39,950 bases of DNA from Candidatus Kaiserbacteria bacterium. GTDB taxonomy: Bacteria > Patescibacteriota > Minisyncoccia > Phycocordibacterales > Phycocordibacteraceae. The stretch lies in assembly GCA_023264445.1 (NCBI GenBank), contig JAHFMN010000001.1:135928-175877 (forward strand), given 5' to 3'. The translations under genes and the position numbers were made by a program. The stretch's first letter is position 1, and each line of letters opens with the position of its first letter. The notes beneath the pieces were generated by a model. The model did no database searches and was not told the origin of the DNA. It saw only the letters and a list, made by a program, of their open reading frames with translations. Positions 1-39,950 of the stretch are shown in pieces.

Positions 1-1
1 T

Positions 2-337
2 TTTTTCGGTCCTTCTTTTGGGCAACGCAGTCAGCGCATTCTTGCTGAACGCACCCAGGTCGCTCAACTAGTCACTACCTACCGCGCGATTGCAGCCGAG
101 CTGCGCGAAACCAATGCCGCGCTCCTCGGCGCGCGCCAGAACGAAATCATAAAGACGCTGACTGTCATCACGGTCGTCATACTGCCGCTCGAGCTCATCG
201 CGGTTACCTTCGGCATACATGCACCGGGTGCGCCGCTTGAACAAAATCCGAACGCTTTCTGGATTATCATCGGCCTCATGTTCAGTACCGTCGTGCTCAT
301 GTTGGTATACTTTAGCCGCAAGCGCTGGATCTTTTAG
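2..337 (+). CDS. corA: CorA-family divalent cation transporter, C-terminal part (5'-truncated by window)
   Basis: Manual translation of frame 2: ...LRETNAALLGARQNEIIKTLTVITVVILPLELIAVTFGIH...FWIIIGLMFSTVVLMLVYFSRKRWIF*. Shows the N-x-x-x-K-x-LT / TM1 / TM2 / basic-W tail layout of CorA; the GMN motif reads GIH. Confidence 0.8.
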   Translation, partial: FFGPSFGQRSQRILAERTQVAQLVTTYRAIAAELRETNAALLGARQNEIIKTLTVITVVILPLELIAVTFGIHAPGAPLEQNPNAFWIIIGLMFSTVVLMLVYFSRKRWIF

Positions 338-340
338 TGC

Positions 341-1801
341 ATGAGCTGGATTGCGCGCATCTTCGGAAAACGAAATGACACGGTGCGCCGTGCGCACACA
401 CAGGTGTTTCTTACCAACACGCTCTCAAACGCAAAGGAGCTTTTCATATCCCAGAAGCCGGGCGTTGCAACGATGTATTCCTGCGGACCGACGGTCTACG
501 GACGCGCTCACATTGGCAATCTCCGTGCCTATGTCTTTGCCGACACGCTTGCGCGCGTCCTTACCGCTGCTGGATACCGCGTGCACCGCGTCATCAATAT
601 CACCGATGTCGGGCATATGGTTGGAGATGGGGACGAAGGCGAGGACAAGATGCAAGTGGGCGCGCGCCGGGAAAAGAAATCGCCAGAGGAAATCGCTGAT
701 CAATACACGAAGCTCTTTATTGAAGATATCGACGAACTCGGCATCAATACTCGAGACATCAATTTCCCACGGGCCACCGAATACATACGCGAGCAGATTG
801 CGCTCGCTAAAACTCTTGAAGAAAAGGGTTTCGCATATCGCACACCTGACGGCCTATATTTCGACACCAGCAGATTCCCCGCCTATGGCAAACTTGGCAA
901 TCGGCAAGGCGTTGAACTGAAAGAGGGCGCGCGCGTGCCGCTTGTGAAAGACAAGCGTCATCCAAACGATTTTGCACTCTGGCGCATGGCAAAGCCGGAT
1001 GATCTTCAGCAATGGGACAGCCCATGGGGGCGCGGTAATCCAGGCTGGCATATTGAGTGCTCCGCTATGTCGCGCTCGTTACTCGGGCAAGAGATCGACA
1101 TCCACACGGGCGGCGAGGACCATATCTCAACTCACCACAACAACGAGATCGCACAATCCGAAGCCGCAAACGGGCGTACCTTCGTGCATTACTGGCTTCA
1201 CAATGCCTTCCTAACAGTATTCGGGGAAAAGGTCGCGAAGTCACTCAAGAATGACGTTTCTCTCCCCGACGTCAGTGCAAAAGGATTTCACCCGCTCGCG
1301 CTGCGTTACTTCTTTCTTCAGGCGCATTACCGCACTCCCCTTTCCTTCTCATGGGATGCACTCGCTGGCGCATCCGAAGCGCTGAACCGGCTTTGGAGAA
1401 TCGCCCGCGAGCTTGCAGAAGAATCAAGAGGGAAGAACGCACCATCCGAAGCGCGTGTACGCTTCCTTGCTGCCATGCGCGACGACCTTGCGACACCGCA
1501 AGCGCTCGGTATCCTGTGGGACACGCTCAGAAGCGAGGAATACACGCCTGAGGAGAAATGGGGTCTTCTGGAGGATGCCGAAGCACATTTCGGCCTTTCA
1601 CTCATCCACCCACCCGCCAGTCGCACGGTAAAGGAAGCAGAAGTACCTGGAGAGATCCAGAATCTGCTCATTCGCCGTGAAGCGGCTCGTGCCGCGAAAG
1701 ACTTCGCCGAGGCCGACCGCATCCGGGGCGATATCGAGCACAGTGGATATCGTGTGGATGACGGGCCGAAAGGACCAGTGTTGACTCGGACAACTCTTTG
1801 A
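341..1801 (+). CDS. cysS: Cysteine--tRNA ligase
   Basis: CGPTVY..HIGN, NITDVGH, DFALW, [12 protein letters not shown], DIHTGGEDH motifs. Confidence 0.97.
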
Positions 1802-1815
1802 TACAATTGGTCGTA

Positions 1816-3243
1816 ATGGCCACCGACTCAAACCAGAAAGGAACCGCTACGCGGAAAAGTAATCCAAGTCCTATTCCGCTTTCTGAATTCGTTACAGGGC
1901 GTGTTCCTCCGCAATCTCTTGATTCAGAACGTGCACTCCTCGGCGCACTTCTCTTGAAGCCGGATGCGATTCACGACGTTTCAGATCTCATCCGTCCGGA
2001 TTCTTTCTATGCGGAAAAACATCGACTCATATTCGGCGCGATGCGCGAGCTTGCCGAGCGCGGCGAGCCCATTGACCAGCTCTCTCTCACGCAGCGTCTA
2101 CAGGACCAAGGACTCTTGGAACGTTCCGGCGGCCGGAGCTATCTTGCCGAGCTTGCGGGCTCGGCACCAGCGCCCGGGAATTTCTCGCATTATGCCGATC
2201 TCGTCTCGCGGAAATATCTGATGCGTGCGCTCATCGACGCTGCCTACGGCATCACCGAATCGGCCTACGACGAAGCACGCGAAACGATGGAGGTGCTCGA
2301 TGAAGCCGAAAAGAGCATCTATGCCATCGGAAATGCTTCGGCCGCACACAAGTTCACCGCCATCGGAGACAAAGTGCATGAAGCATGGGACCGCATCGAG
2401 GCGCTTTCTAAGAAAGAGAGTGGTATTCGCGGCGTGCCTTCAGGCTTCCCTGCTCTCGATAATCTCCTTTCAGGATTCCATCCCTCCGACCTCGTCATCC
2501 TTGCCGCGCGTCCTTCAATGGGAAAGACGTCGCTTGCGCTTGATATCGCCCGAAATGCCGCCTTGCGCCACAACGTCCCGGTCGGCATCTTTTCGCTTGA
2601 AATGAGTTCGGAGCAGCTGATTGACCGCATGCTCGCGGCAGAATCTTTCGTCAACTCATGGAAATTGCGCACCGGCCAGGTGAAGGAGGAAGAGGATTTC
2701 GGTCGTATACGCGATGCACTTGAATCTCTTTCCAAGGCCCCAATTTATATTGATGACAAGCCGGGTAACAACATCCTCGCCATGCGTGCGGTCGCGCGCC
2801 GGCTGAAGCGTGAGCGCGGCATCGGGCTCATCGTCGTGGATTATCTTCAGCTCATGTCGCCCACCTCCACCAAGGCCTCTGATTCACTCGTCCAACAAGT
2901 CACCGAGATATCGCGCTCACTCAAGTCGCTTGCGCGCGAGCTTGAAGTACCGGTCATCGCGCTCTCACAGCTTTCGCGCGCCGTGGAGCAGCGCGGCGGC
3001 AGACCGCGCCTCTCCGACCTGCGCGACTCGGGCTCTATCGAACAGGACGCAGACGTCGTGATGTTCATCCACCGCGAAGACAAGCGCAACCCCGAAAGCG
3101 ACCGGCCGAATATCGCTGAGATTCTTATCGAGAAGCACCGCAACGGTCCAACCGGCAAGACCGAACTCTACTTTGACGAGAAGCGCGCGACCTTCCAGCC
3201 GATGGATACCACGGACTTTGGCGAGCTTGCAGCTGAATTTTGA
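1816..3243 (+). CDS. dnaB: Replicative DNA helicase
   Basis: PPQS..ERALLG, AARPSMGKT Walker A, VVDYLQL, SQLSR, DLRDSGSIEQDAD, KHRNGPTG; ATG at 1816 preferred over TTG at 1798. Confidence 0.97.
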   Translation: MATDSNQKGTATRKSNPSPIPLSEFVTGRVPPQSLDSERALLGALLLKPDAIHDVSDLIRPDSFYAEKHRLIFGAMRELAERGEPIDQLSLTQRLQDQGLLERSGGRSYLAELAGSAPAPGNFSHYADLVSRKYLMRALIDAAYGITESAYDEARETMEVLDEAEKSIYAIGNASAAHKFTAIGDKVHEAWDRIEALSKKESGIRGVPSGFPALDNLLSGFHPSDLVILAARPSMGKTSLALDIARNAALRHNVPVGIFSLEMSSEQLIDRMLAAESFVNSWKLRTGQVKEEEDFGRIRDALESLSKAPIYIDDKPGNNILAMRAVARRLKRERGIGLIVVDYLQLMSPTSTKASDSLVQQVTEISRSLKSLARELEVPVIALSQLSRAVEQRGGRPRLSDLRDSGSIEQDADVVMFIHREDKRNPESDRPNIAEILIEKHRNGPTGKTELYFDEKRATFQPMDTTDFGELAAEF

Positions 3244-3296
3244 AAATGGACTGGACAAGCGATGCATACCTCAAAATCCCGCTACCCGCGTAATCT

Positions 3297-3899
3297 ATGG
3301 ACCACATCGACGAACTTGCGAAAGCGCTTGCACGCTTCCCCGGCATCGGGCCGCGCCAGGGTAAGCGTTTCGTTTTCTATCTTCTCGCCGCTCCTGCCGC
3401 CGAGCGCGCGAAGCTCGCCGAACTTATCGCATCGCTCGGGAAAGATGTCCGGCAATGCTCCGAGTGCATGCGCTTCTATAACGGCAGTACCGCCTCTGTG
3501 TGTAATTATTGTTCCGACAAGACACGCGACGACGCGCAGCTCATGCTCGTGGAGAAAGACCAAGATCTCGCGGCCGTGGAGCGCGCCGGCACCTATCGCG
3601 GCCGTTATCTCGTCCTCGGCGGCGTGCTCACCCTCACCGGCAAGGGAGCGATTCGCAAAAAAGAATTACTGAAAACAGTAGAGAAAAGATTGAAAAGTGG
3701 GCTGAAAGAAATCGTCCTCGCGCTCTCCGCGACGAGCGAGGGCGAGCACACGAGCGACCGCGTGCGCGAACTGCTCGCGCCCTGGCGCGAGCAAGTGCGA
3801 ATTTCAGAACTTGGTCGCGGTCTCGCGACCGGTAGCGAGCTTGAATACTCCGACGCCGAGACCCTCCGCGCCGCTCTCACGAACCGTAAAGAAGCCTAG
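3297..3899 (+). CDS. recR: Recombination mediator RecR
   Basis: FPGIGPRQG HhH, CxxC...CxxC zinc finger, Toprim VE/EGE motifs, LEYSDAETL. Confidence 0.95.
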   Translation: MDHIDELAKALARFPGIGPRQGKRFVFYLLAAPAAERAKLAELIASLGKDVRQCSECMRFYNGSTASVCNYCSDKTRDDAQLMLVEKDQDLAAVERAGTYRGRYLVLGGVLTLTGKGAIRKKELLKTVEKRLKSGLKEIVLALSATSEGEHTSDRVRELLAPWREQVRISELGRGLATGSELEYSDAETLRAALTNRKEA

Positions 3900-3936
3900 A
3901 GCTTCATCAAATCCGACACCAGATCCGCACGCTTTC

Positions 3937-3982
3937 GCAATGTATCAATTTTGAACCTATAGGTTCAAAATTGATACATTGC
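3937..3982. repeat. Perfect 46-bp loopless palindrome, copy 1 of a dispersed family
   Basis: GCAATGTATCAATTTTGAACCTA|TAGGTTCAAAATTGATACATTGC between convergent recR and the DEAD helicase gene. Confidence 0.95.
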
Positions 3983-3997
3983 CGTATCGATACGGGC

Positions 3998-5338
3998 TTA
4001 GTAGCGCTCCTGGACGAAGGTGAGGGCCTTGCCCTTCAGCGTGGCGCGGCCGGTACGGCCGATGCGGTGCACATAGTCCTCATACGTAGACGGGAGGTCG
4101 TAGTTAATGACGTGCGAGACAGCTGGGATGTCGAGGCCGCGCGCGGCGACGTCGGTCGCCACGAGCACCGTCACCTTCCCCGCCTTGAAGGCCTCCAGAG
4201 CCCTCTGGCGCGCACCTTGGGTTTTATTGCCGTGGATGCTCTCCGCGTGGACATGCAGGCGGGAGAGTGCCTTAGCAAGTTTCTCCACACCGAACTTCGT
4301 TCGTCCGAAGACGAGGACGCGGCTAAACTCGCGGTCCTTGAGAAGTTCGGCGAGCACCTCAAATTTGTCTTTACCGCGCGGGATGCGCACGACGTCTTGA
4401 TCGACGTTTTTTGATGTGTCGCGTGTTTTAACTGAAATGATGACCGGACTCGAAAGGAAGTCGCCGATGAGCTTCTCGATATCCTTTCCCATCGTTGCAG
4501 AGAAGAAGAGCGTATGGCGCTCCTTACGCATCTTGGAGAGGATGAGGCGCATGTCGTCGATGAAGCCCATGTCGAGCATGCGGTCTGCCTCGTCGAGGAC
4601 AACCGTGCCGAAGTCAGTGAGCACGAGCGCCCGGCGCTCGAGCAAGTCCTTCAGACGGCCAGGGGTGCCGATGACGAATGCCGGGTTGTGCTTAAGCTGG
4701 GTTATCTGCGGGCCAATATTTGCACCACCGACGGCCACCATGCCGCGGAAGCCGAGGCCTTTGGCAAAACCAGCGAGTTCCTTCTCTATTTGCACCGCAA
4801 GCTCGCGCGTCGGCGCCATGACGAGTACGCGCTCACCCTTCTGCTTCATCACCTTATCGATAAGCGGGATGAGGAAGGCCGCAGTCTTGCCCGTACCAGT
4901 CTCTGCGAGACCGACGACGTCCTGGCCGAGAAGCGCATGCGGAATCGCCTTGTCCTGAATCGGCGTCGGGTTCTCGTACTTGCGTGCGAGCACGTTCGCC
5001 TTCAGGTGCGGATTGATATCGAAATCGGAGAACGTGTGTTCAGGGACGAATACCGGCTCCTCGGTCGTGACGACCGTCTTGTTCATAAACTTTGCGATCT
5101 CGCTTTCGGTCTCGCCGAAGACACCGAAACCGCCGCGCTTCCCTCCCCCGCGTCCGCCAGAACCGAAACCGCCACGTGCACCATACCCGCCACGAGACGG
5201 AAAGCGGCTTCCGCTTCGACTACCGAAGCGACTCGGGCCTGCACCGCCGCGTCCGGACGGACGCGGCGAATACGGTCGGTTTGAACTACCGCCATGAGAA
5301 CTGCCTCCCGTTTGATGATTCCAACGTCCTACTTGCAT
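3998..5338 (-). CDS. DEAD-box RNA helicase with Gly/Arg/Ser-rich N-terminal extension
   Basis: PTPIQ, AETGTGKT, PTRELA, TPGR, DEAD, SAT, HRIGRTGR. Confidence 0.96.
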   Translation of the reverse strand: MQVGRWNHQTGGSSHGGSSNRPYSPRPSGRGGAGPSRFGSRSGSRFPSRGGYGARGGFGSGGRGGGKRGGFGVFGETESEIAKFMNKTVVTTEEPVFVPEHTFSDFDINPHLKANVLARKYENPTPIQDKAIPHALLGQDVVGLAETGTGKTAAFLIPLIDKVMKQKGERVLVMAPTRELAVQIEKELAGFAKGLGFRGMVAVGGANIGPQITQLKHNPAFVIGTPGRLKDLLERRALVLTDFGTVVLDEADRMLDMGFIDDMRLILSKMRKERHTLFFSATMGKDIEKLIGDFLSSPVIISVKTRDTSKNVDQDVVRIPRGKDKFEVLAELLKDREFSRVLVFGRTKFGVEKLAKALSRLHVHAESIHGNKTQGARQRALEAFKAGKVTVLVATDVAARGLDIPAVSHVINYDLPSTYEDYVHRIGRTGRATLKGKALTFVQERY

Positions 5339-5419
5339 ATTGTTATAAAGCTAGAGAAATAAATTAAATACAGAAAGGCAAAAGCCTCCTCAAATGAAGT
5401 CTGCTCTCGTGTTGAAAAG

Positions 5420-5737
5420 TTAGGAGATCGAATCGATCTTTACTTTCAGGATCGGCTGGCGGTGGCCTTTGCGCTTATAGTAGCGGCTCTTCGGCTTATA
5501 TTTCACCACCTCAATTTTCTTATCCAATCCGGCGAGAACAACGGTGCCCTTGACCTCCGCGCCCTTGATAACAGGCGCGCCGATGGTCGTGTCCGAGCCG
5601 TTGTCGACGAGGAGCACCTCGTCAAAGACAACTGTGTCACCTTTCTTCAAATCCCCCGGGAGCTTCTCTATAGCGATAGTGTCGCCCTTAGAGACGACAT
5701 ACTGCTTCCCGCCGGTCTTGATTACGGCCACTTCCAT
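5420..5737 (-). CDS. rplU: 50S ribosomal protein L21
   Basis: AVIKTGGKQY...KRKGHRQ. Confidence 0.97.
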   Translation of the reverse strand: MEVAVIKTGGKQYVVSKGDTIAIEKLPGDLKKGDTVVFDEVLLVDNGSDTTIGAPVIKGAEVKGTVVLAGLDKKIEVVKYKPKSRYYKRKGHRQPILKVKIDSIS

Positions 5738-5775
5738 AGTGGGAGAACTATAGCATTCAAGCGGTAAAAAAACAA

Positions 5776-5793
5776 GGCGGACCGGAGTCCGCC
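5776..5793 (-). terminator. Intrinsic terminator of the 5813-6145 gene
   Basis: GGCGGAC/GTCCGCC stem followed by TTGTTTTTTT on the minus strand. Confidence 0.75.
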
Positions 5794-5812
5794 AATGAAA
5801 GTCTGCCGCAAG

Positions 5813-6145
5813 TCATACTGCGTTGGCCGCGCGCATTCCTCGGCCTTTTTTGACCACCTTTTTCTCTACCGCCTCCGCGAGACCCATTCGCTTCCTCCTC
5901 AAGAAGGGCCACGGCTTGATGGGACCGTACATGCCTTCCCTGAAGAAGACCTTGAACTCGAGCTGGCCCGACGCCTCGTTCTTGAGGAGTTTCGGGATGA
6001 GGGAATAGTCGCACGCCCAGAGATCGCGCACCTTTCCATCTTGGCACAGAACGTCCTTATGGGCATTTTCTGCTCCCAACTCCGTGGCGATCACCTCGTT
6101 CGTGTGACCCGTTGCTTCTATGAACCACTTCTTGGTTGCGGGCAT
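5813..6145 (-). CDS. Hypothetical protein (110 aa)
   Basis: AGGAGG SD, TTGACG-16-TATAGT promoter (6205-6178) and its own terminator. Confidence 0.75.
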   Translation of the reverse strand: MPATKKWFIEATGHTNEVIATELGAENAHKDVLCQDGKVRDLWACDYSLIPKLLKNEASGQLEFKVFFREGMYGPIKPWPFLRRKRMGLAEAVEKKVVKKGRGMRAANAV

Positions 6146-6243
6146 CTCTGCCTCCTGTATCCAATGGACCAGACTCCACTATACGAGAAAATTACTGTTC
6201 GTCAAAATGTTCATATCTTGTGCATGTGTGCTACGCTGCCGGA

Positions 6244-6405
6244 GCGCAGACCGTACTCTATTCCGCTCGAAAGAGATGAGCCGGGATCAGATCACAGCGC
6301 AATTCCGGGTGACAACGCCCGGATTCATCGCCGCAGAGAAGATGGTTGGCTCGGAGTCCAAACCCGCAGCTCCCCCCTCGAATCTTCTTCTGTGGCGGTT
6401 TTTTT
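6244..6405 (+). ncRNA. Candidate structured non-coding RNA
   Basis: Extended -10 TG-c-TACGCT (6229-6237), CTC-GAAA-GAG hairpin, TCCGGGTG/CGCCCGGA stem (6304-6323), long stem 6327-6343/6382-6399 ending in T7; G-U pairs favour the + strand. Confidence 0.5.
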
Positions 6406-7450
6406 ATTCTTCTGTCGCGAGCGGTTTATCGAGGAGTTCTGGCTCAATGCCTATCTTTACTTCGGCGATGCGGTAGACGTCTTTGTCTATCTTGCCAAGC
6501 TCTTTATAGCCGGCATTGTAGTGGCTCACCGTCGTTCCAAGCGAGGTACCGAGCTTTCGATAGAACTCTTCATAGGTGCCGATATGCTTCCCGAGCTCCC
6601 CTACCCGCTTCTGGATATCTACGGCTTTCTCTTCGATCTGCATGGCTTTGAGTCCCTGCATGACCGTCTGGAGGTACGCGAGGAAGGAGGTGGGTGAGAC
6701 GATGATGACCTTATATCTGCTCGCGGCTCTCTGGATAAGATTCTCTTCCTCCCCAGCGCCGACCTGATTGGTGAGGAGGTCGTAATAGATACCCTCGGAA
6801 GGGATAAACATGAAGGCGAAATCCATCGTGTCTTCCTCGGGGCGGATATATTTTGCCGTCTCGGTGATGCGCATCTTGAGGTCATTTACAAAAGCTTTTT
6901 CAGCCACCACGCGCTCGGGACTTCCGACCTGGGTGCTTACAAACCGATTGTAATTATCGAGCGAAAACTTTGAGTCCACGGGCACCAGCTTTTTATTGAT
7001 GACGATGACGGCGTCTACCACCTCGCCATTCTTAAACGGATATTGAATCCGATAATCCTGCGGCGACATGACGTTCTTCAGCACCGTCTCGAGATAGTAT
7101 TCGCCGAGGATACCGCGCTGTTTCGGATTCTTCAGCAGGTCTTGGAGCGATTGGAGTTGCTCTGCATAGGTCTGGGTCTGGCGGCCGATCTCCTTTACCG
7201 AGGTCAGCTCGGTCGTGATTTCCTTGATAAGCCGATTAGACTCCGTGAATTGCCGGTGCGCGTTGTCCTGCATCGCCTTGGAGGACTCCGAGACGCGCGT
7301 ATCGAGCGTGCGCGCGAGCTCCTGCATCTGCTGTTGGAGGAGCACCATTCCGCCCGACTCTCCGGGCTTTGTCATACTGTTGCGTAGCCAGATAAAGCCG
7401 ACAACAAGCACTATGAGAATAAGGGCGGCAAGTAGTGTGAGAACATCCAT
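6404..7450 (-). CDS. rmuC: DNA recombination protein RmuC
   Basis: N-terminal TM, coiled coil, PKQRGILGE, VDSKF, TMDFAFMFIPSEG, IVSPTS. Confidence 0.93.
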   Translation of the reverse strand: MDVLTLLAALILIVLVVGFIWLRNSMTKPGESGGMVLLQQQMQELARTLDTRVSESSKAMQDNAHRQFTESNRLIKEITTELTSVKEIGRQTQTYAEQLQSLQDLLKNPKQRGILGEYYLETVLKNVMSPQDYRIQYPFKNGEVVDAVIVINKKLVPVDSKFSLDNYNRFVSTQVGSPERVVAEKAFVNDLKMRITETAKYIRPEEDTMDFAFMFIPSEGIYYDLLTNQVGAGEEENLIQRAASRYKVIIVSPTSFLAYLQTVMQGLKAMQIEEKAVDIQKRVGELGKHIGTYEEFYRKLGTSLGTTVSHYNAGYKELGKIDKDVYRIAEVKIGIEPELLDKPLATEE

Positions 7451-7470
7451 GCGTGTATAATACCAACACT

Positions 7471-7926
7471 ATGGCCATCCACGAAACATTGAAGAAATCC
7501 ATTCCCGAGGCACTCCGCGCCCACGACGAAGTACGGCTCCGAACGCTCCGCTCGCTCGTCGCTGCGATGACGAATGAAGTCGTCGCCAAGAAGCGAAAAC
7601 CAGACGAATTCCTGACCGACGATGAAGCGCTCGCGGTCTTGAAGCGTGCGGCAAGCCAGCGCAAGGACTCCATTGAGCAGTTTGAGAAAGGCGGCCGCCC
7701 CGAACTCACGGAGCCCGAGAAAGCCGAGCTTGCCATCATTGATTCCTACCTCCCCCAGATGATGAGCCGCGAGGAAATCATGCCCATTGCAAAAGCGAAG
7801 ATGGCCGAGCTTGGCGTTTCGAGTAAAGCAGATGCCGGCAAATTTACCGGTGCCCTGATGAAGGAACTTAAAGGCAGGGCCGACGGCGGCGACGTCAAAG
7901 CTATCGTAGATTCTCTGCTCTCGTAG
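7471..7926 (+). CDS. GatB/YqeY domain protein
   Basis: QRKDSIEQFEKGGR...ELAIIDSYLP...LKGRADG. Confidence 0.92.
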   Translation: MAIHETLKKSIPEALRAHDEVRLRTLRSLVAAMTNEVVAKKRKPDEFLTDDEALAVLKRAASQRKDSIEQFEKGGRPELTEPEKAELAIIDSYLPQMMSREEIMPIAKAKMAELGVSSKADAGKFTGALMKELKGRADGGDVKAIVDSLLS

Positions 7927-8038
7927 TCTAGCTTTCTCAGCATTTTGTGATATAGTATCAGTGGCTGTGTTCATTGAGTGCGCGACTGCGTGCCTACCGG
8001 CTACGTCCCATCTACAACTAAATGAAAGGGGTTTAAAA

Positions 8039-8398
8039 ATGACGAAGAAACAGATCGAGATCGGCGGAGTGGCGGTATATCCGGACTTCATCCCACCAAG
8101 CGGGAAAGTGCATGTCGGGGTCTGGGTGGAGCGTCCAATGTCGCGCACGCAATGCGCTGAGTTGATGCGTCTCAACGATACTGCGGGACTCGGGCATGTC
8201 GGCGTATGTCGTGTCGGCTTCGGGAATTCCAAGGTTTCCTACATCGGTCCAGCGGCCCGCAGGGAAACCGACCGAGATACCACTCCGAAGAAAATCGCCG
8301 CGCGGCTCGCTCAAGCTGTCCAGTCGGTGACCGGCACGAGAATCATCGTCCGGAGGTTGCCGAACAACCAGGCAGTAAGTCGCGCACTTCCTAGCTAG
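8039..8398 (+). CDS. Hypothetical protein
   Basis: ORF with AAAGGGG SD before ATG 8039, upstream TG-a-TATAGT and downstream hairpin. Confidence 0.6.
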   Translation: MTKKQIEIGGVAVYPDFIPPSGKVHVGVWVERPMSRTQCAELMRLNDTAGLGHVGVCRVGFGNSKVSYIGPAARRETDRDTTPKKIAARLAQAVQSVTGTRIIVRRLPNNQAVSRALPS

Positions 8399-8424
8399 TC
8401 CCTGCCCTATCCCAGAAGGGGAAA

Positions 8425-8454
8425 AATCGGCGCCTACCATACAAGGCGCCGATT
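8425..8454 (+). terminator. Hairpin, probable terminator
   Basis: AATCGGCGCCT/AGGCGCCGATT 11-bp stem. Confidence 0.6.
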
Positions 8455-8470
8455 CCATTTACGGCTAGGC

Positions 8471-8517
8471 TGTGGATAATGTGCTTGCTTGACAAATATA
8501 TCAATACCTGCTATTCT
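8471..8517 (+). promoter_or_regulatory. DnaA box plus sigma70 promoter
   Basis: TGTGGATAA (8471-8479, reverse complement of TTATCCACA), then TTGACA-17-TATTCT (8489-8517). Confidence 0.65.
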
Positions 8518-8549
8518 ACGGAGCAGGATAACTTCATAGGAGGGCTTAA

Positions 8550-8798
8550 ATGCTCACCCCAGCAGAAAAAATCTTGCTCGCCAAGGTTCTTGAAGTGGCG
8601 GGCACCGATGAGGGAAAGGTAAAGAGCGGTGTCAGCGCGGCAATATATTCCGAAGAGGATTGCCGCGGAGACACCGGCAAGGCGCGCCGAACGCACCTTT
8701 GGGCCGTACTGCCGAATGCCGCAAGGCGCAAGATTCGGGAGTTGAAACGGAAAGAGGAAGCGGAGCGTACGCGCCAGCGAGAGCTCTCGCTGGTATGA
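8550..8798 (+). CDS. Hypothetical small basic protein (82 aa)
   Basis: AGGAGG SD and near-consensus promoter. Confidence 0.65.
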   Translation: MLTPAEKILLAKVLEVAGTDEGKVKSGVSAAIYSEEDCRGDTGKARRTHLWAVLPNAARRKIRELKRKEEAERTRQRELSLV

Positions 8799-8895
8799 AA
8801 TTCTGCGGGCCATTGGCCACGCTTACCGACACAGCAATGTGTCGGTCATCTTTTATACTTCCCTCCCCGCATTTTTTTTGGTATACAACACACGA

Positions 8896-8970
8896 GGCCC
8901 TATCGTCTAACGGTTAGGACACATCCTTCTCAAGGATGGAATCAGAGTTCGATTCTCTGTAGGGTCACCA
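8896..8970 (+). tRNA. tRNA-Glu (CTC)
   Basis: GGCCCTA/TAGGGTC acceptor stem, CATCC-TT CTC AA-GGATG anticodon arm, CAGAG-TTCGATT-CTCTG T arm, ACCA end. Confidence 0.95.
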
Positions 8971-10477
8971 AACGATTTGAACCACCATCAGATGGAGTTT
9001 TTACCTTGTAGATAGGTGATAATTCAGCGGTTTTAAATCCAGGATACTGGTACTCAAGGTTTTGAGGAAAGAAGAGTGGCAACAAAACTCTCAGCTCACC
9101 AGGCTCCAATTCTTTCCATTGATTCTGGAAATCTCGCACCACCCCCACAGCGAACTCCAGCATTGAATCTACCGAAGACTCTGGATTGCCAAGTTCCCGA
9201 TATCTCTCCTCCATCTCACGGATGTTGTTTTTACGCTTTGCTGCTTGCGTCATGTAATCAACATTATCAATAACACCATCCATACGCAGTTCCAATAAAT
9301 TCTCCAGTCCTTTTTCTAACTTCTTCAATGTGCGCTTAATCTTGAGTGCTTCTGTGACATTTTCTTTCTGTGTCCTCTCATGAACTACCAGCAATGTTTC
9401 TACAAGAGCGTTGAGAACAGCATCATTTGGGGTAATGTTTCTTACATACTCAGTAAAGTCTCTCTCAAATATTTCCTTTGCCACACTTCCTTTCTTTGGG
9501 CACTCTGGATTTATACAACTGTAATAGGCGTACTTCTTAGTCCTTCCTTTTACAAAACCTCCTGTCATGTGTCTCCAGCAATAGCCGCACTTCAATCCTC
9601 TTAAAGGAAAGTCAGGATTATTCCGATTGCGAGGGGCTTTTCTGCTCTTGTCTCCTCCCCTCATGATCCACTGCGTCTGCTCATACAGCTCTTCTGAAAT
9701 TATTGGCGTGTGCTTGCCTAACACATCTACACCAAGTTTTGGAATCACAACTCTGCCGTAATAGGCAGGATTTCTCAGAATTCTATAAACAAGCTGCTTG
9801 CTTATTTGAAGGTCGTGTTTGCTACGAGCGTTTGTAGTTTTCCTTATCTTGCGAGCTAGTTCTCTGAAAGTAATGGTTCCTCTTGAATATTCCTCATAAA
9901 TGAATTTCACGATTGGTGCCCGTTCTGGGTGTGGAATTATAATTTTCCTTTCGTTCACTATGATGTTTTTGTAGCCCCAAGGAGCCCCAGTAGGCCAATA
10001 ACCCTCAGAGGCTCTCATTCGCATGCCCGCCGTGGTTCTTTCAGAGCGCACAGCATTATCATATTCAGCTTGTGCTGCGAGGATACTTTCAGAGAATTTC
10101 CCCTGTGGTGTGTTCTCAATATTTTCCGTTGCTGATTTCAACTCCACACCATAATCTTTGAAGAACTTGCGAATGGTGTGGTAGTCCAGTGAATTGCGAG
10201 CGAATCTATCTACTTTGTAGATGATGAGATAGCCGACCTTGTCTCTGTTGCTGAGGCAATACCTCTGCATGCGAGCAAGTGCTGGACGCCCAAGAGTTTT
10301 TGCAGAAACCCCTTCTTCTCTAAAGATCTCCAATATCTTCAACCCCTCACGGTTAGCAAGTTCTCTGCAGGATTTCTCTTGACCTGCTAGGGAAAAATTA
10401 TAAGTCTGTTCCTCAGACGATACACGCACATAGATTATTGCTGTTCTTGGTCGTTTATCTGATGTTAAGTTTTCCAT
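8942..10477 (-). CDS. Large serine recombinase (integrase), integrated-state form
   Basis: YVRVSS catalytic Ser, DRFAR, recombinase domain (APWGY, GKHTPIISEELY), zinc ribbon (LKCGYC...YYSC..EC), coiled coil; the stop codon lies inside the tRNA antisense. Confidence 0.95.
   Translation of the reverse strand: MENLTSDKRPRTAIIYVRVSSEEQTYNFSLAGQEKSCRELANREGLKILEIFREEGVSAKTLGRPALARMQRYCLSNRDKVGYLIIYKVDRFARNSLDYHTIRKFFKDYGVELKSATENIENTPQGKFSESILAAQAEYDNAVRSERTTAGMRMRASEGYWPTGAPWGYKNIIVNERKIIIPHPERAPIVKFIYEEYSRGTITFRELARKIRKTTNARSKHDLQISKQLVYRILRNPAYYGRVVIPKLGVDVLGKHTPIISEELYEQTQWIMRGGDKSRKAPRNRNNPDFPLRGLKCGYCWRHMTGGFVKGRTKKYAYYSCINPECPKKGSVAKEIFERDFTEYVRNITPNDAVLNALVETLLVVHERTQKENVTEALKIKRTLKKLEKGLENLLELRMDGVIDNVDYMTQAAKRKNNIREMEERYRELGNPESSVDSMLEFAVGVVRDFQNQWKELEPGELRVLLPLFFPQNLEYQYPGFKTAELSPIYKVKTPSDGGSNRLVTLQRIEL
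8960..8968 (+). repeat. att core, left junction (TAGGGTCAC)
   Basis: 3' end of tRNA-Glu, identical to 16506-16514. Confidence 0.85.
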
Positions 10478-10576
10478 AGCGATATAGTCCTTATCACGCC
10501 TCCCTTAATTTCCGCTCGTTTTTGCGAAAGAATCAAGGGGAGGCAAGATGTGGGAAGTTTGATTAGTGGGTGGAAA

Positions 10577-10593
10577 TTGGTTTATAAACCCAA
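10577..10593. repeat. 17-bp site TTGGTTTATAAACCCAA, copy 1
   Basis: Contains the perfect palindrome GGTTTATAAACC; identical copy at 13631-13647. Confidence 0.8.
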
Positions 10594-10597
10594 AAAC

Positions 10598-10810
10598 CTA
10601 ATCCGGTGGGCTCCGTCCCTCTCCACACTCTGTTTCTTGTTTAGGAGCCAGTTTTGGGTGTTTAGGTGTGTGGCGTACCCAAGTTCTATGAAGTTCTTCA
10701 GCTACAGCGAAGAACTTATCAACTAGGTCGCCATCTTCTATCTGTTTTCCCGATAATCCAGCCTGAAGAAGCGCATTTTTAATACGCTCCCTCTCATGAG
10801 GGAGAAGCAT
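10598..10810 (-). CDS. Small hypothetical protein upstream of the integrase (70 aa)
   Basis: ORF co-oriented with the integrase; N-terminus resembles the adjacent 45-aa ORF. Confidence 0.65.
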   Translation of the reverse strand: MLLPHERERIKNALLQAGLSGKQIEDGDLVDKFFAVAEELHRTWVRHTPKHPKLAPKQETECGEGRSPPD

Positions 10811-10819
10811 GGCTCTGAA

Positions 10820-10957
10820 TTAACGGCTGTATGAGCGAGCCACCACGCAATTGATAATGCCGTCAATAAGTGCCTCCTTCTCTTCGTTGGAGTAGCGGCG
10901 TTTTGTTCTGTCTAGGAGAATATCCTTCAATCTCTTTCGTTCAAATGGATTAAACAT
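10820..10957 (-). CDS. Small hypothetical protein (45 aa, not in the ORF track)
   Basis: Manual translation MFNPFERKRLKDILLDRTKRRYSNEEKEALIDGIINCVVARSYSR*, ending 9 nt before the next ATG. Confidence 0.6.
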   Translation of the reverse strand: MFNPFERKRLKDILLDRTKRRYSNEEKEALIDGIINCVVARSYSR

Positions 10958-10982
10958 AATGAACTTATTGCCCCGAACATAT

Positions 10983-11236
10983 GCTGTTTCAAAAATGAAA
11001 ACAGCCTAATGTCCGAAAGCGATTACCAGCCCCATGGATGGAGCTAACGAGGTAATCACTTCAAGGCATTAAGCTGTCTCCGATCAGTCCTGGCTCCCGT
11101 GAGGGCTCACCAAGCTGCATGGACTTTTTTCCTGACCCCGGAAGTTATAGCAACTCAGCCGGTCTAGGAGCTCATGCGTCGGGTTGTCCCGATGGTGTCA
11201 ATAAAAGTGTTTTCCATTTACCAGAACGAATCTGGC
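10983..11236 (-). ncRNA. Multi-hairpin leader/sRNA ending in a terminator-like stem
   Basis: Five successive hairpins after a TTGCAC-16-TAAAGT promoter (11270-11243); the final long stem 11077-11001 is followed by UUUCAUUUUU. Confidence 0.55.
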
Positions 11237-11271
11237 ACTTCTACTTTAACAAATCAATATTTTGGTGCAAG

Positions 11272-11294
11272 TTCTACAGATATCTTTTGTAGAA
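11272..11294. promoter_or_regulatory. Inverted repeat, candidate operator
   Basis: TTCTACA-N9-TGTAGAA abutting the leftward -35 box, between divergent units. Confidence 0.45.
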
Positions 11295-11336
11295 AATTAG
11301 GATAAAATGGGGGTGTTACCAGCTAAGAAATCCAAT

Positions 11337-11504
11337 ATGGCAAGCGGCAAGCACTCAAAGTCATTCAAGCTTGGACGAGATGCTCTTACTGGGGAATTTG
11401 TTCCCGTTGCACAAGCAAAGAGAAGCCCGGGACGATATGTCATTGAGCATGTTCCCAAAGCAGGTCACGGAGATGTTCCGAGGTTGCATAAAAAGCACAA
11501 GTAA
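11337..11504 (+). CDS. Small basic protein with GRDAxTGxF motif
   Basis: KLGRDALTGEFVPVAQAKRSP...VIEHVP; 55 aa from ATG 11337. Confidence 0.7.
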   Translation: MASGKHSKSFKLGRDALTGEFVPVAQAKRSPGRYVIEHVPKAGHGDVPRLHKKHK

Positions 11505-11553
11505 GAGAACTCTGTGTTTATTTTAGTTGCGCGTTTCATTTAATCAGTTCTGC

Positions 11554-12252
11554 ATGACCGAGGAGGAACAAATCGCACTAATTAAGAAACGAGAGGAGTG
11601 TGTAGAGAAGTATTTCAAGCACCATCGTGCAATCCAGACACTTAAGAAATTATCTGGAGATAAGCCCTTGACTCGCAAACAGGAGGTTTTAAGCGAATAT
11701 GGACGCTGGTTAGCACAGGTTGAATCCGCCCACTCCAGACTTGAGAGATATCCTATTTGGCTATCTTCCACAAATTCTGCTGTTGAAAGAAGAGGAATTT
11801 CACGAGTAGATCAATTCACATATCATATAGAGAACTACCTAGCCGCTGTCTATATTTTAAATGAGAGAGTCAGAAGACTGGTTAGTTATCTAGAGAAGCG
11901 AGGTGGCAGAAAACGCTGCAATACAACAACAATAGAATCTTTGCGAAAGGCTAGAAGAACATTCATGCTGTCACTAGATCCTCTTATGGAAATTAGGAGA
12001 AGACACACCCACGAAAAACACTTCAACGACAAAGAGCTCACAACGATGGAAATGGCCGATAAAGCAGGAGAATTTTCAAAAGACCCATCTGAAAAGAAAC
12101 AATTTAAGGGCTGGGCGATAATCCTACTACGCTTTCAACGCCACAGATGGAAGAAGATGTTGAAAAATAACAATCGGAATTTCTCTGTTTTACTTGGCAT
12201 GATTTACGAGCCGGCTGACAAGCTCGTATGGGAAATCTACCAAAAGACCTGA
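11554..12252 (+). CDS. HEPN-domain putative RNase (Cthe_2314-like)
   Basis: All-helical appearance, YHIENY...ER segment and R-x4-H motif (RRRHTH). Confidence 0.7.
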   Translation: MTEEEQIALIKKREECVEKYFKHHRAIQTLKKLSGDKPLTRKQEVLSEYGRWLAQVESAHSRLERYPIWLSSTNSAVERRGISRVDQFTYHIENYLAAVYILNERVRRLVSYLEKRGGRKRCNTTTIESLRKARRTFMLSLDPLMEIRRRHTHEKHFNDKELTTMEMADKAGEFSKDPSEKKQFKGWAIILLRFQRHRWKKMLKNNNRNFSVLLGMIYEPADKLVWEIYQKT

Positions 12253-12261
12253 GCTGTTGCT

Positions 12262-12290
12262 TTGCTCTACCGTCTTTATGGGGGTAAACT
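12262..12290 (+). promoter_or_regulatory. sigma70 promoter
   Basis: TTGCTC-17-TAAACT. Confidence 0.55.
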
Positions 12291-12349
12291 TCTATATGAC
12301 CTAAACCAGTGGCTTGCCGCTGGCATGGTCTCAAAATCATAGGACATGG

Positions 12350-12428
12350 AAAACCCGTCATCACGGCATGTCCTATGTTGCAGGGGGAAACTCCTGTAGA
12401 CCCGCAAGGGTTCGTGGTGGCGGGTTTT
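12350..12428 (+). ncRNA. c4-like antisense RNA
   Basis: 16-bp closing stem AAAACCCGTCATCACG/CGTGGTGGCGGGTTTT, GAAA and GCAA tetraloop hairpins, single-stranded CATGTCCTATGTT complementary to sites at 12338-12348 and 12448-12459. Confidence 0.75.
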
Positions 12429-12463
12429 GTGTTGCTTTTATTAGAAAAACATAGGACATAGTT

Positions 12464-12967
12464 ATGGACGCAAAAATCACATACGGAGTAGTTGGTACTC
12501 TGGTAGTTCTTTTGGCGGTTTCCGCATACTTCAATTTTCAATCAAAATCAGATGCCTCAACGACTGAAAATGCACAACAAGTAGAACAAACTGACACCTT
12601 GACTAGAGTAACCAGTTTATACAATCGGATGCTACCGAGTTTACCTCCGCATGACTTGTACTGTGTACCCAGCACGAAATCTTATTGCAATGTAGACGGG
12701 TGTAAGAATGTGGAGGCAAATGTCTTCGTGCTTCTAGGAAGAAAACAGAGTGGAGATAGTCTATTTATGGCTCGGTGTGATAATCAGCCCTGTGATATTT
12801 ATGACGTGAATCTCTCACAGTCTGGTGAATTTACGACCTTTGAGACAAAAGAACCTCATGGGATCTTGTTTAGGACATCTAACTTAGACCAGAGCTACAT
12901 TGAGGCTGTAACGCTAGGGACAGAATCTTTTGTTTCAAACGGTTTCTGTGCTCAGAGTAAAAAATAA
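12464..12967 (+). CDS. Membrane-anchored/secreted Cys-containing hypothetical protein
   Basis: N-terminal TM helix, six Cys in the soluble part, AGGA SD. Confidence 0.8.
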   Translation: MDAKITYGVVGTLVVLLAVSAYFNFQSKSDASTTENAQQVEQTDTLTRVTSLYNRMLPSLPPHDLYCVPSTKSYCNVDGCKNVEANVFVLLGRKQSGDSLFMARCDNQPCDIYDVNLSQSGEFTTFETKEPHGILFRTSNLDQSYIEAVTLGTESFVSNGFCAQSKK

Positions 12968-12971
12968 TGCT

Positions 12972-13517
12972 ATGAAATATCTTGCACCATTCATTCTATC
13001 GGTTCTGATGATATTCCCAGTCTCTGTATCAGCAGCAACTCTTACGCAGAATCAAATCAATGCAATTATCAGCGTTCTCATGGCATTCGGCGTTGACCAA
13101 GCAACCATAAATGCCGTGTCTCTGGCTCTTGCTCCCGTAGCACCAGAAACTAGCATAGCTCCTCTATATCAGCCACCACAGCCTGTGCTTGATACCCAAG
13201 CACCAGTTATAAATCTTAATAAACTTGCAAACTACTTCAAGACAAACAAGTTCTTCAGTAATGGTATCTATGGCACTGCAGGTATACAAGAATCAAATTA
13301 CATCAGTGATACTGGTTCTGGTGTGGCTACTGTCCAGTGGTTTGTAGATGGAGTTTCTGTTGCTCCTGCTCATGATTGGAATTATGGAAATGGAAAGTTT
13401 GCTCTTGATGTGACCAAGTATTCTAATGGCGAACACACCCTTAGAGTTACAGCAGTAGATAAAGCCGGAAATAGCAGCAGTGCATCAATCACAATAACAG
13501 TGAAGAACCCGAACTAA
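12972..13517 (+). CDS. Secreted protein with C-terminal bacterial Ig-like domain
   Basis: Signal peptide (..VSA), helical LTQNQINAIISVLMAFGVD segment, Pro-rich linker, VQWFVDG...NGEHTLRVTAVDKAGN. Confidence 0.8.
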   Translation: MKYLAPFILSVLMIFPVSVSAATLTQNQINAIISVLMAFGVDQATINAVSLALAPVAPETSIAPLYQPPQPVLDTQAPVINLNKLANYFKTNKFFSNGIYGTAGIQESNYISDTGSGVATVQWFVDGVSVAPAHDWNYGNGKFALDVTKYSNGEHTLRVTAVDKAGNSSSASITITVKNPN

Positions 13518-13630
13518 TGTTTAAAAAACAATAAAACATAGACTTCAAAATCAATTTATCTAATCCATAAATCAAAGAGAGTCGTGTTTTGAAAAACTGA
13601 TTAATAAATCAAGATATCAAGTTTGAAATT

Positions 13631-13647
13631 TTGGTTTATAAACCCAA
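13631..13647. repeat. 17-bp site TTGGTTTATAAACCCAA, copy 2
   Basis: Identical to 10577-10593. Confidence 0.8.
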
Positions 13648-13694
13648 TAATCCAATCTACAAAGCAGACGATAATCAATTACATCTCTAAACAA

Positions 13695-14744
13695 TTACCC
13701 CTGGTTCTTTATTCCCATTAAATCATTAACTATTTGCAATACTGGCGTACTGCTTTCTTTCTCGGTTTTAGATACGAAACCTATTGGCGCATGCTTGAAC
13801 ATTGATTCCGTTGCATTTTGTAACATTTCCGATAAACGAGGTTTTTCCTGTTGCTCTTCAACAGCAATGAAATCTTCCAAGGTACGAGCAACTGCTGCTC
13901 TATGGCGATTCACAGCGGCAAGATGTGAATTAACATTGTAGTTCTTCACTATAAATGAAAGTCCATACCAGAGGGAAGCAATTATCACTAGTTTAGCGAT
14001 TCCTATACTCCAAATAGCACCAGCATCTATTGCTGTCCCTGGAACAGCCGAAACCTGACTAAAGTATGAGACGGCAAGAAAGCCAAGATACCAAAGAATG
14101 CCCAACAGGATAGCGTAGCTAGCAATCACAGCCCAAAACCATTTGTCAGCCGCTTGCTTGTAGTTCCTTGTTTCTAGGTCAAAGTGTGATGCAAGACGAA
14201 CAGCGGCACGCTCTCCTTTTGCAGAGCCAACTTCTTTCCCAGCGATTCTAAGTTTCTCTGTTTCCTCACGCACCTTTTTGAGTTCATTTTCAAGATCTGT
14301 ACGAATCTGGATAACCTTTTTTACTTCCTCATCGGTCTGTTGCTGGTTTGGGTTTTCTCTGCGTCTTTCTTCACGGAGAAAAGTAAGAATCACCATTACG
14401 ATCTGTCTGTAAACAGTATCGTAAAAACCATCTACTCTTGCTTCAAAAGCATCATGCTCTTGTTTAGCATTTTGGACAGCTCCAATATCAAATTTACGCA
14501 ACCATTGAAGATGCTCTACCAGTTGATTTATCAAAGACTCCACCTGACCAGCCTCACTCCGAAGCAATAAATCTTTATATCCCAAATCATATGCCTCTTT
14601 AAGCCAGCTTTGTGCTTTGGACAGTTTCTCGTTTGCTCTATCAAATACCAAACTCCCAAAGCGACTATTATCCATGGCGAGTTTTGCCACCTTCACATCA
14701 AATACATTCTCAGCCGTTATATCTTTTTGTTCTTCAGAAGCCAT
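13695..14744 (-). CDS. Coiled-coil plus two-TM membrane protein (possibly DUF6161-like)
   Basis: Long helical N-terminus, two hydrophobic helices, NRHRAAVARTLEDF...MFKHAPIGF tail. Confidence 0.75.
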   Translation of the reverse strand: MASEEQKDITAENVFDVKVAKLAMDNSRFGSLVFDRANEKLSKAQSWLKEAYDLGYKDLLLRSEAGQVESLINQLVEHLQWLRKFDIGAVQNAKQEHDAFEARVDGFYDTVYRQIVMVILTFLREERRRENPNQQQTDEEVKKVIQIRTDLENELKKVREETEKLRIAGKEVGSAKGERAAVRLASHFDLETRNYKQAADKWFWAVIASYAILLGILWYLGFLAVSYFSQVSAVPGTAIDAGAIWSIGIAKLVIIASLWYGLSFIVKNYNVNSHLAAVNRHRAAVARTLEDFIAVEEQQEKPRLSEMLQNATESMFKHAPIGFVSKTEKESSTPVLQIVNDLMGIKNQG

Positions 14745-14832
14745 GGATTTTCATTGGAAATATTATACACTCTTACCATGTTTTACCGCATTTTTCAAGC
14801 AATAGAGCACTCTTTTGTGGTATGATTTTCGT

Positions 14833-15030
14833 ATGAAATGGATCTGGGAGAGAATCAAATTGAGCTGGGTAAATATCCTGTTGATTATCGCTATATTCTC
14901 ACTCTACATTTTCCTGTTCAATGACTATTTTGAGGTTGACCCTTATGGAGATGGTACTGCTTTCTACTATGCTTTGTGTGCTACTTTCCTTACAGTTTAT
15001 CTATGGAACAGGCAACAAATTACAAAATAA
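14833..15030 (+). CDS. Small two-TM hypothetical protein
   Basis: Hydrophobic ORF; TATGAT just before the ATG. Confidence 0.6.
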   Translation: MKWIWERIKLSWVNILLIIAIFSLYIFLFNDYFEVDPYGDGTAFYYALCATFLTVYLWNRQQITK

Positions 15031-15278
15031 TTGCTGGGTTTTTATTGCTTGTTCTTTTTCTATTGAATTTTCAACTGCATGATTCAAGAAAAGAGAACGC
15101 TATTTTGCAGGATCGGTTAGATGAATATCAATCAGCATTAAGCGAAGCTAACGACAATATTGATTCAGCAAATTCTATGATTGAAGACGCCCAGAGCTAT
15201 GCTTGGTCAAGCTATGAAGATATGGGATACGCTCTAGAGAATCTAAGCACAGTGGATACTGTGTGGGATCCCTACTAA
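15003..15278 (+). CDS. Single-TM coiled-coil hypothetical protein
   Basis: TM helix then acidic heptad-like segment. Confidence 0.65.
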   Translation: MEQATNYKIIAGFLLLVLFLLNFQLHDSRKENAILQDRLDEYQSALSEANDNIDSANSMIEDAQSYAWSSYEDMGYALENLSTVDTVWDPY

Positions 15279-15280
15279 AT

Positions 15281-15820
15281 ATGGACATTATTTACACAAT
15301 ATTAATAATTGGAGCAATCTGGTATGTTGGTAAATTGCTTTTACAACAAGCACCAACTAAACGAATTGAAAAATATGAGGAATTTGCAGAGGTGATGTTT
15401 AGGTCATATCAAACCACAAACAAAGTTTCCTTTGGCGAGGAGAAAGATCCACCAGAAGTATCCAGGATGAGGGATTGGTATATACGGCTAAAGGAAAAAT
15501 ACAAACACGACCAGACAAAACTTGTCCAGTTAGCGGAGGACTGGAAAGATTATGCTTTTAATTTAAGTAGCAAGAATATCAATCATTATCTTTGGCTAGA
15601 GGATGAGGATAAAGAAAGTAGCGATGAGCGTTATGGAAAGACACGAGAAGCACACATGAAAATAGAAGAGATTGAAAATAGATTCGCTAACATGCTTGAC
15701 CCCCAATATTATCTAGATTTGGTGGCTGAAAGAAAGAAGAAACAAGAAGAAGTTGAAGCATTTTGGGAATCTCCAGAAGACAGGCGTTATTTAAAAGAAA
15801 CACCGGCTACAGAGCCATAA
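15281..15820 (+). CDS. Single-TM hypothetical protein
   Basis: N-terminal TM, charged helical body. Confidence 0.7.
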   Translation: MDIIYTILIIGAIWYVGKLLLQQAPTKRIEKYEEFAEVMFRSYQTTNKVSFGEEKDPPEVSRMRDWYIRLKEKYKHDQTKLVQLAEDWKDYAFNLSSKNINHYLWLEDEDKESSDERYGKTREAHMKIEEIENRFANMLDPQYYLDLVAERKKKQEEVEAFWESPEDRRYLKETPATEP

Positions 15821-15840
15821 AAACAGAGTATGATGATTCT

Positions 15841-16362
15841 ATGAATACTGAAAAACCAAATGTTGGACTCGTTATACTAATCACAGCTGTCATAGTAGGG
15901 GGTGGTGTGTATTATTTTACCACTGGTGCAAAAAATCTTGATACTAATAATGCGGTTCAGACAACTTCCACACCGAATCAAACATCTAAAGAATATGCTG
16001 TAATGGGACGTCAACTTTGGAGTGCATTTCAGTGTGCGTCATGGGCTTCTGTAACGGGAGACAGCGAAGAACAAGAAAGACTTTTCTTATTTGGCTATGC
16101 GCAAGGAAAGACATTCCTTGAAGCGTTGAATTCTGAGAAGATTCAGCGAGATGACATATCTGAGAATGTCCCTATTGTAGTCACGATGCTTCTTCAAGGA
16201 CCAACGGAAGAATTTATACTGGGTAGACTTTTTGAAAATGCACAAGACAGTGCACTAAAAGATGTCTTTCAGACCGGGAATGAATATAATTCAGAGAGTT
16301 TACGAGAAATCATTGCTGGAAATAAGTACAGGGAGAGTAATTGCCAACTGATTGGAGAATAG
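15841..16362 (+). CDS. Single-TM hypothetical protein
   Basis: GLVILITAVIVGGGVYYF anchor, two Cys. Confidence 0.75.
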   Translation: MNTEKPNVGLVILITAVIVGGGVYYFTTGAKNLDTNNAVQTTSTPNQTSKEYAVMGRQLWSAFQCASWASVTGDSEEQERLFLFGYAQGKTFLEALNSEKIQRDDISENVPIVVTMLLQGPTEEFILGRLFENAQDSALKDVFQTGNEYNSESLREIIAGNKYRESNCQLIGE

Positions 16363-16405
16363 CAGGAGTTTTAACTCTATTAGGGGAGTATTTCTAACTC
16401 CTGCT
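16361..16405. terminator. Hairpin at the right end of the element
   Basis: AGCAGGAGTT/AACTCCTGCT 10-bp arms. Confidence 0.5.
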
Positions 16406-16514
16406 TGACTGGCATAAATCCACGCTTTTGGAGAGAAGCGAACTTAACGGCTGCCTTGCTGATTGCCTCCAATTGCTCCACTAAGGGTTTTGAATCTGGT
16501 ATCGTTAGGGTCAC
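16380..16514 (-). other. Detached alternative C-terminal coding segment of the integrase (joined only after excision)
   Basis: Open for 44 codons from the att core in the integrase frame: VTLTIPDSKPLVEQLEAISKAAVKFASLQKRGFMPVKQELEILP, then TAA TAG. Confidence 0.7.
16506..16514 (+). repeat. att core, right junction (TAGGGTCAC)
   Basis: Identical to the tRNA 3' end; contains the murF stop codon. Confidence 0.85.
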
Positions 16515-17785
16515 ACTTTCTGTTTCCACTTTTTTTCTTGGCGAGCAAGTTGCACCCCATCGGCGGAGTTAGCAAGCAAGGCCTCTACGATGCGCTCGGT
16601 GCGGATAGATTGCGAACCTTTCACCAGAACGACATCGCCCGCGCGAAGCTGTTCGGGGAGGATACGCGCAGCATCATATGAGTTATTACACTGTATGACT
16701 TCGGTGCCGTTCGCCGGCACAGCAAAAGCTCGAGCGCGAATTCCCACCGTAACAACGAGATCAGCTGAAGCGCTTGCGAGCGCACCAACACGTTCATGCT
16801 CCATGACCGAGTAGCGCCCGAGTTCGAGCATGTCGCCCAGGACTGCAATACGCCGCTTCGCTCGCGGGAATGCCTTCAGGGTTGCAAGTGCTTCCTCAAC
16901 CGCCGCTGGTGAAGCATTGTATGAATCGTCAATGATGACTGAACCGTTTTTTCCGGCGAGGAGACGGCCGCGGCCAGGCGGGGATTCGTAGCTCTCGAGC
17001 GCTTTGAGTGCCTCCGAAAGCGGTATTTCAAAGTCCTGCGCCGCTGCGACTGCGGCCGCAACTGGAAGAAGCTGTGTCTTCCCAACCGAACCTCGTACGA
17101 TGCAGAAACCCTCTTCTCCCCCTGCACTTACCTTTGCTTGCATGCCAGCGACCTTCCCTTCGCTCTCATAAAAATCAACATCGCTTATGCGCGTGTTTAC
17201 ATCCTCTCCGATGCCGTAAGAAATGACCCGGGCAGGCGTGCGCACTGCATTATCGAATGCATATGCATCATCGGCTAGGACGATGAGCGGTGCATTTGCC
17301 GGGAGCGCATACGCCGGGGAAAATTCTTCTTCTCGTACTGCTTCGGGTGAAGCATATGCCTCGACATGGACCGGTATCTCTGGCAAGCGAGTGACGACCA
17401 CCATGTCCGGTGTTGCGATGCGCAGTATGCCTGCGAGGTCGCCCGGCTTGTCCGCACTGACCTCCAGTACGAGCATATTTGGATAATGATTCGGTAACAC
17501 CAGGAGTGCCACCGCCCTTTTCATAAGGGAGAACCATGCAAAAGGATTCTTCCAAGGATTCTCCACCCCCAAAATAGTGAACGGCACGCCAAACTCACTA
17601 TTGAAACTCTTCTCGCTCTTCCGGACATACAGGCGCGTCCCGAGTACTGCCGCTACCGCATCTTTCGTCGATGTCTTCCCCACTGATCCGGTGATCATCA
17701 CGATGCGCGGGTGGTATCGGCGTATGACGGCGTGCGCAAAAAACGCAAGAATCAAAACGACAATTGGCTTGAGGATGCTTTTCAT
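16511..17785 (-). CDS. murF: UDP-N-acetylmuramoyl-tripeptide--D-Ala-D-Ala ligase
   Basis: ITGSVGKTSTK, SFNSEFGVP, IDDSYNASP, VLGDMLELG, LVKGS. Confidence 0.93.
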   Translation of the reverse strand: MKSILKPIVVLILAFFAHAVIRRYHPRIVMITGSVGKTSTKDAVAAVLGTRLYVRKSEKSFNSEFGVPFTILGVENPWKNPFAWFSLMKRAVALLVLPNHYPNMLVLEVSADKPGDLAGILRIATPDMVVVTRLPEIPVHVEAYASPEAVREEEFSPAYALPANAPLIVLADDAYAFDNAVRTPARVISYGIGEDVNTRISDVDFYESEGKVAGMQAKVSAGGEEGFCIVRGSVGKTQLLPVAAAVAAAQDFEIPLSEALKALESYESPPGRGRLLAGKNGSVIIDDSYNASPAAVEEALATLKAFPRAKRRIAVLGDMLELGRYSVMEHERVGALASASADLVVTVGIRARAFAVPANGTEVIQCNNSYDAARILPEQLRAGDVVLVKGSQSIRTERIVEALLANSADGVQLARQEKKWKQKV

Positions 17786-17798
17786 GATTGATGTTCGC

Positions 17799-19553
17799 TT
17801 ATCCCGAATGTGTCGAGACGACGCCTGCTTGTACCGGCAGGCCACGGTCAGGAGGTACAGCGTAATAGTCTATGAGGAAATGCACAAGGTCGAGAAAAGT
17901 TGAGTTCAGGGTTTCTGAAGCGTAGGTAACGCCCTTCGGGTCATTCGTGTAGAGCAAGATAATGAAGCGCGGGTTATAGGAAGGGAAGAACCCGACAAAC
18001 GAATGGAAGAACCGATCCGTGTAGTATCCACCGCCCGGCATCGTAAGCTGGGCAGTACCCGTCTTCGCCGCCACCGACATAGTGGGGATCTTTGCCTTGC
18101 CGTCGTTGAGTTTCTCATCAACGACTGCATCCATCATGCTCGTTATCTCGCGAACGGCTGTCGATGAGAAAACTTGCGTCGTCTTCCCCCAGTCAAGCGT
18201 GCGCTCTATGCCCGAATTAAGACGTACGGCGCGTACCAAATGCGGCGTCACCATCGTGCCTCTGTTTGCGAGCGCACCGAGCGCGCGCATCATCTGTATC
18301 GGCGTTACGGCAATACCCTGTCCGAAAGCCGCCGTATCGTAGCCGATCTGCTGGGGCTTCGAGAGATTGCTCAAGAGCGCATGTCCCTCGTTTGGCACGT
18401 CAATGCCTGTCTTCGTTCCAAACAGCTTCGTAAAGTATGCTCGGAAGGAATCCTGTCCGAGCTCGGTCGCTACCCATGCCGCGCCGAGGTTCAAAGACTG
18501 CACAATGACCTGCTTCATCGGGACGACGCCGCGCGCCTTTAAATCCCAGTTGCAGATGCTTGCGGTATTCACGGTGATACAACCCGTATCGGTATAGGTC
18601 GTCTCCGGCGTGATGACGCCTGCATCAAGCGCCGAGGTCAGCGTCAGAGGCTTCATGATGGAGCCAAACTCATGCACGTGCTCCACAAGTGGGTTGCCGA
18701 GCAGAGTCGGATCTACTTCTTGCAGATTATTGCCGTCGTAGGTCGGATAGCTTGCAAACGCAAGGATCGCACCAGTCGTGGGATCCATGATGATTCCCCC
18801 CGATTCTTTACTCGAATAGCGCTGTGTAACTTTCGTGAGGTCGTCCTGAAGGCGCGTTTGCACCTCCGGCTCGATAGTGGTTATGACGTCGCCCTCGCGC
18901 GCATCCTGCGCCAAGACAAGCAGATTACCGACATTTGAAAAAAGTTCCGCAAAGAAATTCTTATACAGCGAGTCCCCCGAGCGTTCGAGTGAATCATTGT
19001 ATGTCGCCTCAAGGCCAGTCTGGCCGGAGAGTGTATCGCTCGAGCCGTACGACACGATGCCAATTGCCTGTGCAGCGAGCGCACCTCCGGGATACAACCG
19101 CCATCGCTCGCGCAGTACCTGTACACCTGGGATGTGTTTCGCATCGAGCGCCTTTCCCTCTTCGTCAGAGAGACGATGCGCGATTTCGATATGGACTTGC
19201 GATTTCTTCGAAGCGGCCGCGAGGAACGCGTCATGCGAGAGTAGGCCGGGAACGACGGCTGTTATCGAAGCATACGCGCCTTCAGGGTCGCTAAGAATCT
19301 GTGGGTTTATCGCTACAAGAAAGCCGGTTGCAAGCGTCGCTGCGGAGATAAGCGTGCCGTCCTTGCGAGTGAAATAAATGGATCCGCGATCAAAGAGTCC
19401 ACTTCCACCTGAAGCAAATTGCCGATCAGCCTTTTGCGCATAGTCCTGTCCACGGACGATTTGTATGAAATACAGCCGAACGATGATGCTTAGCGCAACG
19501 AGGAAGACGAAAACGAGGACGAGGCGCAGGCGGAAACGGAACTGCGCGCGCAT
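17799..19553 (-). CDS. ftsI: Class B penicillin-binding protein (FtsI-like)
   Basis: N-terminal TM, RGSI, GSIMK (SxxK), SLN, KTGTAQ; position in the dcw cluster. Confidence 0.88.
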   Translation of the reverse strand: MRAQFRFRLRLVLVFVFLVALSIIVRLYFIQIVRGQDYAQKADRQFASGGSGLFDRGSIYFTRKDGTLISAATLATGFLVAINPQILSDPEGAYASITAVVPGLLSHDAFLAAASKKSQVHIEIAHRLSDEEGKALDAKHIPGVQVLRERWRLYPGGALAAQAIGIVSYGSSDTLSGQTGLEATYNDSLERSGDSLYKNFFAELFSNVGNLLVLAQDAREGDVITTIEPEVQTRLQDDLTKVTQRYSSKESGGIIMDPTTGAILAFASYPTYDGNNLQEVDPTLLGNPLVEHVHEFGSIMKPLTLTSALDAGVITPETTYTDTGCITVNTASICNWDLKARGVVPMKQVIVQSLNLGAAWVATELGQDSFRAYFTKLFGTKTGIDVPNEGHALLSNLSKPQQIGYDTAAFGQGIAVTPIQMMRALGALANRGTMVTPHLVRAVRLNSGIERTLDWGKTTQVFSSTAVREITSMMDAVVDEKLNDGKAKIPTMSVAAKTGTAQLTMPGGGYYTDRFFHSFVGFFPSYNPRFIILLYTNDPKGVTYASETLNSTFLDLVHFLIDYYAVPPDRGLPVQAGVVSTHSG

Positions 19554-19562
19554 AATGATCTC

Positions 19563-19859
19563 CTACCGCAGGGCGGTCACGCTCTCCGCTCGCACGAATG
19601 CCGTCGCGATGGGCTTTGCATAGCCCTCGGCCGCGTAATTCGTACCGGTAATGAGCGCCACGTTCTCGAGATACTGCTTTTCAAGAGTTGCGACTGCCGA
19701 TTCGTCGTTTCGCACCGATTGGGAGAATTCAACCGTGAGCGCCGCATAGCTCATCACGACGGCGATGAGACCGATGTAGAGGACTGCGAGGAGGCCGACA
19801 ATTCCCACGCAGAGCGGGACAGGCGGATATGGGAGGTGTACTCGCATCGTATTAAGCAT
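19563..19859 (-). CDS. FtsL-like single-TM protein
   Basis: TM plus short coiled coil between rsmH and ftsI. Confidence 0.6.
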   Translation of the reverse strand: MLNTMRVHLPYPPVPLCVGIVGLLAVLYIGLIAVVMSYAALTVEFSQSVRNDESAVATLEKQYLENVALITGTNYAAEGYAKPIATAFVRAESVTALR

Positions 19860-20805
19860 AGGAATGGAGGGGGAGGATTGAATCTGCCTGTTCCATCCCC
19901 GCAGAAGCGGCAGCTCGTTCGAATACGCGCAGTTTTGCGCTGCGTGCGCGACGATTCGTAAGGATTTCCTCGCGTGAAGGAGTGATCGGTTTTTTCGGCG
20001 TCACTGCCCCCAATCCCGCGTATGCCGCATCGCGAAGCACATTCTTCACGATGCGGTCCTCGATGCTATGGAAGGAGATGATGGCGAGACGCCCGCCCGA
20101 AGCAAGCGCCGTGAGCGCGGCAGCAAGACCATCACGAAGCGCTCCGATTTCATCATTTACTGCGATGCGCAGCGCCTGGAATGTTTTCGTGGCCGGATGA
20201 ATCTTTCGATCGTGATACGAGCGCGGCGTGCCAGCAAGAACGGCTTCCACGAGAGCGCCGGTGGTGAGTATCCGATTCTTTGCGCGCGCAGCGACGATCG
20301 CGCGCGCAATGCTTCGCGAGTAGCGTTCTTCTCCATAAGAAAAAATAATATCGGCAAGCACTTCTTCGGAAGAGGAGTTCACGATGTCGGCCGCCGTCTC
20401 ACCTCCCTCGCCGTACGTCATGAGAAGCGGTTCATCATTCTGAAATGAAAAGCCGCGCGGCGCGGCGATCTGATACCCGCTCCACCCGAGATCAAAAAGG
20501 ATGGCATCAACGCTGCCGATGCCGAGCCGTTCAAGAATGCGCGAGAGGTTGCGAAAATTATCGTTTACCAGATGCGCAACCGGGCGCTCGGGCCGGCGAT
20601 CGCGCGCGTACGCTTCACGCGCCCGCTCCACCGCCGCCGGATCGGCATCAATGCCGATGATGACGCCATCTCCTCCTAGGAGAGTGATCAGCGATGCGAA
20701 GTGTCCTGCTCCACCCAAAGTCGCATCCACAACCGTATCGCCCGGCGCAACGGAGAGTGCATCAAGCACTTCCTTCATGAGTACAGACTCGTGTCGGGCC
20801 TCCAT
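19852..20805 (-). CDS. rsmH: 16S rRNA m4C1402 methyltransferase
   Basis: HESVL, DATLGGAGH, DLGWS, HPATKTFQALRIAVN, ISFHSIEDR, RSAKLR. Confidence 0.96.
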   Translation of the reverse strand: MEARHESVLMKEVLDALSVAPGDTVVDATLGGAGHFASLITLLGGDGVIIGIDADPAAVERAREAYARDRRPERPVAHLVNDNFRNLSRILERLGIGSVDAILFDLGWSGYQIAAPRGFSFQNDEPLLMTYGEGGETAADIVNSSSEEVLADIIFSYGEERYSRSIARAIVAARAKNRILTTGALVEAVLAGTPRSYHDRKIHPATKTFQALRIAVNDEIGALRDGLAAALTALASGGRLAIISFHSIEDRIVKNVLRDAAYAGLGAVTPKKPITPSREEILTNRRARSAKLRVFERAAASAGMEQADSILPLHSYA

Positions 20806-20806
20806 A

Positions 20807-21235
20807 TCAGTTTGTACTGCCGACTTTCTCGGCAAATGTATCGGCATCGCGCTCGATACCGGTCGTGTATCGCTTCCACGCGCCCTCCTCCCATATCTCC
20901 ACGCGGTCAGCGACACCAGCAATAATCGCTTTCTCTCTAATCGACGCAAATGATTTCAAATTTTCAGGAATGAGCACCCGGCCCGAGCGATCGACTTCAG
21001 CTTCAAAAGAACCTGCAAGAAAAAGGCGTGCGAGACCGCGCTGTGCCGCATTGCCATTTGCTTCCCTCGCATATGCCTGAGCTTGCTTCTCCCACGCCTT
21101 TCGAGAATAGACATATAGACAATGATCGAGGCCGCGCGTCACGACGACGACACGGCCCAGATCTTTCCGAAACCGAGAGGGCACGGAAATCCGGTTTTTG
21201 GAATCAAAAATGTGTAGGTATTCTCCGAGGAACAT
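20807..21235 (-). CDS. mraZ: Transcriptional regulator MraZ
   Basis: MFLGEY..FDSKNRISVP, VDRSGRVLIP, RVEIW. Confidence 0.96.
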   Translation of the reverse strand: MFLGEYLHIFDSKNRISVPSRFRKDLGRVVVVTRGLDHCLYVYSRKAWEKQAQAYAREANGNAAQRGLARLFLAGSFEAEVDRSGRVLIPENLKSFASIREKAIIAGVADRVEIWEEGAWKRYTTGIERDADTFAEKVGSTN

Positions 21236-21267
21236 TGTGGAAGATGGCTTCGCGGCGCGGGAGGAGG

Positions 21268-21331
21268 CCACCACTCCCCTCTCCCACTTCACTTACCACT
21301 AGTGGATTATATCCCACTCCTCCCCACCACC
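21268..21331 (-). promoter_or_regulatory. mraZ promoter with GTGG(G) direct repeats (MraZ operator)
   Basis: Several GTGG/GTGGG repeats around TATAAT (21311-21306), as known for dcw autoregulation. Confidence 0.75.
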
Positions 21332-21340
21332 CTATTTTAG

Positions 21341-21349
21341 TTATCCACA
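21341..21349 (+). promoter_or_regulatory. DnaA box
   Basis: Perfect TTATCCACA. Confidence 0.55.
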
Positions 21350-21353
21350 AGCA

Positions 21354-21378
21354 AAAGGCACCCTTGGAGGGTGCCTTT
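21354..21378 (-). terminator. Terminator after the LysRS gene
   Basis: AAAGGCACCCT/AGGGTGCCTTT stem. Confidence 0.7.
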
Positions 21379-21394
21379 GCGACGATAGCAGGTT

Positions 21395-22963
21395 CTATTT
21401 TATTGCTTCACCAAGACGCTCCACGACAAAATCATGCGGGAGGCCGGCGAGGAACCATCCGGCCTTGGGGCCAGAATCGCGATTAAGGAAGACACGGTAC
21501 ATGGTCTGGAAGAGCTCTTTCGGCTGTATGGGAATTTCGGTCTTTAACTCATGTAAGCGCAGGTGGAGCTCTTCGCCGGTGCGCTTTCCTGCTTGTAGAT
21601 AATCAGCGAGCGCTCCAAGCGCTTTCTTCTGAACATCAGAGAGCGCCACCTGCGGCATCTCCTTTTGTAATTCATATTTAAATTCTTCGGGTGCATAGGT
21701 AGCGAGCCAGAACTTCGCGTACCGCGCGCGCTCTTCAAGCGCGCGTTTTTCGTCTTCGGTCAGCGGGCTTCCCTTTGCTCGCACGGCTTCTTCAGCGAGT
21801 GCGAGATGCGGCATCTGGAGGACAAACGCGACCTCGCGAAAGCGCATCTGCCACGGTGCCATAAGCGCGGCGCGTTTCTCCGGAAGCTCGCAGAGTGCAA
21901 AGAGTCGTGAGTAGTCATCTGCCTTTCCTTCGCGCACGCCTTCCGCAAGTTCGTCATACCAGTCGTAGAGGCGCGGCACTGATTCTCCTGAAGGGTCGAT
22001 GTCTATCTGCTCGCGAATGTCCTTACCGATGAGCGCAAGACGGAAGAGCTCTGGCGGGAACAGGTCTGCCATATCTTTCGCGCTTGTGCCACGACCTTTT
22101 GAGGAAGACATCTTCCGGCCACCGACGAGGAAGAATTCATACGGCATATCAAATGGCGGTTCTGCGCCGAATATTTCGCGGGAGATATGATTCGCGACGT
22201 CGCGCGAACCGCCGCGCGTCGAATGGTCCTTCCCACCGCCCTCGATGTCGACGCCGACCGCGCTCCACTTCGCCGCCCAGTCGGCTTTCCAGAAAAGTTT
22301 TACCGCGCCCTTCCATGGCGCGACGCGGCCCGTGTGCCCGCACGGCACCGTCTCGTCCGGACTACGATCGCAGGTATAGCCGACCGTCTCGCCATCATAG
22401 TCGTGCGCGCGTGTCGTCATCATCTTTCCGCAGTTCTCGCAGACAACCGATACCGGGAGCCATGACTCGTCCTTATCAGAGCCCGATGTCTCCTTCAGGA
22501 TGCGGCGGATATCCTTCGCACGTTCGAGCGCAGTCTTAACATAAGTGTCCATCTTTCCGGAGCGGTAAAACTCGGTGGCGCGATAGTATGCCGGAGCGAA
22601 GCCGGCCTTCTTGTGTACACCCGTGAATTCAGCCCCAAAATATTCTGCGTAGTTTGCAAATCCTGACTCAGGGCTCGGCACGGCATAGAGCGGCTTGCCC
22701 AGGTGCTCTATAAACTTTTCCTGGTCGAGATAGCTCGGGATGGAATCAAACGGATCGAAATCATTGAGTTCATAGCGATATTCGTTTGCAATGCCGTATT
22801 CGGAAAGGACCTCGCTGATGAGGCCATGGATGGCGACGCCGCGCATTGAGCCCACGTGCACACGCCCTGAAAGCGTCTTTTCGTCGCGAATCAGGAACGT
22901 TTTCCCATCACGAGGTTTGCGTGTATCCCGTATCTCACCCGCTATGCGATCAGCCCAAAGCAT
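21395..22963 (-). CDS. lysS: Lysine--tRNA ligase, class I
   Basis: WAD, SGRVHVGS (HIGH-like), CENC..C..CGH, W..DW, EGGGKDH, KMSSSKG, GPKAG. Confidence 0.95.
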   Translation of the reverse strand: MLWADRIAGEIRDTRKPRDGKTFLIRDEKTLSGRVHVGSMRGVAIHGLISEVLSEYGIANEYRYELNDFDPFDSIPSYLDQEKFIEHLGKPLYAVPSPESGFANYAEYFGAEFTGVHKKAGFAPAYYRATEFYRSGKMDTYVKTALERAKDIRRILKETSGSDKDESWLPVSVVCENCGKMMTTRAHDYDGETVGYTCDRSPDETVPCGHTGRVAPWKGAVKLFWKADWAAKWSAVGVDIEGGGKDHSTRGGSRDVANHISREIFGAEPPFDMPYEFFLVGGRKMSSSKGRGTSAKDMADLFPPELFRLALIGKDIREQIDIDPSGESVPRLYDWYDELAEGVREGKADDYSRLFALCELPEKRAALMAPWQMRFREVAFVLQMPHLALAEEAVRAKGSPLTEDEKRALEERARYAKFWLATYAPEEFKYELQKEMPQVALSDVQKKALGALADYLQAGKRTGEELHLRLHELKTEIPIQPKELFQTMYRVFLNRDSGPKAGWFLAGLPHDFVVERLGEAIK

Positions 22964-23021
22964 TTTGAAATCCTAGCATATAAAGCGCATCGGCAGGTCA
23001 GAAAAAGATACGTTGCCTACT

Positions 23022-23059
23022 TGTCGCAATTTTGGACCTATAGGTCAAAAATTGCGACA
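23022..23059. repeat. 38-bp loopless palindrome, divergent copy 2
   Basis: TGTCGCAATTTTGGACCTA|TAGGTCAAAAATTGCGACA with one mismatched pair. Confidence 0.9.
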
Positions 23060-23068
23060 TTGAATCTC

Positions 23069-23542
23069 TCACGCTACTTTCTCAATAGTGTAGGTCTGCT
23101 TCCCTCCCGGAGTCTCAAATGTGAAGACATCTCCCTTCTTCTTCCCCATCAAGGCGGCACCGAGCGGAGAGACGTGCGAGAGTTTCTTCACGCGCATGTC
23201 GGCCTCTTCGCTGCCGACGATGGTGTACTCATGTACATTTTCATCTCCCTCTTTTTTAATAGAAACCTTTGAATTGAAGGAAACCTCACTCTTCTTCTTT
23301 CCGTCGGTGATAATCTTAGTGTTCTTCACCAACTCCTCCAGCTTCTTGATCCGCTCTTCGGTCGCGGCCTGTAGATCGCGCGCCTCCTGGTACTCGGCAT
23401 TTTCGGATAGGTCGCCCAGCGATCTAGCGTATTCGAGATTCTTTGCAATCTCGGTACGGCGCACGGTCTTCAGGTGCTCGAGCTCTTTTATCATCTCGTC
23501 GAACTTTTCCTGCGAAACGATGATTTCTTGCGGATCAGTCAT
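23069..23542 (-). CDS. greA: Transcription elongation factor GreA
   Basis: ARSLGDLSENAEYQEA, SPLGAALMG. Confidence 0.96.
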   Translation of the reverse strand: MTDPQEIIVSQEKFDEMIKELEHLKTVRRTEIAKNLEYARSLGDLSENAEYQEARDLQAATEERIKKLEELVKNTKIITDGKKKSEVSFNSKVSIKKEGDENVHEYTIVGSEEADMRVKKLSHVSPLGAALMGKKKGDVFTFETPGGKQTYTIEKVA

Positions 23543-23677
23543 AGGTCGTGAGCGCATTGTACCCAAGCAACGCAAGAGTGCAATAGGGATTGCAGAATCC
23601 TAGGGAAGGCGCATGATAAGCCACGGGAGAGCTATAGGCGCAACATCCAATCAGCGGTGCACAGTCAAGGAGGTCTC

Positions 23678-23899
23678 ATGAAGCCCGGAACAGAAATCAG
23701 AACTACGGACCGTGTGTTCAGCGCCGAAGGATTCATCCCAGCCGGCACACATGGGAAGGTGCTCCTTGCGGTAAGTGAAAATGGATACCGCATCGAGTTC
23801 ACCAACGTCGAGATACAGACCGGCGTCGGGACGAAGATGATCAATACGGTGACGACGGTGCTGACTTCGCACCTGACCGAAGCGGCGAAGTGCTCATGA
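23678..23899 (+). CDS. Small DUF4926-like protein
   Basis: IPAGTHGKVL....GYRIEF pattern, AGGAGG SD. Confidence 0.65.
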   Translation: MKPGTEIRTTDRVFSAEGFIPAGTHGKVLLAVSENGYRIEFTNVEIQTGVGTKMINTVTTVLTSHLTEAAKCS

Positions 23900-23907
23900 T
23901 TACCAAA

Positions 23908-23929
23908 GAAGCCACCTCCGGGTGGCTTC
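23908..23929. terminator. Terminator between convergent genes
   Basis: GAAGCCACC/GGTGGCTTC stem with T-rich tail. Confidence 0.7.
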
Positions 23930-23942
23930 GCTCTTTTCTTAG

Positions 23943-25637
23943 TTACCTAGACATGTCTGCCGCAGACGTGCCGCCAACGTACGGGGAGTTTTCGGCGTAG
24001 AGCAAATCAAAGAGGTCGCGCATGACATTCACCGCCTGTTCGCCCGTGCCCTCTGGACCGCGTTCAAGCACCACGGCGAACGCATATTGTGGATGGTCGT
24101 ACGGGAAAAACCCGACAACCCATGAATTGTCATATTGATTACGAACGCCGGTCTGCGCCGTACCGGTCTTTGCAGCAACATGCACATAGGAAAGATTGAT
24201 AGCACCTGCGAGCGCAGTTGTGACGGCCTGCCGCATACCCTCTCGCACGACCTGGAGCGCAGCAGCACTTGCAGGCACCGTAGTATAGGAAGGTGTCTGA
24301 TTTGCAAGCAATGTCGGCGTAAATAATTTCCCGCCGTTTGCTACTGCGGCTATCGCACGCGCCATCTGTATGGGCGTCACCTGCACTGAGTACTGGCCGA
24401 TTGCCGTAAAATACGTATCGCCGAGATACCACGGTTCATCAAATGTTTCTTTTTTCCAATCGGGTGTCGGAATAAGACCGTTTGCTTCTCCCGAGAGGTC
24501 AATACCCGTCGCACTGCCGAGGCCGAATTGCTTGTACCAATAATCCAAGCGATCAATGCCGAGTCCTTTCTGGCCCTCAAAACCACCGCCGACCGTATAG
24601 AAAAAGATATCCGAAGACCATGCGATTGCTTTACGCACGTCAACCAGACCGAGCGGTCGCCACCCCTTATAAATAAATGATTTACCAGGATGATACGGAT
24701 CCGGAATGGAAATAGAGCCGGGATCATTGATGATGGTGTCGGGCGTGATGAGACCGTCGGTGAGCGCACCGGAGGCAACAAGCGGCTTCACGACAGACCC
24801 GGGCGCATACACGCCCTGTATGGCGTGGTCGAGGAACGGACGTCCTGGATTGCTGTTGTAGCTCGCAATGGTGTCGGCGGGTCCGCCGGTCGACATGACA
24901 TTTGGATCATAACTCGGGTACGAAACGATTGCGCGCACCGCGCCAGTATGCACATCGAGGATGATGCCGGCACCGGCGATGAATCCTTTTGCACTCGCCA
25001 CATCTGCAACCGCACGTGCAACAAGTCTCTGCAACGCAGCGTCTATCGACAACTGCAACGTGCTGCCATTTTCCGGCTTGACGACCGTCCCTGCAGAGCG
25101 GATGGCGCCACGTACATCCTTCTCAGTCAGGAGCTGCCCGTTCTTCCCAGCGAGAAGTTCATCGTATTCAGCTTCAAGACCAGCAATACCGGTCTCGCTC
25201 GTATCATAATAGATTCCTTTTGCATCTTTCTTCGGATACGAGACATATCCGATGATCTGACTCAAAGAGGGGAATGGGTAGTGGCGCACGACACTCCCGT
25301 CTTCCCTCTCCGTATTCTCGGCAATCACCGTACCGTGTACATCCGTGATGACACCGCGTGGCGCAAACAGTGTCGTGACCTCGAGACTATTGTGCGCGCT
25401 CGCTTCCGCAAATGCGGCGCCGTTTACTATTTCAAGATGCCATGCACGCACAGCAAGAACGAGAAACAGGAGCGAGAGGACCGCTCCAAGCGAGACGAAG
25501 ATCCCGCGCGAGAGCGGTTTTTCGAGCCGGCCCTCGAAGCGGGCGCGCTCGTATGCGGGAGCATTCGATGCGTCAAGAAATATCTCGTCGGGTGCAATTT
25601 CCAAATTCAGCCTCTTTTTCCGCCGCCAGAGCATCAC
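23943..25637 (-). CDS. mrdA: Penicillin-binding protein 2
   Basis: APRGVI, PGSVVK (SxxK), SSD, KTGTAQ; downstream of mreBCD. Confidence 0.9.
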   Translation of the reverse strand: MMLWRRKKRLNLEIAPDEIFLDASNAPAYERARFEGRLEKPLSRGIFVSLGAVLSLLFLVLAVRAWHLEIVNGAAFAEASAHNSLEVTTLFAPRGVITDVHGTVIAENTEREDGSVVRHYPFPSLSQIIGYVSYPKKDAKGIYYDTSETGIAGLEAEYDELLAGKNGQLLTEKDVRGAIRSAGTVVKPENGSTLQLSIDAALQRLVARAVADVASAKGFIAGAGIILDVHTGAVRAIVSYPSYDPNVMSTGGPADTIASYNSNPGRPFLDHAIQGVYAPGSVVKPLVASGALTDGLITPDTIINDPGSISIPDPYHPGKSFIYKGWRPLGLVDVRKAIAWSSDIFFYTVGGGFEGQKGLGIDRLDYWYKQFGLGSATGIDLSGEANGLIPTPDWKKETFDEPWYLGDTYFTAIGQYSVQVTPIQMARAIAAVANGGKLFTPTLLANQTPSYTTVPASAAALQVVREGMRQAVTTALAGAINLSYVHVAAKTGTAQTGVRNQYDNSWVVGFFPYDHPQYAFAVVLERGPEGTGEQAVNVMRDLFDLLYAENSPYVGGTSAADMSR

Positions 25638-25732
25638 CCCATCATACTCGCCCCGTTAGATAACCGAAAGTTATGTGTTTTTCGTCAAAAAGACCTTTCA
25701 GTTCAAGAAATAAACGTGAATTATAAAAGGGA

Positions 25733-25987
25733 TTATCTAACGGGGCTCGCCCTAAGCTGACGGCGCACGAAGACGGCCATGACGGATGTGAGGAACCCAA
25801 GAAGCGTGCATATCGGAAATCGTCCCGCCTGCGGCACATAGAAAAGCGTATCGGCGAAAAGTCCTACGGCAAGCGGTACTAGAGGCTCATACAACGAAGT
25901 GATAAGAGCGAGGAGGACGGTCAAAGGCCACGGGAACAGTATGACTGAAATAAACGTGGTGATGGTAAGTATGCCGTTTCGTATCAT
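25733..25987 (-). CDS. Short MreD-like membrane protein
   Basis: Hydrophobic, GLFAD motif, between mreC and mrdA. Confidence 0.55.
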   Translation of the reverse strand: MIRNGILTITTFISVILFPWPLTVLLALITSLYEPLVPLAVGLFADTLFYVPQAGRFPICTLLGFLTSVMAVFVRRQLRASPVR

Positions 25988-26811
25988 GGTGTTGAAGTTG
26001 CCGCTGTGAAGGCATCACGTACTGCTGCACCCGTATCACGAAGCAGAACCCACGTAATGGAAAAAGGATTTACTGCCGACTTAATGTGGAGCGTGATGCC
26101 GGGAGACGATGGATTGCTCTCAATGCGCGCGATACTGCCGATAGGAAGCATCCCCGGGCCGGGAACAAATACTACGTCAGACGCTGCAACCCTCGCAGAA
26201 CGCGTAAGTGAAGCCGTCATTGCTCCGGCACCTGCGCCAAGCAAAGTGAGGGGAAGCGCATTATGTCCGACCCACCCATGCGTCTCGGCTCCCGGCGCCG
26301 AGAAAAGCGTAATGCGGGAGAAGCCGGAGGTAACGGAAGAGACGACGCCAAGTGGAACGCCTCCCTCGCCGAATGCCTCGTAGCCGGGAGCGATGCCGTC
26401 CTGCGACCCTGCGGCGACGACGAGCGTATCGTACGGGCTCTCGGGCGGGCGGGCGACGACGCCGGCGAGAACATCAGAAGCAGCGTGGGAGGTGGGGAGA
26501 AGTGCTTTGAGCTGGGCTTCTTTTTCTATAAGTGCTTGGTTCTCGCTCGCGAGCGCGGCATTTTCGCTTTGCAGTTGTTCATTCTTTGCGGCAAGCGCGG
26601 CGATATCATTAAAGCCGTTGAGGAATGTACGGCTCGCAAGAGCGATGGAATCTCCCACGCGAAACGCCGGGGTAAACAGTTGCCAGAATATATTTGGCGC
26701 AAGCAACCGCAAAAGAAGCGCGAGGATAGCGCAGGCAAGCGCGAGAGTCCCCCACGAGACGTTTCCAGGCGAGAGGAGCGCATTACGCTTCGCTAAGTAT
26801 GTCTTCTTCAT
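25984..26811 (-). CDS. mreC: Rod shape-determining protein MreC
   Basis: TM, coiled coil, YDTLVVAAGSQDGI, GVV motif. Confidence 0.85.
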   Translation of the reverse strand: MKKTYLAKRNALLSPGNVSWGTLALACAILALLLRLLAPNIFWQLFTPAFRVGDSIALASRTFLNGFNDIAALAAKNEQLQSENAALASENQALIEKEAQLKALLPTSHAASDVLAGVVARPPESPYDTLVVAAGSQDGIAPGYEAFGEGGVPLGVVSSVTSGFSRITLFSAPGAETHGWVGHNALPLTLLGAGAGAMTASLTRSARVAASDVVFVPGPGMLPIGSIARIESNPSSPGITLHIKSAVNPFSITWVLLRDTGAAVRDAFTAATSTP

Positions 26812-27835
26812 CGACAAAAAAATCAGCGTAGGTTGCGGGATCTTCGGTCACGATGCCCACCCCGCGTACGACCGCCGTGAGCGGATCGGCTGCGACCCGT
26901 ACTGGCACGCCGAGCATTTTCGCTAGTATCTGCGGCAGGCCGCGCAGAAGCGCGCCACCACCAAAGACCGTCACTCCGTGCTGTAGCACGTCTGAAAGGA
27001 GTTCGGGCGGCGTCGCCTCTATCACTTCCTTCATGGCATCCATGAGTGCATCGAGCGAAGGGGCAATTGCTTCGCGGACGTGCGCGTCATTCAATATCAC
27101 TTCGCGCGGGAGCCCGGTCGCAAAATCGCGCCCACGGACGCTCCGCGAAAGTATTTCCGAAAGTGGCATCACTGCCCCGATGGCTATCTTGACGTCCTCG
27201 GCCGTGCACTCGCCGATGCCGAGCTTGAATTCGCTGCGAACGAAGTCAATGATGTTTTCATTGAAGCGGTCGCCTGCTACATGCGAGCTCTTTGCGGCAA
27301 CGACGCCTGAAAGCGCGATGACGGCGATGTCGGTCGTGCCGCCGCCGATATCGAGTACCATCGTGCCAACCGCCTCTGAGACCGGCAGCTTCGCGCCGAT
27401 AGCTCCTGCAACCGGCTCTTCAAGAATGATCGCTTCGCGCGCGCCGGCGTTTCTCGCGGCATCTCGGACCGCGCGGCTCTGCACGTTGGTCACCCCTGTC
27501 GGCACGCCGATGACGACCCGTGGGCCAAACAGCCGGAACCGGCTTTGCTGCGCTTTGTTGATGAGATAGGCGAGCAGCTCTTCAGTCACTTCAAAGTCAG
27601 AGATGACGCCGTGAGAGAGCGGCCGCACGACGCGGATGTGCGCGGGCGTCTTGCCGAGCATCGTCTTCGCCTCCTTCCCCACTGCGACCACCTGATGTGT
27701 CTTATCGTTGACCGCAACGACTGATGGCTCGTTGATGACGACGCCGCGGCCGCGCACATAGACGAGCGTATTCGTCGTCCCGAGGTCTATCGCTATATCG
27801 TTGCTGAAAAGCAGATTTCTAGAAAACTTCGCCAT
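26783..27835 (-). CDS. mreB: MreB actin-like protein (operon copy)
   Basis: IDLGTTNT, EPSVVA, DIGGGTTD, GGGALL. Confidence 0.95.
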   Translation of the reverse strand: MAKFSRNLLFSNDIAIDLGTTNTLVYVRGRGVVINEPSVVAVNDKTHQVVAVGKEAKTMLGKTPAHIRVVRPLSHGVISDFEVTEELLAYLINKAQQSRFRLFGPRVVIGVPTGVTNVQSRAVRDAARNAGAREAIILEEPVAGAIGAKLPVSEAVGTMVLDIGGGTTDIAVIALSGVVAAKSSHVAGDRFNENIIDFVRSEFKLGIGECTAEDVKIAIGAVMPLSEILSRSVRGRDFATGLPREVILNDAHVREAIAPSLDALMDAMKEVIEATPPELLSDVLQHGVTVFGGGALLRGLPQILAKMLGVPVRVAADPLTAVVRGVGIVTEDPATYADFFVDEEDILSEA

Positions 27836-27838
27836 ACC

Positions 27839-29080
27839 CTAGCCGACCAGCTTCGCGTGCGGCATCTTCTCCACTGCTCCGGTCGCGCGATTCACGACTT
27901 CAAACTCTCCGGTGGCAACCGCGTCCTTGCCGACCACGATGCGATGCGGGATACCGAGCAGATCGCTCTCCGCAAATTTCTCTCCTGCGCGGAGGTCGCG
28001 ATCGTCGTAGAGCACCGAGATGCCTTTCTGTGCCAGGTCGGTATACAGCGCGTCTGCTGTTTTGGAAATCTCATCGCCATCATGCCCAAGTGAGACAAGG
28101 TGATATACAAACGGCGCAACGCCTTCGGGCCAGACAAGCCCCTTCTCGTCCGCAAGTATTTCCACGATGATGCCCATGAGGCGCGTCGGCCCAATGCCGT
28201 AACTGCCCATGACGACCGACTTCTCCGCGCCGGCTTCGTCCTTGTAGGAAAGGCCAAGCGGTTCGGAAAAGCGTGTGCCCAGACTGAATATATTCCCGGC
28301 TTCAATGGCTTTCTTCTCTACGAGATTATTTCTTTCAAGTCCGAGCTTCGCAAGCGTTTCGTCGGTACATACCTCTTTATTGACCGCAATGCGCTTCCCC
28401 TCATCTATATAAATGGTGTCCTCACCTGCCTCGGAGACCGTCTGGAATTCTTCCGAGAATTCGCTGAAGATGCCGCCCGAAGCAAACGTGACGTACGTCT
28501 GTGCGCCAATGCCTACTCGACTGAATACCCTCATATACGCTTCGCGCGCTTTGTCATAAAACGCTTTATGCTCCGCCTCATCTTTTGAAAATGAATAGAG
28601 GTCCTTCATCAGGAACTCTTTGCCGCGCATGATGCCGGACTTCGCGCGAAGCTCATTTCGGAACTTGTTCTGAAATTGATACGCATACACCGGAAGATCG
28701 CGGTATGAGGAGATGTGTTCGGTCATGATGCGGGTCAGGGGCTCCTCGTGAGTAATTGCGAGTCCCGTCTCGCCGCCGCTCTTGAAAGATGTCTTGAACC
28801 AGTTATCAACTTTCTCATCGTCCCAGCGGTCGGTGCGGCTCCAGAGCTCTTTATCCTGAAGCGCGGTCATGATGAGCTCTTGCCCGCCGATAGCGTTCAT
28901 CTCCTCACGGATGATCTGGACGATGTTGTTGAGAACCCGCAAGCCAAGCGGAAGGTACGAGTAGACGCCCGACATCTCCTTGTGGATGTATCCGGCGCGC
29001 ACGAGGAGCTGAGCATTCTTCGCAACCTCGTCGGAGGGCGCCTCGCGCCGAGTTTTCGTAAAAAGCTTCGACTGTCTCAT
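27839..29080 (-). CDS. proS: Proline--tRNA ligase (short form without editing insertion)
   Basis: GVYSYLPLG, THEE, KFRNELR, EFLMKDLYSF, MGSYGIG, GEKFAESDLLGIP. Confidence 0.96.
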   Translation of the reverse strand: MRQSKLFTKTRREAPSDEVAKNAQLLVRAGYIHKEMSGVYSYLPLGLRVLNNIVQIIREEMNAIGGQELIMTALQDKELWSRTDRWDDEKVDNWFKTSFKSGGETGLAITHEEPLTRIMTEHISSYRDLPVYAYQFQNKFRNELRAKSGIMRGKEFLMKDLYSFSKDEAEHKAFYDKAREAYMRVFSRVGIGAQTYVTFASGGIFSEFSEEFQTVSEAGEDTIYIDEGKRIAVNKEVCTDETLAKLGLERNNLVEKKAIEAGNIFSLGTRFSEPLGLSYKDEAGAEKSVVMGSYGIGPTRLMGIIVEILADEKGLVWPEGVAPFVYHLVSLGHDGDEISKTADALYTDLAQKGISVLYDDRDLRAGEKFAESDLLGIPHRIVVGKDAVATGEFEVVNRATGAVEKMPHAKLVG

Positions 29081-29097
29081 GGGAATGAGTATAAAGC

Positions 29098-29124
29098 AAA
29101 AGCCCGCGAGAAGCACGGGCTTTT
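29098..29124 (-). terminator. Terminator of the 29150-29629 gene
   Basis: AAAAGCCCG/CGGGCTTTT stem. Confidence 0.7.
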
Positions 29125-29149
29125 TTGTGGGACTTTGAAGACTTCTCCT

Positions 29150-29629
29150 CTAGGAAGCTAGTCTCTGTATCTCCTCTTGTGCGCTCCTGCGTGCGCTCCT
29201 GCGCTCAGCCGCTTTTTCTTGTTCAGCTTGCTGAAGCAGTCCTTCTATCGTCCCGCCCTTGGGGCTTTTATAAACGACGCACCCCAATGGATCAATCGTA
29301 ACGATGTAGCTAACGGCATGTGCTTGCGTCTGAAGCTTAATGAGCATTTCACGCACCGTTGTTTTCCTAAATCTCGTCCAGAAGAAGAGCAAGGGGTGAT
29401 ACCACCTTCCCTCGTGTTTCGCGACGAGATCCCCTCCCTGACTGAACAGGAATATCTGGCTGCACCATAAGAGAATGTACACATTCCCCTCCGAACAACC
29501 AGCGCTGAAATCAAGGATCTTGGTGTCAGCACGCGAGACAGTTGCGTTACGGAGCCCTTCATAGTCTTTCAGGTGTTCTTTAAGCCACGGAAACTGCTCG
29601 AACACTGCTTGCACATGATACTTGGACAT
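29150..29629 (-). CDS. Hypothetical protein
   Basis: AAGGAG SD, TTGACT-17-TACTAT promoter near 29731-29759, own terminator. Confidence 0.7.
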   Translation of the reverse strand: MSKYHVQAVFEQFPWLKEHLKDYEGLRNATVSRADTKILDFSAGCSEGNVYILLWCSQIFLFSQGGDLVAKHEGRWYHPLLFFWTRFRKTTVREMLIKLQTQAHAVSYIVTIDPLGCVVYKSPKGGTIEGLLQQAEQEKAAERRSARRSAQEEIQRLAS

Positions 29630-29766
29630 AGCAAACTCCTTTTGAGGAGAAGGCATCCCGCCTTCTTAGTACATTTCCGACCGTTCATCCCGAACGGTCG
29701 GGCCTCGGTTTCAAACAGCAAACCAGAAAAATAGTACTTTATTTTATATATAAAGTCAATACCTCA

Positions 29767-30861
29767 TTAGCCTACAATCTTGAAAATGTCGTGGGCAGTG
29801 ACCACGACCATGAGCAGGATGAGGAAGACGAAGCCGATGGCATTAATAGAGTGAGCGACGCTCGTTTTGATAGGACGGCGGATGATGCTTTCAATGATGA
29901 CGAAGAGGAGCCGACCCCCATCGAGCGCAGGGACGGGGATGAGATTGATGAGTGCGAGATTGATGGAAATGATGGCCATGATGGAGAAGAGATCGCCGAA
30001 GCCTTGTCCCGATGCCGCGCCGACGACGCCCGCGATGCCGACGGGACCTGCGACCTGCGAGAGGTCGGCCGAAAGCGTAAAGATGCCGTAGAAGAAATGT
30101 CCGAGTCCGACTGCGGTCATCTTGGTCATCTCCCAAGTGAGAATTGCACCTTCTGTAATTGCCGCTCCAAATGGAAGCGGCACGACGCCGATAGTGGCGA
30201 CTTCAACACCAAGCACCGCCCGCGTTAAGTCGGATGGAATGAGTCCCGTCTCAGGTCGAGCAGATAGCGTTTCTTCTTTCCCGCTTGCGTGCCGGACGGT
30301 AAGCATAATGGTGGCATTTCCCTTCCCCTTTGCGACGAATTCGGTAAATGCAGCCGGGTCCACGCCCGAGAACGCATAATGCCCATCCTCCGCAGAGAGG
30401 ATGGCGTCGCCTGGGACAAGTCCTGCATGAGCGGCTGGACTCCCAGGAAGTACATCCGCCACGGCGAGTGCGGCACTCTGCGCTACTGGGATCTCCTCTG
30501 GAGCAAGTGCGCGCGGCGTGCCAGCGATAAGCGCGCCGGTCACGAGCACATAGGCAAAGAGAAGATTCATCGCGACGCCGGCGACAAGCACGAATGCTTG
30601 CGCGAATCGGTTCTTGCTACTGAATGCACGGGAACCCTGTCCTTCCCCGTCTTCTCCATAAATCTTCACGAATCCGCCGAAGGGCAGCCAGTTGAGGGTG
30701 TAGGAAGTCTCACCCACTTTTGCGATGGTGAGCGCGCGAGGTGGATACCCGAGCCCGAATTCGTCTACGCGCATGCCAGTAAGCTTCGCGGCGACGAAAT
30801 GCCCGAACTCATGCACTACGATGAGCGCGACGATGACGACAATGAAAATCAGGACACTCAT
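29767..30861 (-). CDS. rseP: RIP metalloprotease RseP (M50, one PDZ domain)
   Basis: HEFGH, PFGGFV, PDZ (GSPAAHAGL), NLIPVPALDGG. Confidence 0.95.
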   Translation of the reverse strand: MSVLIFIVVIVALIVVHEFGHFVAAKLTGMRVDEFGLGYPPRALTIAKVGETSYTLNWLPFGGFVKIYGEDGEGQGSRAFSSKNRFAQAFVLVAGVAMNLLFAYVLVTGALIAGTPRALAPEEIPVAQSAALAVADVLPGSPAAHAGLVPGDAILSAEDGHYAFSGVDPAAFTEFVAKGKGNATIMLTVRHASGKEETLSARPETGLIPSDLTRAVLGVEVATIGVVPLPFGAAITEGAILTWEMTKMTAVGLGHFFYGIFTLSADLSQVAGPVGIAGVVGAASGQGFGDLFSIMAIISINLALINLIPVPALDGGRLLFVIIESIIRRPIKTSVAHSINAIGFVFLILLMVVVTAHDIFKIVG

Positions 30862-30863
30862 TC

Positions 30864-31415
30864 CTATTGAGCTATCTCCTTCTCTTTTTTCTCGAGGACT
30901 GCCGCGAGCGCTTCATTGCCCGCGTCAATGAGCTTCTGCAATTCGACTTTCAAACGTGCGAACTCATCCTTTCCCATACCGCCGGCCTTTTCTGCGACCT
31001 CGAGCACCTTTAGAGCTTCGGTACGATGCGAACGCAATGTCACCTTCGCTTGTTCGGTCTTATCGCCAGCGATTTTTGAGAGCTGGATGCGCCGTTCGCT
31101 CGTAAGCTCGGGAAAGGATACACGCAGTCCCTGATCATCAGTTGCGACGCCCACACCGAGATCCGCTTCGGTGACACCTTTTTCAAGTGCCTTTAGAATA
31201 CTCATGTCCCACGGGATGATACGGAGGGTGCGTGCATCCTCAACCGAGATGGAAGCGAGCTCTCGTAGCGGCGTGCGTGCGCCGTATGCCTCGGGCTTCA
31301 CGCCATCAAGCAGAGAAGGCGTCGCACGTCCGGTACGGACTCCGGAGAGCTCACGAGCGAGCCACTCTTCAGTCTCTTTGATATCAGCCTTTAATTTTGA
31401 GAAATCGTACGCCAT
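30864..31415 (-). CDS. frr: Ribosome recycling factor
   Basis: VRTGRATPSLLD, PELTSERR. Confidence 0.95.
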   Translation of the reverse strand: MAYDFSKLKADIKETEEWLARELSGVRTGRATPSLLDGVKPEAYGARTPLRELASISVEDARTLRIIPWDMSILKALEKGVTEADLGVGVATDDQGLRVSFPELTSERRIQLSKIAGDKTEQAKVTLRSHRTEALKVLEVAEKAGGMGKDEFARLKVELQKLIDAGNEALAAVLEKKEKEIAQ

Positions 31416-31433
31416 CAGCTGATTATACCAAAC

Positions 31434-32120
31434 TCAGACTAAACCTTTGGGGGTGACGAGAGACAGATGCTCCAAGATCATCCGCAAGGGCGCGCTTCGG
31501 TCGTACAGGTAGCCCCGCAGGGTTGCGATGTCTGAAAGCAATTCAGCGGCAGCTTTATTTTTATCCTTTTTCATCGCGGCATACGCCGTCGCCTCGATGC
31601 CATTTACGATGGCGACCGCCTCATCGCGGAGCTCCCGCCGCTCTTCTTCGTCTTTCCCGCTCGTGAGCTTCTTGATGAGTGCACTGCGCTTCTCTTTGCT
31701 CGCTTTTAGAAATGCTTCTGCTGGATTGAGTTCCTGCTTGCTGCTTCTGCCTTCTTGTTCCAATACCTGCACTCGAGAACGCAGTGTGGGCAGGAGCCCA
31801 CCAAGCGACGGTAATACTAAAAATAAGTAGGCACCCTTTGGCGGCTCTTCAAAAACCTTGAGCAATGCATTCTGCGCTTCGTGATACGCGCGACTCGCCG
31901 CGATGATGACCACCTTATGCTCGCCCACAAACGGCGCACCGGCGGCAAGGTCTGCGACCTGCCGCGCGTCTTCCACTGACAGAAGTCCGTATCGCCGTGT
32001 CACGATATCTGGATTTGCTTTCACATCCATCCCGAGATTTTCCTTCACCCACGCGAGCACAGTCGCGATTCCCTTTTCTTCCTCCGCTTCTATAACAAAC
32101 GCGTGGTGCTGTCTTTTCAT
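31434..32120 (-). CDS. holB: DNA polymerase III delta-prime-like subunit
   Basis: HHAF, AQNALLKVFEEPP, LLPTLRSR. Confidence 0.8.
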   Translation of the reverse strand: MKRQHHAFVIEAEEEKGIATVLAWVKENLGMDVKANPDIVTRRYGLLSVEDARQVADLAAGAPFVGEHKVVIIAASRAYHEAQNALLKVFEEPPKGAYLFLVLPSLGGLLPTLRSRVQVLEQEGRSSKQELNPAEAFLKASKEKRSALIKKLTSGKDEEERRELRDEAVAIVNGIEATAYAAMKKDKNKAAAELLSDIATLRGYLYDRSAPLRMILEHLSLVTPKGLV

Positions 32121-33142
32121 TGCTTCGCAATGATGCTCTTCTGATAGGTATCCAAATGCTTCAGTGCGATGCCGGTACCGCGCGCGACGCAGTAGTACGG
32201 GTCGTTCGCGAGCTTAGCAGTAACACCGGTGCGACGGTAGACGAGCTCAGGCATCTGTCGGAGTTGGGAAGAGCCGCCAGTGAGGATGATGCCGTTGTCG
32301 ATGATGTCGGCAGCAAGCTCGGGCGGAGTGTCCTGGAGCACTTTGCGGATCGCCTGCGTCATCTCGCGTAGCTCACGCGCCATCGCGGTGACGAGATCGT
32401 TCGTTGAGAGATCAACCGTGCGCGGGAGCCCGCTCATAAGATCACGCCCCTTGACTGGGAGTGTGAGCTCTTCATTAATCGGGACCGCGGCACCGATCTT
32501 TATTTTTATTTCTTCCGCAGTCTTGTCGCCGACAGCGAGATTGTGCTGCTTCTTGATGTAGTCCACGATGGCACGATCGAGGCGGTCGCCCGCGCACTTC
32601 ACACTCGTTGAGGCGACGATACCGCCAAGAGAAATCACGGCAACGTCTATGGTGCCGCCGCCGATATCCGCAATCATGCACCCCATCGGCTCGTGAATGG
32701 GAATGCCGGCACCGATGGCTGCGAGTATCGGCTCTTTGACCACGTACGCATTCTTTGCACCGGCCTTAAGTGCGGCCTCGATGACGGCACGCTTCTCGGT
32801 GGAGGACACCCCCGCAGGGACGGAGACGAGCACGGTCGGCTTGAAAGGATTTCGACCGAGCGCTTTTTTCATAAAATAACGAAGCATCGCCTCGGTGATG
32901 CGGTAGTCCGCGATGACGCCGTCCTTCATCGGGCGATACGCCCGGATGTCGTCCGGCGTACGACCGATCATCTTCTTCGCCTCCGCACCAATGGCGAGAA
33001 TCTTATTACCGCCCTTTTTGCCGTGCTCCTTGCCGACCGCGACGACCGATGGCTCATTGATGACAACCCCCTTGCCGGGCACGAAGACCAGCACATTGGT
33101 CGTTCCGAGGTCAATGCCGAGCTTGGGAGAAAAGAAGGACAT
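32117..33142 (-). CDS. mreB: MreB/Mbl actin-like protein (second paralog)
   Basis: GIDLGTTN, RPMKDGVIAD, DIGGGT, TPPELAADI. Confidence 0.93.
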   Translation of the reverse strand: MSFFSPKLGIDLGTTNVLVFVPGKGVVINEPSVVAVGKEHGKKGGNKILAIGAEAKKMIGRTPDDIRAYRPMKDGVIADYRITEAMLRYFMKKALGRNPFKPTVLVSVPAGVSSTEKRAVIEAALKAGAKNAYVVKEPILAAIGAGIPIHEPMGCMIADIGGGTIDVAVISLGGIVASTSVKCAGDRLDRAIVDYIKKQHNLAVGDKTAEEIKIKIGAAVPINEELTLPVKGRDLMSGLPRTVDLSTNDLVTAMARELREMTQAIRKVLQDTPPELAADIIDNGIILTGGSSQLRQMPELVYRRTGVTAKLANDPYYCVARGTGIALKHLDTYQKSIIAKQ

Positions 33143-33207
33143 TGCCACCATAGTAGCGCGTCGTCGTACACAGGGCAAAAGCCCGCGGCTGGTGGTACGA
33201 TGACGCT

Positions 33208-34512
33208 ATGCAAGGAGAGATGAATTTCATCATCGAGGGCGATCGGCGCCTCTCCGGAACGGTCGAGACGAGCCGTTCCAAAAACGGCGCCGTTGCCCTT
33301 CTCGCCGCTTCCCTTCTGAACGCGGGGAAAACGACGCTCGAACGCGTGCCAAAAATAGAGGAAGTCAATCGTCTTATTGAAGTGCTGCGTTCTATCGGCG
33401 TATCGGTAGACTGGCAGGGGTCGAATGTCGTCCTGCAGCCGCCCAAACATCTCTCGCTTGAAAAAATCGATCGCATCGCGGCGACAAAAACGCGCAGCAT
33501 CCTCATGTTCATCGGCCCTCTGCTCCATCTCTTCAAGGAATTTGAGCTGCCGCAATCAGGCGGATGCACGCTTGGATTGCGCTCCGTGCGCCCGCATCTG
33601 ATGGCGCTTGAGAAATTCGGCGTCATGATAGAGGCGCGCTCCGAAAGCTACCACATTTCTCATACCGCGCTCGCACCGGCCGAGGTCGTCTTGTATGAGT
33701 CGAGCGATACTGCGACCATCAATGCGCTTCTTGCGGCCGCGCGCGCTCCCGGAACCTCGGTCATCAAATACGCATCAGCAAACTATCAGGTGCAGGAAGT
33801 CTGCGGCTTCTTGCGCGCGCTCGGCGTCTCCGTGGATGGCATCGGTTCGACGACGCTCACCATCACCGGCATCGCGCAGATCGATACGACCGTTTCTTAT
33901 AGCGTGGCGCAGGATCCCACTGACGCCATGTTCTTCATTTCGGCCGCCGTGACAACCAACTCATCCATCACGATTACCGCTGCGCCTATAGAATTCCTTG
34001 AAGTGGAACTTCTGCTTCTTGGAAAGATGGGACTTATGTTCTCGCTTTCTAAATCCCGCACGTCCGAAAATGGCATCACGAAGCTCGTCGATATAGAACT
34101 TCATGCATCGGAACTCACTGCCTTCCCTGAAAAGATTCATGCACGCCCCTACCCTGGCCTCAATATAGATAATCTTCCCTTCTTCGCCGTTATCGCGACG
34201 CAGGCGAAAGGTACGACGCTCATTCACGACTGGGTCTATGAAAAACGCGCCATCTATTACACCGAGCTTGACCGTCTGGGAGCGCGGACGACGCTCCACG
34301 ACCCACACCGCATTTCGATAGAAGGGCCGACGCACCTCAAGGCCGCTGAAGTCATCTGCCCGCCTGCGCTTCGCCCCGCAACTATCATCCTCGTCGCCAT
34401 GCTCGGTGCGAAAGGCCGCTCCACGCTCCGGAATGTCTACAGTATCAACCGCGGATATGAAGATCTCGTCGCTCGCCTACGAGCGCTTGGTGCATCCATT
34501 GAAGCGACATGA
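33208..34512 (+). CDS. murA: UDP-N-acetylglucosamine 1-carboxyvinyltransferase
   Basis: SKN, GGC(115)TLG.R, PYPG..D, YEKR, RGYE. Confidence 0.94.
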   Translation: MQGEMNFIIEGDRRLSGTVETSRSKNGAVALLAASLLNAGKTTLERVPKIEEVNRLIEVLRSIGVSVDWQGSNVVLQPPKHLSLEKIDRIAATKTRSILMFIGPLLHLFKEFELPQSGGCTLGLRSVRPHLMALEKFGVMIEARSESYHISHTALAPAEVVLYESSDTATINALLAAARAPGTSVIKYASANYQVQEVCGFLRALGVSVDGIGSTTLTITGIAQIDTTVSYSVAQDPTDAMFFISAAVTTNSSITITAAPIEFLEVELLLLGKMGLMFSLSKSRTSENGITKLVDIELHASELTAFPEKIHARPYPGLNIDNLPFFAVIATQAKGTTLIHDWVYEKRAIYYTELDRLGARTTLHDPHRISIEGPTHLKAAEVICPPALRPATIILVAMLGAKGRSTLRNVYSINRGYEDLVARLRALGASIEAT

Positions 34513-34802
34513 AATCCATCGGCGACATTCTCCCTGATATCAAGAAAAAAGCGGCAGAAGCGCCGAAAGGGAGAAAGCGTCAGACCGAACGCGGCGAATT
34601 GATGCGCTTTTTCCAGCGGCACCTGAACTATTCGCGCAAACAAGACGGGCTCGCGCCCATGACGATGGCACATCTCGGGACAGTCCTGGAAAAAATACCC
34701 ACGCAGGATTTGTATTACCTCAAGAGCGTCTGCAGCCAAGCAAAAAACTTCGGTAAAAAATTCTGGTGGGAGCTCGATCCGACCAAGCATCCTCAGCGCT
34801 AA
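34509..34802 (+). CDS. Hypothetical basic protein
   Basis: ATGA overlap with the murA stop. Confidence 0.75.
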   Translation: MKSIGDILPDIKKKAAEAPKGRKRQTERGELMRFFQRHLNYSRKQDGLAPMTMAHLGTVLEKIPTQDLYYLKSVCSQAKNFGKKFWWELDPTKHPQR

Positions 34803-34822
34803 AACGTGCTATACTAGAGCAC

Positions 34823-35359
34823 ATGAAAGAAATCGTGCAAGATGGCGCGCTGGTGTTGCGCGAGATTGCAGAGCCGGTGCCAGAGAAGCTTTTCGGTTCT
34901 GCCGAGCTCTTGCAGCTCATTAAGAATATGGAGAAAGCCCTCGACAAGGAAATCGAGGGCGTCGCGCTTGCTGCGCCGCAAATCGGCGTGTCCTATCGCC
35001 TATTCATCGTCCGGAAGGACCGCACCCTACCGCCAGTGAGCGTTCCGGAAGGTGCACCACTTCCCCCACCGCCTCCTACTGAAATCGAGCTGTACATCAA
35101 TCCTGAAATCATAAAGACCTCCCGCAAGCGCGCAAAGGTGGACGAAGGATGCCTCTCGGTGCGCGGTGTCTACGGCACGACGAACCGGCATGAGCGCGTG
35201 ACGATCCGCGCGAAGCGCATGGATGGCACGACATTTGAGCGCGGCGGCGGGGGCATCATGGCGCAGATATTCGAGCATGAAATGGACCACCTGAATGGTA
35301 TCCTCTTTATCGACCACGCGGAGCATCTCATCCACATTCAGCATGCACCAACCGCATAA
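34823..35359 (+). CDS. def: Peptide deformylase
   Basis: GVALAAPQIG, EGCLS, HEMDH. Confidence 0.96.
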   Translation: MKEIVQDGALVLREIAEPVPEKLFGSAELLQLIKNMEKALDKEIEGVALAAPQIGVSYRLFIVRKDRTLPPVSVPEGAPLPPPPPTEIELYINPEIIKTSRKRAKVDEGCLSVRGVYGTTNRHERVTIRAKRMDGTTFERGGGGIMAQIFEHEMDHLNGILFIDHAEHLIHIQHAPTA

Positions 35360-36167
35360 ATTCGCATTTTTCGGTACGCCGAAGGTCGCGAGCGATACGC
35401 TCGAGATACTCATCGAGCGTGGCTTCACTCCCTCGCTCGTCGTGACATCTCCGGATGCGCCGCAAGGCCGCGGCCTTGCGCTCACTCCCTCGCCGACGAA
35501 ATCACTCGCACTTGCGCACAATCTCCCTCTACTGACGCCCCCGGCGCTTGACGCCGATGCTATCGCCGCCATTCGTGCATGCGGATGCGATTACGCCATC
35601 GTCGTCGCCTACGGCAAGATATTTCCTGAAGAACTCATCACTGCATTCCCACTCGGCGTATTAAATGTGCATTATTCCCTTCTGCCGAAATATCGGGGCG
35701 CAACACCGCTTGAGGCGGCGCTCCTTGCAGGCGAACGAGAGACAGGGGTAACCGTCCAGAAGATGGTAAAAGAGCTCGATGCAGGCGACATCATCGCGCA
35801 GGCCGCACTAGATATCACTCCAGAAGAGACTGCGCGCGAGCTACGCCCGCGCCTTATTTTGCTCGGAGCAAATCTGCTTGCTGACACGCTCCCCGCCTAT
35901 CTCTCAGGCACCATTACACCGGCACCTCAGAACCCCGCTAATGTTTCGCATGCGAGGAAATTAAAGAAAGAAGACGGACTTCTCTCACTTGGTGCTCCCG
36001 CCGAAGAAAACTGGAATAAATATCGCGCCTATGCCGACTCTATCGGCACCTACTTTTTTGAAAACGGAAAACGTATGAAGATAACCGAGGCATCGTTTGC
36101 AAACGGAAAGTTCATCATCGAGCGCGTCATTCCCGAAGGCAAACGCGAGATGGCGTATAGCGCTTAG
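35343..36167 (+). CDS. fmt: Methionyl-tRNA formyltransferase
   Basis: FFGTP, VAYG, NVHYSLLPKYRGATP, LDAG. Confidence 0.95.
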   Translation: MHQPHKFAFFGTPKVASDTLEILIERGFTPSLVVTSPDAPQGRGLALTPSPTKSLALAHNLPLLTPPALDADAIAAIRACGCDYAIVVAYGKIFPEELITAFPLGVLNVHYSLLPKYRGATPLEAALLAGERETGVTVQKMVKELDAGDIIAQAALDITPEETARELRPRLILLGANLLADTLPAYLSGTITPAPQNPANVSHARKLKKEDGLLSLGAPAEENWNKYRAYADSIGTYFFENGKRMKITEASFANGKFIIERVIPEGKREMAYSA

Positions 36168-36529
36168 CGCCCGAAGCGCAGCATATTCTTCAGAGCGCGG
36201 CCGCCGCGCTTGAAAAGATGTTCTGATTTGCCGCGGGCACGGCGTATTTCTTTCTCCAATTCACTGCGCACGCGGTCTGCGGCGCTCTCCGGCGTCGGCT
36301 TCACTGCTTCGGCATGGAACACCTCTCCGAGCACCGAGAGATTTGCTACCATCCGGCACGGCTCGGATGAGCGCCCCTCCGCCGGAGCGTGTTCTACATC
36401 CACCAAAAGAAGGGCGGAGGTGGCATCATCCCCCAGAAGGCGTTCTATCGGCGCGAGCTTCTCTTCCACTGCTTGTGCCGAAGCCGGCGCGAGGTCTTCA
36501 TAATGAGTTGTTTGTAGAGTAATGCGCAT
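36164..36529 (-). CDS. Ribosome hibernation factor HPF/RaiA family
   Basis: Size and pattern (VEEKL...FHAEA...AADRVRSELEKEIRR). Confidence 0.75.
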   Translation of the reverse strand: MRITLQTTHYEDLAPASAQAVEEKLAPIERLLGDDATSALLLVDVEHAPAEGRSSEPCRMVANLSVLGEVFHAEAVKPTPESAADRVRSELEKEIRRARGKSEHLFKRGGRALKNMLRFGR

Positions 36530-36539
36530 ATGCATGAAG

Positions 36540-36761
36540 CTAGTTGCTAATACTTACCATTTTAGCGCGGGAATGGTGCCCTGTCAGTATGCGCACCTTC
36601 CCAAGCGGCACGTTGAATCGTCCTGCGATAATCTCGCGCACACGCTGATTCGCTCGATTCCCGCTCGCGGGCTCTTTGACCGAAATCATGAGCGTCTCCT
36701 CTCCCTTCTCTTCCACCTTCTCGCGCTTGGCGCTCGGCGCAACAATTACCTTTATATACAT
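36540..36761 (-). CDS. DUF167 (YggU-like) protein
   Basis: VAPSAK...VKEPASGNRAN...GHHSRAK. Confidence 0.88.
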   Translation of the reverse strand: MYIKVIVAPSAKREKVEEKGEETLMISVKEPASGNRANQRVREIIAGRFNVPLGKVRILTGHHSRAKMVSISN

Positions 36762-36802
36762 GTTTTGCTTGTCAGATTTTCGCTCGTCGTTCTTTATCGT
36801 CG

Positions 36803-36848
36803 CAACTGTATCAATTTTGAACCTATAGGTTCAAAATTGATACAGTTG
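36803..36848. repeat. Perfect 46-bp loopless palindrome, copy 3
   Basis: CAACTGTATCAATTTTGAACCTA|TAGGTTCAAAATTGATACAGTTG; inner 38 bp identical to copy 1. Confidence 0.95.
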
Positions 36849-36856
36849 ATTTTTGC

Positions 36857-37102
36857 TTATGGTGAAGAGTGGACATAGTGCTCGCGTAGGTATGCGGCTA
36901 TATCTTCTGACTCATACATCTCAGTATTCCGATCAGCATCGACGAGATAGGGCACTTGGCGCTTCCCTCCTCGTGCAACAAGCTCCGCTGCAACCGTTGA
37001 ATCAGCAATATTCTTTTCTTCAAACGAGATGCTGAGCTCTTTTGCCGTATCGAGTACTTTGCGACAATGAAAGCATCCAGTCTTTACATACAAAATGAGC
37101 AT
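36857..37102 (-). CDS. Glutaredoxin-like protein
   Basis: CFHC, GGKRQVPYL, YESEDI. Confidence 0.88.
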   Translation of the reverse strand: MLILYVKTGCFHCRKVLDTAKELSISFEEKNIADSTVAAELVARGGKRQVPYLVDADRNTEMYESEDIAAYLREHYVHSSP

Positions 37103-37207
37103 TGGAAAAGTATAGCAAATCGGCTAGAATACCCACACGCGCCGCTCCGCGGCGCGTGTTTGAGAACATTCCGGGATAGCTCAATAGAACGCATTTGTAA
37201 GTCTCAT

Positions 37208-37279
37208 TCCGCGGTAGCTCAGTGGTAGAGCGGCTCGCTGTTAACGAGTTGGTCGTAGGTTCGAATCCTACCCGCGGAG
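37208..37279 (+). tRNA. tRNA-Asn (GTT), CCA not encoded
   Basis: TCCGCGG/CCGCGGA acceptor stem, GCTCG-CT GTT AA-CGAGT, GTAGG-TTCGAAT-CCTAC. Confidence 0.95.
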
Positions 37280-37335
37280 CAAATCTTTCGTAACCAACGC
37301 AATGGATTTAGCGTTGTATATACTGTAATTGTCTT

Positions 37336-37680
37336 ATGAATATCTCAAGAACGAACTTCGTTATTCTCTTCATCATTTCTGGGTTTGCCTTTCTTTTTAT
37401 TACTACCTCGCTTTTGGGAACAACAGGCCCACGAGGATTTCCTAATGCCCCCGACTCTGTCATTAGAACTGGTGGTGACTCACCAGTGGCTTGGAAGCGT
37501 ACTGCGTCCACAATTATTTTACCCATCAAGGTAATTTTGATAGGTCCTTTGGCTCTGCCACAGATTAATTTTTTGAAAGAAGACCCGCCGCCTCCATTTA
37601 TCGGTATCTATCTCGTTTTCTACTGGACTATCCTTGCATCAGTCATTCACTATCTCCTCGGTACACTACGACGTTTTTAG
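37336..37680 (+). CDS. Hypothetical membrane protein
   Basis: Three hydrophobic segments, AT-richer than neighbours. Confidence 0.7.
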   Translation: MNISRTNFVILFIISGFAFLFITTSLLGTTGPRGFPNAPDSVIRTGGDSPVAWKRTASTIILPIKVILIGPLALPQINFLKEDPPPPFIGIYLVFYWTILASVIHYLLGTLRRF

Positions 37681-37696
37681 TTGCTATACTTTTAGT

Positions 37697-38437
37697 ATGC
37701 CTCGTGTGGTGAATTCCTCGATCGTTACCACCATCGACCCAGTCGAGCCTCACACCCCTGGTGGCGTTGGGGCTAAGCTCAATCGCCTGCGCGCGGCGGT
37801 CCTTGGAGCCAACGACGGCATTGTCTCTATTGCGGCGCTCGTGGTGGGCATCGAGGGAGCGACTGACTCAACAAGCGCCATCCTCACCGCGGGAATCGCC
37901 GGCGTGCTCGCAGGCGCTCTGTCCATGGCAGCTGGCGAATATGTCTCCGTCAGCAGCCAACGCGACAGCGAGAGAGCGCTGATAGAAAAAGAGCGGGGCG
38001 AGTTGGCTACGCGCAAAGTCCGTGAGCTTGAAGAGCTCACCACGCTATACGAAGCAAAAGGGCTTTCACCAGCTACGGCGGCGACAGTAGCGCGCGAACT
38101 TACGGCGCACAATGCGTTTGCAGCGCACGTGGAGGCCGAGCTCCACCTTGACCCGAAAAAACTGGCAAGACCATGGCAATCCGCGCTCGCATCGGCGGGA
38201 TCTTTTTTTGCCGGAGCAGTGCTTCCGATGCTCGCCATAATTTTCCCTCCGCCTGAGTGGCGCATCCCAGTTACTTTTGCTCTGGTGGTGGTCGCGCTCG
38301 CAATAACCGGCTCGGTCAGTGCTTATGCCGGCGGCGCCAATAAAACCCGGGCGGTAATCCGCGTTGTCCTCGGGGGCCTTATTGCCATGAGCATCACCTT
38401 TGCCGTCGGCAAAGCATTTAACGTTACGGGGATATAA
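37697..38437 (+). CDS. VIT1/CCC1 family Fe/Mn transporter
   Basis: LRAAVLGANDGIVS, AGALSMAAGEYVSVSSQRD. Confidence 0.93.
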   Translation: MPRVVNSSIVTTIDPVEPHTPGGVGAKLNRLRAAVLGANDGIVSIAALVVGIEGATDSTSAILTAGIAGVLAGALSMAAGEYVSVSSQRDSERALIEKERGELATRKVRELEELTTLYEAKGLSPATAATVARELTAHNAFAAHVEAELHLDPKKLARPWQSALASAGSFFAGAVLPMLAIIFPPPEWRIPVTFALVVVALAITGSVSAYAGGANKTRAVIRVVLGGLIAMSITFAVGKAFNVTGI

Positions 38438-38546
38438 AGAGGTGCCAGAGTTGTGCTCTATTCTGTAAATCCAGCGCACGCGAGATATGCGCCAAGCAGG
38501 ATAAGACGTTCGAACTAATTCACCCACTTTGATATACTCGGCATAT

Positions 38547-38909
38547 ATGAACCCAACTGTAATTGCAACGATTGTCGCTCTTATTATCGGCTTTGGAGGC
38601 GGGTACTTGATTGCTGTCAACAAAGCACCTACAGCAACCCACGTAATGCCTGACGGCTCCTCAATGTCGAATGCGATGGCTAGTATGACCTCTCAGCTTG
38701 AGGGTAAAACGGATGACGAATTCGATAGGGCATTTATTCAGGAAATGATTGTCCACCACGAAGGTGCTGTTGCTATGGCGCAGCAGGCACTTCAACAGGC
38801 AAAGCACTCTGAAATCAAGGGGATGGCGCAGAACATTATTGGTGCACAAACGCAAGAAATAACCACTATGCGCGATTGGCTACAGTCGTGGTACGACATT
38901 CAACCATAA
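38547..38909 (+). CDS. DUF305 (CopM-like) protein
   Basis: FDRAFIQEMIVHHEGAVAMA...Q..EI..M..WL. Confidence 0.9.
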   Translation: MNPTVIATIVALIIGFGGGYLIAVNKAPTATHVMPDGSSMSNAMASMTSQLEGKTDDEFDRAFIQEMIVHHEGAVAMAQQALQQAKHSEIKGMAQNIIGAQTQEITTMRDWLQSWYDIQP

Positions 38910-39035
38910 AGTCAGGGATACGTACCTAGGAATTGACAAAGTCAATTATTCATAGTTATATAACGTTGGAGAGTGTTCTGTGATAACTCAACCCTCTGAT
39001 CTGCCTTATAAGTCGTGCAGAACTGGAGAAACGAA

Positions 39036-39950
39036 ATGAAAGTCACGTTGTTTGGAACGCGCGGTTCGACACCTATTTCCGACGCAAGATCGATACGCTA
39101 CGGGGGCAACACGACCTGTCTGCGTGTCGAGTCTGAGTGCCTGCCTTCCGGGTGGGCGCTTGCGGTGGACACAGGCAGTGGGTTCGTACCGCTTTCGAGG
39201 GCACTCCTGGTTGAAAAAATCATGAAGGTGGGGGTTATCTATACCCACTGGCACCATGATCACACCCAGGGTCTGTTCCTGGCTCCGCATACCTTCATTC
39301 CCATGACCGATGTCAGGATCTGGGGACCGAAGGAGCACGGGGTCGGGCCGCTCGAAGTGTTTAGGGATCTCATGAAGCCGCCATTGTTTCCGGTGAGCTT
39401 CGTAAAGGTCCAGCATCATATCAAGACAACGCCGCTATACCATGTCGGTACGCAGGTGATGGTGGTGCATCCGAAGGCGGGATTTCACCTTTTGGATATC
39501 CACCGCTACCGCCAGCGCGTCGCCGAGCACAAGCAGCTCAAGCTTGGCGATGGACACTACCCTGTTGAAGAGTGCTTGGTCATCCTGATGTACAAGACCG
39601 AGCATCCCGAATACACGGTGTCGTACCGATTCGAAGAGAAGCCGACTGGCCGTACATTCGTGTTCCTCACAGACCACGAAAATACGGCGAGCCTGCCCAG
39701 GGATTTGCTCGAGCATGTTCGTGGTGCAGATCTCCTGATCCAGGATGGCCAGTACGCCAATGAGGTCTACATGACTCAGACAGCGGGCTTTGGCCACGGC
39801 ACCCCCGAGTATTGCGCGGAAGTCATGAAGGAGTCCGGAGCAGTAAGGCTCGGCATTACGCATCACGATCCTTCGGCCACGGACGCCGACGTTGACAGTC
39901 GCGTGAGAGAGGCACAGCAGCGTGCGATGGAACTTGGCGTATCCGATGCG
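39036..39950 (+). CDS. MBL-fold metallo-hydrolase (3'-truncated by window)
   Basis: Manual translation MKVTLFGTRGS...YGGNTTC...DTGSG...THWHHDH...TDHE...GFGHG...HHDP; GGAG SD. Confidence 0.88.
   Translation, partial: MKVTLFGTRGSTPISDARSIRYGGNTTCLRVESECLPSGWALAVDTGSGFVPLSRALLVEKIMKVGVIYTHWHHDHTQGLFLAPHTFIPMTDVRIWGPKEHGVGPLEVFRDLMKPPLFPVSFVKVQHHIKTTPLYHVGTQVMVVHPKAGFHLLDIHRYRQRVAEHKQLKLGDGHYPVEECLVILMYKTEHPEYTVSYRFEEKPTGRTFVFLTDHENTASLPRDLLEHVRGADLLIQDGQYANEVYMTQTAGFGHGTPEYCAEVMKESGAVRLGITHHDPSATDADVDSRVREAQQRAMELGVSDA

What the first reader, a model, noticed from the sequence alone, without database searches (positions are those of the whole stretch)
8942..16514. Serine integrase that rewrites its own C-terminus on integration/excision
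Seen: the att core TAGGGTCAC reads GTG ACC CTA (V-T-L) in the integrase frame. Integrated, the protein ends NRL-VTL-QRIEL* (511 aa), with the last codons read from the antisense of the tRNA T-arm. At the far end of the element the same core continues in the same frame for 41 more codons (TIPDSKPLVEQLEAISKAAVKFASLQKRGFMPVKQELEILP, then TAA TAG at 16382-16377), filling the otherwise unexplained gap up to the last cargo gene. Excision would therefore give a 547-aa form with an amphipathic-looking helical tail. Known: att sites inside genes occur in SSV1-type tyrosine integrases and in the mycobacteriophage BPs repressor; serine integrase directionality normally depends on the coiled coil plus a separate RDF. 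Inference: the swapped tail may be a built-in state sensor setting directionality, activity or stability. A 41-codon open stretch can occur by chance, so this needs homolog support.
Basis: partly seen in the sequence, partly recalled or inferred. Interest (0 to 1): 0.9.

Follow-up and report, generated by a model that had tools for sequence, protein, structure and literature searches.

The report
Serine integrase swaps its own tail
A small mobile element in a tiny bacterium carries an integrase gene that its own insertion reaction cuts near the end, so the enzyme has a conserved 41-residue helical tail only while the element is free and loses it once inserted in a tRNA gene; many related elements share this design.

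Summary
A 7,546-bp low-GC element (8969-16514) sits in the 3' end of the only tRNA-Glu(CTC) gene of a 632-kb Patescibacteria-type genome. It is flanked by the 9-bp core TAGGGTCAC. A same-genus genome has the empty site.

The element's large serine integrase (511 aa) takes its last 5 codons from the tRNA antisense strand. At the far end the core continues in the same frame for 41 codons. That tail is not a chance ORF:
- A profile of four tails found 24 true relatives among 1.84 billion proteins. Most are orphan ORFs; a few are joined to an integrase C-terminus.
- Two full-length long forms exist (557 and 543 aa).
- A second integrated element (51% identical integrase) has the same layout.
- Distant relatives in tRNA-Arg and tRNA-Gln also have an in-frame tail at the far end.

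The tail is an amphipathic helix. A complex model (ipSAE 0.74, controls 0.00) docks it in a conserved hydrophobic groove at the base of the coiled coil, near where directionality factors bind known serine integrases. A state-dependent regulatory role is therefore plausible but untested.

No read-level excision junction was found. No published description turned up in eight searches. The element also carries a LOOT RNA.

The parts
8896..8970 (+). tRNA-Glu(CTC), the integration target. It is the only tRNA-Glu(CTC) in the genome and stays intact after insertion.
   Evidence: ARAGORN; Rfam tRNA 59.9 bits; whole-genome tRNA list.
8960..8968 (.). attL copy of the 9-bp core TAGGGTCAC (3' acceptor strand, discriminator and first C). 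The inferred crossover dinucleotide is TC at 8965-8966.
   Evidence: 2 matches, 0.11 expected. The dinucleotide is inferred from the symmetry of the flanking arms read.
8942..10477 (-). Large serine integrase, integrated (short) form, 511 aa.
   Evidence: Pfam Resolvase 2.8e-32, Recombinase 8.2e-12, Zn_ribbon_recom 23.7 bits against a cut-off of 25.3.
8942..8959 (-). Last five codons (QRIEL) and the TGA stop of the short form, read from the antisense of the tRNA T-arm.
   Evidence: Sequence. 69 of 120 homologs end in comparable T-arm antisense motifs.
8969..8993 (-). Inferred P arm of attP inside the integrase 3' end (codons ..GGSNRL), containing ATCGTT.
   Evidence: the same AAATCGTTT(G/T)GTGACC is seen in the window, G193 and L206. 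Its extent is inferred from the usual ~50-bp size of serine integrase attP sites.
10598..10957 (-). Two small paralogous ORFs (70 and 45 aa) directly upstream of the integrase. They are a candidate regulator or directionality factor.
   Evidence: A 52-aa relative lies upstream of the G193 integrase. No family match.
12298..12412 (+). LOOT RNA (Rfam RF03000) carried by the element.
   Evidence: 78 bits against a gathering score of 46.4. Conserved in the G193 element.
11307..16362 (.). Cargo ORFs without a clear family. They include membrane or secreted proteins, one with weak Ig-like domain hits.
16380..16505 (-). The 41 tail codons (TIPDSK...EILP) and the TAA stop. They are joined in frame to the integrase only in the excised (attP) state.
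   Evidence: conserved in homologs.
16482..16505 (.). Inferred P' arm of attP, which also encodes tail residues 1-8.
   Evidence: Nucleotide identity over the core plus the first seven tail codons is 0.80-0.97 between the window, G193 and G277, against 0.33-0.54 further on (sequences).
16506..16514 (.). attR copy of the core TAGGGTCAC.
16511..17845 (-). Host Mur ligase gene (murF-like). Its TGA stop (16511-16513) lies inside the core, so it is kept in both states.
   Evidence: Pfam Mur_ligase_C and Mur_ligase_M.
8969..16514 (.). The integrative element, 7,546 bp counting one core copy.
   Evidence: GC profile; empty site in same-genus G174.

Best explanation
This is a small integrative element of a Patescibacteria-type host. 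Its large serine integrase has its attP site inside its own reading frame, 41 codons before the stop.

Shown:
- Recombination with the 3' end of tRNA-Glu(CTC) splits the gene at the core.
- The integrated copy encodes a 511-aa enzyme that ends in 5 residues read from the tRNA antisense strand.
- The excised copy would encode a 547-aa enzyme with a conserved tail.
- The layout is shared by a large family of tRNA-abutting serine recombinases.

Predicted by models:
- The tail is an amphipathic helix.
- It packs into a conserved hydrophobic groove formed by the helix at the base of the coiled coil and the two helices that follow the coiled coil.

Inferred:
- Published work places directionality factors near the base of the coiled coil. 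The long form is therefore probably the integration-proficient state with that site occupied.
- The short form, made only from the integrated copy, has the groove open.
- This would change how the coiled coil or a partner (possibly the small ORFs upstream of the integrase) controls excision.
- The DNA state of the element would then set the regulatory state of its own recombinase.
For: Anatomy. An empty attB in same-genus G174 fixes the boundaries.

The tail is conserved:
- Long forms P0015 (557 aa) and P0041 (543 aa) carry it in frame.
- The second integrated element, in G193, has a 51% identical integrase that ends in tRNA-Glu antisense. A 41-codon tail lies ~5 kb away on the same strand, after the core (E 4.7e-7).
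- A profile of four tails gave 25 hits at E<=0.001 among 1.84e9 proteins, and 24 are tails.
- Alignment A3 breaks exactly after V-T-(L/P/S).
- Of 25 tails, 15 are exactly 41 aa and 18 have Pro at position 41. Hydrophobic positions 8, 9, 11, 12, 15, 18, 19 and 22 are conserved, and position 22 is Phe in 24 of 25.

The layout is family-wide:
- 69 of 120 listed homologs have T-arm antisense endings.
- 32 of 57 full-length loci have an opposite-strand tRNA over the stop codon.
- L004 (tRNA-Arg) and L019 (tRNA-Gln) repeat the in-frame layout with WN-type tails.

Structure:
- AlphaFold2 of P0015 gave mean pLDDT 89.6, with tail helix 522-535 at about 84.
- AlphaFold2 of P0077 gave a tail helix 531-551 at pLDDT 72-75.
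- The complex model of tail against integrase 150-503 scored ipSAE 0.74, 0.76 and 0.74, with a best control of 0.00. That mark was reached by 58 of 80 solved complexes and 2 of 110 mismatched pairs. The runs share at least 73% of contacts, and the partner pLDDT is at least 58.
- The groove residues are conserved and hydrophobic.

[quoted passage not shown] 33 of 34 integrase matches in related genomes have no internal stop.
Against: - No functional data exist.
- No excision or circle junction was seen. Only assembled contigs were available, and they drop rare variants.
- The DNA context of the two full-length long forms could not be fetched, so their episomal origin is not shown.
- L206 shows that an attP-like junction can sit in a chromosome without an integrase gene.
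- dN/dS is uninformative: pS is 0.63-0.73 and the ratios range from 0.20 to 0.87.
- Tail residues 1-8 may be conserved for DNA reasons.
- The last ~15 tail residues are modelled at pLDDT 51-56.
- The complex model is the model's own confidence. It used unpaired alignments of my own, so the calibration counts hold only roughly. The model may also have learned the intramolecular packing from full-length sequences.
- Candidate small regulators exist upstream of the integrase, so the tail need not be what sets directionality.
- Decayed remnants at the same site (G300, G277, L206) fit frequent trapping as well as cycling.
Confidence: 0.55

Rival explanations
1. The tail mainly controls stability. 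The free-element form carries a C-terminal degradation or recognition signal that integration removes, as with the BPs repressor. Integrase would then be short-lived after entry and stable (or the reverse) once integrated.
For: - The extreme C-terminus is conserved: Pro at position 41 in 18 of 25 tails and Glu at position 38 in 15 of 25.
- By regex, 5 of the 19 more distant tail-type homologs end in -AA. P0070 also does by eye.
- The host has a tmRNA and ClpP.
- Precedent: BPs gp33 loses an ssrA-like tag on integration, and its integrase also carries a C-terminal proteolysis signal (passages of PMC4557955).
Against: - The tail of this subfamily ends E-(V/I)-(I/L)-P, unlike the host tmRNA tag, which ends YAVA.
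- A degron does not need a 20-residue amphipathic helix whose hydrophobic face is conserved and which is modelled as docked.
- The -AA endings come from a few related clades, so they are not independent.
Confidence: 0.15
2. The tail is simply a structural part of the enzyme. The integrated form is crippled, so integration is close to one-way and excision needs long-form integrase from another copy, as proposed for SSV-type proviruses. The element then decays in place.
For: - The tail is modelled as covering a conserved hydrophobic groove. Losing it could destabilise the C-terminal region.
- Three decayed remnants lie at the same tRNA-Glu/murF site in relatives.
- No excision junction was seen.
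Against: - The short form keeps the catalytic, recombinase, zinc-ribbon and coiled-coil parts.
- 33 of 34 related integrase genes in genomes have no internal stop.
- Integrated short forms dominate the family (69 of 120), and the tails at their far ends are still intact ORFs. This fits recent or repeated cycling.
Confidence: 0.15
3. There is no functional difference. attP lies inside the ORF only because the element is compact, and both forms work alike. The tail is kept because it is part of the fold when present.
For: - The element is densely packed, with 17 nt between the tail stop and the convergent cargo gene.
- The first tail codons are constrained as the attP arm anyway.
Against: - Residues well beyond the attP arm are conserved across about 25 diverged tails. 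The length and the C-terminal motif are fixed.
- The same layout is kept in lineages that use different tRNAs.
Confidence: 0.12
4. The 41-codon open stretch is a chance ORF, or the right boundary is elsewhere.
For: A 41-codon open frame can occur by chance. The core is only 9 bp, and 2 of 100 shuffles gave two copies.
Against: - 24 homologous tails were found in a 1.84e9-protein library.
- Two full-length fused forms exist.
- G193 has a second element with the same geometry.
- The empty site in G174 matches the predicted attB.
Confidence: 0.01

Closest known systems
Large serine integrases (phiC31, Bxb1, SPbeta SprA, Listeria LI/A118 type)
   Same: - The domain order is the same: Resolvase, Recombinase, zinc ribbon, then an inserted coiled coil.
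- The best fold matches are SPbeta, Bxb1, phiC31 and LI integrase structures.
- The core is short and flanked by imperfect inverted arms.
   Different: - Sequence identity to solved structures is only 14-19%.
- The target is a tRNA gene.
- attP lies inside the integrase ORF, so the enzyme has two C-termini depending on the DNA state.
- I found neither feature described for serine integrases.
Mycobacteriophage BPs-type integration-dependent immunity
   Same: attP lies inside the 3' part of a regulatory gene. The prophage therefore makes a product with a different, shorter C-terminus than the free phage (33 residues shorter in BPs; abstract and passages of PMC4557955).
   Different: - In BPs the split gene is the repressor, the recombinase is a tyrosine integrase, and the removed piece is an ssrA-like degron.
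- Here the split gene is the serine integrase itself, and the removed piece is a docking helix with no ssrA-like end in this subfamily.
SSV1-type (fusellovirus) tyrosine integrases with attP inside the integrase gene (recalled; no paper read here)
   Same: The recombinase gene contains its own attP and is partitioned by integration into a tRNA gene.
   Different: - They are tyrosine recombinases of archaeal viruses, and the split leaves no complete enzyme.
- Here only the last 41 of 547 codons are exchanged, and all catalytic and DNA-binding domains stay together.
[quoted passage not shown]
   Same: - A polypeptide attached to the integrase C-terminus can act within the same subunit to switch direction (abstract of PMC5737554).
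- In SPbeta an RDF helix packs between DBD2 and the coiled-coil hinge (passages of PMC11722253).
- The tail here is modelled at the equivalent place.
   Different: - Those are synthetic fusions or point-mutant studies. Here the attachment and removal would be done by the recombination reaction itself.
- The SprA paper (Abe et al. 2021) was seen only as a title in a reference list and is not held.
tRNA-targeting genomic islands with tyrosine integrases (Islander class)
   Same: The element inserts in the 3' part of a tRNA gene and restores it, leaving a displaced tRNA fragment at the far end.
   Different: [quoted passage not shown]
- The repeat here is only 9 bp, as expected for a serine integrase.

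Membership tests
Large serine recombinase / serine integrase | N-terminal resolvase-type catalytic domain with a catalytic serine in a Y-x-R-V-S-(S/T) motif | tested here: met
   PF00239 E 2.8e-32, residues 13-160. Y16, R18, V19 and S20 are invariant in 45 homologs. Reading S20 as the nucleophile is by analogy (recalled).
Large serine recombinase / serine integrase | Recombinase domain (PF07508) after the catalytic domain | tested here: met
   PF07508 E 8.2e-12, 45.7 bits against a cut-off of 21.1.
Large serine recombinase / serine integrase | Zinc-ribbon domain with four cysteines | tested here: inconclusive
   PF13408 scores 23.7 bits, just under the 25.3 cut-off. However, C297 and C300 are invariant and C321 and C326 nearly so. 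The homolog model also matches solved integrases over its full length.
Large serine recombinase / serine integrase | Long coiled coil inserted in the zinc-ribbon domain | tested here: met
   The AlphaFold2 model of homolog P0015 has helices 362-409 and 415-439 at high confidence. This was modelled on the homolog, not on the window protein itself.
Large serine recombinase / serine integrase | Catalyses attP x attB recombination with a 2-bp staggered crossover | not testable with these tools
   Only the footprint is seen: a 9-bp core at both ends and an empty site in a relative.
Integration-dependent switches (BPs type) | attP inside a gene, so that integration changes the product's C-terminus | tested here: met
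Integration-dependent switches (BPs type) | The removed C-terminus carries an ssrA-like degradation tag | tested here: not met
   The tail ends EILP, whereas the host tmRNA tag ends YAVA. Some distant relatives end in -AA, so this may differ by clade.
Integration-dependent switches (BPs type) | The split gene is the immunity repressor and the recombinase is a tyrosine integrase | tested here: not met
   The split gene is the serine integrase itself.
SSV-type integrases | Tyrosine recombinase fold | tested here: not met
   Serine recombinase domains only.
LOOT RNA (RF03000), for the cargo RNA | Score above Rfam's gathering threshold over the full model | tested here: met
   78 bits against 46.4, model positions 1-121 of 121.

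The most novel reading that the evidence does not exclude
The tail is a built-in plug for the directionality site. In the free element the long integrase has the coiled-coil base occupied in cis, which locks it into integration mode and makes it insensitive to any excision factor. Integration itself deletes the plug, so the resident short integrase becomes excision-competent or factor-responsive. Direction would then be written by the DNA state of the recombinase gene. This would be a natural, self-resetting toggle shared by a large and previously unrecognised family of tRNA-targeting serine integrases, whose members often also carry LOOT RNA.
Probability: 0.3. Interest if true: 0.9.

Novelty: new variant of a known kind. 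Interest (0 to 1): 0.8.

Why it matters
Serine integrases are valued because their direction is strict, and it is set by a separate directionality factor. An integrase whose own recombination reaction swaps a docking helix at that control site would be a new way to couple enzyme state to DNA state. It could be tested directly with two constructs and four att substrates, and it could serve as a compact self-resetting switch.

The data also show that serine integrases can target tRNA genes on a large scale in Patescibacteria and beyond. A 2014 reference work said this was not known. The data further give the orphan LOOT RNA a genomic home on these elements.

There is an annotation consequence as well. 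Many 'recombinase' proteins in databases end in residues read from tRNA antisense, and many tiny 'hypothetical proteins' are displaced integrase tails.

Tried and rejected
- **Word-index searches.** A search with the tail region of P0015 found only itself. A search with the window tail against longer proteins found nothing. Both depend on shared 5-residue words and are weak evidence.
- **The search for related loci.** In genome and viral collections it returned only relatives of 38% identity or less. Closer ones came from the genome search.
- **dN/dS of the tail** (window, G193, G277). Synonymous sites are saturated (pS 0.63-0.73 beyond the arm). The ratios are 0.20, 0.87 and 0.69, so the test is uninformative.
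- **Reads.** Six runs hold part of the stretch, all kept as assembled contigs.
  - Laying X1, X2, X3 and X6 showed the integrated form contiguous in X1 and tiled in X2. There was no joint of the kind expected for an empty attB or a circle.
  - One X6 contig gives a joint from 8969 to 16483 with only 29 letters on the shorter side. It is probably from a relative and is unexplained.
  - Contigs drop rare variants, so this says nothing about excision.
- **attP-junction motif scan.**
  - It gave 0 hits in viral contigs and 1 hit in metagenome contigs.
  - The hit, L206, is not an episome. It is a chromosomal remnant with an attP-like junction and no integrase gene.
  - Its 246-aa ORF is only weakly like a window cargo ORF (pairwise E 3e-4).
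- **Cargo annotation.** Pfam and PHROGs gave no phage structural, replication or conjugation family, so the element type stays open.
- **Small ORFs upstream of the integrase.** A profile of three found a relative only in G193 among the loci held.
- **Degron idea.** The host tmRNA tag ends differently from the tail. The Lon_C match is weak at 38.7 bits.
- **Literature.**
  - Eight searches and passages of PMC12884075, PMC9580842 and PMC10083194 gave no description of a serine integrase with attP in its own ORF, or of tRNA-targeting serine integrases.
  - Subscription journals and supplements were not searchable.
  - The LOOT motif is not described in the main text of PMC5737381. Its description is presumably in supplements that I could not see.

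Full report
**What is there**

The window comes from contig 2 of a 632-kb, four-contig genome. Integrase homologs that carry a source name are labelled Patescibacteria, Parcubacteria and similar.

- Between about 8.5 and 16.5 kb the GC content falls to 0.37-0.47, against 0.52-0.60 in the flanks.
- At the left edge lies tRNA-Glu(ctc), 8896-8970 (+). It is the only tRNA-Glu(CTC) among the genome's 45 tRNA genes.
- A 511-aa ORF, 8942-10477 (-), converges on the tRNA. It has Resolvase, Recombinase and (just below cut-off) zinc-ribbon domains.
- This ORF ends ...NRL-VTL-QRIEL*. V-T-L is the reverse complement of TAGGGTCAC (8960-8968), and QRIEL plus the stop is read from the antisense of the tRNA T-arm.
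- TAGGGTCAC occurs once more, at 16506-16514, and nowhere else in the window (0.11 expected).
- On the minus strand this second copy is again read V-T-L in the same codon phase. It continues for 41 codons to TAA TAG at 16382-16377, 17 nt from the end of the last cargo ORF.
- To the right lies a murF-like Mur ligase gene whose TGA stop is inside the core.

**Boundaries**

- Same-genus genome G174 has tRNA-Glu(ctc) followed directly by ACTC..., the counterpart of the flank right of 16514 here, and then the Mur ligase gene. This is an empty attB.
- Same-genus G300 has about 207 bp between two copies of a 15-bp tRNA-end repeat at the same place.
- The element is therefore 8969-16514, or 7,546 bp. 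The tRNA and the ligase stop are kept in both states.

**The tail is real**

- *Homolog C-termini.* Of the 120 best integrase homologs listed (564 had E<=0.001 among 8,000 scored candidates):
  - 69 end in motifs such as RGIEPRF, GFEPEF or RIEL. These are the T-loop of a tRNA read backwards (regex count).
  - At least 19 by regex (about 25 by eye) end in a helical tail instead.
  - The remaining 32 are truncated or unclassified.
  - Among the 50 closest, 43 have tRNA-antisense ends, 2 have tails and 5 are other.
- *Long forms.* The two with tails, P0015 (557 aa, 49% identical) and P0041 (543 aa), continue after V-T-L with 41 residues that align without gaps to the window tail.
- *Genome search.* A six-frame search of 401 genomes of the same order with the window tail hit three, counting the window's own genome.
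  - In G193 the hit (E 4.7e-7, 52% identity over all 44 residues) lies about 5 kb upstream of a 51% identical integrase and on the same strand.
  - That integrase ends ...NRFVT-SSGFEPEFSP* inside tRNA-Glu(ctc) on the other strand.
  - The shared core there is TTGTGACC.
- *Profile search.* A profile of the four tails, searched against 1.84 billion representative proteins, gave 25 hits at E<=0.001.
  - 24 are tails and one is an unrelated repeat protein.
  - 19 are small orphan ORFs of 43-87 aa. P0140 (82 aa) is a tail followed by an integrase C-terminal segment.
  - Four are fragments in which an integrase C-terminus runs straight into the tail.
- *Alignment.* In the joint alignment the two classes part exactly after V-T-(L/P/S).
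- *Tail statistics.* Among the 25 tails caught by a regex (two more were missed):
  - 15 are exactly 41 residues and 18 have Pro at position 41.
  - Positions 8, 9, 11, 12, 15, 18, 19 and 22 are hydrophobic in 84-100% of tails.
  - Position 22 is Phe in 24 of 25.
- *Alternative frames.* Four of the five other frames of the window tail's DNA contain stops.
- *dN/dS.* It is not usable because synonymous sites are saturated.

**attP sits in coding sequence**

- Read on the integrase strand, the core is flanked by ATCGTT on the left and AACGAT on the right. These are reverse complements, 10 nt apart, centred on GA of GT[GA]CC.
- That dinucleotide lies within the identity blocks of both the window and G193. 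I infer it is the crossover dinucleotide; this is not shown.
- The right arm encodes tail residues 1-8. Nucleotide identity over the core plus the first seven tail codons is 0.80-0.97 between the window, G193 and G277, against 0.33-0.54 beyond.
- The invariant T-L-T-I-x-(D/N)-S-K-P stretch is therefore partly a DNA constraint. The case for selection on the protein rests on residues 8-41.

**A family habit**

- Across fetched loci, 57 had a match reaching integrase residue 470 or beyond with the stop on the locus. In 32 of them an opposite-strand tRNA gene overlaps the stop (within 40 nt).
- The tRNAs are Glu, Arg, Ala, Met, Lys, Ile, Gln, Ser, Phe, Cys and His.
- More distant homologs carry tails of the form WN-x-x-[IL]-x-x-EL-x-x-W.
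- Four ORFs with such tails were found in loci. All are upstream of the integrase and on its strand, at marginal E-values of 0.004-0.008.
- In two of them, L004 (tRNA-Arg, core TGGTGGCC) and L019 (tRNA-Gln, core TATGGCTG), the 8-bp core is repeated and read in the same frame at both ends.
- The window's own genome holds a second serine recombinase that reads through tRNA-Ser(gga) antisense.
- 33 of 34 integrase matches in the order-level search have no internal stop.

**What the tail may do**

- *Single-chain models.*
  - AlphaFold2 of P0015 with a 69-row alignment gave mean pLDDT 89.6. The linker 501-520 scores 55-64, the tail helix 522-535 about 84, and the last ~15 residues 51-56.
  - A WN-type long form, P0077, gave a tail helix 531-551 at pLDDT 72-75.
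- *Fold matches.* The P0015 model best matches SPbeta, Bxb1, phiC31 and LI integrase structures.
- *Complex model.* The window tail was modelled against window integrase 150-503.
  - It scored ipSAE 0.74, 0.76 and 0.74, with a best control of 0.00.
  - That mark was reached by 58 of 80 solved complexes and 2 of 110 mismatched pairs. These counts hold only roughly, because my own alignments were used.
  - The runs share at least 73% of contacts, and the partner pLDDT is at least 58.
  - This is a model's confidence, not a measurement. The two chains are pieces of one natural protein, so the pass speaks for intramolecular packing.
- *Interface.*
  - On the integrase it covers residues 354-366 (the helix after the zinc ribbon, at the base of the coiled coil), 439-449 and 456-469 (the two helices after the coiled coil), and 487-492.
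  - These positions are conserved and hydrophobic in 45 homologs.
  - The tail residues involved are the conserved hydrophobic face.
- *Published context.*
  - In phiC31 the extreme C-terminus contacts the factor (bioRxiv 10.1101/2025.05.02.651858).
  - Fusing a factor to the integrase C-terminus switches direction within a subunit (abstract of PMC5737554).
- *My reading.* Only the long form can be made by a free element, so it must be the integration-proficient form. I infer that the tail occupies the control groove in that state and that integration uncovers it. This is inference.

**Rivals**

- *Stability signal.* A conserved C-terminal E-(V/I)-(I/L)-P, -AA endings in some distant clades, and the presence of ClpP and tmRNA support this. 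Against it, the host tag ends YAVA.
- *Purely structural tail.* Its loss would cripple the resident enzyme. Three decayed remnants support this.
- *No functional difference* between the two forms.

Small paralogous ORFs upstream of the integrase, shared with G193, could be the real directionality factor.

**Limits**

- No excision or circle junction was seen, but only assembled contigs were served.
- The DNA around the two full-length long forms could not be fetched.
- L206 shows that an attP-like junction can persist in a chromosome without an integrase gene. The four short 'fused' fragments are therefore not proof of free elements.

**Novelty**

- Eight full-text searches, and passages of three recent integrase-mining papers, gave no account of tRNA-targeting serine integrases or of a serine integrase split by its own attP. 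Supplements and subscription journals were not covered.
- The closest precedents are the BPs repressor and, from recall, SSV-type tyrosine integrases.
- I file this as a new variant of a known kind.

**Seen in passing**

The element carries a LOOT RNA (RF03000, 78 bits). The same RNA lies inside the G193 element and upstream of related tRNA-abutting recombinase genes, in 5 of the 7 loci scanned.

Noticed in passing
window 12298-12412 (+); L204 4673-4781; L004 8636-8757; L011 9529-9645; L005 7563-7681; L015 2783-2899: A LOOT RNA (Rfam RF03000, an sRNA of unknown function) lies inside the element. It also lies inside or upstream of related serine-recombinase elements in 5 of 7 loci scanned; none was found in L001 or L012. 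Apart from the integrase and the tail, it is the best conserved stretch between the window and G193 elements (about 81% column identity over a 223-column alignment). It may be a hallmark of this element family, for example in replication or control.
   Followed up: partly
L162 (G000 contig 3) 1006-2682 (-) and tRNA-Ser(gga) 1066-1153 (+): A second serine recombinase in the same genome (558 aa, 30% identical) reads right through tRNA-Ser antisense (..GGGEIRTLGG..) to a stop beyond it. By eye, the next gene looks like an HTH plus S24-peptidase repressor. This is probably a second element of the same design in another tRNA.
   Followed up: partly
L197 (G300) 2921-3213: At the same tRNA-Glu/Mur-ligase site a same-genus genome has about 207 bp between two copies of a 15-bp tRNA-end repeat. 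It looks like a tiny remnant of an earlier insertion.
   Followed up: no
L205 (G277) 4973-6114: A remnant without an integrase gene: tRNA-Glu(ctc), about 1 kb with one ORF that looks by eye like a PLP-dependent enzyme, then a tail ORF and a second copy of the core TAGCGTCAC.
   Followed up: partly
L206 2605-4118: The layout is tRNA-Glu(ctc), 1.4 kb of two ORFs, then an attP-like junction (15 codons of an integrase 3' end, the core and a full 41-codon tail) directly beside the Mur ligase gene. There is no integrase gene on the locus. How this arose is unexplained; tandem insertion followed by deletions is one possibility.
   Followed up: partly
window 10598-10810 (-) and 10820-10957 (-); L204 5132-5290 (+): Two small paralogous ORFs (motif F-x-P-x-ER-x-R-x-K-x-x-LL) lie directly upstream of the integrase, with one relative in the G193 element. 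They have no family match and are candidates for a directionality factor or regulator.
   Followed up: partly
window 10577-10603 and 13631-13657: A 27-nt direct repeat (89% identical) contains the palindrome GGTTTATAAACC. One copy lies just upstream of the integrase start and the other in an intergenic gap of the cargo. It may be an operator or a terminator.
   Followed up: no
window 8967-8970 versus L194 1413-1420: In the integrated state the element supplies the bases that complete an encoded CCA end on tRNA-Glu (..GGTCACCA). The empty sites in G174 and G300 read ..GGTCACAC.. and ..GGTCACAA.., without an encoded CCA. This is probably incidental, because the G193 element does not supply it.
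   Followed up: no
window 8969 -> 16483 (run X6): One contig of a run from another study joins the tRNA end to the start of the inferred P' arm, with 29 letters on the shorter side. It probably comes from a relative carrying a minimal remnant and is unexplained.
   Followed up: no

Follow-up and report, generated by a model that had tools for sequence, protein, structure and literature searches.

What is the function of a highly structured RNA that an ultra-small bacterium from groundwater encodes on a small mobile island, directly ahead of a cargo gene? The question arises from a stretch of 39 950 nucleotides of a Candidatus Kaiserbacteria genome (the window, to which all coordinates refer), in which an initial annotation had described a branched RNA whose single-stranded arm is complementary both to a segment upstream and to a segment that covers the ribosome-binding region of the adjacent gene. 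This layout had been taken as that of a c4-like antisense RNA. The phage P1/P7 c4 antisense RNA was reportedly described by Citron and Schuster in 1990. It has two antisense segments, a′ and b′, which are matched by a1/b1 on the upstream side and by a2/b2 at the ribosome-binding site of icd, and acts as an RNA of ∼77 nt that is processed from the operon transcript. C4 shares its operon with icd and ant, and full repression of ant requires it (PMC8198154).

As set out below, the RNA belongs to LOOT. This motif comes from the screen of Weinberg et al. of 2017 (PMC5737381), is mentioned in the Rfam 14 paper (PMC7779021) as one of the RNAs derived from metagenomes, and is listed with two added covarying pairs in the Rfam 15 paper (PMC11701678). 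A search of the full-text literature, whose range ends short of the supplementary motif description of 2017, returned LOOT as catalogue entries only.

Results

The locus encodes a full-length LOOT RNA

An Rfam scan of the window returned a full-length LOOT RNA (RF03000) at 12298–12412 on the forward strand, scoring 78.0 bits against a cut-off of 46.4 (E = 3.5 × 10−13) and spanning model positions 1–121 of 121. The two-part P1 with its conserved internal loop, P2, P3 with GAAA and P4 with a GNRA loop are all present in this copy, and its departures from the consensus amount to four non-canonical cells in the apical part of P2. The CTAA of P1 and the G on the ATGG side are invariant in LOOT (59 of 59 copies). 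Covariance models of C4, c4-2 and c4-a1b1 gave no match at E ≤ 10 on either strand of 12150–12650, and none of the C4 families reached its gathering threshold anywhere in the window; a permissive scan of 12150–12650 (E ≤ 10) listed LOOT and three chance-level matches. Given that the RNA is a LOOT and has no C4-family covariance match, we reject its membership of the C4 family; the kinship with c4 or with the CI RNA of phage P4 that the initial annotation proposed is not supported.

The pairings, stems and tetraloops described earlier, and the AGGA before the ATG, are all found at the locus (Table 1). Two of the elements take on another identity within LOOT. What was formerly regarded as a separate upstream target (12338–12348) forms the 5′ side of the intramolecular helix P2, which is kept in 83 of 87 copies of the family; likewise, the CUUG hairpin is not an element of its own, it is P1 of LOOT itself. 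Because the Rfam model ends at 12412, the B strand of the closing stem and the downstream site D2 fall beyond RF03000.

Several lines of evidence argue that the pairings at the LOOT locus are not due to chance. A stretch of 191 nt folds with a z score of −5.12, and 0 of 200 shuffles fold as well. A repeat finder detects a direct repeat of 93% identity (12333–12347 and 12445–12459), and the 632-kb genome contains the 10-mer CATAGGACAT three times, always at this locus (twice forward and once reverse, corresponding to D, D′ and D2). The MFE structure of the 191-nt stretch is the P2 fold and its centroid is the multi-branch fold closed by A:B.

Table 1. Features of the island and of the LOOT leader, in window coordinates.
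Feature	Position	Strand	Remarks
Low-GC island	8896–16450		35–44% GC vs 53–56% in flanks; right end approximate
tRNA-Glu(CTC)	8896–8970		Island start
Large serine recombinase	8942–10477	−	Beside tRNA-Glu
LOOT P1	12298–12330	+	Outer helix 12298–12301 × 12327–12330, conserved internal loop; Rfam alignment, fold
P1 inner hairpin, CUUG loop	12306–12323	+	Rfam alignment, fold
J1/2, A-rich linker	12331–12337	+	A-run duplicated with D ahead of the downstream start codon
D, P2 5′ strand (putative anti-sequestor)	12338–12348	+	11 bp with arm
A, P2 loop region, 5′ strand of A:B helix	12350–12365	+	
D′ (arm), P2 3′ strand (putative sequestor)	12367–12379	+	Complementary to D and D2
P3 hairpin	12379–12398	+	GAAA tetraloop 12387–12390; Rfam, fold, covarying pairs
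P4 hairpin	12399–12412	+	GCAA tetraloop 12404–12407; Rfam, fold; model end
B, 3′ tail, 3′ strand of A:B helix	12413–12428	+	16 bp incl. G–U pairs; outside Rfam model
U-rich tract	12425–12443	+	Overlaps, then follows B; candidate terminator tract
D2, copy of D at ribosome-binding region	12448–12459	+	12 bp with arm
AGGA inside D2	12453–12456	+	7 nt ahead of ATG at 12464
Downstream ORF, 167 aa	12464–12967	+	N-terminal hydrophobic helix, 7 Cys; no family match
Second ORF, 195 aa	12930–13517	+	Signal-like N-terminus, weak Ig-like matches

LOOT occurs in relatives of the host and carries a hypervariable P2

The genome (632 071 bases on four contigs, scored 100% complete) has a single LOOT copy. LOOT was found in 36 of 101 near relatives, the source genome included (23 of 60 others in the genus, 13 of 41 genera), in 29 of 150 further genomes sampled across the phylum and in 0 of 14 control genomes, with three copies per genome at most. 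The hosts are relatives of Kaiserbacteria and Paceibacterota. The MurF-like protein of the window has relatives of 61–75% identity in Candidatus Kaiserbacteria, Paceibacterota, Parcubacteria and Patescibacteria.

Our working set comprised 87 LOOT copies, 59 with 1.5-kb flanks and 28 with 400-nt flanks; loci from related genomes are not independent observations. P2 is a contiguous helix of 9–14 pairs in the 83 copies that keep it. In the other four (L030, L052, L064 and L085) it was not cleanly found by a simple helix finder, and these were excluded from the arm/D2 and B:C counts (n = 83), as were L030 and L052 from the comparison of P2 and A:B energies (n = 57). In L064 a copy of D at the start codon is visible by eye.

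The sequence of P2 is hypervariable, with 77 distinct 5′ strands among 83 copies, which shared 8-mers sort into 62 groups. The variation mostly extends to copies of the same genome: in 15 of 17 multi-copy genomes no P2 was shared between copies. In genome G049 both copies (L012 and L063) have an identical P2 and an identical start-codon copy, yet different downstream genes, and judged from these sequences LOOT and its site seem to move as a unit. In G116 (L031 and L075) the P2, the start-codon copy and the downstream gene are all the same, and this pair may be a simple duplication. At a further locus (L060; G001:C65:3218–4812) two LOOT copies lie in facing orientation, separated by ∼560 nt; behind one of them (L060b) comes a canonical terminator, made of a hairpin plus a T-run, with no ORF, so that this copy looks like a stand-alone RNA gene.

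The loop of P2 can pair with the 3′ tail

The P2 loop is complementary to ∼20 nt following P4 in 57 of 59 copies, with predicted duplex energies of −20 to −42 kcal mol−1 (−28.1 kcal mol−1 in the window), and RNAalifold picks this helix, A:B, on a plain MAFFT alignment of the 59 copies extended by 26 nt. Scored on the same alignment from which the structure was taken, which gives A:B some favour although the margin is large, 92.2% of the cells over 59 copies are paired, compensatory changes occur in 15 of 15 pairs, and 166 cells are doubly changed. The observed value was reached by 0 of 500 shuffles on four of five measures and by 3 of 500 on the fifth, and sliding the partner by 1–3 columns left 41–52% of the cells paired. 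A:B shows G–U pairs with U on the 5′ strand, alongside the GNRA and UUCG loops; both mark the LOOT strand as the one that acts as RNA.

A:B ends in a U-run, but ∼47 nt, folded into two hairpins, lie between its strands, and the terminator scan made no canonical call at the LOOT locus of the window. A run of at least four T follows B in 64 of 87 copies. In several copies, U-run positions change to other letters with the pairing kept, as in the column pair 76/184 (AU 13, GU 11, CG 10, GC 4). In many loci the B strand has a further partner in segment C, which lies behind the U-run: the own B:C pairing had a median of −15.4 compared with −11.6 for controls, and in 32 of 83 loci it ranked among the top 5% of its controls. 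No such segment is present in the window, whose own B:C pairing gives −7.1, as against the family median of −15.4.

In about a third of the loci the arm covaries with a site at the start codon

It had been set in advance that a functional pairing of the arm with the ribosome-binding site should covary in homologues. We compared the arm and a few flanking letters with the region +26 to +115 past the Rfam end, and recorded the longest uninterrupted Watson–Crick match. (A GU-tolerant target scan over 300 nt was too noisy, with controls at 10–15 bp, and Watson–Crick-only counts were used instead.) Over 83 loci the match of each arm to its own downstream region was bimodal, with 9–13 bp in 31 and 3–8 bp in 52, and mismatched arm/region controls reached at least 9 bp in 13 of 6694 pairs. 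The 31 D2 sites represent 24 distinct 9-mers; covariation of the arm with the ribosome-binding region was thus confirmed, for about a third of LOOT loci and not for the whole family. As 52 of 83 loci are without D2, pairing of the arm to the ribosome-binding site cannot be the general output of the family.

Where D2 occurs, its position is tied to the start of the gene. In 26 of 31 loci an ORF-opening start codon was found within −6 to +12 nt of the end of the site (actual range −4 to +7), and a stricter earlier count, restricted to −30 to +6 around the called start, gave 16 of the first 58 loci versus 1 of 3254 controls. D2 of the window ends 4 nt ahead of the ATG at 12464. D and D2 pair with the same arm nucleotides, their end offsets being ≤ 3 nt, and D2 usually carries along a copy of the A-rich linker that precedes D. 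Since the offsets scatter around 0, we ruled out a toehold arrangement in which D2 would pair further along the arm than D. By eye, genes behind a start-codon copy mostly have no Shine–Dalgarno-like purine run, the copy sitting in its place; exceptions with such a run are the window (AGGA) and L019. Many distant copies without D2 show clear GGAGG-type sites, again by eye.

The competing helices are close in predicted energy

State energies were obtained as nearest-neighbour predictions with constrained folding. For the short RNA the P2 and A:B states differed by a median of 0.1 kcal mol−1, A:B being lower in 28 of 57 loci; the values in the window were −66.1 for A:B and −58.9 for P2. In the full leaders of 29 loci with D2, the median difference between P2 and arm:D2 was −0.7 kcal mol−1, and the lowest predicted state was P2 in 14, arm:D2 in 11 and A:B in 4. 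In the full leader of the window, arm:D2 without A:B (−62.3) is predicted to be less stable than P2 (−69.4) or A:B (−68.2), and arm:D2 together with A:B would constitute a pseudoknot with a 1-nt linker.

From helix geometry we infer that P2 and A:B exclude each other in full, because A fills the P2 loop with 1-nt linkers, and a 16-bp A-form helix could not be bridged while P2 is closed; partial coexistence as a pseudoknot is conceivable. On the strength of sequence comparison and modelled folds, we assign a probability of roughly 0.55 to the reading that 12298–12459 is a multistable 5′ leader, that is, a switch of anti-sequestor, sequestor and ribosome-binding site which gates translation of the 167-aa gene and in which LOOT is sensor-like. 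Such a leader would consist of LOOT (P1–P4), a 3′ tail and the copy of D over the ribosome-binding region. In the ON state, closure of D:D′ (P2) would keep LOOT intact and the arm locked, leaving the ribosome-binding region free. In the OFF state, P2 would not be formed and the arm would pair with D2, covering the AGGA. A:B would oppose P2, such that formation of A:B or loss of D could free the arm for D2, and, ending in a U-rich tract, A:B may add transcription termination. We infer this direction of regulation, as well as its action in cis.

The leader stands before diverse cargo

The element that carries the locus had been regarded as a non-phage island, and this assignment stands, given its low GC content, the serine recombinase at tRNA-Glu and the absence of recognisable phage structural genes. 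The 3′ end of the recombinase ORF overlaps the 3′ end of tRNA-Glu(CTC), precisely where the low-GC island starts; on the other side, near 16.4 kb, we found no second copy of the tRNA end as a mark of the island border. A 27-nt direct repeat, 89% identical and with an internal palindrome, lies at two intergenic sites in the island, one (10577–10603) beside the recombinase gene and the other (13631–13657) between convergent cargo genes, where it overlaps a promoter-like site. A second tRNA gene, tRNA-Asn(GTT), is found at 37208–37280 of the window.

Searches with Pfam and PHROGs returned no named family on the island besides the recombinase, and no match of the downstream ORFs to icd-, ant- or KilA-like families. 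The Ig-like matches of the 195-aa ORF are sub-threshold (Big_13, 26.1 bits against a cut-off of 27; E = 1.2 × 10−5).

A promoter upstream of the window RNA, which had been part of the earlier description, was not confirmed: a consensus promoter scan found none between 12250 and 12300, and the region −40 to −6 of this copy contains no −10-like box. Among homologous loci such a box was present 6–40 nt upstream in 55 of 86, compared with 15 and 9 of 86 in two control windows. The LOOT of the window may be co-transcribed with a 241-aa ORF that ends 46 nt upstream. Many copies (among L002–L059) have a conserved motif of the form ACAAYTGAAT 8–20 nt upstream of LOOT, of which the window copy has a weak version only. 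Because it follows the −10-like box and precedes the first base of LOOT, this motif is probably part of the transcript 5′ end.

Downstream, a same-strand ORF follows 59 of 59 first-round copies according to a mechanical ORF picker, and starts 40–70 nt past the Rfam end in 44 of 59. The neighbouring genes on both sides are unrelated across loci, and there was no sign of a dedicated protein partner: the largest downstream cluster holds 5 of 55 proteins, and upstream clusters have at most three members. The 55 proteins encoded downstream are a diverse set, in which even the most frequent Pfam families (SHOCT and zinc ribbons) have no more than three members each, with Imm_superinfect, TM2, Dam methylase, SNase, Cap15, DUF4352 and FemAB among the others. 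They contain no coherent pathway that would point to a ligand.

Discussion

The leader reading has to be weighed against other explanations of the same pairings. LOOT could be a cis-encoded antisense RNA that acts in trans in the manner of c4. A species of ∼130 nt, closed by A:B and generated by termination at the U-run after B or by processing, would expose the arm and repress read-through or incoming cargo mRNA at D2, with D serving as an internal mask. The A:B-closed fold does leave the arm single-stranded and is the predicted MFE structure of the short RNA in the window. The frequent T-run after B, the sRNA type that Rfam gives to LOOT and the terminator of L060b, with no ORF behind it, also fit such a species. 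Furthermore, the hypervariability of P2, both across the family and between copies of one genome, would provide each copy with a private address, and the D2 sites of 9–13 bp lie in a range typical of sRNA seed pairing. Yet there is no C4-family match, and in several copies the U-run positions covary to non-U with the pairing kept, which suggests that the helix and not the U-tract has been selected. The target, moreover, lies only ∼20–40 nt past the putative 3′ end on the same transcript, with no room for a second promoter. In five genomes without a D2 in cis (G038, G099, G039, G040 and G086), exact 11-mers of D had one extra copy, which lay inside a long ORF and not at a start; with an estimated chance expectation of ∼0.3 per genome, we read it as chance. 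Overall, we consider this antisense reading rather unlikely.

Nor do we find much reason to favour the view that LOOT is a termination gate or a stable structural leader, in which P2 versus A:B decides termination or RNA stability alone and D2, either added in particular lineages or left over from a duplication, has no effect on regulation. The 52 loci without D2 still keep P2 and A:B, most copies have the U-run behind B, and for 32 of 83 loci the further pairing of B with C is in the top 5% of controls, all of which would suit this view. Against it, a remnant would not stay perfect over 9–13 bp across 24 sequences while covarying with both P2 strands, nor would its end be expected, in 26 of 31 loci, to lie between −4 and +7 nt relative to a start codon, and the scan calls no canonical terminator in the window; on balance, this account seems to us rather improbable. 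The direct repeats of variable sequence, D and D2, flank a segment of ∼100 nt and might for that reason be taken as the target-site duplication of a small mobile element, extending from arm to tail, that inserted before the gene. Duplication leaves unexplained, though, why the arm matches the complement of the repeat at all loci, the 52 that lack D2 among them, and the RNA-specific tetraloops (GAAA, GNRA and UUCG) and strand-specific G–U pairs point to RNA function. On these grounds we rejected target-site duplication, which has next to nothing to recommend it.

The multistable leader that we favour can be set beside several known systems. With the LOOT of Rfam it shares the full-length match, P1, P2, P3 (GAAA), P4 (GNRA) and the conserved internal-loop letters. 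It differs in that the model stops at P4, the A:B tail helix, C and D2 lying beyond it, and in that the Rfam entry gives sRNA as its type, while the copies here and in relatives are leaders 40–70 nt ahead of a same-strand ORF. Its likeness to P1/P7 c4 and P4 CI is one of layout only: an RNA upstream of a gene, on a mobile element, with complementarity to an upstream site and a site in the ribosome-binding region. In contrast to the two segments of c4, LOOT has a single arm, which finds one partner on either side; the upstream partner is a conserved intramolecular stem, and the downstream genes are not icd/ant-like.

Formally, the closest layout is that of translational riboswitches such as the thiM TPP riboswitch, whose platform consists of anti-anti-SD, anti-SD and SD. 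These, too, rely on competition among three segments, where a helix of the sensor fold keeps the sequestor off the ribosome-binding site, and LOOT likewise has a conserved fold with an alternative-pairing platform beside a gene. Unlike a conserved anti-SD, the sequestor of LOOT is a private, hypervariable sequence with a private site; LOOT also adds the A:B helix, and precedes diverse island cargo, not the genes of one pathway, with no ligand inferable. Metastable leader folds are also known from hok/sok-type systems, which resemble LOOT in having several conserved, mutually exclusive pairings and, possibly, kinetic control of translation. At LOOT there is no evident toxin gene or antisense partner gene, however, and no similarity in sequence or model.

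LOOT has been an orphan motif since 2017. The competing helices and the covarying start-codon partner now provide a concrete, testable mechanism for it, and the motif is placed in named lineages around Kaiserbacteria and Paceibacterota. Little is known of gene regulation in reduced, mostly uncultivated bacteria of the kind that host it. As a tentative extension, which we think possible and no more, LOOT may provide the sensor domain for multistable riboregulators of a class not yet described, which gate accessory and defence cargo of mobile islands in Patescibacteria. The competition between P2 and A:B would be decided by a signal from the cell or from the island, and the hypervariable arm with its start-codon copy would serve as the private address of a cassette. 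One and the same RNA could then regulate its own gene in cis and, in trans, none but cognate copies, a logic akin to immunity and arrived at independently of phage c4. If this were true, a portable RNA gate before diverse cargo would be a general regulatory device of the mobile gene pool of Patescibacteria, and the gated cargo would include superinfection-immunity proteins, nucleases, methylases, a CBASS-type effector domain and small membrane proteins.
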